DNA from: Patescibacteria group bacterium
Lineage (GTDB): Bacteria; Patescibacteriota; Patescibacteriia; Magasanikbacterales; UBA922
Reading direction: 5' to 3'
NCBI GenBank assembly: GCA_041651535.1
Contig: JBAZIZ010000003.1
Coordinates: 83,357-147,356, forward strand
DNA length: 64,000 bases
Shown piece after piece: positions 1 through 64,000 of the stretch. A program made the translations under genes and the position numbers. The stretch's first letter is position 1. Each line of letters starts with the position of its first letter. The notes beneath the pieces are model-generated. The model did no database searches. It was not told where the DNA came from and saw only the letters and a list, made by a program, of their open reading frames with translations.

Positions 1-271
1 CATTTTTTATATTTTCAAAAACTTTTTTCAGAGCAAAACCTTTGCCACAATTTTTTTGGTAAGACAAAAAATTCCAATTTAAATTATATTTTTTATTTTT
101 TTCCTCATTAAATTTTTCTGGGGTTCCATCAAAACTACCGTCATCACAAAAAATAACTTTTAGATCAAAATCAAAAGTCAATTTAAAATTTTCTAATTCC
201 TGCAAAGTTTCTTCAATATATTTTTTACCATTGAACACTGGAATCGCTAAAATAATTTTTTTCTTATTCAT
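1..271 (-). CDS. Glycosyltransferase family 2, polyprenyl-phosphate sugar synthase-like (5' end only, continues beyond window start)
   Basis: Manual translation of the minus strand from ATG at 271..269 gives MNKKKIILAIPVFNGKKYIEETLQELENF...VIFCDDGSFDGTPEKF...NCGKGFALKKVF. These are the GT2 DPM1/GtrB-type motifs (IPVFNE, DDGSxDGT, NxGKGxAL). The ATG overlaps the stop of the upstream gene by 8 nt. Confidence 0.6.
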   Translation of the reverse strand, partial: MNKKKIILAIPVFNGKKYIEETLQELENFKLTFDFDLKVIFCDDGSFDGTPEKFNEEKNKKYNLNWNFLSYQKNCGKGFALKKVFENIKN

Positions 272-1997
272 AAATAGCAAAAAAATCTGGATAATTTTCT
301 ATCTGATTACCGTCAAAAAATAAAAATAAAATCTTTTTATTTTTATTAGCTTGCAAAAAATCTTCAGAAAATTTTATTTCCATTTTATCATCCGAATAAA
401 GATAAGAAACTGCATATTTGTTTTTTAATGGAGAAACTAATTTAAAATTATAATCAACAGAATAAAAATCTTTATCGGCAATAATATTTTTGCTACCCTT
501 TTCTTCTAAAAAAATAATTCGGTCTTTTTGAATTTTTTCTACCGCAAATTTATTTTTTAGATCAAAAAGCGTTCGAAATTTCACTACTATCATGTCTGGT
601 TTTAAATTTGTTTTTAGTTCCAAAGCTTCTTTAAAATTATTACGAAAAATATAAGCTCCATGATAATTGTCAGGCAAACCTGATAAAACCACTCCATCAT
701 ATTTTTCAGTTAGTAAAATTTTTTCACTGTTTAAAATTATATTTTGACTTATTTTTGTTGCTTTTTGCCAATTTAAATTATTTATAATTAATTCTTTTCC
801 TAAAAAAGCAAAGAATAAAAATAAAACTATCAAAAAATAAAATTGATTTTTTTTAGAAAACTGACTAAAAATCGATAAAACAATGAACAAAAATAAAATT
901 ACAAAGAAAAGCGAAGGCAAATAAAGCCAACGACTACCTTCTTCACTTAAATAATTTAAATTTAAATCAAGTAAAAAACGTGAAATCGCTATTGTGGAGA
1001 ATAAATAAATTAAAAATAAAAACAAATTGATCAAAAAAATTTTTTTATCTTTAAAATAAGAAAAAAATGCGAAAAATAAAAAAACTAACAAAAACAAAAT
1101 TTTATATTGCATTATAAATAAAGTTATTTTGACCCGCCAAATTCCCGTAAAAAACATAGCTGTTAAAAAAGAAATTTGAGAGTTAAATAAAGAAAACAAA
1201 CTAATTGTTTCGGTATTTTCTTCTCGATAATCTGCCAAAAAAAGACCGATTGCTTTAAAACGCCAATAAAAAAACAAAAACAAAACAAAAAAATAAAGCA
1301 TTGTTTTAAAAAGAATTATTAAAATTTTTTTTAAATTTTTATTTTCATCTAAAAGAAAACTGTAAATAAAATATAAAAAAACAATCAGCGGTAAACAAAT
1401 TGCCATTTCTTTTGAAAATAATGATAAAAGGAAAAAAAATAAACTAAAGAAAAAAAATAAAACCTTTTTAACTTTTTCTTTTTCTTCCGCAAAAAATAAA
1501 AATAATAAAGAAAGCAAAAAGAAGAAAGTTGCTAACAAATCACCAATCGCTGCTGTCCAAACTACGGCTTCACTTTTATTTGGCATTATCAAAAATAAAA
1601 TTGCACTTAAAATTGCTAGTAGATTTTTTTGTTTAAAATTTTTAAAAAAATTTATTTTTAAAACTAAAAAATAAAGCAAACCAGCATTTACTATATGCAA
1701 AAATAAACTTGCTAGATGATAAAACAAAGAATTCAAGCCAAAAAAATTATAAAAAGACAACCAAAAAACATTTAGAAGCGGACGAAAAGAACCACCGTCA
1801 TGACTGCCTAAATAATTTGTTCCAAAATAAGTTAAAATATTTTTTTGATTATTTTTTGCCCAATACAAAAAATCCCAATCATCAGAGAGAAAATCATTTT
1901 TCAAATTTAAACCAAAAAAAACAAAAGCTATAAAAAATAAACAAGCAAATGTTAAAAAATGCTTGTTTAAAAAAAATTTTTTTATTTTTTCCAACAT
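264..1997 (-). CDS. Polytopic membrane glycosyltransferase, GT-C fold-like (ArnT/PMT/GtrC-like)
   Basis: 577 aa with more than 10 predicted TM segments. N-terminal first loop carries a DDxD-like motif (FLSDDWDFLYWA) and there is a large C-terminal soluble domain. It is paired and translationally coupled with the downstream GT2 gene, the classic polyprenyl-P-sugar synthase plus GT-C arrangement. Confidence 0.5.
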   Translation of the reverse strand: MLEKIKKFFLNKHFLTFACLFFIAFVFFGLNLKNDFLSDDWDFLYWAKNNQKNILTYFGTNYLGSHDGGSFRPLLNVFWLSFYNFFGLNSLFYHLASLFLHIVNAGLLYFLVLKINFFKNFKQKNLLAILSAILFLIMPNKSEAVVWTAAIGDLLATFFFLLSLLFLFFAEEKEKVKKVLFFFFSLFFFLLSLFSKEMAICLPLIVFLYFIYSFLLDENKNLKKILIILFKTMLYFFVLFLFFYWRFKAIGLFLADYREENTETISLFSLFNSQISFLTAMFFTGIWRVKITLFIMQYKILFLLVFLFFAFFSYFKDKKIFLINLFLFLIYLFSTIAISRFLLDLNLNYLSEEGSRWLYLPSLFFVILFLFIVLSIFSQFSKKNQFYFLIVLFLFFAFLGKELIINNLNWQKATKISQNIILNSEKILLTEKYDGVVLSGLPDNYHGAYIFRNNFKEALELKTNLKPDMIVVKFRTLFDLKNKFAVEKIQKDRIIFLEEKGSKNIIADKDFYSVDYNFKLVSPLKNKYAVSYLYSDDKMEIKFSEDFLQANKNKKILFLFFDGNQIENYPDFFAIYE

Positions 1998-2020
1998 AAA
2001 AAAAGACGAAACGGAAAAAA

Positions 2021-3775
2021 TTATTTTTTACCCGTCAATTTTATAGCTAATTCTTTCAATTGTGCTTCACTAACTTCAGCTGGACTACCTACCATTGGTT
2101 CTTCAGCTTTCTGATTTTTTGGGAAGGCAACTACACGACGAATATTATTTTCTGAAGTCAAAAGCATAGTTAATCTTTCAATTCCTGGAGCAAAACCACA
2201 ATGTGGTGGTGCACCGTATTCAAAAGCTTCAATCATGTGATGGAATTTTTTATCCACATCTGCTTTTTTATAACCAGCAATTTCAAAAGCTTTGTACATT
2301 ATTTTTGGATCTTTATTTCGAACTGCACCAGACGATAATTCCAAACCATTTGCAATAATATCATATTGATCACCTAAAATTTCTAATGGATCTTTATTTT
2401 CTAGACTTTCTAAACCGCCAACTGGCATAGAAAAAGGATTGTGACCAAAATCTATTTTGCCTGTTTCTTTATCTTTTTCAAACATTGGAAAATCTACTAT
2501 CCAAGCCCAAGCAATCAGATTATTATCTTTTAAATTTAATTTATCTCCAACTAAACTGCGAACTGATCCCAAAGACAAAGCAGAAATATTATAAGTATCA
2601 GCAGCAAAAAATAAAATTCCATTTTTTAAATTTAATATTTTTTTCAATTCAACTAATTCTGCTTCAGTAAAAAATTTACTAATTCCACCGTCAAATTTAT
2701 CAGCAATAATTTTCATCCAAGCTAAACCTTTTGCTCCATTTTTTTTAGCGACTACAGTAAATTCTTCATCAATCTCTTTGCGAGTAAAATTTTCACCATC
2801 AGGTACAAACAAAACTCTTACATATTCGGCCTCATTAAAAACTTTAAAAGAAGTTTTTTTTGCCCATTCACTTATATCTTTTATTTCTAAATCAAAACGC
2901 AAATCTGGACGATCACTGCCATATTTTTCTATTGCTTCTTTGTAAGGAATTCGTGGAAAAGGTTTACGCCAAACTTTTTTATTTGCTAATTTTTCTGTCA
3001 ATTCAATAAATAAAGGTTCCATGAGATTAAAAAATTCTTCTTTTTCCAAAAAACTTGTTTCACAATCAAGTTGATAAAATTCTCCTGGTGATCTGTCAGC
3101 TCGTGGATCTTCATCACGCATACAAGGAGCAATTTGATAATAACGATCAAAACCTGCTACCATGAGTAATTGTTTGTATTGTTGTGGAGCTTGTGGCAAA
3201 GCGTAAAATTTACCCGGATGTAAACGACTTGGAATCAAAAAATCTCTAGCTCCTTCTGGTGAAGAAACAGTCAAAATCGGAGTAGCAATATCAATAAAAT
3301 TTCGGTCTTCCATGTATTTTCTAATATATTTGACCATTTCTGCTCGAAATAAAATATTTTCTTTTAATTTTTCACGACGAAGTTCTAAATAACGATATTT
3401 TAAACGTAATTCTTCATCTTCTTCTTGTTTAAAAGCATCAAAAATTTCAAATGGCAAAGTTTTTGCTTCACTTAAAATTTCAATTTCATTAACTAAAATT
3501 TCAATTTCTCCAGTTTTCATTTCTAAATTGGCTTTTTCTCTTATTTTTACTTGGCCTTCAATTTTAATTACAAATTCATATTTTATTTTTTCTGCTAAAT
3601 TGTAATTTTTACATTTTTCTGGATCAAAAACAGCCTGCGTCAAACCATATCGATCACGCAAATCAACAAAAATCAGACCTCCCATTTTTCGATGTTTATG
3701 AACCCAACCGGATAAAATAACCTTTTCACCCTCGTTTTTTTTGCTAAGTTCACCACAATTATGTGTTCTATACAT
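2021..3775 (-). CDS. aspS: Aspartyl-tRNA synthetase
   Basis: 584 aa. N-terminal anticodon-binding OB fold (VILSGWVHKHRKMGGLIFVDLRDRYG) and class II aaRS core motifs (FGHNPFSMP, GFAPGIERL). Confidence 0.95.
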   Translation of the reverse strand: MYRTHNCGELSKKNEGEKVILSGWVHKHRKMGGLIFVDLRDRYGLTQAVFDPEKCKNYNLAEKIKYEFVIKIEGQVKIREKANLEMKTGEIEILVNEIEILSEAKTLPFEIFDAFKQEEDEELRLKYRYLELRREKLKENILFRAEMVKYIRKYMEDRNFIDIATPILTVSSPEGARDFLIPSRLHPGKFYALPQAPQQYKQLLMVAGFDRYYQIAPCMRDEDPRADRSPGEFYQLDCETSFLEKEEFFNLMEPLFIELTEKLANKKVWRKPFPRIPYKEAIEKYGSDRPDLRFDLEIKDISEWAKKTSFKVFNEAEYVRVLFVPDGENFTRKEIDEEFTVVAKKNGAKGLAWMKIIADKFDGGISKFFTEAELVELKKILNLKNGILFFAADTYNISALSLGSVRSLVGDKLNLKDNNLIAWAWIVDFPMFEKDKETGKIDFGHNPFSMPVGGLESLENKDPLEILGDQYDIIANGLELSSGAVRNKDPKIMYKAFEIAGYKKADVDKKFHHMIEAFEYGAPPHCGFAPGIERLTMLLTSENNIRRVVAFPKNQKAEEPMVGSPAEVSEAQLKELAIKLTGKK

Positions 3776-3878
3776 ATTTTTTCTTAATTTTTATACCCTT
3801 ATTGTAGCAAAACAAACAGCTTTTAGCAAGGAGGTAAACAATTGCTCTGCCGAAGTTTTTTTTATATAATTATTAAAT

Positions 3879-4820
3879 ATGATTGATTATAAAAAAATCC
3901 TAAAAAACTGGAATATAAATTTTTTTGAGATAAATAAAAATATTTCTTTTTATGGTAGTCCAGAAAGATCTGACCAAAGAATAGCTTTAACTGCTGATGA
4001 AAATAATATTTATGTTTTGGAAAAAATAAATGAAAAAATAAAATTTAAAAAAGAAAATATAGCGCAAAAAATTTTTGAACTTAAAAAAACTAATTCTGAT
4101 TTAAAAATAAATCCTTATTTATTAAATAAAAACAATAATTTTATCACTGAATTTGAAGATAATTTTTGGCTTTTGTCTGTTTTTATAGAAAATGAAAAAT
4201 TAGACAGAGAAAAATATTTAGATGAATCTTGGCGAGGAAAATTAATGGCAAATTTTATTATCAAATTAAATAAAACCAGTAAAATTTTTAAATTAAAAAA
4301 CGAAGAAGTTTTTTCTCTACCAAAATATATAAATAAAATTAAAAAAGACATGGTAATTTTTCATCCACAAGAAAAAGAACAACTAAAAAATGTATTTATA
4401 TATTTAGAAAAAAATTTTTTTCCAATTTATGATAATTTAAAAACTAATTTTTGTCATGGTGATTTTCATCCTATAAATATTTTATGGGGAGGAAATGAAA
4501 TAAAATCTGTAATTGATTGGGAGTTTTGTGGTTTTAAACCTGAAATGTATGATGTTGCTAATATGATAGGCTGCCTTGGTATGGAAGATCCGCAAACACT
4601 AAAAAAAGATATCATAAAATTATTTTTAGAAAAAATAAAGAATGAAAATATTTTTCAAGAATTAAGTTGGTATTATCTTTTTGATTTAATCTTAGCAATT
4701 AGGTTTTCCTGGTTGGCTGAATGGCTGAGAAAAAATGATAAAGAAATGATTGAACTAGAAATAATTTATATTAATTTACTTTTAGATAATAAAAATTATC
4801 TAGAAAAATTTTGGGGATAA
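3879..4820 (+). CDS. Aminoglycoside/choline-kinase-family phosphotransferase (APH-like)
   Basis: 313 aa with the catalytic loop HGDFHPINILW (HGDxxxxN) and the IDWEF (DWE) motif of the APH / homoserine kinase II fold. Confidence 0.6.
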   Translation: MIDYKKILKNWNINFFEINKNISFYGSPERSDQRIALTADENNIYVLEKINEKIKFKKENIAQKIFELKKTNSDLKINPYLLNKNNNFITEFEDNFWLLSVFIENEKLDREKYLDESWRGKLMANFIIKLNKTSKIFKLKNEEVFSLPKYINKIKKDMVIFHPQEKEQLKNVFIYLEKNFFPIYDNLKTNFCHGDFHPINILWGGNEIKSVIDWEFCGFKPEMYDVANMIGCLGMEDPQTLKKDIIKLFLEKIKNENIFQELSWYYLFDLILAIRFSWLAEWLRKNDKEMIELEIIYINLLLDNKNYLEKFWG

Positions 4821-4862
4821 AAAAATTAGAAAAAAATCTAAAATCCTAAATTAGAAATCTAA

Positions 4863-4882
4863 CCTGCCTACCGGCAGGCAGG
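4863..4882. repeat. GC-rich palindrome CCTGCCTACCGGCAGGCAGG (copy 1), probable bidirectional terminator between convergent genes
   Basis: A 20-nt GC-rich hairpin in a ~27% GC background, sitting between the stops of convergent genes. The same 20-mer recurs at 17390..17409. Confidence 0.5.
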
Positions 4883-4935
4883 AATTAAAAAACAACCATA
4901 TTTCAGATTGTTTTTGAATCTTTAATTTTTACTTT

Positions 4936-6819
4936 TTACAATTTGATTTCTTCTCCAAAAAATTTAATTGTTTCTCCTGCTTTTTCATCATCAGCACTAA
5001 TAGTAACTTTTGACATTAAATCTTCCTGGCTAGGATTTTTTTCTAAAAGTTCAATTTCAAATTGAGCAATTACTGCATCTGGTATATTTGTTGGCAAACT
5101 ATCAATTTGCCATTTTATTTTATTTTCTTTTTCATTATATTCAACTTTACCTGAAGAATTAACAATTTTACTAACATCAACCTTTGTTTTGCCATAAATA
5201 TCAGCAACTAAAACTACGTTTTTCAAATCATGAAAAGAGTTTGATAGTAGCCAAGTTACTTTATAAACAGTATTGCCAACTGAATTTTTTCCTTCTTCGC
5301 TCATAATATCAGCCAACAAATCAGATACAACTTTTAAATTAATCTTGTTACCTGTTTTAATTTCTTTTTTGCCATCTTTTTGATATTCAAGTTCAGCGAC
5401 AGCCATAATATTTGAATCAACAAAATCAGACAAAGTTATACTGCTATTATCTTTTAAAGAAATAGAAAAGTCTAAATAAACTTCTTGTCCTGGCATAATT
5501 TTTGCTAAAGAATCTACATAATTTTTATTCCAAGAAATTATTCCTCGACGTGAAGTGGCTGATAATTGTTCACCACTTACATCAGCATCATAAGGTTCTA
5601 CATTTAATTTTGTCCAATCTAATAAACTTTTATTATTTACCGATGGTGTATCAAAAAGCATATTAATTTTTACATCTTCCAAAACTGATTCACCTGAATT
5701 TTTTACTACAATTGTTGAATTTATAGTTTGTCCTGGTTTGATAGTAGTTTCACTCATTACTCCATTGATAGCTAAATTAAAAACAAAATCACTTTTAATA
5801 ATTTTTAAAACTTCTTCTTTTTCAAAAATCAGATATTCACTTTGTTTTTCTTTATCGATTTGATAAATTTTCAAATTAAAATTATTTTCCGAATTAACTT
5901 CATCAGCAAAATCTACAGTAAAAGTTAGAGTTTCTTCTTTTTCTAAATTTTCTATTAACCATTCACAAGAATTATTTATCGACTCCTTGTTAGAAGATTT
6001 AAAAATCATGTTTTCCGATTCACAGACTATTTTTAAATTAGTAATCTTATTTTCTTGTGGTGAAATCGTTAAATTAAATTCACTATCAGCATTTTTATAA
6101 ATATTTTCTGGAATCTTCAAATCAACATCAATCGGACTTTCTTCAGCATTGATTACGATATGAGCAACTTTTTGAAATTCAGAATTAAAATTTTCTGGCA
6201 CATAATTTAAAAAAGCTCTAATTGATTGTTCAGAATCAAGATTGCCATAAATTTGTCCTTCAATATCAAGATAACCTGAATCGTGGGCTTTTATGTTATC
6301 CAATTTCCAAATTGTATGATTTTCATCAACTGCAGTTAGCGTACTACTGACAAAAACAAAACCTTTTGGATATTTTACTTCTATCTCAGCTTCTTTTAAT
6401 TCTATGTTTTGTGAATTTTTATAATTTATTCGATAAGAAAAAGTTTCACCAATTTTTATTTTTTCCGGTCCGCTAATACTAAAATTTAAATCGTCTTCAG
6501 AAAAATCATCTCCTGAATCTAAAGAAAAAAATCCAAACCAAGCTATTGCTAAGAAAAAAGCTAACGAAAACAAAAAGACAAAAAAAGATCTGAGAAAACC
6601 AGTTTTCTCTTTTTTTTGTAGTTTTTTCATATCAAAAGTTTTATTACCGGCATCGCCATAAATTTCAAATAAGTCATCTTCAATTTTTTTTCTGATAACT
6701 TTTTTTGAATTTACAACCGCCTCTTTTTTTATTAAGCTGTATTTTTTATTTTTTTTTTCACTTTCAATATTTTTTTCTTCATCCAGAGGTTTTTTAACAA
6801 AATTGTGTTCTTCTGTCAT
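4936..6819 (-). CDS. Hypothetical membrane-anchored protein with large extracytoplasmic repeat/beta-rich region
   Basis: 627 aa. Lys/Glu-rich cytoplasmic N-terminus, a single TM (FLRSFFVFLFSLAFFLAIAWFGFF), then ~520 aa of low-complexity N/S/T/E-rich sequence. Lies directly downstream of, and in the same orientation as, the 871-aa membrane protein. Confidence 0.5.
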   Translation of the reverse strand: MTEEHNFVKKPLDEEKNIESEKKNKKYSLIKKEAVVNSKKVIRKKIEDDLFEIYGDAGNKTFDMKKLQKKEKTGFLRSFFVFLFSLAFFLAIAWFGFFSLDSGDDFSEDDLNFSISGPEKIKIGETFSYRINYKNSQNIELKEAEIEVKYPKGFVFVSSTLTAVDENHTIWKLDNIKAHDSGYLDIEGQIYGNLDSEQSIRAFLNYVPENFNSEFQKVAHIVINAEESPIDVDLKIPENIYKNADSEFNLTISPQENKITNLKIVCESENMIFKSSNKESINNSCEWLIENLEKEETLTFTVDFADEVNSENNFNLKIYQIDKEKQSEYLIFEKEEVLKIIKSDFVFNLAINGVMSETTIKPGQTINSTIVVKNSGESVLEDVKINMLFDTPSVNNKSLLDWTKLNVEPYDADVSGEQLSATSRRGIISWNKNYVDSLAKIMPGQEVYLDFSISLKDNSSITLSDFVDSNIMAVAELEYQKDGKKEIKTGNKINLKVVSDLLADIMSEEGKNSVGNTVYKVTWLLSNSFHDLKNVVLVADIYGKTKVDVSKIVNSSGKVEYNEKENKIKWQIDSLPTNIPDAVIAQFEIELLEKNPSQEDLMSKVTISADDEKAGETIKFFGEEIKL

Positions 6820-6833
6820 AATTTTTTATAAAA

Positions 6834-9449
6834 TTAATTTTTATTTTGCATAACAATTCCGTAAAATCCATCCGTTTTTAAAACTGTTTCCATTTTTGCT
6901 CCATTTTGTGAAATAAAACAATTTTCATCACTTGACCAAACAGGTGACCAAGAATCAGGATAAATAACAGTATTTGATAAAAATGAATTTATACCTGATT
7001 GTTTTTGAAAAATTATATTATATTTAGAAACTTTGCCATCACCCAAAAAATTAGCTAATTTTTCATCTATTTTGTAAGCATCATCAAAAACAGTAAATGG
7101 CAATTTATAAATAAAATAAATTTTCTTTTCTTCTCCCGGAGCAGTAATAATCCAATTAGCAAAGACAGTTTTTCCATATTCATTAGTAATTACCGTACCA
7201 TTGTTTTCATCTATTTTCTTGTTTGTCTCAATTGCTAATAAATCTTCGTCATTTTTGTACCAGTCTGGTGCTATTTGAAAAGTTTCTTCATCCGGATAAA
7301 TAAAACCACCTGCTTCTAAAAGTTCACTGCCTTCAGGTACATAAAGTTTTAAATAATCAACATTTGTGTCACCAAATAAATATTCTTCTGCTTGACCGTT
7401 ATGTTTGCGAGTAATTACGACAGTATCTATTACTGAACCGTCTTCTTGTACTAAAGCTTGGTGTTCTATAGTTTGTTCAATATTAAAATCACTTTTTCCA
7501 CCACCAACATTATTATTTGTCACTAATAAATAATCTTGTTTTTCACCAACATTTTTTACTTCCCCAGTCCAATTATAGGAAGAAAATAAATTTTGTAAAT
7601 CATTATCTTTAAAATAAAATTGTATTTCTTTTTCTGTTAAAGCTTCATGAATATTAAAAATCAAATTAAACATTTGTCTAGCTTCAATTTTATTCAAAGA
7701 AGAAAACATTTGATTAAATACTTCTGACAAAACTGCTTTTGGCTTATTTTCTATACCTTCATAATTTTCTATCTCGTATTGTAAATCTTTTAAAGCATTA
7801 TTTGAATCTAAAATTAAATCAAATTCTTTATTTTCAACTGGTCCTAAAACTTTTAAAACTCTTTCCAAAACACTGGCATTGATCGCAATCACTCCATCGA
7901 CAGTTGAATTGCGAGAATTTTTATAAAACCATTCCATTTTTTTTGCAGTATCTGGAAAATTTACAAACCAATTACCATCTTGAAATTCCCATCTTTGATT
8001 TACAGTTTGGAGAGCTAAAGGTGGCAAAACATATTCTTTTAATTGTCCTTGGAGATCATAACTGCCACCACCTGGGATATCAATATTTAAAATTTTTCCA
8101 TTTTGTAAATCAACCACAGCATAAGAACCTACAAAACCGCCACTAGCTCTAATTTCATTTTGATTTTGAAAAAGAATTAAATAACGGCGGAAACCATTAG
8201 AACCCAAAGCTGTACTAAGCGCACTTGAAGCTTTTGACATACTAGCAATATCTTTTACAAAAGCTTCATAAATATTTTTAAAATCAAAAAAAGTTTCTTG
8301 ATATTCAACTGGAATATTTGTTGTATCTATATCTGAAATTTTTTTCCAAGCTTCTTCATAAATAGGTTCAGCAAAATTAATATGATTTTTAGCAATTTCA
8401 ATTTTTTCTAGCAAAGTTAAATTTGGATTTGCTTGTATATCATTTATAGCTTTTACTAAATAAGCATTTCCCAAAGCTATTTTATGTCCAGCTTCTAATA
8501 AATTTTGTCTAGTTTTTATTTTTTGTCCGACAACTGGAATTAATTTTGCTACATAAAGCAAAGAATTGTATTCATTATCAATAATTTCTTCAGCGCCACC
8601 AAAATATTTTAAAGCTTCAGCTAAATCATATTTAGCTTGGTCAACATTAGAATTTAAAACAGCGACAGTGGAAGATTGTAATGATAAAAAAGCATCGACA
8701 CTTTTGTCAGTCACTCGTGAAGTATCATATTCAACTTTTTTATAAAAACTAAAAGAAGGGTAAGGGATCGCCACTAAAACAAACAAACAAATAGAAGCCA
8801 AAGCTGTTTTTTTCCAATTCCATAAAAAATCAAAAGAAAAATTTAATTTTATTTTTTTTGGTTTAAATAAATTTTCTATAAAGTCAAAAGAAAAATCAAA
8901 GTTTGGTTTTTTAATAAAAAATTTTTTTTGTTTTTTTAAAACTGGTCGAGGAATAGTTTGGTATTTATTTTCTATTTTTGCTATTTCCGCTAAAATATCA
9001 ACTTTGATTTTTGGTTCTTTTTTGATATTGTTTTTTTGTTTTTCGATTATTTTGCTATCAATATTTTTTTGTGTTCCAATTTTGTGTTGTTTTATCAGAT
9101 CAGAGAAAACAAGTGTTTTTAAAATTGGTTTTTTTACAACTTCTTCACGATAAGGAATTATATTTCCCAAAATATTTTTTTTATCTTTTTTGTTTAAATT
9201 TACTATATATGGTGAAACTTCGGTAATATTTTTATCAGCACTTATCTTAACATTAATAAATTTTGCATTGTCTTTATTTAAAATTTTTGTTTCCTTAGTA
9301 TTTTTTTTAAAAAGAATCTCTGTTTTTTCTTTTTTTGCTTCAATATTTTTTTTTTCGGAAAAATGCAAAGGACAGGTTCTAGTATTATGACCTGTTTTAC
9401 CACAAATCGCACAACGGCGAGGATTTTTTAACAATATTTTCTTTTTCAC
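6834..9449 (-). CDS. Large membrane-anchored protein with N-terminal CCHC zinc knuckle and big extracytoplasmic domain
   Basis: 871 aa. Residues 13-26 are CAICGKTGHNTRTC (C-X2-C-X4-H-X4-C). A K-rich linker and one TM (TALASICLFVLVAIPYPSF) follow, then ~650 aa of exterior domain with conserved-looking blocks (ASGGFVGSYAVVDLQNGKILNIDIPGGGSYDLQGQL). Confidence 0.55.
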   Translation of the reverse strand: MKKKILLKNPRRCAICGKTGHNTRTCPLHFSEKKNIEAKKEKTEILFKKNTKETKILNKDNAKFINVKISADKNITEVSPYIVNLNKKDKKNILGNIIPYREEVVKKPILKTLVFSDLIKQHKIGTQKNIDSKIIEKQKNNIKKEPKIKVDILAEIAKIENKYQTIPRPVLKKQKKFFIKKPNFDFSFDFIENLFKPKKIKLNFSFDFLWNWKKTALASICLFVLVAIPYPSFSFYKKVEYDTSRVTDKSVDAFLSLQSSTVAVLNSNVDQAKYDLAEALKYFGGAEEIIDNEYNSLLYVAKLIPVVGQKIKTRQNLLEAGHKIALGNAYLVKAINDIQANPNLTLLEKIEIAKNHINFAEPIYEEAWKKISDIDTTNIPVEYQETFFDFKNIYEAFVKDIASMSKASSALSTALGSNGFRRYLILFQNQNEIRASGGFVGSYAVVDLQNGKILNIDIPGGGSYDLQGQLKEYVLPPLALQTVNQRWEFQDGNWFVNFPDTAKKMEWFYKNSRNSTVDGVIAINASVLERVLKVLGPVENKEFDLILDSNNALKDLQYEIENYEGIENKPKAVLSEVFNQMFSSLNKIEARQMFNLIFNIHEALTEKEIQFYFKDNDLQNLFSSYNWTGEVKNVGEKQDYLLVTNNNVGGGKSDFNIEQTIEHQALVQEDGSVIDTVVITRKHNGQAEEYLFGDTNVDYLKLYVPEGSELLEAGGFIYPDEETFQIAPDWYKNDEDLLAIETNKKIDENNGTVITNEYGKTVFANWIITAPGEEKKIYFIYKLPFTVFDDAYKIDEKLANFLGDGKVSKYNIIFQKQSGINSFLSNTVIYPDSWSPVWSSDENCFISQNGAKMETVLKTDGFYGIVMQNKN

Positions 9450-9557
9450 AAAAAAATTTTATATCTAAATTATAGCATAAATTAAGTTTAAAAAAAATGT
9501 TTTTTTAGCTAAAAAAATTAAAATGGGGATAATTTTAAAACAAAGATTAAAAATGAC

Positions 9558-9586
9558 TTGACTTTTTTCAAAAAAACAGTTATTAT
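9558..9586 (+). promoter_or_regulatory. Sigma70-type promoter: TTGACT, 17-nt spacer, TATTAT
   Basis: TTGACT at 9558..9563, a 17-nt spacer, TATTAT at 9581..9586. About 50 nt upstream of the ATG at 9644. Confidence 0.5.
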
Positions 9587-9643
9587 ATGCTCCGCATGGC
9601 AATGGTGTTATGCAAAAAATGTTCTTTATAAAAGGGGGAAAAG

Positions 9644-9994
9644 ATGAATGAACTGGTATTTTTTTCTAATGTCTCTAAACCTACTAAAACGATTCCGGCA
9701 GAAATAGTTGCCAAAATTGTTGAAGTAGACTCTGAAGCCATTTTTTTTGTAGATGACTTCCATGCGGGTTTTGCCCGTGTCATTTATAAAAAAGATGAAA
9801 CTGTTGGATATTCTTTCATAAGTGAAAGAACAAGACAGTTGGCTTTCAATGGAATGTTTTGCAAATTTGCAAACCATTTTGACAAAAACATGGAGACTGC
9901 AGAAGTGGTTTTCTTTGATGGTTCAGAAGGAACCATCAATGTCTATGGAAAAATAGACATTACAAAAAGAAAAAAAAGAAGAAAAATTATTTAA
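9644..9994 (+). CDS. Hypothetical small protein (116 aa), probably highly expressed, basic C-terminus
   Basis: A strong Shine-Dalgarno (AAAAGGGGGAAAAG) lies immediately 5' of the ATG, with a consensus promoter upstream and a GC-rich terminator downstream. Local GC content is visibly higher than the surroundings. No family recognised. Overlapping minus-strand ORFs are judged spurious. Confidence 0.55.
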   Translation: MNELVFFSNVSKPTKTIPAEIVAKIVEVDSEAIFFVDDFHAGFARVIYKKDETVGYSFISERTRQLAFNGMFCKFANHFDKNMETAEVVFFDGSEGTINVYGKIDITKRKKRRKII

Positions 9995-10015
9995 AATATT
10001 TTTCTTGACCGTTTA

Positions 10016-10044
10016 CAGACGTCCGGAGGTGGCGTCTTTTTTTT
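10016..10044 (+). terminator. Rho-independent terminator
   Basis: CAGACGTCCGGAGGTGGCGTC: a GC stem followed by a T9 run immediately after the stop of the 9644..9994 gene. Confidence 0.6.
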
Positions 10045-10056
10045 ATACAAAAATTT

Positions 10057-11184
10057 TTAAATCTTAATCTTATTGTATTCTTCTAAAGTTTCTCTGGCTA
10101 ATTTTTCACTAGAAAAATATTTTACATGTTCGCGTGATTTTTGCTGTAATTCCATTTGTAAATCTTTATTTTGTACAAAAAATTCTATAACATCCGCAAT
10201 ATTTTGGACAGACAAAGGATCAAAATATAAAGAAGAATCAGCTAAAATTTCTGGCAAAGAACTGGCATTTGAAGATAGAACTGGAATTCCATAAAACATA
10301 GCTTCAAGCGGTGGTAAACCAAAACCTTCATATAAACTTGGGAAAATATAAGCTTCAGAATTTTCATATAAAGTTTGTAATTCTTCATCAGAAACAAAAT
10401 CAGCATAAATAATTCCTTGGCTTTTTATAAAATCTAAATTTTTTAATAAACGATCATAAAAATAATTTTTACGACCTACCAAAAGCAAATAATAATTTTC
10501 CAAATTATTTTTATCTTTAAAAATATTCCAAGCTTTAACAAGATTTTCTAAATTTTTATGTGGATACGCATTGCCCACATAAATAAAATATTTTTTATTA
10601 ACTAAATTTAATTTTTGTAAAATCTCTGGATTACTAACATTTTTTAAAACACAAAACGGCGCTTGATAGATAACTTGTATTTTTTCTGGTTTTATTTTTA
10701 AAAATTTTACAATATCACGACGACTAAAATCACTGGTTGTTAAAATTTTTTCTGCCTGGCGACAAGCACTTTGCAAAACTAAACGATGTATTTTGTCTTT
10801 AATGAAAAAAATTATTTTTGATTTAGTGGTCGCTTCTGGACGAGGAAAATGATACATAATCAAATCATGAATAGTCACAATAAATTTTTTTCGATAAAAA
10901 AAAGGAACATTAAAATGAGTAAAATGCATTAAATCTAATTTTTCTTTATATAAAATTTTTACAAATTTTGTTTGTTCAGCAAAAGAATACCAAGAAATAT
11001 CTGCTAAAACTTTACGAAAATTTTCTGCTTGAGGAATATAAGAATCAAAATTTTCTTTATTCAAAAAAATAACGTAATCATTTTTACTGTCAATTTTTTC
11101 TAAATTTTTTATGAGTTGTTCACTATAACGTCCTAGTCCGGACGAACGTGGACCATACATTCGAGCGTCTATCCCAATTTTCAT
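10057..11184 (-). CDS. Glycosyltransferase family 4 (GT-B, retaining)
   Basis: 375 aa with the C-terminal EGFGLPPLEAMFYGIPVLSSN motif (E-x7-E, GT1/GT4 signature). Confidence 0.85.
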   Translation of the reverse strand: MKIGIDARMYGPRSSGLGRYSEQLIKNLEKIDSKNDYVIFLNKENFDSYIPQAENFRKVLADISWYSFAEQTKFVKILYKEKLDLMHFTHFNVPFFYRKKFIVTIHDLIMYHFPRPEATTKSKIIFFIKDKIHRLVLQSACRQAEKILTTSDFSRRDIVKFLKIKPEKIQVIYQAPFCVLKNVSNPEILQKLNLVNKKYFIYVGNAYPHKNLENLVKAWNIFKDKNNLENYYLLLVGRKNYFYDRLLKNLDFIKSQGIIYADFVSDEELQTLYENSEAYIFPSLYEGFGLPPLEAMFYGIPVLSSNASSLPEILADSSLYFDPLSVQNIADVIEFFVQNKDLQMELQQKSREHVKYFSSEKLARETLEEYNKIKI

Positions 11185-11205
11185 ATTTTTTATTTTAGTA
11201 AAATT

Positions 11206-12351
11206 TTATTCTAAAAAAAGTAAAGTTAAAAAATTTTTAACATGATTTTCATAAGAAAAATTTTGTGATCTTTGGTATGCTTTGTTAATAAATTTTTGAC
11301 GTATTTTTTCATTATCTAACAAATTTTCAATAGCATTTTCCAGTTCATATTCATTATATGGATTAATTAAAATAGTCGTGTCTAAACTAATTTCAGGCAA
11401 AGAAGAATTATTAGTTGTAATTACTGGCACTTGTGAATTCATGGCTTCTAACACTGGCAAACCAAAGCCTTCATAAAAACTAGGATAAACAAATATTTTT
11501 GCTAAATTATACAAAGCTTTTTTATCTTCAGCTGCCACGTAAGAAATATATTTTACCCCTGAAATATTTTTTATCTTTGCAAAAATTTCTTTATTTTTCC
11601 AACCCTTTGCTCCAGCTAAAATTAAATAATATCCTCGTTGAAACAAATTAGTTTTTTTGTAAACATCCAGCAAAAGATTGATATTTTTTCTTGGTTCAAA
11701 AGTTCCTAAAAATAAAATAAAATTTTCCGGCAAATCATATTTTTTTTTCAAAATATTTTTTGTCTCTTCAGAAAATTCACGAAAAAAAATTTTTGCCAAT
11801 CCCAAATAACTAACAGAAATTTTCTTTTCTGAAATTTTGTAAATATCCATCACATCCCTTTTGGTATTTTCCGAAGGACAAATTATTTTTTCTGCTTGCT
11901 GACAAACTTTTTTTGGTTTTAATAATTTATGCCACAAACGTCTTTTTAGACAAAAAAAATGTGACATGAATTCAAAAGACAAATCATGAACAGTTAAAAT
12001 ATATTTAACATTCTTAGAAAAATTTACAAAATTTAAATTTGGTAAAAAAAACCAATCAATTTTTATGTTTTTATTTTTAATTCCTGACAAAACAAATCTA
12101 TCAAATTTGAGCAAATGACAGAAAAAAAGAAAATTCAAAATTTTATTTGGCCAATTTTTTCGTACAAAATGAACATTTGGTTTAGCCCATTCTTTTTTAA
12201 AAATATTTTCACGATGAAAATCATTATAAAAAAGCCAATATTCATTTTTTTGATCGATCTCCAGACAAGTATTTAAAAATTCTTCAGTATATTCACCAAT
12301 TCCTGTTTTTTGTTTTTGATTTAAATTTCTCAGATCAATAACAATATTCAT
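11206..12351 (-). CDS. Glycosyltransferase family 4
   Basis: 381 aa with EGFGLPVLEAMNSQVPVITTNNSSLPE. Confidence 0.85.
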   Translation of the reverse strand: MNIVIDLRNLNQKQKTGIGEYTEEFLNTCLEIDQKNEYWLFYNDFHRENIFKKEWAKPNVHFVRKNWPNKILNFLFFCHLLKFDRFVLSGIKNKNIKIDWFFLPNLNFVNFSKNVKYILTVHDLSFEFMSHFFCLKRRLWHKLLKPKKVCQQAEKIICPSENTKRDVMDIYKISEKKISVSYLGLAKIFFREFSEETKNILKKKYDLPENFILFLGTFEPRKNINLLLDVYKKTNLFQRGYYLILAGAKGWKNKEIFAKIKNISGVKYISYVAAEDKKALYNLAKIFVYPSFYEGFGLPVLEAMNSQVPVITTNNSSLPEISLDTTILINPYNEYELENAIENLLDNEKIRQKFINKAYQRSQNFSYENHVKNFLTLLFLE

Positions 12352-12362
12352 AATTCATTAAA

Positions 12363-13487
12363 TTATCTAAAATCCATCCGGCATTGATTTAATTTTTGTT
12401 TAAATATGGAAAATTTTTCTTCCACATATTTTTTTATTTTTTCTTTAAAAAATTCTTCACTAAATTTTAAAGCATAATTTCTAATTTCTTGCGGATTGTA
12501 TTTTTTATCATCAAAATTAAGCACTTTATCAAATAAAGATTCCCAGTTTTGTTGATAAAAAAATTCTCCAGTTTTTCCTGCAATTACAGTTTCTGTTGCT
12601 CCACCTTCTCCAAAAGCGATAACAGGACGACCACAAGCCATTGATTCTATTGGAGTAATTCCCAAATCTTCCACTTGCGGATGAATAAAAGCTTTGGCTT
12701 CACTCATAAGTTTTGCTTTTTCTTTATCATCAATTTTTCCTAAAAATTCAATATTATCTTTTGCAATTTTTTTTAATTTTTTTAATTCTGGGCCATCACC
12801 AAAAATTTTTAAAGGTAGACCCAAGCGATTGAAAGCTTGGATAAGCAAATCAAATCTTTTATAGGGCACAAGTCGGCCACCGCTCACAAAATAATCTTTT
12901 ATTTTTTCACTAATATAAAAATTTTCAGTTTTAACTGGTGGATAAATAATATCACTTTCACGGCGATAATATTTTTCAATACGATCTCTAACTGTATTAG
13001 AATTAGCAATAAAAAAATCAACTCGATCAATACTCATTTTATCCCAAATTCTAAGTTTGTGAATCAAACGAGGTAAAAAAGATTTTACAAATTTATTATA
13101 TTTTAAATCCGCTATATATTCATGAGTATCTGTCCATAAATAACGTGTTGGTGTATGGCAATAGCAAATATGCATAGTTTCTGGCTGAGTCAAAATTCCT
13201 TTAGAAAAAGCAGAAGTAGAAGAAATAACAATATCAAAATCACGCAAATTATATTTTTCTGTTGCCATAGGCATTAAAGGCAAATACCATTGATATTTAC
13301 TTTTTGAAAAAGGTAAACTAGCTAAAAAAGATTCATGAATTTCAGAATCAGAAAAATTTTTTATTTTTTTCTTATCATGAAATAAAACAAAAATCGGTGC
13401 TTTTGGCCAAATTTTTCGAAAAGAATCAAGCACTTTTTCTGCTCCGCCATCTTGTGATAAATAATCGTGTACTAAAGCTATTTTCAT
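12363..13487 (-). CDS. Glycosyltransferase family 4
   Basis: 374 aa with GITPIESMACGRPVIAFGEGGATETV. Confidence 0.85.
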   Translation of the reverse strand: MKIALVHDYLSQDGGAEKVLDSFRKIWPKAPIFVLFHDKKKIKNFSDSEIHESFLASLPFSKSKYQWYLPLMPMATEKYNLRDFDIVISSTSAFSKGILTQPETMHICYCHTPTRYLWTDTHEYIADLKYNKFVKSFLPRLIHKLRIWDKMSIDRVDFFIANSNTVRDRIEKYYRRESDIIYPPVKTENFYISEKIKDYFVSGGRLVPYKRFDLLIQAFNRLGLPLKIFGDGPELKKLKKIAKDNIEFLGKIDDKEKAKLMSEAKAFIHPQVEDLGITPIESMACGRPVIAFGEGGATETVIAGKTGEFFYQQNWESLFDKVLNFDDKKYNPQEIRNYALKFSEEFFKEKIKKYVEEKFSIFKQKLNQCRMDFR

Positions 13488-13500
13488 ATTTTTTTATAAC

Positions 13501-14919
13501 TTAAAGCGCTTTTCTTTTTTTAAACAAAACAAAAGGAGTTTTTATAAAAATTATTATATCTAAAAATAAACTCCAATTTTCAATATAAAAAATATCCAAT
13601 TTCATTTCTTCTTCAAAACTCAAATCACTTCGTCCAGAAATTTGTGACAAACCAGTAATTCCTGGTTTTAAAGTAAAAACTTTAGGAAAATTTTCTTTGT
13701 AATTGTCAACTTCGCGTGGTTGATGAGGACGTGGTCCAACTATACTCATCGTACCAAATAAAACATTAAAAAATTGTGGCAATTCATCAATACTTGTACG
13801 ACGAATAAATTTTCCTATTTTAGTAACACGAGGATCGTTTTGTATTTTATAAATTGGCCCGATTTTAGAATTATTTTTTGTAATCAATTCTTCTTCTTTT
13901 TTAAGTGCTTTTTCCCCTTCTTTTCCAAATTGAATTCCGGTTGAATCTTTTTGATACATTGATCTAAATTTTAAAGTGAAAAATTTTTTTTCTCTAATTC
14001 CTACTCTTTCATTTTTATAAATTATCGGTCGGCCAGTTTCAAAAAAAATTAAAACTGCCACCAAAAGCATAAGAGGTGAAGTAATAATTATAATAAAAAT
14101 ACTCATAATAACATCAAAAAATCTCTTTGCAACTCTTCCCCAAGCTTCCAAAGGTGTTTTTTTAATTTCTATTATTGGAACTCCTGCCAAAGGATTCATC
14201 ACAATATTATTTGAATATACTGAAAATAAATCAGCTGAATATTTAAAAACTAAATGATTCAGATTACAAAAATTCAAAGCTCGTAAAAATTGTTTTTCAT
14301 CTTTTTTTGAAGCTGCAAATATAATTTCATTTACTTCCAAAGATAAAATTTCCTTAGTATTTTTTTCATTAAATTCTGTTATTTTTTTGACTACTAAATA
14401 GCCAAGTTCTTTTCTTTTTTCTAAAATTTCACTCATTTTTTTTGTCATCTCATCATCACCGATGATAATCACTTTTCGCAAACCAACACCACTGCGATAT
14501 AAAATACTTTTTAAACCTCGTACAAATAAACGCCCAAAGAAAATATAAATTATTGAAAAAATATAAGTAAATAAAAATAAAAATCTTGAATCAAATAATT
14601 TTCCAGAAAATAAAATATATAAAGCAATAAAAGCCAAACAAACTGACAAAGCAAAAATAATTTTCATTAATTCAGCCGAAAATTTTCTATTTTGATTAAG
14701 AGAATATAAACCAAAAAAAGCAAAAATTAATAAAACTAAAAAAACTACGGGCATTAAAATACTTAAAAAATCAGTTAGAGTTAGTCCAAAAGACACAGAT
14801 TTTATTTTTAAAGCCCATTCGCTAAAACGAAAATAATAAGCTGAAATTCCAGCTAAAACTACCATGACAAAATCTAAAGGAACTTTTAAAATCATTAAAA
14901 AAATCTCAGATCTTTTCAT
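13501..14919 (-). CDS. Polyprenyl-phosphate glycosylphosphotransferase (bacterial sugar transferase, WbaP/CpsE-like priming enzyme)
   Basis: 472 aa with an N-terminal multi-TM region. The C-terminal catalytic domain carries the Pfam Bac_transf hallmarks ([51 protein letters not shown]). Confidence 0.85.
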
Positions 14920-15126
14920 AAAAAAATAATAAAATTGTATTTAATTATCTTTATCTTATCTAAAAATGGCTAAAAAGTCAAAGAATTTATGATTTATGAT
15001 TTATCATTTTAGAATTAAATTCAGAAGAAAATTAAAAAATTAAATATAATATATTAAAATAGCTAAAATAAGCTAAAAAATAAAATAAAACTTAATTCTT
15101 AAATCTAAAATCTAGAATTGTTTAAG

Positions 15127-15155
15127 TTGACAAAATAGCTAAAATATGCTATATT
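15127..15155 (+). promoter_or_regulatory. Consensus sigma70 promoter (TTGACA, 17 nt, TATATT) for rnpB
   Basis: TTGACA at 15127..15132, a 17-nt spacer, TATATT at 15150..15155. The conserved AT-rich upstream motif lies just 5' of the -35. Confidence 0.55.
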
Positions 15156-15161
15156 TTTATA

Positions 15162-15592
15162 GTCCTGTTCATTACAAGATAATCGCTCCAGTATTTACTG
15201 GTGAGGAAAGTCCGAACTTCAACCGTTTTAACGGAAAAATAGTGGCTAATGACCACCTAGAGAAATCTACGGGAAAGTGCCACAGAGACAATACTATCCC
15301 GACCAAGTCGGGAGAAAGGTGAAAAGTAAACAGGTGTTTAAAATAAAATTTACCGACAGCAGAGTCTGCAGACTCGGTTAAATAAATTTTTTGCTACTGT
15401 TTTCATTCTATGGTGACATAGAAACGTGGTAAACCCTATTTGAAGCAAGAACAGCGTTTTTCTCGACGTTAAGTCGAGATTTTCGAAAAGATAGTTCGCT
15501 AAAATTTAATAGCAATATTAAATTAAGATAAATGATTATCATTCCGATTTAGTCGGAATCACAAAATTCGGCTTATGAAATGAACGGGATAA
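15162..15592 (+). ncRNA. rnpB: RNase P RNA (bacterial M1 RNA)
   Basis: On the plus strand: a P3 hairpin (CCAGTATTTACTGG), the P4 5' strand GAGGAAAGTCCGAAC, GGGAAAGTGCCACAGAGA, an AGGTGAAAAG (GGUGAAA-like) block, and the P4 3' strand ACAAAATTCGGCTTA. A terminal helix pairs 15162-15175 with 15580-15589. Ends are approximate. Confidence 0.7.
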
Positions 15593-15597
15593 TAAAA

Positions 15598-15623
15598 GAC
15601 AGACTGATGAAAGTCTGTTTTTT
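15598..15623 (+). terminator. Rho-independent terminator after rnpB
   Basis: ACAGACT / AGTCTGT stem with a GATGAA loop, then a T6 run. Preceded by A/T-rich sequence, so it may also serve the convergent minus-strand permease gene. Confidence 0.6.
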
Positions 15624-15637
15624 GTTTTTTAAATAAA

Positions 15638-16624
15638 TTATTTTACAAAAATATTAAATAAATAGCCAATTATAATAATATTTATAGTAGTAATACCAAA
15701 AAAATAAACTAATAATTTAATTTTCATCACCCGTTTCAAAATCAAGGCTTCAGGCAAAGATAAACCTACTGTAGCCATCATAAAAGCCATTGCGGTGCCA
15801 ATTGGAATTCCTTTTTCTACAAGCGATTCTATAATAGGAATAACACCTACAATATTGGCATATAACGGTACAGCTAAAATTGTCGCAATTGGCACGGCAA
15901 AAAAATTTTTACTTGTAATATAATGTTCAAAAAAACCAACAGGGACAAAGCTATGAATTATCGCGCCGGCACCAATACCAATAAATACATACCAAATAAT
16001 TTTTTTAGTAAAAACCCAACTTTCTTGCCAAAATATTTTTAATAATTTTTGCCAAGTTTCTTTTTTCTGTTCTATTTTTATTTTTCTACTTTTAATTTGC
16101 CAAACATAATCGGCCACATATTTTTCCAATTTTAAATTTCCAATAATAAATCCCCCAACTACACCAAGCAAAATAGCTGAAATAACATAAAAAATTGTTA
16201 TTTTCCAACCAAACAGTCCAGCAAACAAGACCACCGCCATTTGATTTACAAGTGGTGAAGTGATAAGAAATGACATTGTAACTCCGAGTGGTATTCCAGC
16301 TTCAAGAAATCCTATAAATAAAGGTATTGAGGAACAGGAACAAAAAGGTGTAATGGTCCCAAAAAAAGAACCCAAAAAATAATCAAAACCAAACCATTTT
16401 CTAGAAGCTAAAAAATTCCGTAATTTTTCTACTGGTAAATAATAGCGAACAATTGCCATAAAAAAATTTATTACCAAAAGCAAAATTATAATTTTTAGAG
16501 AATCATAAATAAAAAAATTTATTGCTAAACCTAAATGATTCGTTGGTAAAATTTTGAAAATATCATAAACTAGATAATCGGCCAATAATTGTAATGGGTA
16601 GAACATATTTTTATCTATTAACAA
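15638..16624 (-). CDS. ArsP-like permease (PF03773/DUF318 family), putative organoarsenical/metalloid efflux
   Basis: 328 aa, about 8 TM. Contains ITPFCSCSSIPLF, matching the TPFCSCSxxP motif reported for ArsP. Third gene of the arsR operon. Confidence 0.7.
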   Translation of the reverse strand: MLIDKNMFYPLQLLADYLVYDIFKILPTNHLGLAINFFIYDSLKIIILLLVINFFMAIVRYYLPVEKLRNFLASRKWFGFDYFLGSFFGTITPFCSCSSIPLFIGFLEAGIPLGVTMSFLITSPLVNQMAVVLFAGLFGWKITIFYVISAILLGVVGGFIIGNLKLEKYVADYVWQIKSRKIKIEQKKETWQKLLKIFWQESWVFTKKIIWYVFIGIGAGAIIHSFVPVGFFEHYITSKNFFAVPIATILAVPLYANIVGVIPIIESLVEKGIPIGTAMAFMMATVGLSLPEALILKRVMKIKLLVYFFGITTINIIIIGYLFNIFVK

Positions 16625-16920
16625 TGATCACAACCACAGCAACCACAACCACCGTTTTTAGTTTCTAATTCTTTTTCTTCCAAGTCTTGACCTTGCAAAA
16701 TTTCTTTTATTTCTTTTATTTCTCCGACTTTTCCACTAAAAAATAATTTTTCATCAATAACTAAAGCGGGCATCGACATAACATCGTATTTCATAATTTC
16801 AACAATGTCGGTTATTTTTTCCACATTTGCTTTAAGATCTAATTCCTCTAGAGCTTTTTTGACATTGTTTTCTAGTTTTTGACAATTTTGGCAACCGGAT
16901 CCTAAAATTTTTATATTCAT
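16618..16920 (-). CDS. Thioredoxin-fold redox-active disulfide protein with C-terminal Cys-rich tail
   Basis: 100 aa. N-terminal CxxC (GSGCQNCQ) typical of redox-active disulfide protein 2. The C-terminus ends GGCGCCGCDHC. Overlaps the permease start by 7 nt. Confidence 0.7.
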   Translation of the reverse strand: MNIKILGSGCQNCQKLENNVKKALEELDLKANVEKITDIVEIMKYDVMSMPALVIDEKLFFSGKVGEIKEIKEILQGQDLEEKELETKNGGCGCCGCDHC

Positions 16921-16925
16921 ATTTT

Positions 16926-17198
16926 TTATTTTAAAAATAAATTTAAATTAATTAATTGTTTTTTTAATTCTTTTTTATCTAATTTATAAAAAACTCTCAA
17001 ACCTTTTTTAGTTGAAATCAATAATCCTATTTTTTTTAATAGACTTAAATGATGTGAAACTAAATTTTGTGGTAAATTTAAAAAAGGCCAAATTTCACAG
17101 ACACACTTTGGCCCGTCTTTTAAAAAATAAATAATTTTTAGACGATTTTCTTCACTAATAATTTTTAAAAAATTATTTATTTCTTTTTCTTTGTTCAT
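16926..17198 (-). CDS. arsR: ArsR/SmtB-family metalloregulatory repressor
   Basis: 90 aa winged-HTH protein. A CVC motif (PKCVCEI) sits in the position of the ArsR As(III)-binding ELCVCDL site. Confidence 0.8.
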   Translation of the reverse strand: MNKEKEINNFLKIISEENRLKIIYFLKDGPKCVCEIWPFLNLPQNLVSHHLSLLKKIGLLISTKKGLRVFYKLDKKELKKQLINLNLFLK

Positions 17199-17214
17199 AT
17201 TTTTTTAAAAAAGT

Positions 17215-17234
17215 ATATCAATTATAATTGATAT
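17215..17234. promoter_or_regulatory. Perfect 20-bp palindrome ATATCAATTATAATTGATAT, putative ArsR operator overlapping a -10 box
   Basis: Perfect inverted repeat 17-36 nt upstream of the arsR ATG. It contains TATAAT on both strands. Confidence 0.5.
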
Positions 17235-17389
17235 TATAGATTAAATATAAAAATTAGACAAATAAATTTATCCACAAAAATACTACAAAAAAAACCGTCC
17301 TAAAATTAGAACGGCACAAATTAAAGCATATAAAAGTCAATAAAAAAATAACCTTTTCCAGATTATTTTTAATTTTACATTTTTTAATT

Positions 17390-17409
17390 CCTGCCTACCG
17401 GCAGGCAGG
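17390..17409. repeat. GC-rich palindrome CCTGCCTACCGGCAGGCAGG (copy 2), probable terminator downstream of tRNA-Leu
   Basis: Identical 20-mer to 4863..4882. Flank AATTCCTGCC...GGCAGGTT resembles the reverse complement of the copy-1 flank, i.e. the same hairpin in opposite orientation. Confidence 0.5.
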
Positions 17410-17436
17410 TTGAATTTTGAATTTTGAATTTATTTG

Positions 17437-17520
17437 TGCCCAAGAGAGGATTCGAACCTCCACGACCTTGCGATCGCTACCACCTCAAGGTAGTGCGTCT
17501 ACCAATTCCGCCACCTGGGC
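17437..17520 (-). tRNA. tRNA-Leu (anticodon GAG), type II with long variable arm
   Basis: Reverse complement: GCCCAGGTGGCGGAATTGGTAGACGC-ACTACC-TTGAGGT-GGTAG-(16-nt variable arm)-GGAGGTTCGAATCCTCT-CTTGGGCA. The D-arm matches bacterial tRNA-Leu. No CCA is encoded. Confidence 0.9.
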
Positions 17521-17521
17521 T

Positions 17522-18325
17522 TTAAAATTTACGTTCTTTACCGACTATCATATCAATTCTACTTTTTGCTAATTTTATAGTAATTTTTACTTCTTTTGAA
17601 GTTTTACCATCAGTTTCAACCACAAAAGGATTTTTACTAGAAACAATCATTTCTTCGAAAGGAAAAATACTTGGCATTTCAAAAATTTCTTTTCTAAATA
17701 AACCTCCTCTTACAACTGGGCGCAAAAAAGCTTCTAATTTCCCATCTTGTGGATGAATCACATATTTTTGTCCTTTACCATCAAAAACAAAAGGTTGTAA
17801 ATTACAAACGACTAATTCCATTTTTTTACTTTTACTTCTGACTCTAAAACTTTCATCATATTCTATTTCAATATCACTTGCTGGAATATGCAAACTGGAA
17901 ATAAAATATCTATTATTTACCCAACCAATATCTAATTTGATTTTTCTTCTTTTTGCCAAAACATCACATGCATCCACACCAACTGGAATTCCCAAAACTT
18001 CAGAAATATTATTATTTGCTCCTATAGGTAAAAAACCAAAGGTTATTTTACAAGAAGCAGCTCGAGACAAAACTTGACCAAAAGTTTCATCGTTGCCAAC
18101 TATCACAATATTTTTTGCACCTTTTCTAATTTCGTCTTCAACTAAAATTTCTGGATTACTATAATTTTGTAATCTAATTATTTTTCCAGCTATACCAAAA
18201 TCAGTCAATCTGGTTTCCATTGCTTTTAAGACTGATTCGTATCTTTTGTGTTTTAAGAAATTGTCGTAAAAATAAACATACATAACGGCCAAAAATAAAA
18301 TTGAAATGAAATGCGTCGATCCCAA
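17522..18325 (-). CDS. Diacylglycerol-kinase-catalytic-domain lipid kinase (YegS/BmrU family)
   Basis: 267 aa. Has IVIVGNDETFGQVL (variant of the GGDGT motif) and LPIGANNNISEVLGIP (LPxGTGND-like). Confidence 0.65.
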   Translation of the reverse strand: MGSTHFISILFLAVMYVYFYDNFLKHKRYESVLKAMETRLTDFGIAGKIIRLQNYSNPEILVEDEIRKGAKNIVIVGNDETFGQVLSRAASCKITFGFLPIGANNNISEVLGIPVGVDACDVLAKRRKIKLDIGWVNNRYFISSLHIPASDIEIEYDESFRVRSKSKKMELVVCNLQPFVFDGKGQKYVIHPQDGKLEAFLRPVVRGGLFRKEIFEMPSIFPFEEMIVSSKNPFVVETDGKTSKEVKITIKLAKSRIDMIVGKERKF

Positions 18326-18328
18326 ATT

Positions 18329-18796
18329 TTATTCTTCTTCGCCGCCTAGTTTGATTTTTGTTCTAACCATTGGTCTTTTTTTGTCAGTTTTTACACTTTC
18401 AATTTCTACATTACCCATATTTATTTTTCCTTGGATAAGAGCTCCAGCAGAAACAACCAATATTTTACAATTTATATCACCTAAAATTTTTGAAGTTTCA
18501 GTAAGTTCTAACTTTTGAGCAACTCGTACATTTCCTTTTACTTCTCCAGAAATAAGTGCGTCACCTGCTTTAACATTGGCTAAAATTTTAGCACCAGATT
18601 CTACTGTCAAAAGTCTGCCAGTTTGGACATTTCCAGAAACTGTACCTTTTACCAAAATATTTCCTTCTGAAGAAAAATCTCCTTCCACGACCACGGATGG
18701 TCCAACCACTGTTTCCACTTCGTCAATCATGGTTTCTTCGTGTTTTTTTTCTAAAACAGAATTTTCCATATGTTCATCGATATTAGATTTAAACAT
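18329..18796 (-). CDS. Bactofilin (polymer-forming cytoskeletal protein, DUF583)
   Basis: 155 aa of beta-helical repeats (VVVEGDFSSEGNILVKGTVSGNVQTGRLLTVESGAKILANVKAGDALISGEVKGNVRVAQ). Confidence 0.75.
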   Translation of the reverse strand: MFKSNIDEHMENSVLEKKHEETMIDEVETVVGPSVVVEGDFSSEGNILVKGTVSGNVQTGRLLTVESGAKILANVKAGDALISGEVKGNVRVAQKLELTETSKILGDINCKILVVSAGALIQGKINMGNVEIESVKTDKKRPMVRTKIKLGGEEE

Positions 18797-18903
18797 AATA
18801 AAAAAATTAAATGATAAATTAATTGTTAATTTATTTTAACTTAAAATTAAAAAAAAAGCAAACCAAATAAATATAAAGTAAAAATATAAAAACAAAAACA
18901 AAA

Positions 18904-18919
18904 GGCGCTCAGAAGCGCC
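18904..18919 (-). terminator. Rho-independent terminator (minus strand)
   Basis: GGCGCTCAGAAGCGCC hairpin. On the minus strand it is followed by TTTTGTTTTTGTTTTT. Confidence 0.55.
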
Positions 18920-19106
18920 TCGAAATAGGATAAGGAAAAGACCACCGCCTTTTCCTGATTTTCTCCTCCACAAAAACTGGCGGAGAAAAGACAAAATTTG
19001 GAAAAACTCTTTTATTTTTTCTTTTTTCTAAAATTGTTTCCAGTCTGTCCGCCATAAATAAAATAACGGAACAAAAAATGATAAAAGCAAAAAGATTTTC
19101 AAACAT
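18909..19106 (-). CDS. Possible small membrane protein (65 aa), or a small RNA
   Basis: Good SD (AGGAGAGAAAG-ATG) and an N-terminal hydrophobic helix. However, the ORF contains an internal hairpin (18943..18966) and its stop lies inside the terminator loop. Confidence 0.3.
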   Translation of the reverse strand: MFENLFAFIIFCSVILFMADRLETILEKRKNKRVFPNFVFSPPVFVEEKIRKRRWSFPYPISRRF

Positions 19107-19218
19107 CTTTCTCTCCTAAAAAAAATTATTAAAAAACTAAATTTAAACTATCATAACTATTTTAAAAAGTCAAAACAAAAAACCCGCTTATATACGGATT
19201 TTTTTATTTTATTTTTAT

Positions 19219-19827
19219 TTATTCTTTAATTCCATCTAAATTTACATCGTAAAGCATTTTTTCATTGACTAATTTATAACTCATAATTTCATCTTCTTTG
19301 AACCAAACTTTTATTTCTCTTTCAGCTTCACTTGGTTTATCAGAACAATGAATTAAATTTCTAACAGCACGTCCATCCATATTTGCTAATTCATAAGAAT
19401 CAAGAGTTAAATCACCACGAATTGTACCTACATCAGAACTAAGAGGTTCTGTTCCACCAACAATTTTTTTGATAATACCGACAGCTTGATTTCCTTCCCA
19501 AATCATCATCAAAAGTGGGCAACAAGTCAAAAAAGAAACATTACCACGTAAAATATCTCGTCCATATTCTAAAGCAGATTTTTCTATTGGTAATCCTGCT
19601 TTTGTTCTATTACTAACAGTAATTTGTCCTTTTTCTTCACACCAACGATCATCTTTATTATAATGACGCAAACATTGATCTTCTGTTGCTAAAGATAATT
19701 TCATAGCAATTAATTTTAAACCTGTTCTTTCAAGACGACCGATTATTTCACCAATCAAACTTCTTTGAATTCCATCTGGTTTGATGATAACAAAACTTTT
19801 TTCTTTTGTAGCTGTATTTAAGCCCAT
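19219..19827 (-). CDS. ndk: Nucleoside diphosphate kinase with ~50-aa internal insertion
   Basis: 202 aa. NDK motifs present: FVIIKPDGIQRSLIGEIIGRLERTGLKLIAMK, CPLLMMIWEG, GTIRGDL, NLIHCSD (active-site His). An extra segment lies between helix A and the Kpn loop region. Confidence 0.8.
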   Translation of the reverse strand: MGLNTATKEKSFVIIKPDGIQRSLIGEIIGRLERTGLKLIAMKLSLATEDQCLRHYNKDDRWCEEKGQITVSNRTKAGLPIEKSALEYGRDILRGNVSFLTCCPLLMMIWEGNQAVGIIKKIVGGTEPLSSDVGTIRGDLTLDSYELANMDGRAVRNLIHCSDKPSEAEREIKVWFKEDEIMSYKLVNEKMLYDVNLDGIKE

Positions 19828-19950
19828 ATTTTTAAATTTAAATAAATTATTTGTTTTTATTTTATACTTTTTAATTAGAAAGTCAAGCTATTTTAGAATT
19901 TAAATTCTGGATTTATGATTTATTTTAATTCTAAAATCTTAAATCCAAAA

Positions 19951-21957
19951 TCATAATTCATCTATACTTTTCAAAAAACTAGTACGTGGTCCATCTTCAC
20001 TTACATATCTAACATTATCAATATCATCGCTAGGATCAAAAAAATTTTCTGAAAAAGAATCAGAATCATTTTTAACTAAATTTAAATTTAATTCCTGTAA
20101 AAAAATACTTGGACCTGACATCGAAGCAAAAACACTGTTTACTGCAGGATAAGTTAAATATAAATATTTTTTTGCTCTTGTAATAGAAACATAAAAAAGT
20201 CTTCTTTCCTCTTCAAGTTCGGAAAAATTTTTAATACGATCACTCGGAAACATTCCTTGAGCTAAACCAATTATAAAAACGACATCCCATTCTAAACCTT
20301 TTGCCTGATGAATTGTACTTAAAATTATTTTGTCTTTTTTTGTAATTACATCTGAATTTTGTTCTCGATTATAACTTTCTTGCAAAGTTGCTTCTGCTAA
20401 GAATTCTTCCAAAGAATTATATTTTTCAGCAAAAAAAGCCATTTGTTTTAAATCTTCATTTCTTTCACGATAATCTTCATATTCAGATTCTAAATAATTT
20501 TGATAATTTGATTGCAAAATATTTTTAATTAAAATTGTTGGTTGATTTTTACTTACATCTTTTATTTTTTCAAAAATTTCCCAAAAATCTGTCCACCCTA
20601 AACCAGCTTTTGCACCAAGTAAATTTTTTACATCTTCATATTTTATAGAATCTTGTTTTTGAATAAAATCAATAATTTTAGTTGCCCCAGCTGGACCAAT
20701 GCCAGATTGCATATTTAAAATTCTTTGCCAAGCAGTCTCATCATTTTTATTATTTAAAATTTTTAAAAAAGCTAAAACATCTTTGACATGAGCTCGTTCA
20801 AAAAAACGAACACCACCACGAAAATCATAAACAATATTACGTCTAGAAAGTTCCATTTCTAAAGCTTGGGAATGAAAAGCAGCTCGGAATAAAACAGCGA
20901 TTTTATCCGGACTAATTCCCTCTTCTACAAATTCTAAAATTCTAGAGCTGATAAATTCAGCCTCTTCTTCATTATTAGCAAAAGCAGTTAATTCTGGGCG
21001 AGTAAAAAAATTTTGGACACTGACTAATTTTTTTTCGTATTGATAATTATTATTTTTTATAACATCATTTGCTAAATCCAAAATTTCTGGAGTCGAACGA
21101 TAGTTTGTTTCCAACTTAAAAACTTTTGCTTGTTTTTTTTCTTCAAAATCTAAAATATTTTTGATTTCAGCTGCACGAAATGAATAAATACTTTGAGCGT
21201 CATCACCAACAACTAATAAATTTTTATGAATACTAGATAGTTCTTCGATAATTAAAGCTTGAATTTTATTTGTATCTTGATATTCATCCACTAAAATATA
21301 ATGAAATTGCTCGGCAAGTTTATTTTTTATTTCTTTTTTTGTAAGCAAAAGCAAATATAAATTTGTTAGTAAATCATCAAAATCCATAACATTTGCTATC
21401 TTTTTTTTCTGATCATAAAGTGCAAAAACACTTACAATATCTTCTTTAAAATCAAGATAATTTGGATAATTTTTTTCTAAAATATTTTCAACAGTAGAAT
21501 TAGAATTTTTAGCATAACTAAAAATACTTTGCAAAACTTTTGGAGCAGGAAATTTTTTATAAGTACTCTTTATATTTTCAGTTTTTAAACAAAATTTAAT
21601 CAAATCACGTGAATCTTCACTGTCTAAAATTGAAAAATTATTTTGGTAACCAATCAGTGTAGAATATTTCAAAAGAATTTTATAAGCAATATGATGAAAA
21701 GTTCCCGCCCAAGGCATTTTTTTTTCTAAAGCATTTAATTTTACAATTCTTTGGGTCATTTCATCTGCAGCTTTATTTGTAAAAGTTAAAAGTAAAATAT
21801 TTTCTGGTTTAACTCCTTTTTCTAATAAATAAGCAACACGATAAGTAATTACTCTAGTTTTACCACTACCAGCTCCAGCTAAAACCAAAGAATATCCATC
21901 GCCATTTTGGATTATTTCCAGTTGTTCTTTATTTAGTTCTTTGGCAAAATCAATCAT
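19951..21957 (-). CDS. pcrA: ATP-dependent DNA helicase, UvrD/PcrA/Rep family
   Basis: 668 aa. Walker A LAGAGSGKTRVITYRVAYLL, motifs II-VI (VDEYQDTN, TNYRST, TIHQAKGLEWDVVF). Confidence 0.9.
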   Translation of the reverse strand: MIDFAKELNKEQLEIIQNGDGYSLVLAGAGSGKTRVITYRVAYLLEKGVKPENILLLTFTNKAADEMTQRIVKLNALEKKMPWAGTFHHIAYKILLKYSTLIGYQNNFSILDSEDSRDLIKFCLKTENIKSTYKKFPAPKVLQSIFSYAKNSNSTVENILEKNYPNYLDFKEDIVSVFALYDQKKKIANVMDFDDLLTNLYLLLLTKKEIKNKLAEQFHYILVDEYQDTNKIQALIIEELSSIHKNLLVVGDDAQSIYSFRAAEIKNILDFEEKKQAKVFKLETNYRSTPEILDLANDVIKNNNYQYEKKLVSVQNFFTRPELTAFANNEEEAEFISSRILEFVEEGISPDKIAVLFRAAFHSQALEMELSRRNIVYDFRGGVRFFERAHVKDVLAFLKILNNKNDETAWQRILNMQSGIGPAGATKIIDFIQKQDSIKYEDVKNLLGAKAGLGWTDFWEIFEKIKDVSKNQPTILIKNILQSNYQNYLESEYEDYRERNEDLKQMAFFAEKYNSLEEFLAEATLQESYNREQNSDVITKKDKIILSTIHQAKGLEWDVVFIIGLAQGMFPSDRIKNFSELEEERRLFYVSITRAKKYLYLTYPAVNSVFASMSGPSIFLQELNLNLVKNDSDSFSENFFDPSDDIDNVRYVSEDGPRTSFLKSIDEL

Positions 21958-22027
21958 ATTTTTTCTATAATACTATTTTTTAAATAAAAAAACAAATTTG
22001 AGAGAAAAAATCAAATTATTTCAAAGG

Positions 22028-22056
22028 TTGCCAAAACAACTTTTTTCCTATATAAT
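22028..22056 (+). promoter_or_regulatory. Sigma70 promoter (TTGCCA, 17 nt, TATAAT) giving a near-leaderless LCP mRNA
   Basis: TTGCCA at 22028..22033, a 17-nt spacer, TATAAT at 22051..22056. The ATG at 22066 lies only ~10 nt past the -10, with no SD. Confidence 0.45.
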
Positions 22057-22065
22057 GAAGCAACT

Positions 22066-23547
22066 ATGTATCAAAAAGATTTAAATTTTTTGGATAATTC
22101 AAAAACAGATTTTCAAGATTTTGAAAATCAAAATCCAACACCAAAAAACAATCGAAAAAAAATCATTATTTGGGCTATTTTTTTGCTTATTTTAGCAGTT
22201 TTTATTACAACAAAAATTACAAACGGAAAAAATAACGACTATTTAGAATATGACCCAGTTACCCTAGAACCACAAGAACCAGAAGGATTTTTAAAAAAAA
22301 TTACTTATTTAATTTTTAATCGTAATGCAAAATTAGAAGGTAGCAAAACTGATAGAATAAATATTTTACTTCTTGGACAAGGTGGTTTAGGGCATGAAGG
22401 TCCATATTTAACTGATACTATCATGATTTTAAGTTATCGCCCTTCAGATCAAGACATTGCTTTGATTTCAATTCCGCGTGATTTGGGAGTAAATATTCCT
22501 GATTATGGACTAACAAAAATAAATCATGCTAATCATGTCGGCGAAATGGAAAAACCAAATATGGGCGCAGCTCTTGCCACAAAAGTTATTTCTGAAACAT
22601 TGGATTTAGATATTCCTTATTATATAAGAATAGATTTCAAAGCTTTTACAGAAATAATCGATGCTGTTGGAGGTGTACGAGTAAATGTTGAAAAAAGTTT
22701 TACTGATAATGAATATCCAGCTGATGATTTTCAATATCAAACTGTTTCTTTTAAATCTGGACCACAAACAATGGACGGAATTACTGCTTTGAAATATGCT
22801 CGTTCTCGTCATGGTGATAATGGTGAAGGTTCTGATTTTGCTAGAGCCAAAAGACAACAAAAATTAATTTTAGCTTTAAAAGAAAAAGTTTTATCTTTTT
22901 CAACTTTGACCAATCCAGTAAAAATCAAAAAAATGCTTGATTCTTTGACTGAAAATATGGTCACTAATATGAAATTTGATGAAATTCTTGAATTTATAAA
23001 AATTGCCAAAGATCTAAATACTTCAGAAATTCATAATCTTGTTTTAGATGATAGCCCAGCAGGTTTTTTGACAAGTACAATTGCAGAAAATGGAGCATTT
23101 TTACTTTTACCAAAAACAGGAAATTGGTCTGAAACACAAAATGCTATCAAAAATATTTTTAATGAAGAAAATCAAAATTCAATTCAAAACCAAAATATAG
23201 AAACAGTGGAAACAAAAGAAGAAGAATCTATTAAATTAAATGAAAAAAATGATATAATAATAGAAATACAAAATGGAACTTGGCAGACCGGCTTAGCAGC
23301 ACAAACAAAACAAAAACTAACTGATAAAAATTTTTATGTAGAAACGATAGGAAACACTAACCCTGATTATAAACCTGTAAAACAAAGCGCCGTATATTTT
23401 TTAAATAAAAATATTTCAGATGAAATTCAAGAAGAAATAAAAGAAACTCTAAATTTTAAAACATTTACAAAAATAGAAGACGAAACAATTTTACCAACAA
23501 ATGACGTTGATATTTTAATAATTATCGGCGACGATTATTTGAATTAA
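22066..23547 (+). CDS. LytR-CpsA-Psr (LCP) family cell-envelope glycopolymer transferase
   Basis: 493 aa. N-terminal TM, then an LCP core (RINILLLGQGG...DTIMILSY...ISIPRDL), plus a C-terminal LytR_C-like region. Confidence 0.8.
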   Translation: MYQKDLNFLDNSKTDFQDFENQNPTPKNNRKKIIIWAIFLLILAVFITTKITNGKNNDYLEYDPVTLEPQEPEGFLKKITYLIFNRNAKLEGSKTDRINILLLGQGGLGHEGPYLTDTIMILSYRPSDQDIALISIPRDLGVNIPDYGLTKINHANHVGEMEKPNMGAALATKVISETLDLDIPYYIRIDFKAFTEIIDAVGGVRVNVEKSFTDNEYPADDFQYQTVSFKSGPQTMDGITALKYARSRHGDNGEGSDFARAKRQQKLILALKEKVLSFSTLTNPVKIKKMLDSLTENMVTNMKFDEILEFIKIAKDLNTSEIHNLVLDDSPAGFLTSTIAENGAFLLLPKTGNWSETQNAIKNIFNEENQNSIQNQNIETVETKEEESIKLNEKNDIIIEIQNGTWQTGLAAQTKQKLTDKNFYVETIGNTNPDYKPVKQSAVYFLNKNISDEIQEEIKETLNFKTFTKIEDETILPTNDVDILIIIGDDYLN

Positions 23548-23551
23548 ACAT

Positions 23552-24943
23552 ATGGCTACACCAGCAACAAAACAAAATACAAATTTACCACAGGTCGTTT
23601 TAATCGGTCGTGCTAATGTTGGTAAATCAACTTTATTTAACACTTTAACTGAAAGTAAAAAAGCTTTAGTTTCTACTATTGCGGGAACAACTCGTACAAA
23701 TAATGAAGCTGAAGTTTTATGGCGCGCCAAAAGATTTAATTTAATTGATACTGGTGGTATTGATAATTATGAAAATGAAAAATTTAGTGAAGAAATTTTA
23801 TTACAATCAAAAAATGCTTTGGAACAAGCTGATATAATCTTAATGGTGATTGACGCTAAAACTGGAATTTTACCACAAGAAATTGAACTGGCAAAAATTT
23901 TAAATACTAAATACAAAGATACCAAAAAATTTTTAATAGCTAATAAAGCTGACAACAAAAAAATAGATTTAATTTTAGATTTAAGAGATTGTGCAAAATT
24001 ACAACTTGGTTCCCCTATTTTTGTTTCCGCAGCTAGTGGTCGTGGACTTGGTGATGTTTTAGATATTTTATTTTCAGAATTCAATAAAATGAAAATCAAA
24101 CCAAAAAAAATAAAAAAAGAAAAAGATGAACCCATAATTAAAATAGCTTTAATTGGCAAACCAAATGTTGGTAAATCTTCAATTTTTAATAAATTGATTG
24201 GCGAAGAAAAAGTAATTGTTAGCGCCAAAGCTCATACTACTCGTGAACCTTTTGATACAGAAATGGAGTATGAATATCAAGGAAAAAAATATCGTTTGAT
24301 TTTTATTGATACTGCTGGAATCAGAAGAAAAAATAAAGTAAGCGGACATTTAGAAAGAGAAGGTATTGCCAAAAGTATTCAAACTGCCCAAAATGCTGAT
24401 ATTATTTTATTAGTTTTAGATGCTAGTGAAATTATTTCTAGTCAAGATATGCAACTTGCTGGACTCATTGAAAAAAGAAGCAAATCAGTTCTAATTTTAT
24501 TAAACAAATGGGATTTAGCTGAAGATAATAGTGATCGTGTTCGTAATGAAACAAAAAAATTGGTTTATGCACATTTTCCCCATTTAGATTTTGCTCCGAT
24601 TTTATTTATTAGTGGAAAAACTGGTTATAGAACACAACAAATTTTCCCAGATATAATAAAATTACATGATGCTCGTCAGACTGAAATACCACGTTATGCT
24701 TTAGAAAAATTTATGAAAAAAATCACTACTGAACATCAACCAGCTCGAGGAAAAGGAATTCGTCATCCAAAAATTGTTGGCTTTCGTCAAATAAATACTG
24801 AACCACCAATTTTTGAATTATTTATCAAACACCGTACTTCTCTTCATCGTTCTTATATAAATTATATAGAAAATAGATTACGAGAAGAATTTAATTTTTA
24901 CGGGACACCTCTCGTTATAAAACTTACTAAAACAAAAAGTTAA
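23552..24943 (+). CDS. der: Ribosome-associated GTPase Der/EngA
   Basis: 463 aa with two tandem GTPase domains (GRANVGKSTLFN and GKPNVGKSSIFN, each with a DTAG motif) and a C-terminal KH-like domain. Confidence 0.9.
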   Translation: MATPATKQNTNLPQVVLIGRANVGKSTLFNTLTESKKALVSTIAGTTRTNNEAEVLWRAKRFNLIDTGGIDNYENEKFSEEILLQSKNALEQADIILMVIDAKTGILPQEIELAKILNTKYKDTKKFLIANKADNKKIDLILDLRDCAKLQLGSPIFVSAASGRGLGDVLDILFSEFNKMKIKPKKIKKEKDEPIIKIALIGKPNVGKSSIFNKLIGEEKVIVSAKAHTTREPFDTEMEYEYQGKKYRLIFIDTAGIRRKNKVSGHLEREGIAKSIQTAQNADIILLVLDASEIISSQDMQLAGLIEKRSKSVLILLNKWDLAEDNSDRVRNETKKLVYAHFPHLDFAPILFISGKTGYRTQQIFPDIIKLHDARQTEIPRYALEKFMKKITTEHQPARGKGIRHPKIVGFRQINTEPPIFELFIKHRTSLHRSYINYIENRLREEFNFYGTPLVIKLTKTKS

Positions 24944-24953
24944 TTTTAAATAT

Positions 24954-25499
24954 ATGAAACTGATTGTTGGTCTTGGGAACCCAGGAAAAAGTTATGAAAA
25001 AACCAGACATAATGTTGGTTTTATGATGGTTGACAAAATACAAAAAGAATTAAAAAAATATAATATCAACGAATGGGAGATTAGCAAAAAGTTTAATGCG
25101 GAAATTTGTGGTTGTACAGTTGGTGAAGAAAAAATAATTTTAGCTAAACCGCTTACTTTTATGAATAATTCTGGTGAAGCAGTCGGGCTTATCATGCATT
25201 ATTATAAAATCAATATCAAAGATTTAATTGTGGTTCATGACGACAAAGATATCCAACTTGGTGAATATAAAATTCAAGAAAATAAAGAATCTGCTGGACA
25301 CAATGGTGTGAAATCAATTATCCAAATTTTAAATAATAAAAATTTTACTCGAGTTCGAATCGGCGTTGCTAGTTCTAATCAAAAAAAGATGGCAGACACC
25401 GCAAAATTTGTTTTAGCAAAATTTAGTTTATTCGAAAGAAAAAAAATTGAAACAATGATTGCTGAAACAGCAAAAAAAACTTTGGAAATTATTTTTTAA
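24954..25499 (+). CDS. pth: Peptidyl-tRNA hydrolase
   Basis: 181 aa. MKLIVGLGNPGKSYEKTRHNVGF and the LAKPLTFMNNSG motif. Confidence 0.9.
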   Translation: MKLIVGLGNPGKSYEKTRHNVGFMMVDKIQKELKKYNINEWEISKKFNAEICGCTVGEEKIILAKPLTFMNNSGEAVGLIMHYYKINIKDLIVVHDDKDIQLGEYKIQENKESAGHNGVKSIIQILNNKNFTRVRIGVASSNQKKMADTAKFVLAKFSLFERKKIETMIAETAKKTLEIIF

Positions 25500-25509
25500 T
25501 AAAAAAATT

Positions 25510-26604
25510 ATGGAGGGTTTAACTAAAGAAATTTGGCCGGTTTTTTTTCCAAAGATGACTTGTAAACGCTACCAAGAATTGTTGGCGTTTTTTGATTCTC
25601 CAAAAAATATTTGGGAAGGAACTGAAAATGATTTTTTAAAAGCTGGTTGGAAAAAAGAAATTATAGAAAATTTTTTTGTTTGGAAAAAAGATTTTATTTT
25701 AAAACAAAAAGATGACTATGAAAAAATATTTTTCCGTGATGAAATAAGTTGTTTAACTTATGACAATCAAGCTTATCCAAAAAATTTAAAAAATATTTTT
25801 GATCCGCCTACTTGTATTTTTATACGTGGAACTTTAGCGATAGACAAAATTTTTTTAGCTGTTGTTGGTTCACGCAAAAACACTTTTTACGGTCGACAAA
25901 TAACTGAAAAATTAATCACCGAATTAGATAACAATTTAGTTATAGTCAGTGGACTGGCTTTTGGTATTGATAGTATCGCACATCAAACTTGTTTAAAAAA
26001 TAAAAAATCTACGATTGCAGTTTTAGGAGGCGGAATAAACACAGAAAATATTTATCCAAAAGAACATCATAATTTAGCAATAGAGATTATTAATAATGGT
26101 GGGGCTCTTATTTCTGAATATCCTCCTTTGACCGAACCAAATTCTTTTACTTTTCCAAAAAGAAATAGAATTATCGCTGGACTTTGTGAAGCTGTTTTAG
26201 TAATTGAAGCTACGCAAAAATCAGGAGCTCTCATCACTGCCGAATGTGCTTTGCAAAACGGACGTGAAGTTTTTGCTGTACCTCAAAATATAAATTCAGA
26301 AAATTCTTATGGCGTAAATGAATTATTAAAAAATGGTGCAGCATTAGTAAATTCAACAGCTGATATAAGCAGTGTTTTAAACTTGCAAAATACAGCAGAT
26401 TGTGTTAAAAATAAAATTATTCAAACTACAAATGAACAAGAAAAAATTATTTTAAAACTTTTAGATGGACAAGGAGTCCATATTGATTTTTTGATAAAAA
26501 ATAGTGGATTAAATAGTCAAATCGTCAATTCCACCTTAGCGTTTATGGAATTAAAAGGTTGGATAAAAAATTTAGGAAATATGACTTATATTTTAAATAA
26601 TTAA
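25510..26604 (+). CDS. dprA: DNA-processing protein DprA/Smf
   Basis: Rossmann-like DprA core (VVGSRKNTFYGRQITEKL, VSGLAFGIDSIAHQ). Start moved from 25459 to the ATG at 25510 (MEGLTKE...) to avoid a 40-nt overlap with pth. The alternative start at 25459 is possible. Confidence 0.8.
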   Translation: MEGLTKEIWPVFFPKMTCKRYQELLAFFDSPKNIWEGTENDFLKAGWKKEIIENFFVWKKDFILKQKDDYEKIFFRDEISCLTYDNQAYPKNLKNIFDPPTCIFIRGTLAIDKIFLAVVGSRKNTFYGRQITEKLITELDNNLVIVSGLAFGIDSIAHQTCLKNKKSTIAVLGGGINTENIYPKEHHNLAIEIINNGGALISEYPPLTEPNSFTFPKRNRIIAGLCEAVLVIEATQKSGALITAECALQNGREVFAVPQNINSENSYGVNELLKNGAALVNSTADISSVLNLQNTADCVKNKIIQTTNEQEKIILKLLDGQGVHIDFLIKNSGLNSQIVNSTLAFMELKGWIKNLGNMTYILNN

Positions 26605-26606
26605 TT

Positions 26607-27911
26607 ATGAATTTTGATCAAGCTTATAATTATCTTTTGTCTTTAAATAATTTACCACGGCAAGAATACATGAGAGACGGAAAAAAATGCGATTTATATT
26701 TACAAAGAATTCGCTTTTTTTTGAAATTAATTGGCAATCCCGAAAAAAAAATAAAAAATTATATCCACGTCACTGGTACTAGTGGCAAAGGATCAACCGT
26801 AACTTTTTTACATAATATTTTATTAGCTAATGGCAAAAAAGTTGCTTCTAGTTTGTCACCTCATCATATAATTATTACCGAACGTTGGAAAGTTGCTGAC
26901 AAAAATATGAGCAAAAAAGAATTTGTTGATATAATGAATTTTTTAAAACCAAAATTAGATGCTTATGTTCGTTTGAGTCCTTATGATATGTTATCTTTTT
27001 TTGAAATAACCGAAATTATTGGTTTTATTTTTTTTAGTCGCAAAAAAGTTGATTGGGCGATTTTAGAGGTTGGTTGCGGCGGACGATTTGATTCCAGTAA
27101 TATTATTCCGCATAAAAAAATAGCTGTGATTACTAATATTGGACTTGATCATCTTGGACTAATTGGTAATAACAAAGAAGAAATCGCTTATGAAAAATCA
27201 GGAATAATAAAAGCAAATTGTGAAGTTTTTACTAGTGAAAAAAATGAAAAGATTTTAAAAATAATTAAAAAAGAATGTCAAAAAAATAAAGTAAATTTAA
27301 ATATTATAAATAAATCTAAGTATAAAATAAAAAAACAAGAACTAGATTTTACAAAATTTACATATAAAAATAACAATTATCAAATAAATACTTTTGGCGA
27401 GCATCAAATAAACAATACTATTTTGACAATTGAAATTGCAAATTTTTTGAAACTTGATCCTGAAAAGACAAAAATAGGTCTTGAAAAAACAAAACAAAGT
27501 TTACGTTTAGAAATAATAAATAAAAATCCACTTATTATACTTGATGGAGCTCATAATCCTGACAAGATGAAAACAACAGTGAAAGCAATTAAAAAAAAGA
27601 ATAAAATAGTAAATTTAGTCGTTGGTTTTTCTGGCGACAAAAATATAGAAAATCAAATAAAACAGCTTTGTGAATTAAAATTAAAAAACGTAATTTTGAC
27701 TAGAAATACTAATAATATTTTTCGCAAAGTAGCTGATCCAAAATTTTTAGAACAAAAATTTAAAAAACAAAATCCAAAAATAAAAACTAAAATTTTTTTA
27801 GATCCAAAAGATGCTTATGACTTTGCAAAAAGTAAAACAAAGAAAGATAAAATTTTACTTGTTACTGGCAGTATTTTTTTGAGTGGAGAAATAAAAAAAT
27901 TTATAATTTAA
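26607..27911 (+). CDS. folC: Folylpolyglutamate synthase / dihydrofolate synthase (Mur ligase family)
   Basis: 434 aa. P-loop IHVTGTSGKGST, Mur-ligase middle domain, and DGAHNPD in the C-terminal domain. Confidence 0.75.
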   Translation: MNFDQAYNYLLSLNNLPRQEYMRDGKKCDLYLQRIRFFLKLIGNPEKKIKNYIHVTGTSGKGSTVTFLHNILLANGKKVASSLSPHHIIITERWKVADKNMSKKEFVDIMNFLKPKLDAYVRLSPYDMLSFFEITEIIGFIFFSRKKVDWAILEVGCGGRFDSSNIIPHKKIAVITNIGLDHLGLIGNNKEEIAYEKSGIIKANCEVFTSEKNEKILKIIKKECQKNKVNLNIINKSKYKIKKQELDFTKFTYKNNNYQINTFGEHQINNTILTIEIANFLKLDPEKTKIGLEKTKQSLRLEIINKNPLIILDGAHNPDKMKTTVKAIKKKNKIVNLVVGFSGDKNIENQIKQLCELKLKNVILTRNTNNIFRKVADPKFLEQKFKKQNPKIKTKIFLDPKDAYDFAKSKTKKDKILLVTGSIFLSGEIKKFII

Positions 27912-28099
27912 GAATTTAGATTTTAGAATTAAAAGAACACATCAGACAACTACATCGTAAATAAATTCATCTTTTTTCAGCACCCTTAAGTAAAGTTAAA
28001 TAAATTCATAATTCATAATTCCTAAATCATAAATCTAAAATCTTTACTTATTTGACATAATCCTCTTTTTATTTTATGCTGTAAAACATAAAAAATCTT

Positions 28100-30355
28100 A
28101 TGCCAAAATTAATTATTGTTGAATCACCTACTAAAGCAAAAACAATTTCTAAATTTTTAGGAAATTCTTATATTGTAGAATCTTCTTTTGGTCATTTACG
28201 TGATTTACCAAAAAGTCGTATGGGAATAAATATTGAAGATGGTAGTTTTGAACCAGAATATATAAATTCACGAGATAGAAGTGCACAAATAAAAAAACTA
28301 AAAGAATTGGCAAAAAAATCTTCAGAAATAATATTTGCAACTGATGAGGACCGTGAAGGAGAAGCTATTTCTTGGCATTTAGCTCATATTTTTAATGTAG
28401 AACCAAAAGAAGCAAAAAGAATAGTTTTTCATGAAATTACTAAACATGCTATTGAAGAAGCTTTAAAAAATCCACGCGGAATTGACCAGCAATTGGTTGA
28501 TGCTCAACAAGCTCGTCGTATTTTAGATAGACTAGTTGGTTATGAACTTTCACCTTTTTTATGGAAAAAAGTGGCCCGTGGTTTATCAGCTGGACGTGTT
28601 CAATCAGTAGCTGTTCGTCTGATTGTTGAAAGAGAAAAAGAAAGAGATAATTTTATTAGTGAAGAATATTGGACATTAGAAGCAAATTTTAAAAAAAATG
28701 ATTATTCTTTTACAGCTAAACTCAGTAAAAAAGATGAAAAAACTATCAAAAAAATGGATATCAAAAATGAACAGCAAGTAAATGAAATTATTTCTGAATT
28801 GAAAAATGTTGACTATTTAGTAAAACAAATTGAAAAAAAAGAAATTCAAAAAAATCCTTATCCTCCTTTTACAACTTCTACTTTGCAACAACAAGCTAGT
28901 AATAAACTTGGTTTTTCTGCTAAACAAACTATGCGTATTGCCCAACAGCTTTATGAAGGTGTAAAAATTCCTGGAATTGGACAAGTTGGTTTGATTACTT
29001 ATATGCGTACCGACTCTTTAAATTTATCAGAAAAATTTATAACTGAAGCGGGAGATTTTATCAATAAAAATTTTGGTGAAAACTATTTTGTCAAAACAGG
29101 TCGTCATTACAAAACAAAAAGTAAAGGAGCACAAGAAGCTCACGAAGCAATCCGACCAACTTTTGCTGACAAAAGTCCAGAATCAATAAAAGATTTTCTA
29201 GAAACAAATCAATATAAACTTTATAAATTAATTTGGAATCGGGCTTTAGCTAGTCAAATGACAGCAGCTAGATTAGACAAAACTGATGTTGACATAAGTG
29301 CTGGAAAATATACTTTTAAATTAAGTGGCCAAACACTCGTATTTGCTGGTTGGTTATCTTTATATCCTGAAACACAAAAAGAAGAAAATTTACCAGAATT
29401 AAAAATAACAGAAAAATTATTTTGTGAAAAATTAGATCCAAAACAACATTTTACCGAAGCTCCAGCTAGATACAGCGACGCTAGTTTAATCAAAATAATG
29501 GAAGAATATGGTATTGGACGACCTTCTACTTATGCTCCAACAATTTCTACAATTGAAAGTCGTGGTTATGTAGCGAGAGATGAAAATAAAAAATTATATC
29601 CAAAAGATATTGCTTTTTTAGTAAATGATTTATTAGAAAAAAACTTTGAACAAATAGTTGATTATAAATTTACTGCAAAAATGGAACAAAATCTAGATGA
29701 AATTGCTGCTGGAAAAAAACATTGGCAACCAATTATTTCTACTTTTTATCATCCTTTTCATGAAAATCTTACAAACAAAATGTCAGAGATGACAAAAGAA
29801 AAAATTTCTCAAGAAAAAGAATTAGGCATTGATCCAAAAACTGGAAAAGTGGTTTCTATAAAAATTGGACGTTATGGACCTTATGTCCAACTTGGTGAAA
29901 AAACTGATTCAGAAAAACCAAAATTTGCTTCTATTCCTAAAGATCGAGGTATGAATTCTATTGAATTAGATGAGGCTTTAACTTTTTTAAGTTTACCAAA
30001 AAATCTTGGCAAAGATTTGCTTGGACGTGAAATTATTGTTAATATTGGCAGATTTGGACCTTATGTTCAAATTGAAAAACAATATTTTTCTTTAAAAGAC
30101 AAGGATCCTTATTCACTGACTTTAGGCGAAGCTTTACAAATAGTCCAAGAAAATACAGAAAAAAATAATCAAAAAATAATCAAAGAATTTGCTGATTCAG
30201 AAATAAAAATATTAAATGGACGATTTGGACCTTATGTAACTGATAAAAAAATAAATGTTACTGTGCCAAAAAAAATGAAACCAGAAGATTTGACTCTTGC
30301 AGAATGTGAAGAACTTATAAAAAATAAAAAAACAAAAAAGACCGGAAAAAAATAA
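28100..30355 (+). CDS. topA: DNA topoisomerase I
   Basis: 751 aa. TOPRIM N-terminus MPKLIIVESPTKAKTISKFLG, catalytic region, and three C-terminal GRFGPYVQ/GRYGPYVQ repeats. Confidence 0.95.
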   Translation: MPKLIIVESPTKAKTISKFLGNSYIVESSFGHLRDLPKSRMGINIEDGSFEPEYINSRDRSAQIKKLKELAKKSSEIIFATDEDREGEAISWHLAHIFNVEPKEAKRIVFHEITKHAIEEALKNPRGIDQQLVDAQQARRILDRLVGYELSPFLWKKVARGLSAGRVQSVAVRLIVEREKERDNFISEEYWTLEANFKKNDYSFTAKLSKKDEKTIKKMDIKNEQQVNEIISELKNVDYLVKQIEKKEIQKNPYPPFTTSTLQQQASNKLGFSAKQTMRIAQQLYEGVKIPGIGQVGLITYMRTDSLNLSEKFITEAGDFINKNFGENYFVKTGRHYKTKSKGAQEAHEAIRPTFADKSPESIKDFLETNQYKLYKLIWNRALASQMTAARLDKTDVDISAGKYTFKLSGQTLVFAGWLSLYPETQKEENLPELKITEKLFCEKLDPKQHFTEAPARYSDASLIKIMEEYGIGRPSTYAPTISTIESRGYVARDENKKLYPKDIAFLVNDLLEKNFEQIVDYKFTAKMEQNLDEIAAGKKHWQPIISTFYHPFHENLTNKMSEMTKEKISQEKELGIDPKTGKVVSIKIGRYGPYVQLGEKTDSEKPKFASIPKDRGMNSIELDEALTFLSLPKNLGKDLLGREIIVNIGRFGPYVQIEKQYFSLKDKDPYSLTLGEALQIVQENTEKNNQKIIKEFADSEIKILNGRFGPYVTDKKINVTVPKKMKPEDLTLAECEELIKNKKTKKTGKK

Positions 30356-30470
30356 TCGGTCTTCTTTGTGTAGCAAGAGAGCTAACCTAAATGCCTTTGG
30401 TAATAAAAAGGTGCTCTACTCGCTACATTGGACATTATAACAATAAACACAAAAAAATCAAGACAAAAAG

Positions 30471-30506
30471 AAAACCCCGATCTAAGCGATGGGGGTTTTC
30501 TTTTTT
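30471..30506 (+). terminator. Rho-independent terminator after topA
   Basis: AAAACCCCGAT-(loop)-ATGGGGGTTTT stem followed by CTTTTTT. Confidence 0.6.
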
Positions 30507-30557
30507 AAGCATTTAAGGTTTCTACCTTCTTATTACAAAGCTATAATAGCATATTTT

Positions 30558-31127
30558 TTAGCTTTTGTCAAGAGTAGCTAATTCTTTATCAATTATTTTT
30601 TTCATAAATAACACTGTTTCTTTTAGATGACCTTGTCGATTTGTAATCTGGTAATTATAATTTTTTGCTTGTTTGAGCTCTTTTTTTGCGATTTTTAATC
30701 TTTCAGCAATTTGTTTTTTATCCAAACCTCCACGATTTTTTATTCTTTCTTCTAAAGCTTGTAAACTATCAGGCAATAAGAAAAAAGATAAATGTTTTAT
30801 TTTTTCTCGATCAAAAGATTTTTTACCATTAACATCAATCTGTACAAAAACAATTTTATTTTTTTCTATTTTTTCAAACAATTGTTTTTTTTCCACACCA
30901 TAATAATTTCCGTTATAGAAATTATATTCAATTAATTCATGGTTTTTTATTTTATTTTCAAAATCAGTTTTACTAACAAAAAAATAATCTTGACCATCTT
31001 TTTCTTTTTCTCGTGGTTGACGAGAAGTTGTGTTAACTGATAAACAAGATTTTTTATAAATCTTTTTTAATTCTCTTAAGACAGTATTTTTTCCTCCGCC
31101 AGAAGGAGAGGAAACTATAATTATCAT
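30558..31127 (-). CDS. gmk: Guanylate kinase
   Basis: 189 aa. P-loop SSPSGGGKNT and the SVNTTSRQPREKEKDGQDYFFVS motif. Confidence 0.85.
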   Translation of the reverse strand: MIIIVSSPSGGGKNTVLRELKKIYKKSCLSVNTTSRQPREKEKDGQDYFFVSKTDFENKIKNHELIEYNFYNGNYYGVEKKQLFEKIEKNKIVFVQIDVNGKKSFDREKIKHLSFFLLPDSLQALEERIKNRGGLDKKQIAERLKIAKKELKQAKNYNYQITNRQGHLKETVLFMKKIIDKELATLDKS

Positions 31128-31130
31128 AAA

Positions 31131-32147
31131 TTATTTTTTTAAAGTTGCTAAAAAAGTAATGAGATCTTTAGCTAAAGGTATTTCAACATCAACTGTTTCA
31201 CCATTTAAATCCGCAAAAGCTAATTTATAAGCTTGTAAAAAAAGACGTCCTAATTGGTTATCAACTTTTTTAATTAATTTTCTATTTAAATATAATTCAT
31301 CACCAACCACTGGATGATTACTAGCAAACATATGAACACGAATTTGATGTGTACGTCCACTGTGGATCTGCACATCAAGTAAACTAAATCTAGCAAATTT
31401 TTTATCTAAATAAAATTCAGTTAAAGCTTCTTTACCTTTTTGAATTTTTGTAACATTTTTTAATTTTAATTTATCAATTTTTGGTCGACAAACCATTTTT
31501 GCTTTTGATCGATCAATTTCAAAATCAATTCTATCATGTTCTTTTTCAAAATGGCCGTAAACTAAAACTTTGTATTTTTTTTCTACAGTTTTATCTTGAA
31601 ATTGTTTTTTAAAAAAATCAAAAGCTTTTTGATTTTTTGCAATCAATAATAAACCAGAAGCCTCTTTATCTAATCGATGAACAATACCAGGTCGATCTTT
31701 ATTTTCACCAACATTTTTTATATTTGGATATTTTTTTAATAACCAAGTTATCAATGTATTTTTTTCTCCAGCACTTGTCGGGTGAACAAGTAAACCAGCT
31801 GGTTTATCAATAATTAAAAAATCAGAAGTTTCTTTTATGATTTTGATTTCCGAAAAAAGCTTTTGTTCTGTATCTTTTTTGTCTTTTGAAATTTTAGGTT
31901 CTTGGTGAAATTCCAAAATATCTCCAGTTTTAATCCGATCACCAGCTTTTTTTGGTTTTTTACCATTTAAAGTTAATAAACCTTCATCTATCATTTTTTT
32001 TGCTTGTGAACGAGGCAAATTTAAAATCTCAGCTAAAAAAATATCTAATCTTTTATCTTGAACATCTTTTGGAATTAAAATTTTTTTATTATTCATATGT
32101 TTTTTCTTGATAAAAATCATTATATAGAAAAAGACTTGAAAAAGCAA
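31131..32147 (-). CDS. rluD: 23S rRNA pseudouridine synthase, RluA/RluD family
   Basis: 338 aa. S4 domain (KRLDIFLAEIL...RSQAKKMIDEGLLTLNGKK) and catalytic HRLDKEASGLLLIAKN. Confidence 0.85.
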   Translation of the reverse strand: MLFQVFFYIMIFIKKKHMNNKKILIPKDVQDKRLDIFLAEILNLPRSQAKKMIDEGLLTLNGKKPKKAGDRIKTGDILEFHQEPKISKDKKDTEQKLFSEIKIIKETSDFLIIDKPAGLLVHPTSAGEKNTLITWLLKKYPNIKNVGENKDRPGIVHRLDKEASGLLLIAKNQKAFDFFKKQFQDKTVEKKYKVLVYGHFEKEHDRIDFEIDRSKAKMVCRPKIDKLKLKNVTKIQKGKEALTEFYLDKKFARFSLLDVQIHSGRTHQIRVHMFASNHPVVGDELYLNRKLIKKVDNQLGRLFLQAYKLAFADLNGETVDVEIPLAKDLITFLATLKK

Positions 32148-32164
32148 ATGAAATCTGCTACAAT
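32136..32164 (+). promoter_or_regulatory. Sigma70 promoter (TTGAAA, 17 nt, TACAAT) for tRNA-Ile
   Basis: TTGAAA at 32136..32141, a 17-nt spacer, TACAAT at 32159..32164. The tRNA starts ~20 nt downstream. Confidence 0.5.
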
Positions 32165-32183
32165 ATTTTTATCATTTACAAAT

Positions 32184-32257
32184 GGGTCAGTAGCTCAGTC
32201 GGTTAGAGCACAGCGCTTATAACGCTGGGGTCGGTGGTTCAAGTCCACCCTGACCTA
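32184..32257 (+). tRNA. tRNA-Ile with genomically encoded anticodon UAU (TAT)
   Basis: GGGTCAG-TA-GCTC-AGTCGGTTA-GAGC-A-CAGCG-CTTATAA-CGCTG-GGGTC-GGTGG-TTCAAGT-CCACC-CTGACCT-A. 74 nt, canonical cloverleaf. The D and T arms are like bacterial tRNA-Ile. Anticodon loop is CT-TAT-AA. Confidence 0.8.
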
Positions 32258-32625
32258 CACAAAAAATTCGCCATAAACGAATTTTTTTATTTTTTCAAAA
32301 AAAGTTAAAAATAAAATTAAAATTATAAAAAATAATTTATGAATTTTTTTATGATTTAAAAAAATATTTTTTTAAAAAAGAAAAATTTTTTTTCAAAAAA
32401 TAAAAGTTATACACAGTGAATCACAAAAAGTATTTAAAATTTTTCAAAAAAACTTTATACTATATTTATAAAGGTCGTTATAAAAAAAATATAAAAAATT
32501 TTACGCCGATGCTTGTCGTGTAAAATTCTTCTAATGTTTATTCGATGTAAATTTGGTGTGTGCCATGGTTACATCAAAATATTAAATAAACATTTTTATC
32601 TTAAAAAAGAAAAGGGGTGAATTAT

Positions 32626-32769
32626 ATGCCTACAAAGAAAAAAGCTGTAAAAAAAGTTGCTAAGAAAAAAGTTGCTAAGAAAAAAGTAGCAAAAAAAGCA
32701 GTTAAGAAAGTTGCTAAGAAAAAAGTAGCAAAAAAAACTGCTAAGAAAAAAGTTGCTAAGAAAAAATAG
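32626..32769 (+). CDS. Small Lys/Ala-repeat basic protein (47 aa), histone H1/Hc1-like nucleoid-associated protein candidate; absent from supplied ORF track
   Basis: Strong SD AAAAGGGGTGA 6 nt before ATG 32626. Sequence is MPTKKKAVKKVAKKKVAKKKVAKKAVKKVAKKKVAKKTAKKKVAKKK*. A terminator follows. Confidence 0.55.
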   Translation: MPTKKKAVKKVAKKKVAKKKVAKKAVKKVAKKKVAKKTAKKKVAKKK

Positions 32770-32784
32770 TTTCTTACCACAAAC

Positions 32785-32812
32785 AAAAATACTCCTCTAT
32801 AGGAGTGTTTTT
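32785..32812. terminator. Bidirectional rho-independent terminator
   Basis: AAAAATACTCC-TCTAT-AGGAGTGTTTTT with a T-run on the plus side and an A-run on the other. Serves the KA-repeat gene and the convergent PHP-domain gene. Confidence 0.6.
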
Positions 32813-32828
32813 GTTTTTTTATAAAAAA

Positions 32829-34103
32829 TTAAAGTTCTAAACTTAAATTTTTATCTTTTCTTTTTTCATCAGAAAAAACTTTTACTATTCCAAAAACTCC
32901 ATCATAACCTGGTTTAACAAAAATATTTCCTTTTCTTACTCTATCGATAGCCTCAGCAATTTTTTCACTCTCAATTTTTTTTATTTTTTCTAAATCAGCT
33001 TCAAGTAAAATGTAAAATTCGTTACCAATATTTTTTAATAAATTTTCATAAGTATTTAAAACTATTTTACTCACAACTCCTTTTTCCAAAGTATCCGCAA
33101 TAATTTCTATAAGAGGTACTAAATTTTGAAAAGGAATTTTTTCTTTACTGATGTTTTGAATTTCTTTTTCCCCACGATCACTGAGCTCCGCTAATCTATT
33201 ACTTACTCCTAAAACTAATTTCTTTTTACAAATTGGACAAATATTTTTATATTTCAAACTTTCTTCTGGAGAACAAACAAAATTACAATCTTTATGTCCA
33301 TCAAAATGATATTTTCCTTCTTCAGGATAAAACTCTATTGTTTTTAAAAACTTTTTCTTGTCACGTTTTTTCAAAATAGAAAAAATTTCATTATAATTTA
33401 TATCTTGTTCATTAATAAATTGAAAAACATTAGCTTCTCGTCCTAATTTTTGTAGACTATGGGCATCAGAATTTGAAACTAAAGAAAATTTATCTAAAGA
33501 TGACCAATGCCAATTCATAAGTGGATCACTGGATAAGCCAGTTTCTAATGCAAAAATTTCTGAGCTCATTTCTTCAAAACAATCTTCAATACTATCATAA
33601 CCACTTTTGGAACCAAAAAGTCCAAACCAAGGAGTCCAAATATGTGCTGGAATCATTTGCATTCTTGAATCAATTTTTTTTATAAAAATTAAAAGTTCTT
33701 TTGCAGTCATTCCTAAAATAGGGCGGCCATCTGATCTAAGATTAAAACCGTTTTTTTCTAATTCATTATTAAATTTTTCTACAATTTGTAAATTTGGAGC
33801 AAAAATACATAAGTGCAGACGGCGACAAAAATCTTTATGTTTTTTAATACAAGCAATTTCTGTACCTAAAATAAATTTTGTCTTTGATTGTTTATTTTTT
33901 AATTCAAAAATTCCAGTATCCGCAATTTCTTTTAAATTTTCTTTTAAATGACTAAACCAAGCAGGATGTGTAAAATCACCTGTGGCAATAATATCTATTC
34001 CTTTTTTTTCACAAGCTTGGGCAATTTTTGGCAATTCTAAATCACGACTACAAGCACGAGAATATCTGGAATGAATATGTAAATCCAAAATTTGTCTGAT
34101 CAT
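32829..34103 (-). CDS. PHP-domain nuclease, endonuclease Q-like (TIGR00375 family)
   Basis: 424 aa. N-terminal DLHIHSRYSRACS PHP metal-binding motif and a C-terminal zinc-finger-like CPICKKK segment. Confidence 0.55.
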   Translation of the reverse strand: MIRQILDLHIHSRYSRACSRDLELPKIAQACEKKGIDIIATGDFTHPAWFSHLKENLKEIADTGIFELKNKQSKTKFILGTEIACIKKHKDFCRRLHLCIFAPNLQIVEKFNNELEKNGFNLRSDGRPILGMTAKELLIFIKKIDSRMQMIPAHIWTPWFGLFGSKSGYDSIEDCFEEMSSEIFALETGLSSDPLMNWHWSSLDKFSLVSNSDAHSLQKLGREANVFQFINEQDINYNEIFSILKKRDKKKFLKTIEFYPEEGKYHFDGHKDCNFVCSPEESLKYKNICPICKKKLVLGVSNRLAELSDRGEKEIQNISKEKIPFQNLVPLIEIIADTLEKGVVSKIVLNTYENLLKNIGNEFYILLEADLEKIKKIESEKIAEAIDRVRKGNIFVKPGYDGVFGIVKVFSDEKRKDKNLSLEL

Positions 34104-34175
34104 ATTTCAAAAATTCAAAAATTCTTATATAATGTTTATATAGATTAACATAAAAATATTAAAGCGACAATATTT

Positions 34176-34682
34176 ATGAAACAAAAAATCGTTGTCAATG
34201 ATAAAATGCAAAAAAACTACATTTATTATCGCACGGAAAAAATGGGAAAAAATTTTGCGCCTGAATTTAAACCAGAATTAAGCCCAAAAAAAATGTTAGC
34301 GCTTGGAGTTTTTGGTGGAAAATATATGACTGATTGTGGCAAAGAATTTCCGGCTGATTGGTTTACCAAAGCAAAATTATCTCCACAGAAAAAAGATAAG
34401 AATATAAATTATTTTAAAAAAGATGCTTCCTTACCTTTATCTTATTGGATAAAAAAAGGTTGGATTTATCATGAAGATCCACGTGGTTGGTTCCAATGGT
34501 ATTGTCGTTATTATTCAGGAAGAAGAATTGAAGTAGAAGACAAAAGACAAATCAAACGTTGGCAAGCATTCAAAAGACATCGCACAGCGATTATGAAAAA
34601 TTGTGAAGCAAAAGATTTTTCTTGTCGTCCAAAACAAAGACAAGCGATTTTACATTGGGCGTATGATGCGAGGAAAATATAG
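34176..34682 (+). CDS. Hypothetical conserved protein (168 aa), Trp/Arg-rich
   Basis: Motifs HEDPRGWFQWYCRYYSGRR...DDKRQIKRWQAFKRHR. No family confidently recognised. Confidence 0.5.
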   Translation: MKQKIVVNDKMQKNYIYYRTEKMGKNFAPEFKPELSPKKMLALGVFGGKYMTDCGKEFPADWFTKAKLSPQKKDKNINYFKKDASLPLSYWIKKGWIYHEDPRGWFQWYCRYYSGRRIEVEDKRQIKRWQAFKRHRTAIMKNCEAKDFSCRPKQRQAILHWAYDARKI

Positions 34683-34742
34683 GAAAGTAAAAATTAAAAA
34701 ACAGTCTTAACACCAGACTGTTTTATTTTTTAATATTCTAAT

Positions 34743-35708
34743 TTACTCTTTAAACTTATTTATATATTCAATTGCTGAGAGAGCTGCGGTTGCGCCATGT
34801 CCAGAAGCAATAATAATTTGTTTAAAAGGTACATCAGTCACATCACCAGCAGCAAAAATTCCTTCACAATCAGTTTTACATTTTGTATCAACTTGAATTT
34901 CTCCAATTCTATTTTTTGAACCACAGGAAACAAAATCAGAATTTGGAATTTGACCAATATGAACCATCACGCCTTCAACTCCTAATTCTTTTTCTTCGTG
35001 AGTTTTTAAATCTTCATAAATTATTTTTTCGACAAAATCTTTACCAACAATTTTTTTCAAATTAGCATTATAAATTATTTCTATATTTTCTAAACTTTTT
35101 ACTTTATCAATCAAAATATCTTCAGCTCGAGGAAAACCGCCTTTATTTTCAATACTATTTTCATAAATTGTCATGATATAAGCTTTTTTGGCGATTGTTG
35201 ATAACATTAATACTGATTCTAAAGCTGAATTACCAGCTCCAACAGTAATTGTGGTTCTATTTCTAAATAATGGACCATCACAAACTGTACAATAAGTAAC
35301 TCCTCGTCCTCGAAATTCAGTTTCACCTTCAACTCCTAAAGTACGTGGATGAATTCCACTAGCAATTATGATTGCTTTGGTTTTATAAATTTTTTCTTCA
35401 TTAGCAAGATTAACAGCTTTAATAACATGAAACTTTCCTTCTTTTGTTAAAGATTCTACTCGGTAACCTTGGTCAATTTTTTGACCATAAGATTCAACAT
35501 GTTTTTGAAAATTTTGTGCCAATTCAAAACCAGAAATACTGATTATCCCTGGCCAGTTATTAACTTCTCCAGACAAAGCAACTTCGCCACCAATTTCTTG
35601 GGTAACTATTTTAAAATTCAAATTACGACGACAAGCATAAACTGCAGCTGAAAGTCCAGCGGCACTAGCACCAATTATAACCAAATCTAAAATTTCTTCA
35701 TTGTTCAT
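34743..35708 (-). CDS. trxB: Thioredoxin-disulfide reductase
   Basis: 321 aa. FAD-binding DLVIIGASAAGLSAA, redox CTVCDG, NAD(P)-binding GAGNSALE. Confidence 0.8.
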   Translation of the reverse strand: MNNEEILDLVIIGASAAGLSAAVYACRRNLNFKIVTQEIGGEVALSGEVNNWPGIISISGFELAQNFQKHVESYGQKIDQGYRVESLTKEGKFHVIKAVNLANEEKIYKTKAIIIASGIHPRTLGVEGETEFRGRGVTYCTVCDGPLFRNRTTITVGAGNSALESVLMLSTIAKKAYIMTIYENSIENKGGFPRAEDILIDKVKSLENIEIIYNANLKKIVGKDFVEKIIYEDLKTHEEKELGVEGVMVHIGQIPNSDFVSCGSKNRIGEIQVDTKCKTDCEGIFAAGDVTDVPFKQIIIASGHGATAALSAIEYINKFKE

Positions 35709-35751
35709 ATTTATACAAATTAAAATTATGTGTATGTATTTTATTACTATC

Positions 35752-36393
35752 TTATTTTTTCGTCAATTGTGTAAAAGTACGATAAGCTGTTTTTGGATCA
35801 TCAGCATCTAAAATCGCACTGCCTACACAAAGATTATCCGCTCCAGCTGAAATAATTTTTTGGATATTATATTCTTTTACTCCTCCATCAACCGAAACTA
35901 AAATATTTAAATTTTGTTTTTTAAAATTTTTTATTTTTCGCAAAACTTTGTTATCAAATTTTTGTCCTTGTTTTCCTGGCAAAACTCCCATAAAAACTAA
36001 AACATCAATATTTTTTAAATATTTTTTAATTTTACTTATTTTTGTATTTGGATTAAGCACCAGACCTAATTCCCATTTTTGTTTTTTACAAAAATTTATA
36101 ATCTCAACAAAATTATTTTCTTCTATAATTTCTGCATGAACTAAAATTCTTTTGACATTTTTAACGCTCGTCCATTTTTTTAAATAAACTAGAGGTTGTT
36201 TAACCATGAGATGAAGTTCAACTTTATTTTTTTCATTTTGTAAAAAAGATGGCTGTATATTATTTTTTGCTATTACAAATTTTCCATCAACAATATCAAT
36301 TTGGAATAAATTAACTTCTTTTTTTAAACTGTCAAATTGTTTTTGAAATTTTTTTTTGCTAAAAACAAAAATAGACGGGATTATTTTTGCCAT
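35752..36393 (-). CDS. rpe: Ribulose-phosphate 3-epimerase
   Basis: 213 aa TIM barrel. PSIF..., DIVDGKFV, LHLMV, MGVLPGKQGQKF, VDGGV, GADNLCVGSAI. Confidence 0.7.
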   Translation of the reverse strand: MAKIIPSIFVFSKKKFQKQFDSLKKEVNLFQIDIVDGKFVIAKNNIQPSFLQNEKNKVELHLMVKQPLVYLKKWTSVKNVKRILVHAEIIEENNFVEIINFCKKQKWELGLVLNPNTKISKIKKYLKNIDVLVFMGVLPGKQGQKFDNKVLRKIKNFKKQNLNILVSVDGGVKEYNIQKIISAGADNLCVGSAILDADDPKTAYRTFTQLTKK

Positions 36394-36394
36394 A

Positions 36395-37087
36395 TTATTT
36401 ATATTTTTTTTCTTCTATTTTTCCTAAAAAATAATCTTTGATATTTTCCAAATTATTTAAATCTATTTTTGTCTCCAAAAAAATAAGGCTATTTTCAATC
36501 GCTCGAATTTTATCTTTTATCTCGGCCACCAGATCTTCAAATTGGCAATTGTCTGCTAACTGTCGTAAATCACTAATTAATTTTTCCATTTCAATCATTT
36601 TTTGACGATAGGTTTCAATTTTTTGACGATATTTTTTTTCTTCTTTATGTAAAATAGTTTGAAAAACAAATTTTTTTATATCTTCTTTTATATCTAAAAG
36701 TAAATCACCAATTTTTTTTCTTTCCTCGCTTTCTAAAATAGACAAAGCTGTTCCAGAAAAAATATCTTCATAATTAACTCCTAATTCTTTTAACAAAAAA
36801 TATTTATCTTTTAAATCAGCTTCTAATCTTTGTCTTACAATTTTTTCTAGCATTTTTTCTTCATATTCATGATGAATTTCTGCAAAAGATACAAAATATG
36901 GCCAAACTGTTTTTCCAAATTTAGCAAAAATATTTTCCACTTCTTCAGCACTTAAATCATATTTTTTTTCAACTTCTGCTAAGGTTTTTTTTATTTCTAA
37001 ATCAATATCATCTGGAAAAAAAGGTGGTGGATTTCCAAAAATCTTTTTCAAAATTTGAATTGTATATTCGTGATTTTTATTAGTCAT
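36395..37087 (-). CDS. Hypothetical coiled-coil protein
   Basis: 230 aa, Glu/Lys-rich. No recognised motifs. Tightly packed (2-nt gap) within the trmH-exo-hyp-rpe-trxB gene string. Confidence 0.45.
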   Translation of the reverse strand: MTNKNHEYTIQILKKIFGNPPPFFPDDIDLEIKKTLAEVEKKYDLSAEEVENIFAKFGKTVWPYFVSFAEIHHEYEEKMLEKIVRQRLEADLKDKYFLLKELGVNYEDIFSGTALSILESEERKKIGDLLLDIKEDIKKFVFQTILHKEEKKYRQKIETYRQKMIEMEKLISDLRQLADNCQFEDLVAEIKDKIRAIENSLIFLETKIDLNNLENIKDYFLGKIEEKKYK

Positions 37088-37088
37088 A

Positions 37089-37754
37089 TTAAATATTTAT
37101 AAATTTTTCCCATTTTAAAAATAATTCTTTTGTAGCAAATAAATCTCCAGCACAATATTTGGCGATTTTTTCATATTCACCTTTTTTGTATAATGGAGCA
37201 ACTTCATGTCCATTTATTCCTTCACTTTTTGGTGATTTAATTTCAAAAGCTTTACAATAAAAATCTAAATTAAATTTGCGATAAGAATTATAAAAAGTTA
37301 ATTGTTCTAAAAGATCAATATGAACATTATTCGCATAACGATAAGGCATAAGATTACGACTAATTTTAACTCCAAGCATGGCAGATTTTAACATAAGTAC
37401 AGGACAATCAAATCCCCGACCGTTAAAAGTCACAAATCTATCAGCATATTTTATTGCTTGCCAAAATTTTTCTAAAATTTCTTTTTCTGTACCAATCGAA
37501 TATTTTATATTATTTTCTATCCAATCAGTTTTTTTGTTTTCTGATTGAAAATAAACTGCGCCTTTACCAGTTTCTGCCACAAGCATCCCAATGGCTACAA
37601 TTTTATTTGTTGGCGCCCAAAGAGCTAATTGGGTTAAAATTTTTTCTCGTTCATCTTCGTCTTCAGCAAATTTTAATAAATATTCTTTTTGGGTTTCATC
37701 AAACGAATCAAAATCAAGTGGAATTGTTTCTATATCAAAAATAACTGTCCTCAT
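37089..37754 (-). CDS. DEDDy 3'-5' exonuclease related to PolB exonuclease domain (RNase H-like fold)
   Basis: 221 aa. Exo I FDIETIP, exo II region, and YCAGD (YxxxD) exo III motif. Confidence 0.6.
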   Translation of the reverse strand: MRTVIFDIETIPLDFDSFDETQKEYLLKFAEDEDEREKILTQLALWAPTNKIVAIGMLVAETGKGAVYFQSENKKTDWIENNIKYSIGTEKEILEKFWQAIKYADRFVTFNGRGFDCPVLMLKSAMLGVKISRNLMPYRYANNVHIDLLEQLTFYNSYRKFNLDFYCKAFEIKSPKSEGINGHEVAPLYKKGEYEKIAKYCAGDLFATKELFLKWEKFINI

Positions 37755-37760
37755 ATTTTT

Positions 37761-38225
37761 TTAAACTAATTTATTTTTTATTTCATACATCGCTATTCCA
37801 GCTGCTACACTGACATTTAGACTTTCTTTTTTACCATACATCGGAATATGCGAAATATTATCACAAATTTTTAAAATATTTTTTTTCACACCATCAACTT
37901 CATTACCAACTATCAAAGCAACATCTTTTTCTATTTTTAATTTCTTTAATTCCTGACTATTTTCGTTTTTTTCTAACGCCACAATTTGAAATCCTTTCTT
38001 TTTTAGACTGACAATCAATCTTTTTAAATCTTTTTTACTTTCCCAAGGCATCCACTTTTCTGCACCAAGAGATACTTTATCAATTTGTGGTTTTGGTGGA
38101 TGAGAAGTGTAACCAACTAAAAAAAGTTTATCTACTCCGCAGGCATCAGCTGTTCGAAACATGGCACCGACATTATGACAGGATCTAATATCAGGTAAAA
38201 TTAAGTAAAATTTCTTGTTTTTCAT
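37761..38225 (-). CDS. SpoU/TrmH-family RNA 2'-O-methyltransferase (TrmL-like)
   Basis: 154 aa. CHNVGAMFRTADACGVD, and LIVGNEVDG plus SLNVSVAAGIA in the SPOUT knot region. Confidence 0.75.
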   Translation of the reverse strand: MKNKKFYLILPDIRSCHNVGAMFRTADACGVDKLFLVGYTSHPPKPQIDKVSLGAEKWMPWESKKDLKRLIVSLKKKGFQIVALEKNENSQELKKLKIEKDVALIVGNEVDGVKKNILKICDNISHIPMYGKKESLNVSVAAGIAMYEIKNKLV

Positions 38226-38279
38226 ATTAAAACAATTATAACATAATGAGGAGGAAAAAGTAAAAAGGAGAAAGAAAAA

Positions 38280-39278
38280 ATGGTTTTACTTTTTAAACAT
38301 AAAATGATAAAATTAAAATGTATGACCGAAAAAGAAGGAATTCTACAACTCCAAAAATCTTTTGGCATTAATCCTATTTTTTCTAGGATAATTTTTGATA
38401 AAATAAAAAAAGATAATTTAATAGAAGACGCTGCAAAGATTATTGCAGAAAGACCAAAACCTTTTGTAAAATGGGTTGGAGGAAAACGCCAACTTTTAAA
38501 ACAATTTAAAGAGCTTGGATTATATCCTCCAGATGAATTTAATCCTTTAAAACACACTTATTTTGAGCCTTTTGTTGGTGGTGGGGCTGTATTTCTTGAT
38601 TTATTACCAAAAAATGCGGTTATTTCTGATTTAAATTCCGATCTCATTACGACTTATAAAGTAGTTAAAAATGATGTTGAAAAATTGATAAAATTATTAA
38701 AAACATATAAATATAGTAAAGATTTCTTTTTAAAAATTAGAAGTCAAAAATCTTCTAGTCTTTCTGAAATTCAAATCGCGGCGAGATTTATTTATTTAAA
38801 CAGAACTTGTTTTAATGGCTTGTATAGAGTTAATAGCAAGGGAGAATTTAATGTTCCGTTTGGAAAATACAATAATCCACTTATTTGTGATGAAGATAAT
38901 TTAAAAAAAATATCCAAAGCTCTAAAAAATGTAAAAATTTATAATGAAGACTATAAAAATGTTTTAAAAAGATCTAAAAAAGGAGATTTTATTTATTTTG
39001 ATCCTCCTTATTATCCAATAAACAAAACTTCATCATTTACTTCTTACACCTCAAAGGAATTTTTAGAAAAAGAACAATTGGAACTCAGAGATACCTTTTT
39101 AGAATTACACAGAAGGGGTTGCTTTGTGATGCTTTCAAATTCTAACACTCCTTTTATAAATAAAATTTATTCTGATTTTAAAGGGATTAAAATTAATAAA
39201 ATAGAAGCAAACAGAAATATAAATTCTAAAGCTTCGGGAAGAGGCAAAATAAAAGAAGTTTTAATCATTAATTATTAA
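38280..39278 (+). CDS. Dam-family DNA N6-adenine methyltransferase (GATC-type, MboIA/DpnM-like)
   Basis: 332 aa. KWVGGKRQLL, EPFVGGGAVF (motif I), IYFDPPYYP (motif IV). Confidence 0.85.
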   Translation: MVLLFKHKMIKLKCMTEKEGILQLQKSFGINPIFSRIIFDKIKKDNLIEDAAKIIAERPKPFVKWVGGKRQLLKQFKELGLYPPDEFNPLKHTYFEPFVGGGAVFLDLLPKNAVISDLNSDLITTYKVVKNDVEKLIKLLKTYKYSKDFFLKIRSQKSSSLSEIQIAARFIYLNRTCFNGLYRVNSKGEFNVPFGKYNNPLICDEDNLKKISKALKNVKIYNEDYKNVLKRSKKGDFIYFDPPYYPINKTSSFTSYTSKEFLEKEQLELRDTFLELHRRGCFVMLSNSNTPFINKIYSDFKGIKINKIEANRNINSKASGRGKIKEVLIINY

Positions 39279-39285
39279 TTTTTAT

Positions 39286-40143
39286 ATGAAAAAAGATTTT
39301 AACAAACTAACAAACACATTCAAAAGTTCAATTAAAACCTGGGATTATTTTGTAAACTGGGAGAAGGTTTTCTTAAACAAATCAGAATTAGAAATAACTC
39401 TTAATAAACTAAATTATTTACTAGGTAAAGACAATTTAAAAGATGAATTTAAAAAACTTTTTATCTCTAATCCTGATATTATAAAAGCTTTTCCTGTATT
39501 ATTAGCTGTCAGAGATAATAAACTTGAAGTATTTGACAAGGTGACAAAAAATTCTGAGTTTTTTGATTTTTCGCAAACAGATAAAAACTATGAAAAGTAT
39601 TTTTTATTCCTTAAAAATTCTGGACTTGATAAACTTTTTCAAAAAGACGGAATTAAAAATCTTGTTGATTATGTAATGGGGGTTGAAGTTGGGCTTGATA
39701 GTAATGGTAGAAAAAACCGAGGAGGTTCATTAATGGAAGAAATAGTTGAATCTTTTATTTCTGATTTTTGTAAAAATAAAGGGTTTGAATATGCTACTCA
39801 AGCTAGGTCTAGTGCAATAAAAAGTAAGTGGGGTGTAAATGTAAAAATAAATAAATCAGAAAGAAGTTTTGATTTTGCTATTTATAATCCTAAAAGTAAA
39901 AAGATTAAATTGTTTGAAACAAATTTTTATAATGGGGGTGGTTCAAAACTAAAAGCAGTTTGCGGGGAATTTAAAAGTCTTTATACAGAACTTAAAGAAC
40001 AAAGTATAGATTTTATTTGGATAACTGATGGCTTAGGTTGGTTTACAGCCAAAAGACCTCTTGAAGAAACATATAATCATAACGAATACATTTTTAATTT
40101 GAATATGCTTGGGGAAGGAATTTTGAATGAATTAAAATGGTAA
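39286..40143 (+). CDS. Type II restriction endonuclease, DpnII/MboI family (GATC)
   Basis: 285 aa. Blocks LVDYVMGVEVGLDSNGRKNRGG, FDFAIYNPKSKKIKLFETNFYNGGGSKLKAV and FIWITDGLGWFTAKRPLEETY match my recollection of DpnII-family REases. Confidence 0.8.
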   Translation: MKKDFNKLTNTFKSSIKTWDYFVNWEKVFLNKSELEITLNKLNYLLGKDNLKDEFKKLFISNPDIIKAFPVLLAVRDNKLEVFDKVTKNSEFFDFSQTDKNYEKYFLFLKNSGLDKLFQKDGIKNLVDYVMGVEVGLDSNGRKNRGGSLMEEIVESFISDFCKNKGFEYATQARSSAIKSKWGVNVKINKSERSFDFAIYNPKSKKIKLFETNFYNGGGSKLKAVCGEFKSLYTELKEQSIDFIWITDGLGWFTAKRPLEETYNHNEYIFNLNMLGEGILNELKW

Positions 40144-40149
40144 ATTCTT

Positions 40150-40899
40150 ATGGCCAACAAAAAACAGAGACTTCATCCTGATAATTTTGAAATGGAGTGT
40201 ACCACTGTTTGGTCGTTTCCACGACGCGGTAATTGGGCGACACATAAATCGGATTGGAGAGGAAATTGGGCACCTGAAGTAGTGCGCAATTTAATTTTAC
40301 GTTATTCAAAAGAAAAAGATCATTTATTAGACTGTATGATTGGCGGTGGAACGACTGCTATTGAAGCAAAAATTTTAAATAGACATATCACCTGTGTTGA
40401 TATTAATGAACAAGCTGTCAAAAGAACGATAGAATCATTAAAATTTGAAATAAATAATAAAGCAAAACAAAGAATTGTAAAATGTGATGCAAGAAAAATG
40501 GATTTTATTAAAAATAATGAAATTGATTTTGTTCTCACCCATCCCCCTTACGCAGACATAATAAAATATAGTAATGGAAAAATAAAAGAAGATCTTTCCA
40601 ATATTCACGACATAGATGAATTTGTAAATCAAACTGGATTAGTAGCAAAAGAACTTTACAGAGTTTTAAAATCAGGAAAATTTTGTGCGATTTTAATTGG
40701 AGATACTCGCAGAAATAAAATGTATCAACCAATTGCTTTCCGAGTGATGGCTGAATTTATTAAAGTTGGTTTTAAATTAAAAGAAGACATAATAAAAAAA
40801 CAACACAATTGCAAAGCAACTGGTTTTTGGGTTAATAAGTCAAAAGAATTAAATTTTTTACTAATAATGCACGAACATTTATTTATTTTTCAAAAGTAA
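40150..40899 (+). CDS. Second DNA methyltransferase of the cassette (DpnA/MboIC-like N6-adenine MTase)
   Basis: 249 aa. Motif I LDCMIGGGTTAIEA and motif IV FVLTHPPYADI. Gene order M-R-M matches the mboA-mboB-mboC arrangement. Confidence 0.7.
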   Translation: MANKKQRLHPDNFEMECTTVWSFPRRGNWATHKSDWRGNWAPEVVRNLILRYSKEKDHLLDCMIGGGTTAIEAKILNRHITCVDINEQAVKRTIESLKFEINNKAKQRIVKCDARKMDFIKNNEIDFVLTHPPYADIIKYSNGKIKEDLSNIHDIDEFVNQTGLVAKELYRVLKSGKFCAILIGDTRRNKMYQPIAFRVMAEFIKVGFKLKEDIIKKQHNCKATGFWVNKSKELNFLLIMHEHLFIFQK

Positions 40900-40983
40900 T
40901 AATTAAAAACAATATATATTGTGGATAATTTTTGGAAAAACACAATTAAATAAAAAACAAAATATAATTTTTAATAAAAAAAT

Positions 40984-41328
40984 ATGTCCAAAAAAAGAAT
41001 CTTAATCGCAATTTTAACCGGAGCATTACTTGGAATTTTTTGTATAATCGGAATAAGCGTACGACTTGGTTTTGCAGGAAACGAATTATTTATTTTTTCT
41101 ACTTGGCTAAATAGAGTTATCATGGGTTTAGTAATAGGATTAGCACCATATTATGAAATAAAAAATAATACTAAAAATATTTTACTTCGCGGAGCATTTT
41201 TAGGTTTTATAATCAGTGGATCTTTTTTCCTTGCTACAAATTTCCGAGATGTCCCTGGTTTTATCGCTGGAATTTTTTATGGAATAATTATAGATTTTAT
41301 TGCTAGTAAAAGTGTAAAAAATAATTAA
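40984..41328 (+). CDS. Small membrane protein (3-4 TM), hypothetical
   Basis: 114 aa, hydrophobic throughout. Confidence 0.5.
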   Translation: MSKKRILIAILTGALLGIFCIIGISVRLGFAGNELFIFSTWLNRVIMGLVIGLAPYYEIKNNTKNILLRGAFLGFIISGSFFLATNFRDVPGFIAGIFYGIIIDFIASKSVKNN

Positions 41329-41338
41329 TATCAAAAAA

Positions 41339-41367
41339 TTGACAACTTATTTTTTCTCAATTATAAT
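41339..41367 (+). promoter_or_regulatory. Perfect consensus sigma70 promoter TTGACA, 17 nt, TATAAT
   Basis: TTGACA at 41339..41344, a 17-nt spacer, TATAAT at 41362..41367. Confidence 0.55.
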
Positions 41368-41374
41368 TTAATCA

Positions 41375-41548
41375 GACAATTCAATAAAAAAATTTATTCA
41401 GAGTGCAGTTAGGGAACTAGCCCGATGACCTGCCGACAACCTATCTCAAAAAAGACAAGGTGCCAATTCTAGCCCAAAAGGGGAAGATAAAAAATGTTTT
41501 TTGTTTTTAGTAAAAATATCTTTCCCAACAGGAAAGATTTTATTTTTC
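41375..41548 (+). ncRNA. Unidentified small RNA or cis-regulatory leader (~175 nt)
   Basis: Runs from the consensus promoter to an intrinsic terminator (ATCTTTCC-CAACA-GGAAAGAT + T-run, 41516..41548). Contains locally GC-rich segments (AGGGAACTAGCCCGATGACCTGCCGAC, GACAAGGTGCC, TAGCCCAAAAGGGG) and no ORF. Ends about 70 nt before the next CDS. Confidence 0.4.
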
Positions 41549-41620
41549 ATTAAAAATATATGCTATAAACAAAAAATTGAAACTTCTGTTCTTTACTATT
41601 AACAAAATAAAAATAATTTT

Positions 41621-42004
41621 ATGAAAAAAACTTTAGCCGAAATAGAAAACTGGGCAACTAAACTCACTGCCACACAAATAGACCAATTACCAGAAGAAGA
41701 AATAATCGAATATATAATGGAAAGACCTGGACATCCAGGACAATATGGTTTTATGTTAGGACCTGAATCTTTTAAATCAATAGAAGAATTTTCAACTATA
41801 TTTTCCGCTCTAATGAACAGATTAAATAAAATAGAAAATTTAGAAAATAAAATGACTAGTAATAAAGAAAAAACTGAGATCAACTTAGTAAGTTTGCAAA
41901 ATTATCTTCAAGGAAGAAAATGGGAGGAATTAACGAAGGAAGAACAACTAAACATATCTGGGGAAATATTAAAAATGATATTCCCAAACTTACCGAAGAA
42001 ATAA
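41621..42004 (+). CDS. Hypothetical protein (127 aa)
   Basis: Longest ORF in the region. The antisense ORF 41599..41883 looks compositionally spurious. No SD and no recognised family. Confidence 0.4.
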   Translation: MKKTLAEIENWATKLTATQIDQLPEEEIIEYIMERPGHPGQYGFMLGPESFKSIEEFSTIFSALMNRLNKIENLENKMTSNKEKTEINLVSLQNYLQGRKWEELTKEEQLNISGEILKMIFPNLPKK

Positions 42005-42076
42005 ATAAAAAATAATTTTTTGACTTTCTTTAATTTGTGTCATAAAATATAAGTATAATAAAAAAATAAAAATTAT

Positions 42077-42499
42077 ATGAAAATTAGATCTGCAAATAAA
42101 TCGGACATGAAAAATGTTGAAAAATTATTGAATTTACCAGAATTAAAAATGGCAACAGGTGAAAATATTTCTGCTAAAATACTATCCAAATATTTAGATA
42201 AAAAATTTTTTTTAGTAGCTGAAGAAAACAAAGAAATTATTGGTACTGTTATGGGAGAAAGATTAAAAAATGGTGGTTTATCTCTCTGGTATCTTGCCGT
42301 TAAAAAAGATGCAAGAGAAAAAGGTGTGGGGTCAGCATTAATTGATAAAATTGAAAAAAATATGATTTCTGAAAAAAAAGATTGGATAATCTTATACGCA
42401 CCAATAAAAAATCAAAAAACTATACGATTTTATAAAAAAAGAGGTTACAATAAAGGAATAACTCACGTTGAATTTTTAAAATATTTAGACAAAAAATAA
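42077..42499 (+). CDS. GNAT-family N-acetyltransferase
   Basis: 140 aa. Acetyl-CoA binding motif REKGVGSALIDKIE (Q/RxxGxG/A) and a C-terminal RFYKKRGY. Confidence 0.75.
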   Translation: MKIRSANKSDMKNVEKLLNLPELKMATGENISAKILSKYLDKKFFLVAEENKEIIGTVMGERLKNGGLSLWYLAVKKDAREKGVGSALIDKIEKNMISEKKDWIILYAPIKNQKTIRFYKKRGYNKGITHVEFLKYLDKK

Positions 42500-42556
42500 A
42501 ATAATCTTTTTATTATTTAAAAATTCCTAAATCTGAAATTAAAAATCTAAAATCTT

Positions 42557-43522
42557 ATGTCTCTTAAAAAAAATTTAATAAATTTTTTAGAATATCTCGA
42601 AATAGAAAAAAATCGCAGTCCAAAAACTGTGGAAAATTATAATTTTTATTTAGGTCGTTTTATTGAATGGTTTGGTGACAAATCTGCTGACGCTATAAAA
42701 TCTGAAGATGTTCGTCAATATCGTTTATGGTTAAACAGACTGGTTGATGTTCATGGCGAAGCTCTTAAAAAAAATACACAAAATTATCATCTTATCGCTT
42801 TACGATCTTTTTTGAAATATTTATCAAAACAAGACGTTGAAACTTTAGCTCCAGAAAAAATTGAACTTATGAAAATGCCAGACAGACAGGTGGACTTTTT
42901 AGACAACAGTGATTTAAACAGAATTTTAGAAGCACCGTTTAAAAATATAAATAAAAAAAAATTAGAAGAAGAAGGAGAAAAAAAAGGAATGTCCGCTACT
43001 TTACTCATTGCTTACCGTGATAAAGCTCTTTTGGAACTTTTGTTTTCTACAGGACTTCGTGTTTCCGAAGCTGCCAAATTAAAAAAAACTGATATAAATC
43101 TTAATCGCGATGAATTTACAGTTAGAGGAAAAGGAATGAAAAGTCGTATCGTATTTTTGTCTGAACAAGCAAAATATTTTTTAAAAAAATATTTGGAAAT
43201 CCGTGCTGATATGAATCCACATCTTTTTATTTCTCATGACAAAAGAACAAAAAAAGAAGACAATGATTCTTTTTTAACTCCACGATCTATCGAAAGAATT
43301 GTCCAAAAACATGCACGAGAAGCTGGAATTACAAAAACTGTCACTCCACACACACTTCGCCATTCTTATGCGACTGATTTGTTACAAAATGGTGCTGATA
43401 TCCGAAGCGTCCAAGCGATGCTCGGTCATTCTTCTATTACCACTACTCAAATTTACACTCACATTACAGACAAAGAATTACGAAACATTCACAAAAAATT
43501 TCATGACAAAGGAAGAAAGTAA
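42557..43522 (+). CDS. xerC: Tyrosine recombinase, XerC/XerD family
   Basis: 321 aa. N-terminal SAM-like domain. C-terminal catalytic R..HxxR..Y is intact: HTLRHSYATDLL...GHSSITTTQIYTH. Confidence 0.85.
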   Translation: MSLKKNLINFLEYLEIEKNRSPKTVENYNFYLGRFIEWFGDKSADAIKSEDVRQYRLWLNRLVDVHGEALKKNTQNYHLIALRSFLKYLSKQDVETLAPEKIELMKMPDRQVDFLDNSDLNRILEAPFKNINKKKLEEEGEKKGMSATLLIAYRDKALLELLFSTGLRVSEAAKLKKTDINLNRDEFTVRGKGMKSRIVFLSEQAKYFLKKYLEIRADMNPHLFISHDKRTKKEDNDSFLTPRSIERIVQKHAREAGITKTVTPHTLRHSYATDLLQNGADIRSVQAMLGHSSITTTQIYTHITDKELRNIHKKFHDKGRK

Positions 43523-43560
43523 AACGATTTTAGATTCTAGAATTTGGATTTTAGAATTAA

Positions 43561-43595
43561 AAAACCTTGTCTAAATTTTAGATAAGGTTTTTTGT
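43561..43595 (+). terminator. Rho-independent terminator after xer (copy 1 of a duplicated terminator module)
   Basis: AACCTTGTCTA-AATTTT-AGATAAGGTT + TTTTTG. A near-identical module occurs at 57598..57631. Confidence 0.6.
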
Positions 43596-43647
43596 TTAAA
43601 ACTTTTTTTTAAAAATAATTCTAAAATCTTAAATCATAAATCTAGAA

Positions 43648-44385
43648 TTATTTGTTTCCTATTTTTTCAAAAGCTCGCAAAATTTCAAGTGGAATTGCAA
43701 AAATAACTGTATTTGATTGATCAGAACTTAAATCATTTAAAGTATTTAAAGTACGAAGATGCAAAGCGCCATCTTGTGAGCTCAACATTTTAGCTGCAAT
43801 TGCTAATTTTTCAGCAGCAATAACTTCACCTTCAGATTTTATAATCACTGCTCTTTTTTCTCTTTCGGCTTCTGCTTGTTTAGCAATCACTCTTTGCATA
43901 TCATCAGGTAAAATTACATCTTTAAGTTCTACACCATTTACTTTTATTCCCCATGGATCTGTCGCTTCATCAACTATTTCTTTGATTCTTTTTGCTGCTT
44001 GTTCTCGATTCGCTAAAAGTTCATCAAGTTCAAGCTCACCAACCACATTTCTCATAGTAGTTTGCGCAAGTTGGCTAACTGCATACCAAAAATTTTCTAC
44101 TTCTAAAATTGCTTTAGAGGCATCGGAAACTTGATAATAAATTACTGCATTAATTTTTGCTGAAACATTATCTTTGGTAATTGCCTCTTGCAATGGAACA
44201 TCTACCGCTTTGACACGAATATCTACTTTTGTCATACTCTGAATAATTGGAAAAACTAATCTCCAACCTGGTTCAATCATGCCAGAATATTTTCCTAAAG
44301 TAAATTTTACTCCTCTTTGATATTGATTTACCTGTTTAATACTTACTAAAAGTAAAACAAGCAAAACAATTAAAAAAACTTCCAT
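43648..44385 (-). CDS. SPFH/band-7 (stomatin/prohibitin-like) membrane protein
   Basis: 245 aa. N-terminal TM and an SPFH core (YQRGVKFTLGKYSGMIEPGWRLVFPIIQSMTKVDIRVKAVDVP). Confidence 0.8.
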   Translation of the reverse strand: MEVFLIVLLVLLLVSIKQVNQYQRGVKFTLGKYSGMIEPGWRLVFPIIQSMTKVDIRVKAVDVPLQEAITKDNVSAKINAVIYYQVSDASKAILEVENFWYAVSQLAQTTMRNVVGELELDELLANREQAAKRIKEIVDEATDPWGIKVNGVELKDVILPDDMQRVIAKQAEAEREKRAVIIKSEGEVIAAEKLAIAAKMLSSQDGALHLRTLNTLNDLSSDQSNTVIFAIPLEILRAFEKIGNK

Positions 44386-44581
44386 AAAATTAAATCATTT
44401 TTATAAAAACTAGATGGCTAGTTATAATTAAGTTTAGATTATATAGAGATAATTGTCAAAATTATCTAATCGAAAGTTACGTTATTAATAAAATTTTATT
44501 AATAACATGTCTTTCGACATTTAACTTTAGACATTCGACTCTTCTATGGTATACTAAAATAAATAATTAGATAAATTTTTT

Positions 44582-45649
44582 ATGAAAAAAATATTTTTAA
44601 TCTCTTTTTTTCTTATTTTTAATTTATTTTGGACAATAAACTGTCAAGCTGAGGAAAATAATAACCAAAATCAAGAAATAAAAAAAATAAATGCTACTGT
44701 GATTTTTGTAGGAGAAAATTCAGTTCGCATCAAAGATAATCAGGGCAATCACTATGAAGTGGATCAAAGTTTTGAAACTGGCAGTAGCGAAAAAGTAGAA
44801 AAAGGTATGAATGTTAAAGCAGAATTAATAACTATGCAAGATGGTTCTATTCGTTGTGTAATCAGTGATATAAACAGACTAGAAAAAATTTGGATTTTTA
44901 TTATAATTTTTGTTTTTTCAGTTTTTTGTTTTTTAAGAAAGCAGGGTTTAATCGCTTTATTAAATTTAGCAATTACTTTTTTATTTGTTATTTTTTTTAT
45001 AATACCTCTTGTAATAAAAGGTTATAATCCGTTAATATCAACTATAATCGGCACTTCACTTGCAATGACTGTTATGTTTTTTACTTTGTATGGCAAAACA
45101 AAAAAAACTTTAGCAATCAGTTTTTCAGCATTAATCAGTTTGATAATTTCTACAATTTTTTCTTGGTTATTTATCAAATTTACTTATCTGACAGGTTTTG
45201 CTAGTGATGAAGCTACTTATTTAGTTACTGCTGGTTATGGACATATTGATATGAAAGGTTTACTTTTAGCTGCATTTTTAATCGGAATTATGGGAACTTT
45301 GGATGATATTATTATCAATCAAGTTTCAATTATTGAAAGTTTAAAAAAAATTAATCCAAAAATGAAATCTTGGGAAGCTTATCGTGAAGCTATGAAAATA
45401 GGTCGAGATCACATGTCTTCGATGATCAATACTTTAATTTTTGCTTATGCTGGGGCAGCTTTTCCACTGCTGATTTTATTTTATTTAAAAAATCCTCCTT
45501 TTGATTCAGTGAATTCTATTTTAAATAATGAAATAGTTGCAACTGAAATTGTTCGGATGATCGTTGGCTCAATGTCTTTACTTTTTGCCACACCAATTTC
45601 AAGTTATTTAGCCGTCAAATTCTTTTTGACAAAAAACAAACAACGTTGA
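44582..45649 (+). CDS. YibE/F-family-like integral membrane protein with N-terminal exported domain
   Basis: 355 aa. Signal peptide, a ~90-aa soluble domain, then 6-7 TM with a conserved GTLDDIIINQ block. Confidence 0.5.
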   Translation: MKKIFLISFFLIFNLFWTINCQAEENNNQNQEIKKINATVIFVGENSVRIKDNQGNHYEVDQSFETGSSEKVEKGMNVKAELITMQDGSIRCVISDINRLEKIWIFIIIFVFSVFCFLRKQGLIALLNLAITFLFVIFFIIPLVIKGYNPLISTIIGTSLAMTVMFFTLYGKTKKTLAISFSALISLIISTIFSWLFIKFTYLTGFASDEATYLVTAGYGHIDMKGLLLAAFLIGIMGTLDDIIINQVSIIESLKKINPKMKSWEAYREAMKIGRDHMSSMINTLIFAYAGAAFPLLILFYLKNPPFDSVNSILNNEIVATEIVRMIVGSMSLLFATPISSYLAVKFFLTKNKQR

Positions 45650-45674
45650 CAAAAATATATTTTTCCGCTATAAT
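45646..45674 (+). promoter_or_regulatory. Perfect consensus sigma70 promoter TTGACA, 17 nt, TATAAT for tRNA-Arg
   Basis: TTGACA at 45646..45651 (overlaps the stop of the upstream CDS), a 17-nt spacer, TATAAT at 45669..45674. Confidence 0.55.
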
Positions 45675-45693
45675 TTTTTCGTGTTTAAAAAAC

Positions 45694-45765
45694 GCTCCGA
45701 TAGTTCAATGGATAGAACACAAGCCTTCTAAGCTTGGGATGTAGGTTCGATTCCTACTCGGGGTA
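45694..45765 (+). tRNA. tRNA-Arg (anticodon UCU)
   Basis: GCTCCGA-TA-GTTC-AATGGATA-GAAC-A-CAAGC-CTTCTAA-GCTTG-GGAT-GTAGG-TTCGATT-CCTAC-TCGGGGT-A. 72 nt. The acceptor stem has two G-U pairs. Confidence 0.8.
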
Positions 45766-45766
45766 C

Positions 45767-45797
45767 AAAAAAATCCGTTCAAAACGGATTTTTTATT
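45767..45797. terminator. Bidirectional rho-independent terminator
   Basis: AAAAATCCGTT-CAAA-AACGGATTTTT. Lies between tRNA-Arg and the convergent lipoprotein gene. Confidence 0.6.
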
Positions 45798-46209
45798 TAG
45801 CACAATCAGAAAGCATATAATCTGGAAAATTATACTTTGATAAAGTGCAATCTATTTGTCCATTACCCGCAAAAACAATTTCCCAATTATTTTCTATTTT
45901 TGTCGCTAAAAAAATAATCCCAGGCATTTTTTCTACAAAAATTATGCCTCCACGAGCAAAATTTGCTTCAAATTTATCAATTCTGACTTGTAAAGTTTTT
46001 TGATATTTTGGATATTTATCAATAAAAAGTTTCTGTAATTCAGCCTGTGCGTCTTCTTTTTCTTTGAGATTGTTTTGGTCAATTTTATTTTGATTTTCTA
46101 AAATATTTTTTTCTTCTTTTTTAGAATCAAAAACTGACAAATTACAAGCAGAAAAAAATAAAGATATAAAAAATAAAAAAATAAATATAATGATTTTATT
46201 GTTTTTCAT
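45793..46209 (-). CDS. Putative lipoprotein (138 aa)
   Basis: Signal peptide with a lipobox-like LFFSAC. Confidence 0.5.
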   Translation of the reverse strand: MKNNKIIIFIFLFFISLFFSACNLSVFDSKKEEKNILENQNKIDQNNLKEKEDAQAELQKLFIDKYPKYQKTLQVRIDKFEANFARGGIIFVEKMPGIIFLATKIENNWEIVFAGNGQIDCTLSKYNFPDYMLSDCAK

Positions 46210-46410
46210 AAAATGATTTTAATTAAACAATTTCATTATATTTTAAAAAAGAAATAAAGTAAAATTTAATTTAAATAGATAAGACAAAAATTGTCTTCCC
46301 TTCCCTGCTCTATTTTTTATATTATAAAACAAATAGTTAAAATAAATATAAAATTTTTGTAAAATAAAAAACATTCTGTGGATAAGAATGTTTTTTTATT
46401 TAAATTTTTA

Positions 46411-47694
46411 TTAACTAACAAGTTTATTTTTTAAGAATTCTACAACTTTTTTATTAGTTAACATATTTTTAACTGACTCTTTTACTTCAGTTTTATTTAA
46501 ATTTTCTAAATACTCTGGGTTTGATTTGTACATATCTTTCATCAAATTCATTTCTTTTTCAAATTCTTCTTCAGATATTTTTATTTCATTATCAATCGCA
46601 ACTTGTCTAGATAAAAGTGCTGCTTTAGCTCTTTTTACAGCTTTGTCTGTAAAATGTTCTTGCAGCTCTTTTTCATCTTTTTTAATATCAGCCATATATT
46701 GTTCTAAAGTAATTCCATTTCTTTCCAAGTCGTTTTGTAATTCATAAAACATGCGAGTTCTTTCATTGTTTACTAAAACTTCTGGAATCTCACCGAACTC
46801 TGATTTATCAATTAAAAGATCAAACATTTCTACTTCAGCCGATTGATCAGCTTTTTGTTCTTTTTCAGTTTTTAAATTTTTAGTTAATAATTCTTTTAAT
46901 TTTTCTAAATTTTCTTGACCAAGAGTTTTTGCAAAAGCATCATTAATTTCTGGTAATTCCATTTCGTAAACTTCTTTTACTTTAATTTTAAATTTTCCAG
47001 TTTTACCAGCTAACATTTTACTATAATAATCTTTTGGGAAAGGCAAATCGAATTCTTTTTCATCATCTTTTTTTAAACCAACTAAATTATCATTAAATCC
47101 AGCAATATGATGTTCTTTTTCTGCTAAATAAACTTGGTAATCTTTTGCTTGTCCGCCTTCTACTGGCACATTATCCAAAGACAAATCCATATCAATAACT
47201 ATTTTATCACTTGCTTCTGCTTTACCTTTTTTTATAATTTCTTTAGCTTGCATTTTTGCTAAATTATCTAAAACTTCTTTTATATCTTTTTCACCAACTT
47301 CTTTTATATCTTTTTTTATTTTAATTTTAGTTAAATCAGCTAATTTAATTTTTGGCAATAAAGCAACTGTGGCTTTAAAAACAACATCATTTCCTGGAGC
47401 AATTTTTTCTACTTTTATTTCTGGCATACCAACAACTTCTATTTTATCTTTAGAAATTGCTTCAAAATAAAATTCTTGAACTATTTTTTCCAAAGCTTCT
47501 TGTAAAATTCCCATCTCACCAAATTCTTTTTTGATCATATCAAAAGGTGCTTTTCCTTTACGGAAACCTTTGATTGCTACACGATCAGAAATTCTTTTAG
47601 CAGCTGATTCCAAATGTTTTTGATATTCTTCAGGTTTTACTGTAATTTCAATTTCCATTTGTGCTTTGTCTAATTTTTTTGTCTTATAATCCAT
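46411..47694 (-). CDS. tig: Trigger factor
   Basis: 427 aa. N-terminal ribosome-binding GFRKGKAP motif, a central PPIase-like domain, and a C-terminal arm. Confidence 0.9.
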   Translation of the reverse strand: MDYKTKKLDKAQMEIEITVKPEEYQKHLESAAKRISDRVAIKGFRKGKAPFDMIKKEFGEMGILQEALEKIVQEFYFEAISKDKIEVVGMPEIKVEKIAPGNDVVFKATVALLPKIKLADLTKIKIKKDIKEVGEKDIKEVLDNLAKMQAKEIIKKGKAEASDKIVIDMDLSLDNVPVEGGQAKDYQVYLAEKEHHIAGFNDNLVGLKKDDEKEFDLPFPKDYYSKMLAGKTGKFKIKVKEVYEMELPEINDAFAKTLGQENLEKLKELLTKNLKTEKEQKADQSAEVEMFDLLIDKSEFGEIPEVLVNNERTRMFYELQNDLERNGITLEQYMADIKKDEKELQEHFTDKAVKRAKAALLSRQVAIDNEIKISEEEFEKEMNLMKDMYKSNPEYLENLNKTEVKESVKNMLTNKKVVEFLKNKLVS

Positions 47695-47801
47695 AAAATC
47701 TATTAAAATTTAATAAATAATTAGATTTAATATAGACTATAAAACGCTTTTTGTCAACTTATGACTTAAAAATAGATTTTTGGCATTTTCTGGTTTTTTT
47801 C

Positions 47802-47830
47802 TTGACAAAATTATTAAAATGATGTATAAA
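47802..47830 (+). promoter_or_regulatory. Sigma70 promoter (TTGACA, 17 nt, TATAAA) for rplA
   Basis: TTGACA at 47802..47807, a 17-nt spacer, TATAAA at 47825..47830. The ~65-nt leader contains CTGTGGGAGTTTAAAA. Confidence 0.5.
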
Positions 47831-47900
47831 TAAAACACTTATTTTAATAACTGTGGGAGTTTAAAATCATTTTTAAACGCTAAACCACTAAAAAAATTCT

Positions 47901-48581
47901 ATGTTATCAAAAAGAATGAAAGACTTAAAAACAAAAGTCGATAAAACCAAGAGCTATTCTATTGAAGAAGCTATAAAATTGGTAAAAGAAACTAGCAATG
48001 TAAAATTTGACGCTTCTGTCGAAGTTCATGCTAATTTAGGTATAGACCCAAAAAAAAGTGATCAACAAATTCGTGCTACTGTTGTTTTGCCTCATGGAAC
48101 AGGAAAAACAAAAAAAATTGCTGCTTTTGTCGGAGCTAATGATGAAAAAGATGCAAAAGAAGCTGGTGCTGATTTTGTTTACTCTGAAGAAGATATCAAA
48201 AAACTTCAAAGTAGTGGAAAAATTGAATTTGATTTAGCAGTTTCTACACCAGAAATGATGCCAAAAATGGCACTTGTTGCTCGTATTCTTGGTCCAAAAG
48301 GACTTATGCCAAACCCAAAAACAGGAACAGTCGATGCAAATGTGAAAAAAATGATTGGAGATTTAAAAAGAGGTAAAACATCTTTTAAAAATGACGACAC
48401 TTCCAATATTCACCAAGTAATTGGAAAAGTAAGTTTTACAGAATCTCAACTAAAAGAAAATTTTGAAACTTTCTTGGAAACTTTAAAAAAGATTAAACCA
48501 ATGAGTTCAAAAGGTATTTATATAAAATCATTATTCTTGACTAGTTCAATGGGACCAAGTATAAAAATAGATGTACAATAA
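47901..48581 (+). CDS. rplA: 50S ribosomal protein L1
   Basis: 226 aa. VEVHANLGIDPKKSDQQIRATVVLPHGTGK is typical L1. It stands alone here with no adjacent rplK. Confidence 0.9.
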   Translation: MLSKRMKDLKTKVDKTKSYSIEEAIKLVKETSNVKFDASVEVHANLGIDPKKSDQQIRATVVLPHGTGKTKKIAAFVGANDEKDAKEAGADFVYSEEDIKKLQSSGKIEFDLAVSTPEMMPKMALVARILGPKGLMPNPKTGTVDANVKKMIGDLKRGKTSFKNDDTSNIHQVIGKVSFTESQLKENFETFLETLKKIKPMSSKGIYIKSLFLTSSMGPSIKIDVQ

Positions 48582-48586
48582 AAATT

Positions 48587-48611
48587 AAAATCCGCTAACA
48601 GCGGATTTTTT
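48587..48611 (+). terminator. Rho-independent terminator after rplA
   Basis: AAAATCCGCT-AACA-GCGGATTTTTTG. Confidence 0.6.
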
Positions 48612-48694
48612 GTTAACTAAAATAAACTTTTTTTAGATTTGCCTAGCTAGTGTTTTTTTGATAAAATAAATAAAATACCTTTAATTTTAAATAT

Positions 48695-49216
48695 ATGGAA
48701 AAAGCTCGGCAAGATGTTCCTTCATGGGATGAATTTTTTATAAAAATAGCTGAAACAGTTTCAAAAAAATCAAAAGATCCTTCAACACAAAATGGTTGTG
48801 TTATAGTAGACAAAAAAAATAAACCTATCTCTTTTGGTTATAATGGTTTTATTAGTGATGCTGATGAAAACAAAATGACTTTTGAAAGACCTATGAAATA
48901 TTTTTTGACAATTCATGCTGAAATGAATGCTATTTTATTTGCTAAAAAAGATTTAGAAGATTGTGTTCTTTATACTCTTTATGCACCGTGTGATAATTGT
49001 CTTAAACATATTATTCAATCAGGCATAAAAAAAATTATCTATAAAAATTATATTGTGGAAAGTAAAAAAACTAATAATGAAAAATATATTGCCAATGAAA
49101 ACACTCGGGAAGCAATTACTAGAATTTTATTATCAAGACCTGATGTAAAATGTTATAATTTAGATGGTAAAACTTTTTTAGAAGAAATGTGGGGAAAAGA
49201 TATTCCAATTTTTTAA
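48695..49216 (+). CDS. dCMP deaminase (cytidine/deoxycytidylate deaminase fold, ComEB-like)
   Basis: 173 aa. Zinc ligands HAEMNAI and YAPCDNC. Confidence 0.8.
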   Translation: MEKARQDVPSWDEFFIKIAETVSKKSKDPSTQNGCVIVDKKNKPISFGYNGFISDADENKMTFERPMKYFLTIHAEMNAILFAKKDLEDCVLYTLYAPCDNCLKHIIQSGIKKIIYKNYIVESKKTNNEKYIANENTREAITRILLSRPDVKCYNLDGKTFLEEMWGKDIPIF

Positions 49217-49233
49217 TTTTTAAATAATACTTT

Positions 49234-49785
49234 ATGAAAAAAATAATTTTAGGTTTTACTGGTTTAATGGCTAGCGGAAAAGATACTTGCGCCGATTATT
49301 TAGAAAATAAATATGGTGGAAAAAATTATAGTTTTTCCACCATGCTTGCTGATGTTCTAAAAAGATATCATTTAGAAATCAATCGTGATAATCTCATAAA
49401 AATTTCAGAAGCGATGCGCACAACTTTTGGAGAAGATATTTTAGCAAAAACTATGGCATATGATTTAGAAAAAGATGATCATAAAATAGTATCCACCTCA
49501 AATGTTCGCCGTATGGCTGATATAAAATATTTATCAAAATTACCAAATTTTGTTTTGGTGACAATAGAAGCTGATCCAAAAATTCGTTACGAAAGACTTG
49601 TTAAAAGAGGACAAAGAAGTGATGAATTTAATAAAACTTATGAAGAATTCTTAGCTGATCATAAACGTTCAACCGAAATTACCATAATAGATACAATGGC
49701 TCAAGCTACAGAAAAAATAGACAATAACGGTAATATTGAGGAATTATATTCTCAGGTTGATGCAATCTTAAAAAAATATCAATAA
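49234..49785 (+). CDS. P-loop nucleotide kinase, phage T4 gp1-type dNMP kinase-like (alternatively dephospho-CoA-kinase-like)
   Basis: 183 aa. N-terminal KIILGFTGLMASGKDTCADYL resembles the T4 gp1 start (LIFLSGVKRSGKDTTADFI, from memory). Sits inside a pyrimidine-nucleotide gene cluster. Confidence 0.5.
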   Translation: MKKIILGFTGLMASGKDTCADYLENKYGGKNYSFSTMLADVLKRYHLEINRDNLIKISEAMRTTFGEDILAKTMAYDLEKDDHKIVSTSNVRRMADIKYLSKLPNFVLVTIEADPKIRYERLVKRGQRSDEFNKTYEEFLADHKRSTEITIIDTMAQATEKIDNNGNIEELYSQVDAILKKYQ

Positions 49786-49801
49786 TTATTAAAATAAAAA
49801 T

Positions 49802-50668
49802 ATGGATGCTTATTTAAAAATTGTTAAAAATATTTTAGAAAATGGTGAAAGAAAACCAAATCGCACTGGAGTTGATACGATTGCTCTTGCTGGAGCTTTT
49901 TTCGAACATGATATGAGTGAAGGTTTTCCTATTTTAACCACAAAAAAAGTTCCTTTTAGACTGCCTGCTAGTGAATTAGAATTTTTTATTAAAGGATTAA
50001 CTGATAAAAAATGGCTGCAAGATAGAAATAATCATATTTGGGATGAATGGTGCAGTCCAAAAAAAGTTCCTTATGGACATGACGAAGAAACTAAGAAAAA
50101 AATGGCTGAAGAAAGAGAGCTTGGCCCAATTTATGGTTTTCAATGGCGTCATTTCAATGCTGAATATACAAATTTTGATACTAATTATGAAGGAAAAGGA
50201 ATTGACCAATTAAAAAATGTTGTGGAAACATTGAAAAAAAATCCAACAGACAGACGAATGATAATTAGTTCATGGAATCCATGCCAATCTGGAGAAATGG
50301 CTTTACCACCATGTTATATAGCTTCTCAAATAACAGTGATCGGAGACAAAATCAATTTACTTTGGAACCAAAGATCTGTAGATGTTATGATCGGTTTACC
50401 TTTTGATATAGTAAGCCATGCTTTGCTTTTACATTTACTTGCCAAAGAAACAGGTCTAAAAGAAGGACGTTTAGTTGGATTTTTAGGTGATGCTCATATT
50501 TATGAAAACCATATTGAGGGTGCAAAAGAACAACTAAATAGAATTCCAAAAAAATTACCAACAATTAGTACTGAAAATTTTACTTCAATTTTTGATTGGC
50601 AATATACAGATTCTAAAATTTTAAATTACGATAGTCATGAAGCAATTAAATTTGATATTGCTGTTTAA
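49802..50668 (+). CDS. thyA: Thymidylate synthase (ThyA) family enzyme with Asn-to-Asp substitution at the pyrimidine-specificity position (dCMP-type signature)
   Basis: 288 aa. ThyA motifs NRTG, WDEW, YGFQWR, DRRMIISSWN, ALPPC (catalytic Cys), NQRSVD, GDAHIY, and a conserved C-terminal tail. At the position of E. coli N177 (LPFNIAS) it has GLPFDIVSH, with the Asp codon GAT at 50405..50407. Confidence 0.85.
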   Translation: MDAYLKIVKNILENGERKPNRTGVDTIALAGAFFEHDMSEGFPILTTKKVPFRLPASELEFFIKGLTDKKWLQDRNNHIWDEWCSPKKVPYGHDEETKKKMAEERELGPIYGFQWRHFNAEYTNFDTNYEGKGIDQLKNVVETLKKNPTDRRMIISSWNPCQSGEMALPPCYIASQITVIGDKINLLWNQRSVDVMIGLPFDIVSHALLLHLLAKETGLKEGRLVGFLGDAHIYENHIEGAKEQLNRIPKKLPTISTENFTSIFDWQYTDSKILNYDSHEAIKFDIAV

Positions 50669-50684
50669 TTTTATCTTTTATTTT

Positions 50685-51167
50685 ATGATTTCAATTATAG
50701 TAGCCATTGCTGACAATTATTGTATCGGTAAAAATAACAAGATCCCTTGGCACATTCCAGAAGATTTTAAATATTTTAAAGAAAAAACATTAGGAAAAAC
50801 TGTTATTATGGGCGCTAATACTTTTGAATCAATTACAGGCTATCTTAAAAAACCTTTGCCAGATAGAAAAAGTTTAGTTTTAAATAAAGATTTAAATTAT
50901 CAAGTGCCTGAAGGTGTTTTTGTCTTTGATTCAATTCCTAAAGCTCTTGATTTTTGTAAAAATGAAGACGAAGTTTTTTTTATCGGTGGAGCTAGTGTTT
51001 ATCGCCAAGCAATGGAATTTGCTGACAGACTTTATATTACTGAAGTACACCAAAATGTAGATGGCGATACTTTTTTCCCAGAAATAGACAAAAATATTTG
51101 GCAAGAAATAAGTCGTGATGATAAAGATGGTTTTTCTTTTGTCATTTACGAGAGAATAAAAAAATAA
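50685..51167 (+). CDS. folA: Dihydrofolate reductase
   Basis: MISIIVAIADNYCIGKNNKIPWHIPEDFKYFKEKT... and GGASVY. Start set at ATG 50685 to avoid overlap with thyA. The track ORF starts at 50637. Confidence 0.8.
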   Translation: MISIIVAIADNYCIGKNNKIPWHIPEDFKYFKEKTLGKTVIMGANTFESITGYLKKPLPDRKSLVLNKDLNYQVPEGVFVFDSIPKALDFCKNEDEVFFIGGASVYRQAMEFADRLYITEVHQNVDGDTFFPEIDKNIWQEISRDDKDGFSFVIYERIKK

Positions 51168-51176
51168 TTTAATTCT

Positions 51177-51881
51177 ATGTTTATAATACTTGATGGAATT
51201 GATGGTTCAGGCAAAGGCACTATTATAAAAGAATGGCAAAAATATTTTGAATCACAAAATAAAAAAATTTTTAATCTAAAAGAATTTTGGCGTATAAATA
51301 ATCGTCATCCTGAATTTGAAGAAATAAAAAATTTTGATGTTCTCTTTTCTGCTGAACCAACTTATGTTGGCGTTGGCGAAATAATTCGCAAAGAATTAAT
51401 AAAAAATGGAAATGATTATAGTCCAACTACAATCGCCCATGCTTATGCTTTGGATAGATTGGTTCTTTATAAAAAAATTATAATACCTTTTTTACAAATG
51501 AATAAAATTGTTATCAAAGATCGCAGTGTAAGTACTTCTCTTTGTTATCAACCGTTGCAAGATGGTTCAATTACAATTGATGAAGTAGCTAAAATTGAAG
51601 GAAATGAATTTGCTTTAAAAAACGCTCCTGATTATTTAATTATCGCCGACTTGCCTGCTACTGAAGCTATCAAAAGATTGTTTGAAAGAACTAACGAAAA
51701 AGACGATGCTTTGTTTGAAAAAAAAGAATTTTTAGAAAAAGCACGCACAACTTTTTTAAGTGAAAATTATCAAAAATTTTTCACTGACCGAGGAACAAAA
51801 ATAAAAATCTTTAATTCTAATCAAAATATTGATATAATGAAAACAGAAAGTATCAATTTGCTTTTAAATTTAATAAGTTAA
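51177..51881 (+). CDS. tmk: Thymidylate kinase
   Basis: 234 aa. P-loop LDGIDGSGKGT and DRSVSTSLCYQ (DRY-like motif). Confidence 0.8.
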   Translation: MFIILDGIDGSGKGTIIKEWQKYFESQNKKIFNLKEFWRINNRHPEFEEIKNFDVLFSAEPTYVGVGEIIRKELIKNGNDYSPTTIAHAYALDRLVLYKKIIIPFLQMNKIVIKDRSVSTSLCYQPLQDGSITIDEVAKIEGNEFALKNAPDYLIIADLPATEAIKRLFERTNEKDDALFEKKEFLEKARTTFLSENYQKFFTDRGTKIKIFNSNQNIDIMKTESINLLLNLIS

Positions 51882-51885
51882 TCTT

Positions 51886-52644
51886 ATGCTTATCTCTCCT
51901 TTAGCTATTTTAAAATCCTCTCTTGAGCTTTTTAAAAAACATAGTGGCATTTTTCTAAAATATTCTGCAGTAATTTTTATCCCTTCTTTTATTTTGATGA
52001 TAGTCCAATATTCACTCAGTTATTTTATTTTATTTTTAGGAAATGCTTTTTTAGCTTTTGCTTTATATTTATTTTTATCACTTAGTATTTCTTTAGCTAG
52101 TATTTGGATCAGTTTATCTCTCATTAAAACTATTGCCAAAATCTATGAAAATCAATTACCAAATTTTAGCGAAAGTTTTAATCAAACAGCAAATTCAATT
52201 CTTTCTTCTATTTGGGCTTATGTTTTGATTTTTTTAGCAGTTTTTGGTGGATTGATTTTATTTATAATTCCAGGAATAATATTTGCGATTTGGTTTTCTT
52301 TTGCTATTCAAGCAGTCGTTTTAGACGAGAAAAAAGGAGTTGAGTCTTTGAAACAAAGTAAAAAATTAGTAGAAAAAAGATGGTGGCAAACTTTTTGGAG
52401 AATTTTTATTCCAGCTTTGTTTTTTACTTTAATTATTGTAATTTTTGAATGGTTTTTTGCTTTAATTTTAGGAGTAAAGGACGAAACAGTCTTAAATTTA
52501 CCAACTTTTATTTACTTGGTTTTAATTATGATTTTAAGTTCTTTTGTAACTCCGTTTGCTACTAGTGCTATGACAATTTTGTATTTGGAACTTAAAAAAA
52601 ATCCGGTCAAAAAAGAATTAGTTGATGAAAGTCTAACAAATTAA
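51886..52644 (+). CDS. Hypothetical polytopic membrane protein
   Basis: 252 aa, about 6 TM. No motif recognised. Confidence 0.5.
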   Translation: MLISPLAILKSSLELFKKHSGIFLKYSAVIFIPSFILMIVQYSLSYFILFLGNAFLAFALYLFLSLSISLASIWISLSLIKTIAKIYENQLPNFSESFNQTANSILSSIWAYVLIFLAVFGGLILFIIPGIIFAIWFSFAIQAVVLDEKKGVESLKQSKKLVEKRWWQTFWRIFIPALFFTLIIVIFEWFFALILGVKDETVLNLPTFIYLVLIMILSSFVTPFATSAMTILYLELKKNPVKKELVDESLTN

Positions 52645-52734
52645 AATTTTAGATTTAAAAAATTAAAATACTCTTTTAAAAAGGAGTATTTTTTTTCTTG
52701 AAAAAAGTCTTATTTTTTTGTATAATTAAACAAT

Positions 52735-53040
52735 ATGAAAATAAATAAAGAAACAATTGAACATATTGCTAAATTAGCAAGATTAAATTTAACAGAATTC
52801 GAAAAAACTAAATATGCTGAGGAACTTTCAGTAGTTTTTGATTATATTGAAGATTTAAATAAAATTGATACTGAAAATATCAGTGAAACTTTTCAGGTTG
52901 TCGATTTAAAAAATATTGTCCGAGATGATAAAACAAAAAAAACAAATTTAGAACAACGAAAAAAAATAATAGAAAATTTTCCAGAAAAAGAAATGAATTT
53001 ATTAAAAGTAAAAACTGTTTTTGACAATCTTGATGAATAA
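52735..53040 (+). CDS. gatC: Asp/Glu-tRNA amidotransferase subunit C
   Basis: 101 aa. IEHIAKLARLNLTEFE... Confidence 0.85.
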   Translation: MKINKETIEHIAKLARLNLTEFEKTKYAEELSVVFDYIEDLNKIDTENISETFQVVDLKNIVRDDKTKKTNLEQRKKIIENFPEKEMNLLKVKTVFDNLDE

Positions 53041-53042
53041 TT

Positions 53043-54476
53043 ATGAATTTAAAAAAATTAACAATTAAAACTGCCCATGAAGGTTTAATTACAAAAAAAT
53101 TTACTGATTTTGAATTAGTTAAAGCCTATTTAAAACAAATTAAAAAACAAAATAAAAAAATAAACGCTTTTATTACTTTAAATGATGAAGAAGCTCTTAA
53201 TTTAGCAAAAAAAATTGATGAAAAAATAAAAAATAAAGAAAAAATAAATATTTTAGAAGGTATTCCTTTTGGTCTTAAAGATGCAATTTGTAGTAAAGAT
53301 TTAAGATCAACTGCTGGCGCAAAAATTTTAGATAATTACAAACCATCTTATGAAGCGACAGTAGTTAAAAAATTAAAAAATGCTGGAGCAATACTTATTG
53401 GCAAACAAAATTGTGATGCTTTCGGACATGGTGCTAGTAATGAACATTCTATGTATGGGCCAGTAAAAAATCCACATAATTTAAAAAAGGTGGCTGGTGG
53501 TTCTTCTGGTGGTTCAGCAGCAGCCGTAGCTGCTAACATGTGTTTGTTTTCTCTTGGAGAAGATACTGGCGGTTCTATCAGACAACCGGCTTCTCTCTGC
53601 GGAATTGTTGGTTTCCGACCAAGTTATGGTAGAAATTCTCGTTATGGAGTAATGCCAATGGCTAGTTCTTTTGATGTTGTTGGTCCATTTGCAAAAAATG
53701 TTGAGGATATATCTTATATTATGGAAATTATTGCGGGTCAAGACAAAAAAGATGCAACTACAATCAAAAAAGCTGTGCCAAAATATTCTACGGAAATAAA
53801 AAAAGAATTAAAAAGTCTAAAAATTGGAATTCCAAAAGAATATTTTGAAATGTCAGGACTAGATTTAGAAACTAAAAAAATAATTGAAGAAAAAATAAAA
53901 AAAATTGAAAAACAAGGTCATAAAATAATAAATATTTCTTTGCCTTTATCAAAATATGCTTTGCCTGTTTATTACATTTTAGTTCCAAGTGAAGATAGTT
54001 CAAATTTAGCTAGAATTGATAGTATTCGTTATGGAATTCGTGAAGAAAATACACAAAATCTTTATGATTTATATGCAAAATCAAGACAAAATGGACTTGA
54101 AGAGGAAGTAAAAAGAAGAATTATGATCGGTACTTTTGCTTTATCTGCCGGCTATTTTGATGCTTATTATAAAAAAGCTATGAAAGTTCGCACTCTGATT
54201 ATCAAAGAATTCCAAAATGCTTTTGAAAATGTTGATTTTATTTTAACTCCGACATCCCCTTTTCCAGCTTTTGATTTAGGTGGAAAAAAAGATGATGTTC
54301 TCGCAATGTACAGTGCTGATATTTTTGTTTGTCCACCTGCTGTGGCTGGTTTACCAGCAATTTCAATTCCAGTTGGTAAAACAAAAAAGAAATTGCCTGT
54401 TGGTTTACAAATTATTGGCAAACAATTTGCTGACAGCGAAGTTTTACGAGTAGCTTATAATTTTGAAAATAAATAA
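53043..54476 (+). CDS. gatA: Asp/Glu-tRNA amidotransferase subunit A (amidase)
   Basis: 477 aa. Amidase signature GGSSGGSAAAVAA, plus a Ser-cisSer-Lys triad context. Confidence 0.9.
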   Translation: MNLKKLTIKTAHEGLITKKFTDFELVKAYLKQIKKQNKKINAFITLNDEEALNLAKKIDEKIKNKEKINILEGIPFGLKDAICSKDLRSTAGAKILDNYKPSYEATVVKKLKNAGAILIGKQNCDAFGHGASNEHSMYGPVKNPHNLKKVAGGSSGGSAAAVAANMCLFSLGEDTGGSIRQPASLCGIVGFRPSYGRNSRYGVMPMASSFDVVGPFAKNVEDISYIMEIIAGQDKKDATTIKKAVPKYSTEIKKELKSLKIGIPKEYFEMSGLDLETKKIIEEKIKKIEKQGHKIINISLPLSKYALPVYYILVPSEDSSNLARIDSIRYGIREENTQNLYDLYAKSRQNGLEEEVKRRIMIGTFALSAGYFDAYYKKAMKVRTLIIKEFQNAFENVDFILTPTSPFPAFDLGGKKDDVLAMYSADIFVCPPAVAGLPAISIPVGKTKKKLPVGLQIIGKQFADSEVLRVAYNFENK

Positions 54477-56010
54477 TTTTATGAAATATACAGCCATAAT
54501 CGGAATGGAAGTTCATGTGCAATTAAAAACTAAAAGTAAAATGTTTTGTGATTGTAAAAACGATTTAAATGAAAATGAGGCTAACAAAAATATTTGTGAA
54601 ATATGTTTAGCTGAACCAGGAACATTACCAACTGTAAACAAACAAGCAATTGATTGGGGAGTTTTGATTGCAAAAGCTTTAAATTGTCAGATTGCTGAAA
54701 AATCAAAATTTGATCGCAAACATTATTTTTATCCTGATTTAGCAAAAGGTTATCAAATTTCTCAAGCTGATGAACCAATTGGCGAACATGGATTTATAGA
54801 ATTAGATTTTCCTTTAGAAAATGAAATTAGAAACACTGCAAAAATAAATATTACAAGAGTCCATTTAGAAGAAGACACCGCAAAATTGACTCATGATTCA
54901 AATAAAAATACACTAATAGATTTTAACCGTGCGGGAACCCCACTTATAGAAATAGTTTCTGATCCAGATTTTAAAACTGCTTTAGAAGCCAAAACTTATT
55001 TACAAGAATTGCGTTCCCTACTTCGTTATTTAGGAGTCAGTGACGCTGAGATGGAAAAAGGACAAATGCGTTGTGAAGCTAATATTTCTGTACAAGAAAC
55101 AGGAAAATTTGAAATTGAAAATGGTAAAGTAGTTGCTTTAGGCAATTATAAATTAAACAATAAAGTTGAATTAAAAAATTTAAATTCTTTTAAAGCTGTT
55201 GAAAAAGGTATAAATTATGAAATAAAAAGACAAACCGATTTATTAGAAAAAGGAGAATTTTGGATTCAACAAACCCGAGGTTGGGATGAAAAAAAAGAAG
55301 AAACATTTTTACAAAGAGTAAAAGAAAGTGCGGCTGATTATCGTTATTTTCCTGAACCCGATTTACCACCATTTGAACCAAAAAAATTTTTTATTTCTAC
55401 TGTGCCAGAATTACCGATACAAAAAAGAAAAAGATTTGTCAGCGAATATGATTTTTCTTATGCTGATGCAAAAATTTTAAGTGACGAAAAAAAATTAGCA
55501 GATTTTACAGAAAATATTATGACAGAAATTTTTGCTTGGTTAGAAAAAACAAATGATTTAGAAAATTTTTCTGTACAAAAACAAAAAGTTGCTCGCCTCG
55601 TCGGACCATGGATAACCAATAAACTTTTTGGGCTCATGGCTGAAAAAAATTTAAAATTAAAAGATATAAAATTTTCTGCAGAAAATTTTGCTGAACTTAT
55701 TTCTTTAATTTATACAGAAAAAATTAACCAAACTAATGCTTTAAAAGTTTTAGAAGAAATGCTAACTAAAAAAACTGATATTGACCCAAGTCATATTATG
55801 GAAGAAAAAGGTTACGGACAAATAAAAGATGAAAATAAAATTGGAAATGCAGTTGAAGAAGTTATAAAATCTTACCCAAAACAAGTAGAAGAATATAAAA
55901 ATGGTAAAGAAGCTATTTTGAAATTTTTAATTGGTATGGTTATGAAAGCTAGTGAAGGTACGGCTGACCCATTTGTTGTAGAAAAAATATTAAAAGAAAA
56001 ACTGGGGTAA
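54463..56010 (+). CDS. gatB: Asp/Glu-tRNA amidotransferase subunit B
   Basis: 515 aa. IGMEVHVQLKTKSKMFCDC and a C-terminal GatB/YqeY domain. Overlaps gatA by 14 nt. Confidence 0.9.
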   Translation: MKINNFMKYTAIIGMEVHVQLKTKSKMFCDCKNDLNENEANKNICEICLAEPGTLPTVNKQAIDWGVLIAKALNCQIAEKSKFDRKHYFYPDLAKGYQISQADEPIGEHGFIELDFPLENEIRNTAKINITRVHLEEDTAKLTHDSNKNTLIDFNRAGTPLIEIVSDPDFKTALEAKTYLQELRSLLRYLGVSDAEMEKGQMRCEANISVQETGKFEIENGKVVALGNYKLNNKVELKNLNSFKAVEKGINYEIKRQTDLLEKGEFWIQQTRGWDEKKEETFLQRVKESAADYRYFPEPDLPPFEPKKFFISTVPELPIQKRKRFVSEYDFSYADAKILSDEKKLADFTENIMTEIFAWLEKTNDLENFSVQKQKVARLVGPWITNKLFGLMAEKNLKLKDIKFSAENFAELISLIYTEKINQTNALKVLEEMLTKKTDIDPSHIMEEKGYGQIKDENKIGNAVEEVIKSYPKQVEEYKNGKEAILKFLIGMVMKASEGTADPFVVEKILKEKLG

Positions 56011-56143
56011 ACTGGCAAACAAATTTTAGAATATTGTATATTTGTCTTTGGACATTTGACTTTGTCTGTGTTATAATAAATAAGTTGAAAAAAACAAAAA
56101 CCTGTCAATTAATGGTTTTTTTATTTGCTTAAAAATTAAAAAT

Positions 56144-57580
56144 ATGAAAAATATCCCCCTAGCATTAACTTATGATGATGTATTAATTGTACCTCGTCGT
56201 TCAAGTTTAAAATCTAGAAGTGAGGCTGATACTAAAACAAAATTAACAAAAAAAATTATTTTAAATTCTCCTCTAGTTTCTTCAAACATGGATACAGTCA
56301 CTGAATCAGAAATGGCAATTGCCATGGCTCGTATGGGCGGAATTGGAATTTTGCATCGTTTTATGACTATTGAACAAAACGTTGAAGAAATAAAAAAAGT
56401 TAAAAGAGCCCAAAATTTTATTATTGAAAATCCTTATACTATAAATGAAAATTCTACAATAGATGAAGCAAAAGAATTTACTGAGCAAATACATATTACA
56501 GGATTGATAGTAGTTGATGAAGAAAATCATTTAAAAGGAATTTTATCTCGCCGTGATTTTTTGTTTGCTAATGGCAATAATCATATTGTAAAAGAAATCA
56601 TGACTCCACGCGAAAAATTAATAGTTGGTAATATCAACACTTCTTTTATTGAGGCTAAAGATATTTTTGCTAAATATAAAATAGAAAAATTACCAATTGT
56701 AGATAATGAAGATAAAGTTATTGGTCTTATTACCAGCGATGATTTAAAATATAAAATTGAATATCCAAATGCTAGTGTTGATAAAAATGGTAGACTTTTG
56801 GTTGGTGCTTCAGTTGGAGTTCATGGAGATTATTTAGAAAGAGCCGAGGAACTTGTAAAAGCAGGAGCTGATGTTATTGTGATTGATATTGCCCACGGAC
56901 ATAGCGACATTATGTTTGAAGCTATAAAAAATTTAAGAGAAAAATTAGGTAATGAAGTTCAGTTGATTGCTGGTAATATCGCAACAGCTAACGCAGCTAA
57001 AGAAATGTGTGAAGCTGGAATTGATGGATTAAAAGTTGGTATTGGACCAGGTTCAATTTGTATTACTAGATTAGTCACTGGTTGTGGTGTTCCACAATTA
57101 ACAGCTATTATGGAAACAAGTAAAATCGCTAAAGAATACGGCGTACCTATAATTGCTGATGGTGGAATTCATCGTTCTGGAGATTTGGTAAAAGCTATTG
57201 GTGCTGGGGCTGATACAATTATGCTGGGCAGTATGTTTTCTGGAACTTTAGAAAGTCCAGGAGTTATAATGACTAAAGGAGATAAAAAATTTAAAATATG
57301 TCGTGGCAGTGCCAGTTTTACAGTTGCTAATGATCGAAAAAAAATAAAACAAGAAAAGAAAAAAAATAGTGATATTGTGCCAGAAGGTGTAGAATCTATT
57401 GTACCTTTTAAAGGTAGCGTGATTGATATCATAAACCAAATGATTGGTGGTTTGAAATCAGGAATGAGCTATACTAATTCTCACACGATAGAAGAATTAA
57501 AAGAAAATGTTGATTTTATTAGAATCACTAATGCTGGAATGACTGAAAGCGGTTCTCATGATGTACAAGCAATTACATAA
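56144..57580 (+). CDS. guaB: IMP dehydrogenase
   Basis: 478 aa. [10 protein letters not shown], tandem CBS domains, and a catalytic-Cys loop [11 protein letters not shown]. Confidence 0.9.
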
Positions 57581-57597
57581 TTTTAATAAGCTCATAA

Positions 57598-57631
57598 AAA
57601 ACCTTGTTTAATGTTTTAGACAAGGTTTTTT
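57598..57631 (+). terminator. Rho-independent terminator after guaB (copy 2 of duplicated terminator module)
   Basis: AACCTTGTTTA-ATGTTT-TAGACAAGGTT + TTTTTAT. Shares ~50 nt of similarity with 43561..43612. Confidence 0.6.
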
Positions 57632-57729
57632 ATTTAAAACTTTTTTAAAACATGACTTTCGATATTTGATTTTCGACATTTGACTATTTTTTGTGATATA
57701 ATAATCCTATAATTACTAAATAATTGTTT

Positions 57730-58749
57730 ATGCCAAAAAAATATACAATGTCTTTTTATGGAATAATGCCCGATATGAAAACATATTTAAGACAAAAAAT
57801 GAAAAAAAATAATTTAAATATTTTTATTGATCCAATCGAAGAAAAAAGTTTAGAAAAAATTGATAAAAATACTGAGATTTTAGGTGTTTTTGTAGATTCA
57901 AAAGTTGATAAAAAAGTTTTTGAAAAATTACCAAAATTAAAAATGATTACAACTTTTTCAACAGGTTTTGACCATATTGATTTAAAAGAAGCAAAAAAAA
58001 GAAAAATTACTGTTTGTAATGTTCCGACCTATGGAGAAAATACAGTTGCCCAACACGCTCTTGCTCTTATTTTAGCTTTATCTAGAAAATTATTTCAATC
58101 TTTAAAAAGAGTAAAAGAAGGTGTCTATGATTATCATGGTCTTTGTGGTTTTGATTTAAAAGATAAAACAATTGGAATTGTTGGCACTGGACATATTGGC
58201 ATTCATTTAATTCGTATGCTTCAAGGTTTTGACGCAAATATTATAGCTTTTGATGTTTTTCCAAACAAAGAATTGGAAAAAAAATACAATTTTAAATATG
58301 TAAGCAAAAATAAATTATTTCAAGAATCTGATATTATTTCTCTTCATTTACCTCTTTTCCCTGAAACGCACCATATAGTTGATAAAAAAGCGGTAAAAAT
58401 GATGAAAACTGGAGTCTATATTATAAATACAGCTCGAGGTGGACTTATTGATTCTGAAGCCATTGTTGCTGGTCTTGATAGCAAAAAAATTGCTGGCTTT
58501 GCAGCTGATGTTCTTGAAGACGAAGGACTTATTGAAAATCCTGAACTTTTAATTTCAAACAAAAGAACTATACGAGAAATAAAAGTTAGTTTAATGAATA
58601 ATGTTTTAATTGATCATCCAAAAACTATTATAACTCCACATAATGCTTTTAATAGTATTGAAGCATTAAAAAGAATTTTTGATACAAGTATAGAAAATAT
58701 AAATAGTTTTCTGGAAGAAAAAATTATTAATGAAGTGAAAAGTAAATAA
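57730..58749 (+). CDS. D-isomer-specific 2-hydroxyacid dehydrogenase (D-lactate/glycerate dehydrogenase-like)
   Basis: NAD-binding GIVGTGHIGIHLIRML and the catalytic R/E/H arrangement (TARGGLID, ITPHNAF). The track ORF begins at a TTG at 57724. ATG 57730 is preferred, and 57748 is also possible. Confidence 0.8.
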   Translation: MPKKYTMSFYGIMPDMKTYLRQKMKKNNLNIFIDPIEEKSLEKIDKNTEILGVFVDSKVDKKVFEKLPKLKMITTFSTGFDHIDLKEAKKRKITVCNVPTYGENTVAQHALALILALSRKLFQSLKRVKEGVYDYHGLCGFDLKDKTIGIVGTGHIGIHLIRMLQGFDANIIAFDVFPNKELEKKYNFKYVSKNKLFQESDIISLHLPLFPETHHIVDKKAVKMMKTGVYIINTARGGLIDSEAIVAGLDSKKIAGFAADVLEDEGLIENPELLISNKRTIREIKVSLMNNVLIDHPKTIITPHNAFNSIEALKRIFDTSIENINSFLEEKIINEVKSK

Positions 58750-58825
58750 AAAAATAAAATCAATATTAAAAAAGACTCTCAATTAGAAAGTCTTTTTTTA
58801 TTTTTGTAAATCAGTAAAAAAATAT

Positions 58826-60811
58826 TTACTTCAAAAGTCCAATAATAAGTAAAGCAACAATGTTTGCAACTTTAATCATTGGATTAATTGCAGGTCCTGC
58901 TGTGTCTTTATAAGGATCACCAACAGTATCTCCTGTTACAGCTGCTTGATGAGCAAAACTTCCTTTTCCACCATAATTTCCATTTTCAATATATTTTTTT
59001 GCGTTATCCCAAGCTCCACCACCAGTAGTCATAGAAACTGCCACAAACAAACCAGTTACGATTGTACCAACTAAAAGACCGCCGAGCGCAGCTGGACCAA
59101 AAAATACACCAACTAAAATAGGAATAAGAACTGGAATAAGTGCAGGCAAAATCATTTGTCCGATTGCTCCTTTTGTTACAATATCTACACATTTAGCATA
59201 ATCAGGTTTTGCTTGTCCTTCCATAATTCCATGAATTTCTCTAAATTGTCTGCGAACTTCTTCAACAACTTTTCCAGCAACTTTTCCTACAGATTCCATT
59301 AAAAGAGAACCAAACAAATAAGGTAAAAGTCCACCGATAAATAAACCAGCTAAAACTTTTGGATCATCAATTCTAAAAATAGTATCAATTCCATTATCAG
59401 CTAATTTATGAGTATAATCTCCAAATAAAACTAAAGCAGCAAGAGCAGCACTGGCAATCGCGTAACCTTTTGTTACAGCTTTTGTAGTATTTCCAACTGC
59501 ATCTAAAGCATCGGTAGTTTTTCTTACATCTTCTCCGAGTTCGCTCATTTCAGCGATTCCACCCGCATTGTCAGTAATTGGACCATAAGCATCAATAGTC
59601 ACCACAATTCCAGTCAAAGAAAGCATGGCCATAGCTGCAATCGCAATTCCATAAAGACCAGCCATATTATATGAAATCAAAATTCCAATCACAATCGCCA
59701 AAACAGGCAAAGCTGTAGATTTCATTGAAACTGCTAAACCAGTAATTACATTTGTACCATGTCCTGTTTCACTAGCTTTGGCAATTTGTTTTACTGGTTT
59801 ATGTTTAGTAGAAGTATAATATTCAGTTATCCAAAACATAAGTCCAGTAAGAGCAATTCCTACAAAAGCTGGCCAAAACAATTCTGATCTAGTTAAACCT
59901 AATTGTGGGGCATAAGTTTTTATTGCAAAATAAAAACCAATAAGAGATAAAATTGCTGAGACAAATAAACCTTTATACAAAGCTCCCATGATTCTGTTTT
60001 TCTTTCCTAATTTAATAAAGAAAGTTCCGATGATAGAAGCAATGATTGAAATTCCACCAATAACTAGTGGAAGCATTATTCCAGCATCAGTATTTTTGAA
60101 TGTTAAAAATCCTAAAACTATAGCAGCAACAGCTGTCACAGCATAAGTTTCAAATAAATCAGCTGCCATACCAGCACAATCACCGACATTGTCACCAACA
60201 TTATCCGCAATTACAGCTGGATTTCTTGGATCATCTTCTGGAATATTTTTTTCAACTTTACCAACCAAATCAGCACCAACATCAGCAGCTTTAGTAAAAA
60301 TACCACCGCCGATACGAGCAAAAATTGAAATCAAACTTCCTCCAAAAGCTAAACCTATCAAAGCATGAACATCTTTGGTAATTAAATAAAATGAAGTAAC
60401 ACCCAAAAGTCCTAAACCAACAACTAATAAACCAGTCACAGTTCCTCCTTTTACAGCAACTTCCAAAGCTTGTTTCATACCTTTTTTAGCTGCTTCGGTT
60501 GTTTTTACATTAGCTTTGACAGAGATATTCATACCTACAAAACCAGCAATACCCGAAAATACTGCTCCAAGTAAAAAACCTAAAGCTGTAGTCCAATCAA
60601 TAAAAAAACCCAATAAAACAAATACTAAAACTGCCACATAAGAAATAGTCTTATATTGACGAGCTAAGTAAGCTTTTGAACCTTCTTGAATAGCACGTGC
60701 AATGTTTTGCATACGTTCGTCTCCAGAAGGTTGTTTTCCGATCCAATAGATCAAGAAAATACCATAAGCAATTGCTAAAATTGCTGGTAAAATAAGAAGA
60801 AATGATGACAT
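58826..60811 (-). CDS. hppA: Membrane-bound H+/Na+-translocating pyrophosphatase
   Basis: 661 aa, 15-16 TM. Signature [18 protein letters not shown] and DNAGGIAEM. Confidence 0.9.
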
Positions 60812-60867
60812 ACTTCTAAAAAAATTAAATTAATAAATTTATCCACTTTAAGCGGAAACTTAGGTAT

Positions 60868-60896
60868 ATTATATAAAAATTAAAGTTAAATGTCAA
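60868..60896 (-). promoter_or_regulatory. Perfect consensus sigma70 promoter (TTGACA, 17 nt, TATAAT) for hppA
   Basis: Minus strand: TTGACA at 60896..60891, a 17-nt spacer, TATAAT at 60873..60868. The conserved AT-rich upstream motif lies immediately 5' of the -35. Confidence 0.55.
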
Positions 60897-61006
60897 AAGC
60901 CTAATTTTAGATTTAAGATTATAGATTTTAGAATTATTTTCTATAAAAAAATAATTCGTCAGTTGGCGGACATAATTCATAAATCAAAAATCTTAAATTA
61001 TTTTAC

Positions 61007-61035
61007 TTGATTGTAGACTTTTTTTCCTGTAAAAT
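61007..61035 (+). promoter_or_regulatory. Sigma70 promoter (TTGATT, 17 nt, TAAAAT), divergent from the hppA promoter
   Basis: TTGATT at 61007..61012, a 17-nt spacer, TAAAAT at 61030..61035. The upstream motif CATAAATCAAAAATCTTAAATTA abuts the -35. Confidence 0.5.
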
Positions 61036-61061
61036 ACAAATATAATATACAATATTACTAT

Positions 61062-61613
61062 ATGAAACCTGCTTTAATTATAATTGATTTACAAGAAGAT
61101 TTTTTTAAGGATAAATTTTTGGCTAAAAAAAGAAAAAAAATATCCAACTCTGTAAATAAATTAGTTAAAATTGTTCGCTCTAAAAAAATACCCATAATCT
61201 GGGTTAAACAAGAATATGAGAACGATCTTTCTGACGCACCACTTTATAATAGAAAAAATAAAAAAAAGATAACCATAAAAAATACTAAAGGTTGCCAATT
61301 TTTGTCTGAGCTTGATTATAATGAAAAAGATTTTTTAATTATCAAAAAAAGATTTAGTGCTTTTTTTAAAACTGATTTAGAAAAATTACTTAAAAAAATA
61401 AAGATCGATACCCTTATTATAGCTGGAATAAATACTATGTCTTGCGTAAGAACCACGGCAATAGATGCTTATCAAAGAGATTATGACGTTATTCTTGATT
61501 TAGATGCCACGACTGCTTATGACACAAAACAACATAAAAATTCAATTGAATATTTAAAACACGCAGTTGCTAAAATAATGGACACTAAAGAAATAATAAG
61601 TTTATTAAAATAA
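61062..61613 (+). CDS. Isochorismatase-family cysteine hydrolase (PncA/YcaC-like)
   Basis: 183 aa. PALIIIDLQEDF (catalytic Asp), K residue, and Cys in LIIAGINTMSCVRTTAIDA. Confidence 0.7.
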   Translation: MKPALIIIDLQEDFFKDKFLAKKRKKISNSVNKLVKIVRSKKIPIIWVKQEYENDLSDAPLYNRKNKKKITIKNTKGCQFLSELDYNEKDFLIIKKRFSAFFKTDLEKLLKKIKIDTLIIAGINTMSCVRTTAIDAYQRDYDVILDLDATTAYDTKQHKNSIEYLKHAVAKIMDTKEIISLLK

Positions 61614-61614
61614 A

Positions 61615-64000
61615 ATGAAATCCAACACCAAACAAAAATTCATAATAATCGATGGAAATGCTATTATTCATCGTGCTTATCATGCTTTGCCACCACTTAC
61701 CACAAAAGATGGCACGATGGTTAACGCAGTTTATGGTTTTACTTCCATGCTTTTAAAAGTAATTACTGACTTAAAACCAGATTATTTAGCTGTTAGTTTT
61801 GATGTTGGTGGCGGAACTTTTCGGGATAAAATGTATGAAGAATACAAAGCTAATCGTGTAAAAGCTGATGAGGAACTTTATACTCAAATACCTTTAGTTT
61901 ACGAGATTGTTAAAGCTTTTGATATCCCAATTTATACTAAAGAAGGTTTTGAAGCTGATGATGTGATTGCTACTGTGATAGACAAAAATGAAAAAAAATC
62001 TGAAAATATAAAAAATATAATAGTCAGTGGTGACAAAGATTTACTGCAACTTGTTAGTGAAAAAACCAATGTTTATTTATTAAAAAAAGGTTTATCAGAA
62101 TATATTTTGTGCGATATTGAAGAAGTAAAAAATTTATTTGGTTTTGAACCACAAAATATGATTGACTACAAAGCACTTCGTGGTGATCCGAGTGATAATA
62201 TACCAGGAATAAAAGGCATTGGAGACAAAACTGCAAAAGATTTAATTACCAAAATTGGTAAAATAAATAACATTTTGGAACAAAGTACTGATGAAAAATC
62301 AGACTTACAAAAAAAATTTTCCAAATCAGTTGTACAAAAAATAAAAGATGGTCAAGAATCAGCAAAATTAAGTGCCAAATTAGCAACAGTAAAAAAAGAT
62401 GTACCGGATATCAATTTAAAATTAGCTGATTGTCAAATTAAAACTATTGATCTTGAAAAAATAACTGATCTTTTAAAAAAATTTGAATTTTTTTCTTTGA
62501 TAAAAAGATTACCAGGTTATACAGAAGTTGAAAAAAAAGAAAATAAAAAAAGTAAAAAAATGGAAATTATAACTGAAAACGATTTTGAAAATTTTTTAAA
62601 AAAAATTGCTAAAGAAAAATCTTTTGTTTGTAAAGAAATTTTAAATGGCACTGATTCAAATTTTTCAGAGCTTGAATCTCTTCTTTTTGTAATTGGCGAA
62701 CAAAGTTGGCTCATCAAAAATCCAACAGATAAAATTTTCCAAATTTTTTCTGAACCACAAAAAACATTAATTGGTCATGATCTAAAAACTCTAATTAAAC
62801 CTTTAATTAAAAAAGGTATTGTAATAAAAAATTCTCTTTTTGATACAATGATCGCTTCTTATATTTTAAATTCTAGTACTAAAGCGCATGATATAAAATC
62901 TATTGCTTGGCGAGAATTTAATTCTGAACTTAAAGAAAATAATAATCAAAGTAGTTTGTTTGGAGTTGAACCAGAATATTTAAAAGAAGAGATGGAAATT
63001 GCTTGGCAAATCTATCCGATTTATAAAAAAAAATTAGAAGAAATGGAAAATTTTGGTTTATTTGAAAAAATAGAAATGAATTTAATTCCAGTTTTAGCCG
63101 ACATGGAATTAAACGGAGTAAAAATTGATATAGATTTTCTTAAAAAACTTTCTGAAGAAACTGCCCAAAAAATAAGAGAGCTAACAAAAAAAATTTGGCA
63201 GGAAGCTGGAGAAGAATTTAACATTGCTTCATCAGTTCAACTTAGAGATATTTTATTTGAAAAAATGGATTTACCAACTTATGGAATAAAAAAAGGTAAA
63301 ACTGGTTACTCCACAGCTGCTAGTGAATTAGAAAAATTACAAAAAGTTCATCCGATTATAAACATGATTGAAAATTATCGTGAATTAGACAAATTACGCA
63401 ATACTTATATTGATGTTTTGCCAACTTTAATCAATAAAAAAAGTGGACGTATCCACACAACTTTTAATCAAGCTGTGACAACCACTGGGCGACTTTCTAG
63501 CTCTGATCCAAATATACAAAATATACCAATTCGTAGTGAAGAAGGAAAAAAAATTAGAGAAAGTTTTATTTCTGAAAAAGGTCACAAATTAATTGTAGCT
63601 GATTATTCACAAATTGAACTCCGCATTGTCGCTTCTTTGGCTGAAGATAAAAAAATGTTAGAAATTTTTGATAATGACCAAGATATTCATAAAGCTACTG
63701 CGGCAAAAATTCATAAAATAAAGATGGAAGAAGTCACAAAAGAAATGCGTAGTGCAGCTAAAGCTATTAACTTTGGTGTACTTTATGGAATGGGTTCTTA
63801 TGGCTTAGCTCAACGCACCGGACTTGCAAATTATGAAGCCCAAAATTTTATTGATAAATACTTTACAGCTTTTTCTGATGTTAAAAAATATTTAGATAAT
63901 ACTTTAGCTGAAGCGAAAAAAAATGGTTTTGTTGAAACACTTTTTGGCCGTCGCCGTTATATTCCAGAATTAAAATCAAAAAATAAACAAATAAAAAATT
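61615..64000 (+). CDS. polA: DNA polymerase I (5' complete, 3' end beyond window)
   Basis: ATG at 61615. The 5'-3' exonuclease domain (FIIIDGNAIIHRAYHALPPL, GDPSDNIPG), a 3'-5' exo-like region, and pol motifs (DYSQIELRI, AKAINFGVLYGM) are all read from sequence. Continues without a stop to the window end. Confidence 0.9.
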   Translation, partial: MKSNTKQKFIIIDGNAIIHRAYHALPPLTTKDGTMVNAVYGFTSMLLKVITDLKPDYLAVSFDVGGGTFRDKMYEEYKANRVKADEELYTQIPLVYEIVKAFDIPIYTKEGFEADDVIATVIDKNEKKSENIKNIIVSGDKDLLQLVSEKTNVYLLKKGLSEYILCDIEEVKNLFGFEPQNMIDYKALRGDPSDNIPGIKGIGDKTAKDLITKIGKINNILEQSTDEKSDLQKKFSKSVVQKIKDGQESAKLSAKLATVKKDVPDINLKLADCQIKTIDLEKITDLLKKFEFFSLIKRLPGYTEVEKKENKKSKKMEIITENDFENFLKKIAKEKSFVCKEILNGTDSNFSELESLLFVIGEQSWLIKNPTDKIFQIFSEPQKTLIGHDLKTLIKPLIKKGIVIKNSLFDTMIASYILNSSTKAHDIKSIAWREFNSELKENNNQSSLFGVEPEYLKEEMEIAWQIYPIYKKKLEEMENFGLFEKIEMNLIPVLADMELNGVKIDIDFLKKLSEETAQKIRELTKKIWQEAGEEFNIASSVQLRDILFEKMDLPTYGIKKGKTGYSTAASELEKLQKVHPIINMIENYRELDKLRNTYIDVLPTLINKKSGRIHTTFNQAVTTTGRLSSSDPNIQNIPIRSEEGKKIRESFISEKGHKLIVADYSQIELRIVASLAEDKKMLEIFDNDQDIHKATAAKIHKIKMEEVTKEMRSAAKAINFGVLYGMGSYGLAQRTGLANYEAQNFIDKYFTAFSDVKKYLDNTLAEAKKNGFVETLFGRRRYIPELKSKNKQIKN

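Follow-up and report, generated by a model that had tools for sequence, protein, structure and literature searches.

The question raised by this locus was what the AT-rich blocks that recur between its genes are, and whether they belong to promoters. The window, meaning the whole 64,000-nt stretch of DNA that was analysed, comes from a Patescibacteria genome near Magasanikbacteria with a GC content of 27%. All of the blocks listed in a first-pass annotation were present, and they were re-described as in-register tandem heptads with the unit consensus A-A-W-T-C-N-W. With a probability of about 0.85, we read them as heptanucleotide tandem arrays of the STRR/LSSR kind. They sit at the outer margins of the intergenic regions, mostly in divergent pairs, and each tail touches the delimiter of the neighbouring gene unit.

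Twelve arrays were found in eight intergenic regions of the window, compared to 0-1 expected by chance. The position weight matrix was built on 56 units and showed A1 in 51/56, A2 in 56/56, A or T at position 3 (A40:T16), T4 in 56/56 and C5 in 46/56, followed by N and W. With a threshold of at least 18 bits over four units, the window gave 12 array clusters, whereas 20 dinucleotide-preserving shuffles gave 0.1 on average and never more than 1. The pattern AAWTCNWAAWTCNWAAWTCNWAAWTC had six matches in the window and none in 100 shuffles. Furthermore, a unit-agnostic self-similarity scan returned eight segments at period 7 and none at periods 6 and 8, and a general 7-nt periodicity was not found in the intergenic DNA that remained after removal of the arrays. 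All 12 strong arrays were intergenic. The earlier claim of a genuine dispersed, non-genic family in both orientations was thus borne out. The window also carries a second heptad family (GAYNTTY).

Each window array contained four to six contiguous units (mode 5, in 8 of 12 arrays), all in direct orientation, and spanned about 35 bp; the 35-bp array consensus was AATTCTAAAATCTTAAATCATAAATCTAGAATT. Every array was polar, with an AATTCTA cap, about three AAATCNW body units and a degenerate AAATTNN tail. T at position 3 was found in the cap units of 10 of the 12 arrays but in only 6 of the 46 remaining units (p = 8e-6), and C5 was lost in the tail unit (p = 0.001). The unit consisted of a five-base core and two or three variable positions, and this core was kept even where all five units of an array differed at positions 6-7. 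The forward strand of the arrays was G-poor (11 G in 406 nt). The window arrays are internally structured, unlike microsatellites. Ongoing slippage was considered as a source of the arrays and rejected, because neighbouring units were not more similar than random pairs (p = 0.32) and a strain from a second sample has identical arrays.

The arrays faced outward from the intergenic centre in 12 of 12 cases, and all five pairs were divergent. Their tails adjoined a -35 box (six arrays), a stop codon (five) or a start codon (one, at xer). The five-unit array at 14982..15016 (minus strand; AATTCTA AAATGAT AAATCAT AAATCAT AAATTCT) abutted the TTGACT -35 box of a sugar-transferase operon (13501-14919, minus strand; d = 0). 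At 15094..15121 (plus strand), four units (AATTCTT AAATCTA AAATCTA GAATTGT) lay upstream of the rnpB promoter (d = ~6-13), whose TTGACA (15127-15132) and TATATT elements fit the mature 5' end of rnpB (15164-15592). The five units at 19887..19921 (minus strand) abutted the TTGACT -35 box of ndk (19219-19827, minus strand; d = 0), and the six units at 28003..28044 (plus strand) ended 7 nt before the topA -35 box (TTGACA 28052-28057). The five units at 60901..60935 (minus strand) ended 4 nt before a perfect TTGACA-17-TATAAT promoter, that of the H+-pyrophosphatase gene hppA (58826-60811, minus strand). The four units at 60974..61001 (plus strand) ended 5 nt before the TTGATT -35-like box of an isochorismatase gene (61062-61613).

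The remaining six arrays had codons as their neighbours. Five of them pointed antisense into gene 3' ends, at d = +13, +1, -4, -11 and -16 from the stop codon. The array at 4834..4861 (plus strand; AAATCTA AAATCCT AAATTAG AAATCTA) lay between convergent genes and was absent from the first-pass annotation; a GC-rich palindrome directly follows it (4862-4881). The tail of the array at 19927..19961 (plus strand; AATTCTA AAATCTT AAATCCA AAATCAT AATTCAT) overlapped the stop codon of a UvrD-like helicase gene (19951-21957, minus strand) by 11 nt, and this array formed a divergent pair with 19887-19921 across a 5-bp spacer. The five units at 27896..27930 (minus strand) overlapped the stop codon of a folC-like gene (26607-27911, plus strand) by 16 nt. 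Two five-unit arrays flanked a bidirectional terminator hairpin: the tail of 43524..43558 (minus strand) started 1 nt past the xer stop codon, and that of 43617..43651 (plus strand) overlapped the stop codon of a Band-7 gene (43648-44385, minus strand) by 4 nt. The last base of the five-unit array at 42522..42556 (plus strand) stood directly before the xer ATG (42557; d = 0). A doubtful short array (AATTCAA three times; 17410..17430, minus strand) abutted a second copy of the GC-rich palindrome, beside a tRNA gene.

The first-pass annotation had placed the motif just before -35 boxes. This held for the six arrays with d from 0 to about 13 and failed for the six at stop codons or the xer ATG. 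An UP element peculiar to the lineage, or a class-I activator site, with contact by the RNA polymerase alpha-CTD at -40 to -60, would suit the first six, since A/T-rich DNA lies directly upstream of their -35 boxes, and the -35 box continued the heptad register in 5 of 8 cases, relatives included. However, half of the arrays had no neighbouring promoter. An upstream array was present at 4 of the 14 strong sigma-70-like promoters (6 if two weaker promoters are counted), and a perfect-consensus tRNA promoter had none. Since 10 of the 14 strong promoters carried no array, the arrays are not promoter-specific, and the description as a promoter-proximal element was not upheld. A promoter-linked positional bias did not appear in other genomes either: TTGAYW stood ahead of the array 9 times and behind it 13 times among 178 arrays. 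The UP consensus (Estrem/Gourse) consists of A/T tracts, has no conserved C and no 7-bp periodicity, and is promoter-specific. The conserved TC of the arrays, with a C every 7 bp, is unlike it.

Relatives of the window pointed the same way. The window was compared with the related loci L146, L148, L151 and L154, and also with L155 and L156. The topA promoter was conserved in L148, where a different heptad family occupied the conserved array sites, and in L146, where the array upstream of topA, one of a pair, was missing. The ortholog of the xer array abutted a -35 box in L154, whereas it abuts the ATG in the window. We regard an UP element as very unlikely.

The sites themselves were conserved. 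Arrays were kept at the same sites in relatives while synonymous sites were near saturation: four-fold-like third positions of xer were only 45% identical between the window and L154, but three orthologous arrays, all of five units and free of indels, were 80-86% identical. In four orthologous array comparisons (window against L154 and L146), A2 and T4 changed at 0 of 40 sites. The arrays are actively maintained; their conservation against saturated synonymous sites is, like their periodicity, polarity and placement, a direct observation. Unit sequence or number varied at shared intergenic positions (window, L146, L148, L151 and L154). The close relatives L155 and L156 had no arrays. Given their absence there and at 10 of the 14 strong promoters, the arrays are locally dispensable. 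Among GTDB representative genomes searched via TopA, the nearest relatives were 51-56% identical and had no arrays; they are too distant to inform.

The array pairs also suggested MITE remnants, with two arrays as terminal inverted repeats. Inverted intergenic pairs with TTCTAGAA-like junctions are what such elements would leave. However, the longest word shared by the flanks was 4 nt or less, which is the chance level, so that no target-site duplications were seen. The spacers of the paired arrays (5, 38, 58, 70 and 72 bp) were mutually unrelated and scored under shuffled controls. Conservation is highest in the cap, which lies on the inner side, and degeneracy is greatest at the outer tips, whereas transposon ends show the reverse. 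The suggestion of a MITE remnant, which the first-pass annotation had made, was thus left with hardly any probability.

Heptads of the window type were not confined to this lineage. In a metagenome scan, they recurred in cyanobacterial, other bacterial and phage contigs with GC contents of 25-67%. The unit order AATTCTA AAATCTA ... was found, with the same divergent-pair layout, in HIP1-rich contigs, which were taken as cyanobacterial because of this richness; at least about 24 loci among the matches listed had HIP1 at 4-18 per 10 kb. STRR2- and STRR3-like units, which we take to have the sequences given by Mazel et al. (1990), lay in the same cyanobacterial loci as the window unit. Among 180 arrays elsewhere, 79 had five units, 84% had four to six, and 10 lay within ORFs. 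In 106 of 124 arrays, it was the tail rather than the cap that lay closer to an ORF end (p = 2e-16), and the tail mostly touched the stop or start codon. Pairs were divergent in 19 cases and convergent in none. Pooled over at least 119 loci from many genomes, 743 kb of array-bearing metagenome contigs contained 88 heptamer families. Eight of nine other families were fully polar, and their ORF-pointing strand also usually carried more C than G. An all-against-all BLASTP of array-rich viral loci (partial contigs) found no protein family common to them.

These placements brought an RNA-level role into consideration. The AAAUC strand would be a G-poor, start-codon-free and unstructured 5' leader for Shine-Dalgarno-independent initiation, acting via S1, Csp-like proteins or scanning, and the GAUUU strand would be a 3' trailer. 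Where both strands are present, an intercistronic hairpin would form and be stabilising, terminating or processed by RNase III. In phage and other bacterial contigs, arrays ended 1-9 nt before an ATG without a Shine-Dalgarno sequence, or started inside an opposite-strand stop codon. The strand bias of the other heptamer families, the leader-plus-trailer layout of xer in the window and an RNase III gene on the contig fit such a role. Pairs 2, 4 and 5 formed long hairpins that beat shuffles (z = -2.9 to -7.3), and the terminator hairpin near xer was lengthened by its flanking array pair. For cyanobacterial STRRs and TAACTGA repeats, published work has proposed roles in transcript stability, translational coupling and translational regulation (PMC2670836; PMC4679880).

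However, 6 of the 12 window arrays are upstream of well-placed promoters and so outside the 5' UTR (e.g., rnpB), and the five antisense arrays at 3' ends have no translation start there. Pairs 1 and 3 folded no better than shuffles (z = -1.2 and -0.3); with two of five pairs behaving in this way, the hairpin was rejected as a selected feature. The complementarity of the arms was at the level expected from unit similarity, and a unit comparison with L154 showed that it was not preserved. A divergent partner within 200 nt was present for 26% of the arrays elsewhere, and an Rfam search of 42450-43750 gave no match at E <= 1. We consider an RNA-level role possible and rather unlikely.

A self-propagating extragenic repeat of the REP/REPIN type was given a similarly low probability. 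Such a selfish repeat would be copied by recombination, slippage or a mobilising enzyme. It would survive only where it is harmless, between gene units, and its effects on neighbours would be incidental. REP, BIME and REPIN elements are likewise short and extragenic; many of them form inverted pairs or lie very close to stop codons, and there are several lineage-specific families per genome. Roles in mRNA stability, termination and protein binding have arisen from them by exaptation, and REP units are palindromic and linked to RAYT transposases. Turnover was fast next to conserved promoters, as seen in the family switch of L148, the lost array of L146 and the arrayless L155 and L156, and the promoter has the orthologous array on one side in the window and on the other in L154. 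The related cyanobacterial contigs L244 and L205 had 13 and 9 units, a change in 7-nt steps. Several families coexist, one unit occurs in very different taxa and phages, and small GC-rich hairpins are inserted in or beside arrays. In a compact genome, moreover, any intergenic insert necessarily abuts functional boundaries.

On the other side, the arrays showed no target-site duplications, the cores were unrelated, and the window arrays bore no signature of recent duplication. Unlike REP, the window units are direct heptads, and only array pairs are mutually complementary. In the 84 kb examined, neither a transposase gene nor a RAYT-like one was detected, and xer, the only gene that arrays flank tightly, encodes a conserved recombinase of housekeeping type. 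Array length and core were kept at fixed positions over saturating synonymous divergence, and an additional explanation would be needed for such strict orientation towards ORF ends and for the 19:0 excess of divergent over convergent pairs. Xer itself was considered as a repeat-mobilising recombinase, since inverted arrays exactly flank its gene. This candidate was rejected because of its housekeeping-like conservation (70-87% protein identity across Magasanikbacteria) and because L155 and L156 do not have the arrays.

Several described systems resemble the arrays. Cyanobacterial STRRs consist of 7-bp units repeated in tandem and are found in many intergenic regions; they are often hairpin-capable, lie near the 3' end of the preceding gene and have no known function (PMC2670836). 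The window arrays share their 7-nt head-to-tail, dispersed and intergenic arrangement and their inverted pairs, and the window unit occurs in cyanobacterial contigs. They differ in being short (four to six units), imperfect and structured into cap, body and tail, without a signature of recent slippage, whereas many cyanobacterial arrays were perfect and length-variable. TAACTGA repeats of Beggiatoaceae, Cyanobacteria and Bacteroidetes (MacGregor 2015) occur as mostly intergenic sets of 2-6 heptamers with a scattered phylogenetic distribution (PMC4679880). Their sets lie in forward orientation a few nucleotides from start codons, with few Shine-Dalgarno sites, and occasional reverse sets come right after stops (PMC4679880). 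The window unit differs from theirs, six window arrays are upstream of promoters, and the start-codon layout is seen only at xer; it is widespread in phage and other contigs with the window unit.

At the class-3 sites of Geobacter metallireducens, MTYCTGA heptanucleotides stand in tandem sets of five on opposite strands with variable spacing, and these paired sites were independently annotated as putative binding sites of a global regulator (PMC2700814). The window arrays are like them in having about five heptads per site and opposite-strand pairs at variable distance, and in being intergenic, dispersed and lineage-specific; they differ in unit and phylum, and both are known from sequence. 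Heptamers are an over-represented SSR class, and those of Xanthomonas (GGGAATC) and Nostoc (GGGGAYT) are intergenic, sometimes in inverted pairs, with the same gene neighbours in related species and highly variable length and sequence (PMC4692102). Those repeats are G-rich and quadruplex-capable, whereas the window arrays are G-poor on the forward strand. At the ctxAB promoter of Vibrio cholerae, tandem TTTTGAT heptads lie just upstream of the -35 box, overlap it and are reported to recruit transcriptional regulators (bioRxiv 10.1101/2021.05.14.444153). Their reverse complement gives AAATCAA, a unit seen in the window, and the heptads are closest to the second window family (GAYNTTY). They differ from the main window family in occupying a single locus and in their opposite orientation to the promoter.

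The omega protein (ParB of pSM19035) offers a model for a reader. It binds WATCACW as contiguous, non-palindromic 7-bp repeats, with one ribbon-helix-helix dimer per heptad; at least four contiguous heptads are needed, and the arrays overlap promoters (PMC9499535). The window arrays likewise have four to six contiguous heptads, and AATCACA shares an ATC core with AATCATA and AATCTAA. However, the window consensus is AAWTCNW rather than WATCACW, with only an ATC(A) core in common. Omega arrays have 7-10 units in mixed orientations at six plasmid sites with the cognate gene nearby, whereas window-type arrays are direct only and lie in chromosomes and phages, with no ribbon-helix-helix gene found in 84 kb.

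Tentatively, we favour the view that the arrays act in cis and that a protein recognises them in 7-nt register. It would bind cooperatively, with one protomer or dimer on each heptad, much as omega occupies four or more contiguous heptads that overlap promoters. Since each array faces its gene unit, a bound array would mark or insulate the edge of that unit, for example by limiting boundary-crossing transcription or by organising local DNA, and would not activate the adjoining promoter. Protein binding, the kind of binder and the insulating effect are what we infer from the five-base core, the unit number of four to six (omega needs at least four), the internal structure of the arrays, their polarity and the conservation of sites despite a family switch. 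The paired Geobacter sites, annotated for a global regulator, have a matching architecture. The binding site of a global factor, one of the options named in the first-pass annotation, is our leading mechanistic guess. Against this reading, a ribbon-helix-helix protein or another obvious candidate binder was not found in 84 kb (Pfam on 20 window proteins plus precomputed hits in the flanks). The many coexisting heptamer families, if present within single genomes, would call for either a large set of specificities or a reader that tolerates sequence variation. Furthermore, the start- and stop-codon placement without Shine-Dalgarno sequences elsewhere fits an RNA-level role equally well.

A broader form of the protein-reader view was considered improbable. 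Heptanucleotide arrays would then be a boundary signal of gene units across phyla (Patescibacteria, cyanobacteria, other bacteria and phages), read in 7-nt register. Each family may have a fixed polarity, with the C-richer strand running into the ORF, starting in a stop codon or ending a few nucleotides ahead of a start codon. The reader may be a conserved cooperative ribbon-helix-helix or OB-fold binder. Alternatively, in lineages that contain Rho, the array may act as a rut-like track for loading, each heptad supplying one YC. Untranslated or antisense transcription may thereby be kept from entering or leaving gene units. In another variant, complementary 5'-leader and 3'-trailer arrays may pair in cis or trans as family-specific post-transcriptional address codes.

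Cyanobacterial STRR heptanucleotide arrays have reportedly been catalogued since 1990, and among the long simple repeats of bacteria the heptanucleotides are the most over-represented class; even so, we know of no demonstrated function or reader for heptanucleotide arrays. The present results add the Candidate Phyla Radiation and phages to the known range of this array class, with the AATTCTA AAATCTN ... unit common to genomes of 25-67% GC. They constrain any mechanism by the strict polarity towards ORF ends, by pairing that is solely divergent, and by five-unit arrays held at fixed sites while synonymous sites saturate. They also carry a warning for annotation, as touching a -35 box in a compact genome is insufficient to call an UP element or an operator site. 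If the boundary-signal reading were true, this two-family, tiny-genome Patescibacterium would be a minimal natural system for finding the reader.

The AT-rich blocks that the first-pass annotation had listed as a dispersed motif family were all found in the window and, when placed in register, were tandem heptads (PWM from 56 units: A, A, A/T, T, C, N, W). Twelve such family-1 arrays were located in 8 intergenic regions, each with 4–6 units and mostly 5 (35 bp); one of them, at 4834-4861, was absent from that list. Compared with 12 arrays in the window, 0–1 were found in dinucleotide-preserving shuffles, and a degenerate four-unit pattern matched 6 times in the window and 0 times in 100 shuffles. 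With a unit-agnostic detector, 8 segments of the window had period 7, neither period 6 nor period 8 gave any, and no 7-nt signal was seen in the window's intergenic DNA outside the arrays.

Each array starts with an AATTC cap unit (T at position 3 in 10/12 first units versus 6/46 others, p = 8e-6), continues with AAATCNW units, and ends in a tail unit that tends to drop the C (p = 0.001). The forward strand of the arrays is nearly devoid of G (11 G in 406 nt). Neighbouring units resembled each other no more than random pairs did (p = 0.32), and thus the window arrays show no sign of recent slippage. All 12 arrays run, from cap to tail, from the intergenic middle outward to the flanking gene. 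The distance d from the tail to the adjoining feature (negative for overlap) placed 5 of the 12 at the stop codon of an opposite-strand gene (d = +13, +1, -4, -11, and -16) and one at the xer ATG (d = 0). All five array pairs were divergent, with mutually unrelated spacers of 5–72 bp. The suggestion that the blocks are remnants of a miniature inverted repeat was not supported and is scarcely credible.

A GC-rich palindrome, CCTGCCTACCGGCAGGCAGG, occurs twice in this window of ~27% GC (4862-4881 and 17391-17410), each copy directly adjoining a heptad array. In the related locus L151, the orthologous array on the folC side is interrupted by another small GC hairpin, TCCGCGAACTGGCGGA. These palindromes and hairpins recall very small mobile hairpin elements. 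A ~55-bp terminator module, AAAAAACCTTGTYTAA..TTTTAGAYAAGGTTTTTT.TTTAAAACTTTTTT, is present in two copies, one between the xer-flanking arrays (43560-43616) and one without arrays (about 57610-57665). Upstream of the window (L277), a forward 3-unit array (AAATCCA AAATCAT AAATCGT, 19456-19476) lies between two same-strand tRNA genes and ends 16 nt before the downstream one.

The proposed position of the motif just ahead of a -35 hexamer held for six arrays (d = 0, 0, 4, 5, 7, and about 6-13) and failed for the other six. A stringent window scan gave 14 strong sigma-70-like promoters ahead of genes. Only 4 of these had a family-1 array just upstream (6 arrays when two weaker promoters were added), and the 10 without one included a perfect-consensus tRNA promoter. 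Since the arrays were also not tied to a promoter in relatives, the claim of a promoter-proximal element was not upheld. Furthermore, -35-like hexamers were not enriched ahead of arrays from other genomes. The reading as an UP element therefore lacks support and is very unlikely. At 3 of the 10 array-free strong promoters, a second period-7 family (GACTTTC GACATTT ...) overlaps the -35 box on the + strand: at 44509-44543 for gene 44582 (YibE/F), at 56044-56071 for gene 56144 (IMPDH), and at 57654-57688 for gene 57724 (2-hydroxyacid dehydrogenase). Its units, for example GTCTTTC GACATTT AACTTTA GACATTC and GACTTTC GATATTT GATTTTC GACATTT GACTATT, resemble -35 hexamers in tandem, each extended by one base.

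The window is contained in the 97-kb metagenomic contig ENA ERZ27247363 k141_2061524. The source genome was examined over 84 kb, and other genomes were examined as fragments. The gene names assigned earlier were confirmed (rnpB by an Rfam match, ndk, UvrD-like helicase, topA, xer, H+-pyrophosphatase, and isochorismatase). TopA of the host shows 65% identity with Magasanikbacteria proteins and 74% with the closest uncultured relatives, and NCBI lists an identical protein under 'Patescibacteria group bacterium'; the host is thus a Patescibacterium near Magasanikbacteria.

Syntenic contigs from the organisms with 74% identical TopA were compared. In the folC-topA spacer, L151 retains the divergent family-1 pair, with a tail adjoining TTGACA, and L146 retains only the stop-proximal array. 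At the same positions of its folC-topA and ndk-uvrD spacers, L148 carries divergent pairs of a NACTTTT / GACATTC heptad; the heptad that replaces the AAATC arrays there is the second period-7 family of the window. L151, L146, and L148 all keep the topA promoter and leader. By these comparisons and those around xer given below, the arrays are locally dispensable and not tied to a promoter.

Locus L154 (Xer 87% identical) shares all three xer-associated arrays with the window, and no arrays were found around xer in L155 (84%) or L156 (77%). The L154 array upstream of xer adjoins a promoter, TTGACT-17-TAAAAT; the orthologous window array touches the xer ATG. This promoter, which drives xer in L154, and its leader are homologous to the promoter upstream of the GNAT acetyltransferase gene (L154 500-634 versus window 42005-42556). 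Therefore, in the window the GNAT gene (42077-42499) lies between the promoter and the array-plus-xer unit, which suggests a local rearrangement or an inserted gene. At four-fold-like third codon positions, xer is only 45% identical between the window and L154, whereas the orthologous arrays are 80–86% identical, without indels and with five units each. Four comparisons of orthologous arrays, between the window and L154 or L146, showed A2 and T4 changed at 0/40 sites. Conservation above the synonymous background indicates active maintenance of the arrays, through selection or ongoing copying. A self-propagating extragenic repeat is a serious rival explanation, albeit an unlikely one.

Several other features were noted in the window. 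A SAM-I riboswitch (41391-41493, +), also present at the start of L154, precedes a 127-aa ORF (41621-42004) without a Pfam match. A DpnII-type (GATC) restriction-modification cluster (38280-40899) encodes a Dam-like methyltransferase, a DpnII endonuclease, and a second N6/N4 methyltransferase. In the topA-gmk spacer (30370-30440), a ~60-nt non-coding segment, GTAGCAAGAGAGCTAACC...GGTGCTCTACTCGCTAC, is conserved in L151 (3330-3400), could form a hairpin, and is followed by a terminator; its only Rfam matches were sub-threshold and terminator-like, and it may be an unannotated small RNA. A 47-codon ORF (32626-32769, +), annotated as a gene in the source record, is preceded by a Shine-Dalgarno-like GGGGTG and shows a 15-nt DNA periodicity (TRF). 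Its Lys/Ala/Val-rich product with KKVAKKK repeats is a candidate histone-H1-like or Hc-like DNA-binding protein.

Metagenomes scanned with a stricter pattern, AATTCTAAAATCNWAAWTCNWAAWTC, gave at least 119 loci of 25–60% GC, ~24 of them cyanobacterial by HIP1 density; multi-array loci encode housekeeping enzymes. In the listed loci, with ORFs called by a simple longest-ORF rule, 5.6% of 180 family-1 arrays were inside ORFs. The tail was closer than the cap to the ORF boundary in 106/124 arrays (p = 2e-16; medians 7 and 124 nt), neighbouring arrays were divergent (19) or tandem (9) but never convergent, and unit number peaked at 5. The 10 nt ahead of the tail contained 46 opposite-strand stop codons, mostly within the tail unit (d = -4 to +1), and 24 co-oriented start codons, 1–9 nt past the tail. 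An RNA-level leader, trailer, or hairpin element is a further serious rival explanation of the arrays, likewise an unlikely one. Because the family-1 PWM and search patterns presuppose the AAWTC core, its conservation across genomes is in part circular. This circularity does not affect what was found for other heptamer families as to period 7 and polarity. Period-7 arrays of all families in these loci numbered 272, versus 3–15 for every other period, and fall into 88 unit families, STRR2- and STRR3-like ones among them. Polarity was complete in 8/9 other families with n >= 3, whose ORF-pointing strand mostly has C>G.

Viral contigs were scanned with the degenerate four-unit pattern. Among the matches listed, contigs of 37–67% GC carry many dispersed AAATC-core arrays, with 11 in 14 kb in one contig of 63% GC. 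These arrays share the orientation of the downstream ORF and end 0–12 nt before the ATG, mostly without a Shine-Dalgarno sequence; in some cases two arrays diverge and the reverse one overlaps the stop codon upstream. In two syntenic related phages (IMG/VR contigs L108 and L035), arrays of different units (AAATCGT-type versus AATTCTT/AACTCTT-type) lie directly upstream of orthologous genes. Thus, position is kept and the unit changed, as in the Patescibacteria relatives.

Cyanobacterial short tandemly repeated repetitive sequences (STRRs) are hairpin-forming 7-bp repeats located close to the 3' ends of genes, their 'function still not known' (PMC2670836). TAACTGA repeats of Beggiatoaceae, cyanobacteria, and Bacteroidetes come in groups of 2–6 that face forward shortly before start codons, where Shine-Dalgarno sites are few (PMC4679880). 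Geobacter metallireducens has eight opposite-strand site pairs, each site with five tandem MTYCTGA heptanucleotides, annotated as binding sites of a putative global regulator (PMC2700814). Heptamers are the over-represented SSR class, and Xanthomonas GGGAATC and Nostoc GGGGAYT arrays lie between the same genes in related species, their length and sequence varying (PMC4692102). The heptad-array phenomenon has been described repeatedly, without a mechanism, and we estimate a probability of about 85% that the window arrays are a Patescibacterial member of this class.

To our knowledge, the ribbon-helix-helix protein omega is the only protein experimentally shown to read contiguous heptads. One omega dimer binds per WATCACW unit, at least 4 contiguous units are required, and the arrays overlap promoters (PMC9499535). 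Our top-ranked mechanism, offered tentatively, is a cis element read in a 7-nt register by a putative cooperative binder. It is favoured by units built of core plus spacer, uninterrupted runs of 4–6 units, the cap-and-tail structure, the polarity, and conservation where synonymous sites are saturated. This reading is weakened by the lack of a candidate protein in the 84 kb examined, the many coexisting families, and the local dispensability. Arrays bound in this way would mark or insulate the edges of gene units.

Follow-up and report, generated by a model that had tools for sequence, protein, structure and literature searches.

The window, a 64-kb stretch of a contig from an uncultured Patescibacteria group bacterium and the part of its genome analyzed here, contains a five-gene cluster encoding a dCMP-deaminase-family protein, a nucleotide kinase, a ThyA-family enzyme, dihydrofolate reductase (DHFR), and thymidylate kinase (Tmk) (Table 1). 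This gene order and the coordinates of the genes agree with those of the original prediction. The hairpin that precedes the deaminase gene likely represents the upstream boundary of the operon. A longer alternative ORF for DHFR, beginning at position 50637, overlaps the end of thyA; the start given in Table 1 is likelier. The window also contains ndk at positions 19219 to 19827. A second thyA, or a thyX, may lie in the genome beyond these 64 kb.

Table 1. Features of the thyA operon in the 64-kb window (residue numbers of the ThyA entry are those of E. coli)
Feature	Position	Strand	Basis or remark
Palindromic hairpin with T-runs on both sides	48587..48609		Just past the rplA stop; terminator-like consensus match only
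dCMP-deaminase-family protein, 173 aa, "long" CPR type	48695..49216	+	PF00383, 5.5e-23
P-loop nucleotide kinase, 183 aa, UPF0200/AdkA-like and phage-dNMP-kinase-like	49234..49785	+	PDB and PHROG matches
ThyA-family enzyme, 288 aa, Tyr147/Asp177/Val179/His181	49802..50668	+	PF00303, TIGR03284
Codons TGT TAT: catalytic Cys171 (E. coli C146), then Tyr172 replacing invariant His147	50312..50317	+	Sequence
Codon GAT: Asp202 at the Asn177 specificity position	50405..50407	+	Sequence and alignments
Codons GTA AGC CAT: Val204 (A179V), Ser205, His206 (Y181H)	50411..50419	+	Sequence and alignments
Dihydrofolate reductase, 160 aa from ATG 50685	50685..51167	+	PF00186, 9.9e-55
Thymidylate kinase, 234 aa	51177..51881	+	PF02223, 1.4e-22; TIGR00041, 90 bits, above its cut-off

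The ThyA protein matched thymidylate synthase (TS) models over its full length (PF00303, 1.1e-91 over residues 3 to 288; TIGR03284, 286 bits against a cut-off of 108) and solved TS chains in the PDB at 3.5e-72, and its best PHROG, Pfam, and NCBIfam matches were all thymidylate synthase. In an alignment of 79 sequences, it retained R21, E58, Y94, R126, R127, C146, Q165, R166, S167, D169, H207, and Y209 (E. coli numbering), and W80 and W82 of the WDEW motif, read from the alignment blocks, were present together with a TS-type C-terminal tail (KFDIAV). These include the catalytic Cys and positions that serve phosphate, ribose, and folate. The original prediction that every catalytic hallmark is kept proved too broad. 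Although the catalytic residues it listed are otherwise in place, His147 has become Tyr (ALPPCY, codon TAT at 50315-50317), Tyr181 has become His (codon CAT at 50417-50419), and Ala179 has become Val.

The same prediction had placed an Asp at the column of E. coli Asn177, and our alignments bore this out. When aligned to solved TS structures, the Asp of GLPFDIVSH falls exactly on the Asn of GVPFNIASY, which puts it on the specificity position and not elsewhere, and column 177 is likewise D in the 79-sequence alignment. Nor is this Asp a general property of related TSs: across two homologue searches, Asn177, His147, and Tyr181 were found in 229/229 full-length homologues outside two small Asp-type clades, and all Asp-bearing TS sequences fell in one of these two clades. 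The 229 Asn-type homologues showed no variation at 53 columns, and the window ThyA departs from them at exactly three of these, 147, 177, and 181. Because there are only these three deviations and Asp is confined to two clades, the triple change is more than chance.

Strains from other samples carry the same ThyA signature. We observed it in proteins 94 to 96% identical to the window ThyA in independent assemblies of other runs (ERR7337947 and SRR26510968/9), and in at least four independent assemblies overall, with strains from other samples sharing 87% nucleotide identity (13% of nucleotides differ). The Asp codon in the sister strains is GAC, synonymous to GAT in the window. Between strains, thyA has a dN/dS of 0.04 at a dS of 0.87, the lowest in the operon, compared to 0.07 for the deaminase and 0.16 for tmk. 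The thyA gene is thus under strong purifying selection, and these values together with the independent assemblies effectively rule out a sequencing or assembly artifact or a decaying gene.

The deaminase contains the HAEMNA and APCDNC motifs of the HAE...PCxxC zinc site, an FGYNGF motif of the GYNG allosteric type (the G(Y/W)N(A/G) motif is defined in PMC12088426), and a C-terminal extension. It matched phrog_174 dCMP deaminase at 1.3e-39, and the best match of its family profile was human DCTD (2w4l, 4e-29). Homologues with 60 to 72% identity are widespread in Patescibacteria. At this operon position, the closest Asn-type genome has a deaminase of a different subfamily, with only 40% identity. 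Deaminase type is not tied to TS type: one Asn-type TS (L100) is accompanied by a "long" deaminase, and the Asp-type TSs of group C are accompanied by the "short" one. For the kinase, the best solved relatives were UPF0200/AdkA-like proteins (PDB 3lw7 and 3h0k, E~8e-14). Its earlier description as a T4-gp1-like kinase has a weak basis. T4 gp1 itself (1dek) matched only at the P-loop (E=0.05), and the Pfam DNMK model (PF21448) scored 20.3 bits, below its cut-off of 27.1, over only the 44 residues from 8 to 51. In contrast, the kinase matched phrog_139 "dNMP kinase" over its full length at 1.2e-20, so that a dNMP-kinase-like function is possible from sequence similarity.

The closest Asn-type relatives carry a ThyA 81% identical to that of the window in the same operon, with H, N, A, and Y at positions 147, 177, 179, and 181. 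Four Asn-type sisters (L006, L007, L010, and L174) share the gene order and flanks (rplA ... gatCAB, IMPDH), with ThyA proteins 73 to 81% identical; the kinase gene is also present in Asn-type operons, and the window DHFR is 84% identical to that of a sister Asn-type genome. The dcd-kinase-thyA-folA-tmk operon is ancestral and unchanged by the switch rather than assembled around it, and the Asp change is lineage specific. Since gene content is the same in the Asn-type sisters, context alone is no argument for a new pathway. DHFR adjoins thyA in groups A and B as well as in the window lineage, and the same holds for phage Xp12 and for most loci of group C. The coupling of DHFR and a dCMP-deaminase-family gene seen in the window operon is likewise found in Asn-type operons, making it permissive but not diagnostic.

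The same Y147, D177, and H181 occur in a separate Uhrbacteria clade, which branches within other Asn-type TSs. An exclusive clade of the window lineage and the Uhrbacteria Asp-type sequences was recovered in 0 of 300 bootstraps, and the window ThyA grouped with its Asn-type sisters at bootstrap values of 0.94 to 0.97. These phylogenetic results indicate that the H147Y/N177D/Y181H triple arose independently in Uhrbacteria; the hypergeometric probability of three changes at conserved columns being common to both lineages was 5e-4. In the Uhrbacteria clade, the Asp-type gene is adjoined by well-conserved genes for two dUMP-forming enzymes, dCTP deaminase (DCD) and dUTPase, and the Asn-type sisters of this clade have the same arrangement. 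This conservation suggests that dUMP is still consumed in the Asp-type clade, and because DCD and dUTPase are kept there, Asp-type enzymes may be dual specific or retain residual use of dUMP.

We also compared the window ThyA with viral sequences. Among annotated phages in INPHARED, no record reached 60% identity (the best was 44%), and the best Asp-type TS on IMG/VR contigs was 55% identical. In the tree, the nearest relatives of the window ThyA are Asn-type cellular TSs, and common descent with phage dCMP methyltransferases was not found, the Xp12 TS being 29% identical. The dCMP C5-methyltransferase class is polyphyletic, and a lack of shared descent does not bear on function.

Position 177 is a known determinant of TS specificity. 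Asn177 serves as a hydrogen-bond donor to O4 of uracil and as an acceptor from its N3 (PMC6479881). Work by Liu and Santi (1992) and by Hardy and Nalivaika (1992), in the passage of PMC8670742 that cites it, turned TS into a dCMP methylase by an Asn-to-Asp change, with specificity inverted in two engineered TSs (E. coli N177D and L. casei N229D). In a MetaGPA metavirome association, positions 177 and 147 were the two residues that best distinguished TS homologues of cytosine-modified contigs from those of unmodified ones (PMC8670742). Furthermore, of seven Asp177-bearing phage TS homologues tested in E. coli, five produced 5mdC and two did not, with the sole TS homologue of Xp12, the positive control, giving 5-methyl-dC (bioRxiv 10.1101/2024.12.05.627091).

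Considering these precedents and the three active-site changes, we predict that the window ThyA is a dCMP C5-methyltransferase (5-methyl-dCMP synthase). We lean toward a model in which a TS was recently converted in place to a dCMP-preferring C5-methyltransferase, with the deaminase then giving a thymine nucleotide, so that cytosine methylation probably precedes deamination in the cell's synthesis of thymidine nucleotides. The three replaced residues (H147Y, N177D, and Y181H) lie around the pyrimidine N3/C4 edge, and in this model Asp177 would pair with cytosine at N3 and at the 4-amino group. Agarwalla et al. reportedly found in 1997 that additional replacement of His199 (E. coli H147) further improved the L. 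casei dCMP methylase. Cys171 would attack C6, and CH2-THF would give the methylene and then a hydride, yielding 5-methyl-dCMP and dihydrofolate (DHF), from which the adjacent DHFR would regenerate tetrahydrofolate (THF).

The operon deaminase is then proposed to convert the 5-methyl-cytosine nucleotide to a thymine nucleotide, either as the monophosphate, which would pass to Tmk, or after phosphorylation to the triphosphate, as the 5mC-phage deaminase mSCD-B5 does in vitro. Human DCTD, Xp12 DCTD, and mSCD-B5 are precedents for deamination of 5-methyl-dCMP or 5-methyl-dCTP; Xp12 DCTD makes dTTP from 5m-dCTP (PMC12088426), and mSCD-B5 is strictly triphosphate specific, with phage in-cis deaminases acting at that level (bioRxiv 10.1101/2024.12.05.627091). 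Relative to the classical dCMP-to-dUMP-to-dTMP route, the order of methylation and deamination would be swapped and the end product would be the same. Since 5-methyl substrates are generally suitable for DCTD-type deaminases, a lone AAT-to-GAT change would have been nonlethal, which may explain the recurrence of the switch in Patescibacteria. The original prediction had likewise proposed action on dCMP, reductive methylation, and deamination, a reading that is supported independently by the changed residue 147, the separately arisen Uhrbacteria triple, and the Xp12 parallel. Reductive methylation is favored because DHFR is adjacent and the TS C-terminus and WDEW are intact.

We regard it as unlikely that the enzyme is still essentially a dUMP-methylating TS, in which a protonated Asp177 would mimic Asn, Tyr147 and His181 would tune its pKa, and dCMP would be at most a side substrate. 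Such an enzyme would suit the housekeeping TS slot that the gene fills in an unchanged dTMP operon, and the intact state of all other dUMP-binding and catalytic residues, the retention of adjacent, conserved dUMP suppliers in the Uhrbacteria Asp-type clade, and the two phage Asp177 enzymes that made no 5mdC are all consistent with it. However, unchanged function gives no reason for the triple to have arisen twice at positions invariant in all 229 close dUMP-type homologues. The inversion of specificity in the two engineered TSs, as that work is cited in PMC8670742, and the occurrence of D177 and H181 in the Xp12 homologue, which gives 5-methyl-dC, also argue against it. A T4 gp42-kind dCMP hydroxymethylase, or another nonmethylating activity of the TS family, is very improbable. 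Asp at the specificity position is common to gp42 and MilA (PMC5175136), but the window ThyA shares 81% identity with ordinary TSs, aligns to TS models over its whole length, and has the TS tail and WDEW; moreover, DHFR lies immediately downstream, possibly overlapping the end of thyA, and hydroxymethylation yields THF with no need for DHFR.

A rival model, in which 5-methyl-dCTP formed by the kinase and Ndk would be fed into replication as in Xp12, with much or all C as 5mC and thymine nucleotides obtained by deamination of part of the pool, is in our view rather improbable. In its favor, genes for an Asp-type TS, a deaminase, and DHFR are grouped as in the phage module, a phage-dNMP-kinase-like gene lies between the deaminase gene and thyA, ndk is in the window, and phage in-cis deaminases work at the triphosphate level. 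Against this, the kinase and deaminase are ancestral and occur in Asn-type genomes too, Tmk is kept under selection, implying a dTMP pool, and a function for excluding dCTP, whether dCTPase, MazG, or HAD-type, is absent from the Pfam domain lists of the 64-kb window. GC content is also like that of the Asn-type sister (27 to 28% in the window lineage versus 29 to 30%), and Uhrbacteria Asp-type genomes are at 42 to 48%. That some Patescibacteria, including the window lineage, methylate cytosine at the level of the nucleotide pool and carry DNA with a large share or all of C as 5mC, with thymine from the same pool, we consider decidedly doubtful; if true, this would be the first pool-level base substitution in the genome of any cellular organism.

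The in-place conversion to a dCMP methyltransferase that we favor has its closest counterpart in the Xp12 module (MT664984, 44377-46195). Both enzymes have Asp177, a non-His residue at 147 (Pro in Xp12 and Tyr in the window), and His181, and both genes adjoin a dCMP-deaminase-family gene and a DHFR gene. Of these residues, His181 accompanies the class typified by Xp12 without formally defining it. Xp12 obtains thymine nucleotides by deaminating a 5-methyl-cytosine nucleotide and needs no dUMP-type TS, as we propose for the window. However, their 29% identity implies an independent origin, the TS C-terminal tail of the window ThyA has no counterpart in the Xp12 enzyme, and the viral enzyme serves complete replacement of C by 5mC, whereas the window gene is chromosomal and lies in the ancestral dTMP operon of the cell with Tmk. 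Metavirome Asp177 homologues encoded beside 5mC-selective deaminases (MetaGPA and mSCD-B5) are similar to the window in that Asp177 predicts 5mdCMP synthesis (5/7), a deaminase is in cis, and position 147 discriminates, but they are on phage contigs with modified DNA, and the window deaminase is of a cellular Patescibacteria family.

The engineered E. coli N177D and L. casei N229D enzymes, as cited in PMC8670742, indicate that one Asn-to-Asp replacement is enough for a TS that is canonical in other respects to methylate dCMP. They are laboratory mutants, whereas the window allele is natural, carries two cosubstitutions, and is fixed under purifying selection. T4 gp42 shares the TS superfamily and the Asp, but is described as a distant sequence family without a TS-type C-terminus that transfers hydroxymethyl without folate oxidation. 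The canonical bacterial dcd/dut-thyA-folA-tmk operon of the four Asn-type sisters has the order and flanks of the window operon and differs in Asn177/His147/Tyr181 versus Asp/Tyr/His and in deaminase subfamily. The route had been predicted to be an unconventional one to thymidylate. It is already established for 5mC phages, and what the window would add is a cellular counterpart of this phage route that evolved in situ.

The ThyA-family protein, annotated by NCBI as plain "thymidylate synthase" (TS) and 100% identical to the record "MAG: thymidylate synthase [Patescibacteria group bacterium]", has Asp at the position of E. coli Asn177, as originally predicted. In alignment with solved TS structures, the Asp of GLPFDIVSH falls on the Asn of GVPFNIASY, and its GAT codon lies at 50405-50407. 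The protein had also been thought to keep every catalytic hallmark that could be checked. We confirmed this for R21, E58, Y94, R126, R127, C146, Q165, R166, S167, D169, H207, and Y209, but two further active-site residues are changed: His147, which follows the catalytic Cys, is Tyr (ALPPCY; codon 50315-50317), and Tyr181 is His (codon 50417-50419). Ala179 is replaced by Val.

Of the 120 nearest homologues in the database (69-81% identity), none but the query combined this Asp with PPCY. Asp177 is not a general property of related TSs, as 229 homologues were Asn-type. Within these 229 Asn-type sequences, 119 columns are at least 95% conserved and 53 are strictly invariant. The window ThyA departs at seven of the 119 conserved columns (V130I, A132S, H147Y, Y148I, L172I, N177D, and Y181H), compared with none for its 81%-identical sisters and at most five for any Asn-type sequence. 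At the 53 invariant columns, it departs at exactly 147, 177, and 181.

The PPCYIASQ / GLPFDIVSH signature recurs in three more proteins of the 90% cluster (94-96% identical, one truncated), which come from independent assemblies and other sequencing runs and are encoded in the same operon. Relative to those strains, thyA shows 87% nucleotide identity, a dS of approximately 0.87, and a dN/dS of 0.04, the lowest among the five operon genes, and the Asp177 codon differs synonymously between strains (GAT versus GAC). The Asp-type ThyA is a selected state, and a sequencing error or a decaying gene is ruled out.

The thyA gene belongs to five close-packed genes spanning 48695-51881, separated by gaps of 9-17 nt or by a short thyA/folA overlap, with folA directly downstream of thyA as anticipated. 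The longest DHFR ORF begins at an ATG at 50637 and overlaps the final 32 nt of thyA. The operon is flanked by trigger factor, rplA, a membrane protein, gatCAB, and IMPDH, and the rest of the 64-kb window (GC, 27%) is ordinary chromosome encoding aspS, glycosyltransferases, ndk, a uvrD-like helicase, der, pth, dprA, a folC-like ligase, topA, gmk, and a Dam/DpnII restriction-modification system. The tyrosine recombinase gene just downstream of that system adjoins an acetyltransferase and two unannotated small ORFs, and it could be XerC/D or mark the edge of a small island. The Pfam domain lists that span the window include neither a C5-cytosine methyltransferase nor a thymidine kinase, and we found no second thyA hit, ThyX RHRx7S motif, or dut (dUTPase) hit in its 64 kb.

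Coordinates of the operon genes and of the restriction-modification and recombinase genes in the window
Feature	Position	Strand	Remarks
dCMP-deaminase-family protein	48695-49216	+	
Small P-loop kinase	49234-49785	+	
ThyA-family protein	49802-50668	+	
DHFR	50685-51167	+	Most likely ATG 50685; homologues and other gene calls start there (MISIIVAIADN)
Thymidylate kinase (Tmk)	51177-51881	+	
Dam-like MethyltransfD12 methylase	38280-39278		First gene of DpnII-type restriction-modification cluster (38280-40899)
DpnII endonuclease	39286-40143		Restriction-modification cluster
Second N6/N4 methylase	40150-40899		Restriction-modification cluster
Tyrosine recombinase	42557-43522		Phage_int_SAM_1 and Phage_integrase domains

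The same dcd-kinase-thyA-folA-tmk order, in which dcd denotes the dCMP-deaminase-family gene, is found in the nearest Asn-type genomes. These are the genome encoding P0003 (ThyA 81% identical; L006/L007) and a Magasanikbacteria MAG (ThyA 73% identical; L008-L010), the latter with the same rplA ... gatB/IMPDH flanks and an extra dut between kinase and thyA. The window lineage and its closest Asn-type sister both lack dut in the operon. The gene cluster is ancestral rather than assembled around the specificity switch, and because these Asn-type genomes share the operon order, the kinase is not a lineage-specific addition. The Magasanikbacteria contigs also carry two deaminase-fold genes near the operon (2801-3283 and 6536-7024).

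Of the cluster initially described as dCMP deaminase, T4-gp1-like kinase, DHFR, and Tmk, the deaminase, DHFR, and Tmk assignments held, but the T4-gp1-like label is weak. The kinase reached 20 bits over 44 residues against Pfam DNMK, under the cut-off, and E=0.05 against T4 gp1 (1dek); its best solved relatives are UPF0200/AdkA-like proteins (E of about 8e-14), and a match to the broad family PHROG 139, which carries the annotation dNMP kinase, spans the whole protein (1.2e-20). The separate deaminase and kinase genes (48695-49785) each match one domain of an anti-phage kinase-deaminase fusion, NF041025 ("antiphage dCTP deaminase"; 68 bits versus a cut-off of 400), and also PADLOC dCTPase PDLC02373. 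We rejected a defence-system reading since the scores fall far under the cut-off and these operons conserve the deaminase-kinase pair as part of their housekeeping content; even so, the pair appears to have a common origin with the defence enzyme.

Compared with its counterpart in the sister operon of the nearest Asn-type genome, the window deaminase has only 40% identity, against 76-84% for thyA, folA, and tmk. It is a member of a "long" deaminase family (173-180 aa) that is widespread in Patescibacteria and has human DCTD as its best solved relative. Co-adaptation of this deaminase with the Asp-type TS is not supported, as the long family is widespread and mostly away from thyA, the long type also occurs with an Asn-type TS (locus L100), and Asp-type group C (described below) uses a "short" type. 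Several long-family members (among others P0135, P0160, P0170, P0173, P0185, and P0196) have HDAMN or HDIMN instead of HAE(M)N, with the catalytic Glu missing and an Asp one position earlier; these may be paralogues without activity or enzymes with a different catalytic arrangement.

Asp-type TSs also occur elsewhere. A scan with the back-translated motif QRSxDxxxGxPFD[IVM] across one genome per species (185,579 species) yielded 38 sites, approximately 26 of them inside TS-like ORFs. At least 12 of these roughly 26 loci are labelled Patescibacteria (Wolfe-, Jorgensen-, Sung-, Uhr-, and Parcubacteria, Minisyncoccia, and Paceibacterota), and six more, labelled "uncultured Gammaproteobacteria", have Patescibacteria sequence types and locus structure. 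The latter contigs (L058, L063, L065, L068, L073, and L075) carry group B and C TS genes, L065 and L075 have a locus identical in structure to that of Uhrbacteria MAGs, and their Gammaproteobacteria labels may be wrong. The same pattern on viral contigs gave 41 sites, mostly TS-like ORFs with Asp177 and with H, Y, P, L, or C at 147.

The Asp-type loci fall into at least three groups distinguished at position 147: group A (APCH...DIAEY; Wolfe-, Jorgensen-, Sung-, and Parcubacteria; L052, L071, L072, L074, L084, L085, and L086), group B (PPCY...DIVAH; Uhrbacteria), and group C (PPCP...DIASY). The TS gene has DHFR as a neighbour in groups A and B and at most group C loci; group C loci additionally have dcd, kinase, dut, or tmk, in sets that vary from locus to locus. 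In group A, His147 is kept, the phosphate-binding Arg21 is replaced by Pro, position 180 is Glu, and, in all except L086, Gln151 is replaced by Lys. Group A represents a third cellular lineage of Asp-type TSs, and a markedly distinct one.

All nine group B sequences (77-92% identical to the reference) have Y147/D177/H181, most with V179, and all 110 of their next neighbours (≤74% identity) have H/N/A/Y. In neighbor-joining trees with 300 bootstraps, the window lineage grouped with Asn-type sisters (0.94-0.97) and group B was monophyletic (0.89-1.0); the two Asp-type clades never came together as an exclusive clade, not even when the convergent columns were kept in. Conserved columns changed at seven positions in the window enzyme and four in group B, of which three are common and carry identical residues (hypergeometric P=5e-4). 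That the Uhrbacteria clade and the window lineage owe their changes to common ancestry or gene conversion was rejected on these 0/300 exclusive-clade bootstraps, the difference in GC (27% versus 42-48%), and differing neighbouring residues. A phage origin or recent transfer was likewise rejected: the best match in an annotated phage collection is 44% identical, with none at 60%, the best Asp-type TS on an IMG/VR contig is 55% identical, and in the trees the gene falls within cellular Asn-type TSs. The group B locus reads dut <> thyA-folA-deaminase ... DCD-tmk (DCD, dCTP deaminase), as in its Asn-type sisters; as in the window lineage, the switch arose within an unchanged locus. In Uhrbacteria locus L088, thyA-folA is followed downstream by a deaminase of 300 aa (3624-4526) that also matches the nucleoside 2-deoxyribosyltransferase-like PF05014 at 26.2 bits, under the 28.8-bit cut-off. 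A 531-aa cytidylate-kinase-like protein lies between deaminase and DCD in L066 and L088 only.

The most likely mechanism, which we hold with moderate confidence, is methylation of dCMP followed by deamination to a thymine nucleotide, with DHFR recycling the folate. ThyA would methylate dCMP reductively, giving DHF, which fits the kept TS C-terminus, the WDEW motif, and the adjoining DHFR. The deaminase would then turn the 5-methyl-cytosine nucleotide into a thymine nucleotide, either at the monophosphate level and followed by Tmk or after phosphorylation, as for the triphosphate-specific phage-type deaminase mSCD-B5. The first step may have been the single AAT->GAT change, with H147Y and Y181H coming later as tuning, presumably to some selective advantage. 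Because the classical route works with its two steps in either order and the operon already had a deaminase, AAT->GAT would leave thymidylate supply intact, which would account for the repeated appearance of the switch in Patescibacteria as well as for the constant gene content.

Two other readings bear on this proposal. dCTP deaminase and dUTPase are the classical suppliers of dUMP, and group B keeps both adjoining its Asp-type gene; their retention would be surprising if nothing consumed dUMP, so a dual-specific or still dUMP-preferring ThyA stays live, albeit as an unlikely reading. When phage Asp177 TS homologues adjoining deaminases were expressed in E. coli with T4 gp1, five of seven made 5mdC, as did the Xp12 homologue used as the positive control, and two did not (2024 preprint, bioRxiv 10.1101/2024.12.05.627091). 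That methylated dCMP feeds a 5mC-substituted genome of this bacterium is more improbable still: Tmk is kept, and the Pfam domain lists spanning the 64 kb contain no function that would exclude dCTP. A GC shift relative to the sister is likewise absent, the window and sister lineages being alike in GC and in the mutational signature of 5mC DNA, although this comparison is uninformative on 5mC.

Synthesis of thymidylate from dUMP is treated as universal for cells. TS-family dCMP methylases and a methylate-then-deaminate route to thymine nucleotides are already known in phages, the route, to our knowledge, only in those with 5mC genomes. Our literature searches found no Asp-type TS or 5-methyl-dCMP route in Patescibacteria or any cell, and no report of an Asp-type TS as a cellular housekeeping enzyme or of the 147/177/181 triad. 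Our findings suggest that cells took the phage-type route repeatedly, by three point changes in an ordinary ThyA and with gene content unchanged. If true, this would be a clean natural case of a pathway with commuting steps, which make a specificity switch evolutionarily accessible. It should be of high interest to specialists in nucleotide metabolism and CPR bacteria. The triad could improve TS annotation, the route bears on the logic of antifolates and 5-FU-type inhibitors and on dUTP/uracil avoidance in reduced genomes, and it raises the possibility of pool-derived 5mC in bacterial DNA.

The biochemistry of TS and the phage Xp12 offer the closest comparisons. Asn177 of TS donates to uracil O4 and accepts from N3-H (PMC6479881), and the Asn-to-Asp change is described as converting TS to a dCMP methylase (Liu & Santi 1992; Hardy & Nalivaika 1992, as cited in PMC8670742). 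Positions 177 and 147 are the two that best discriminate TS homologues of cytosine-modified from those of unmodified contigs (PMC8670742). In our alignments, His181 occurred only where 147 is not His (window lineage, group B, locus L053, viral locus L014, and Xp12), suggesting that positions 147 and 181 interact, and the i/i+4 spacing on one helix together with this covariation is consistent with contact among 147, 177, and 181. The Xp12 genome, itself 5mC-containing, encodes one TS homologue (45326-46195), followed directly by dCMP deaminase and DHFR. This homologue aligns as VPCP...GLPYDVMGHALL, corresponding to P147, D177, and H181, so that His181 is common to the window enzyme, group B, and the only TS homologue of Xp12.
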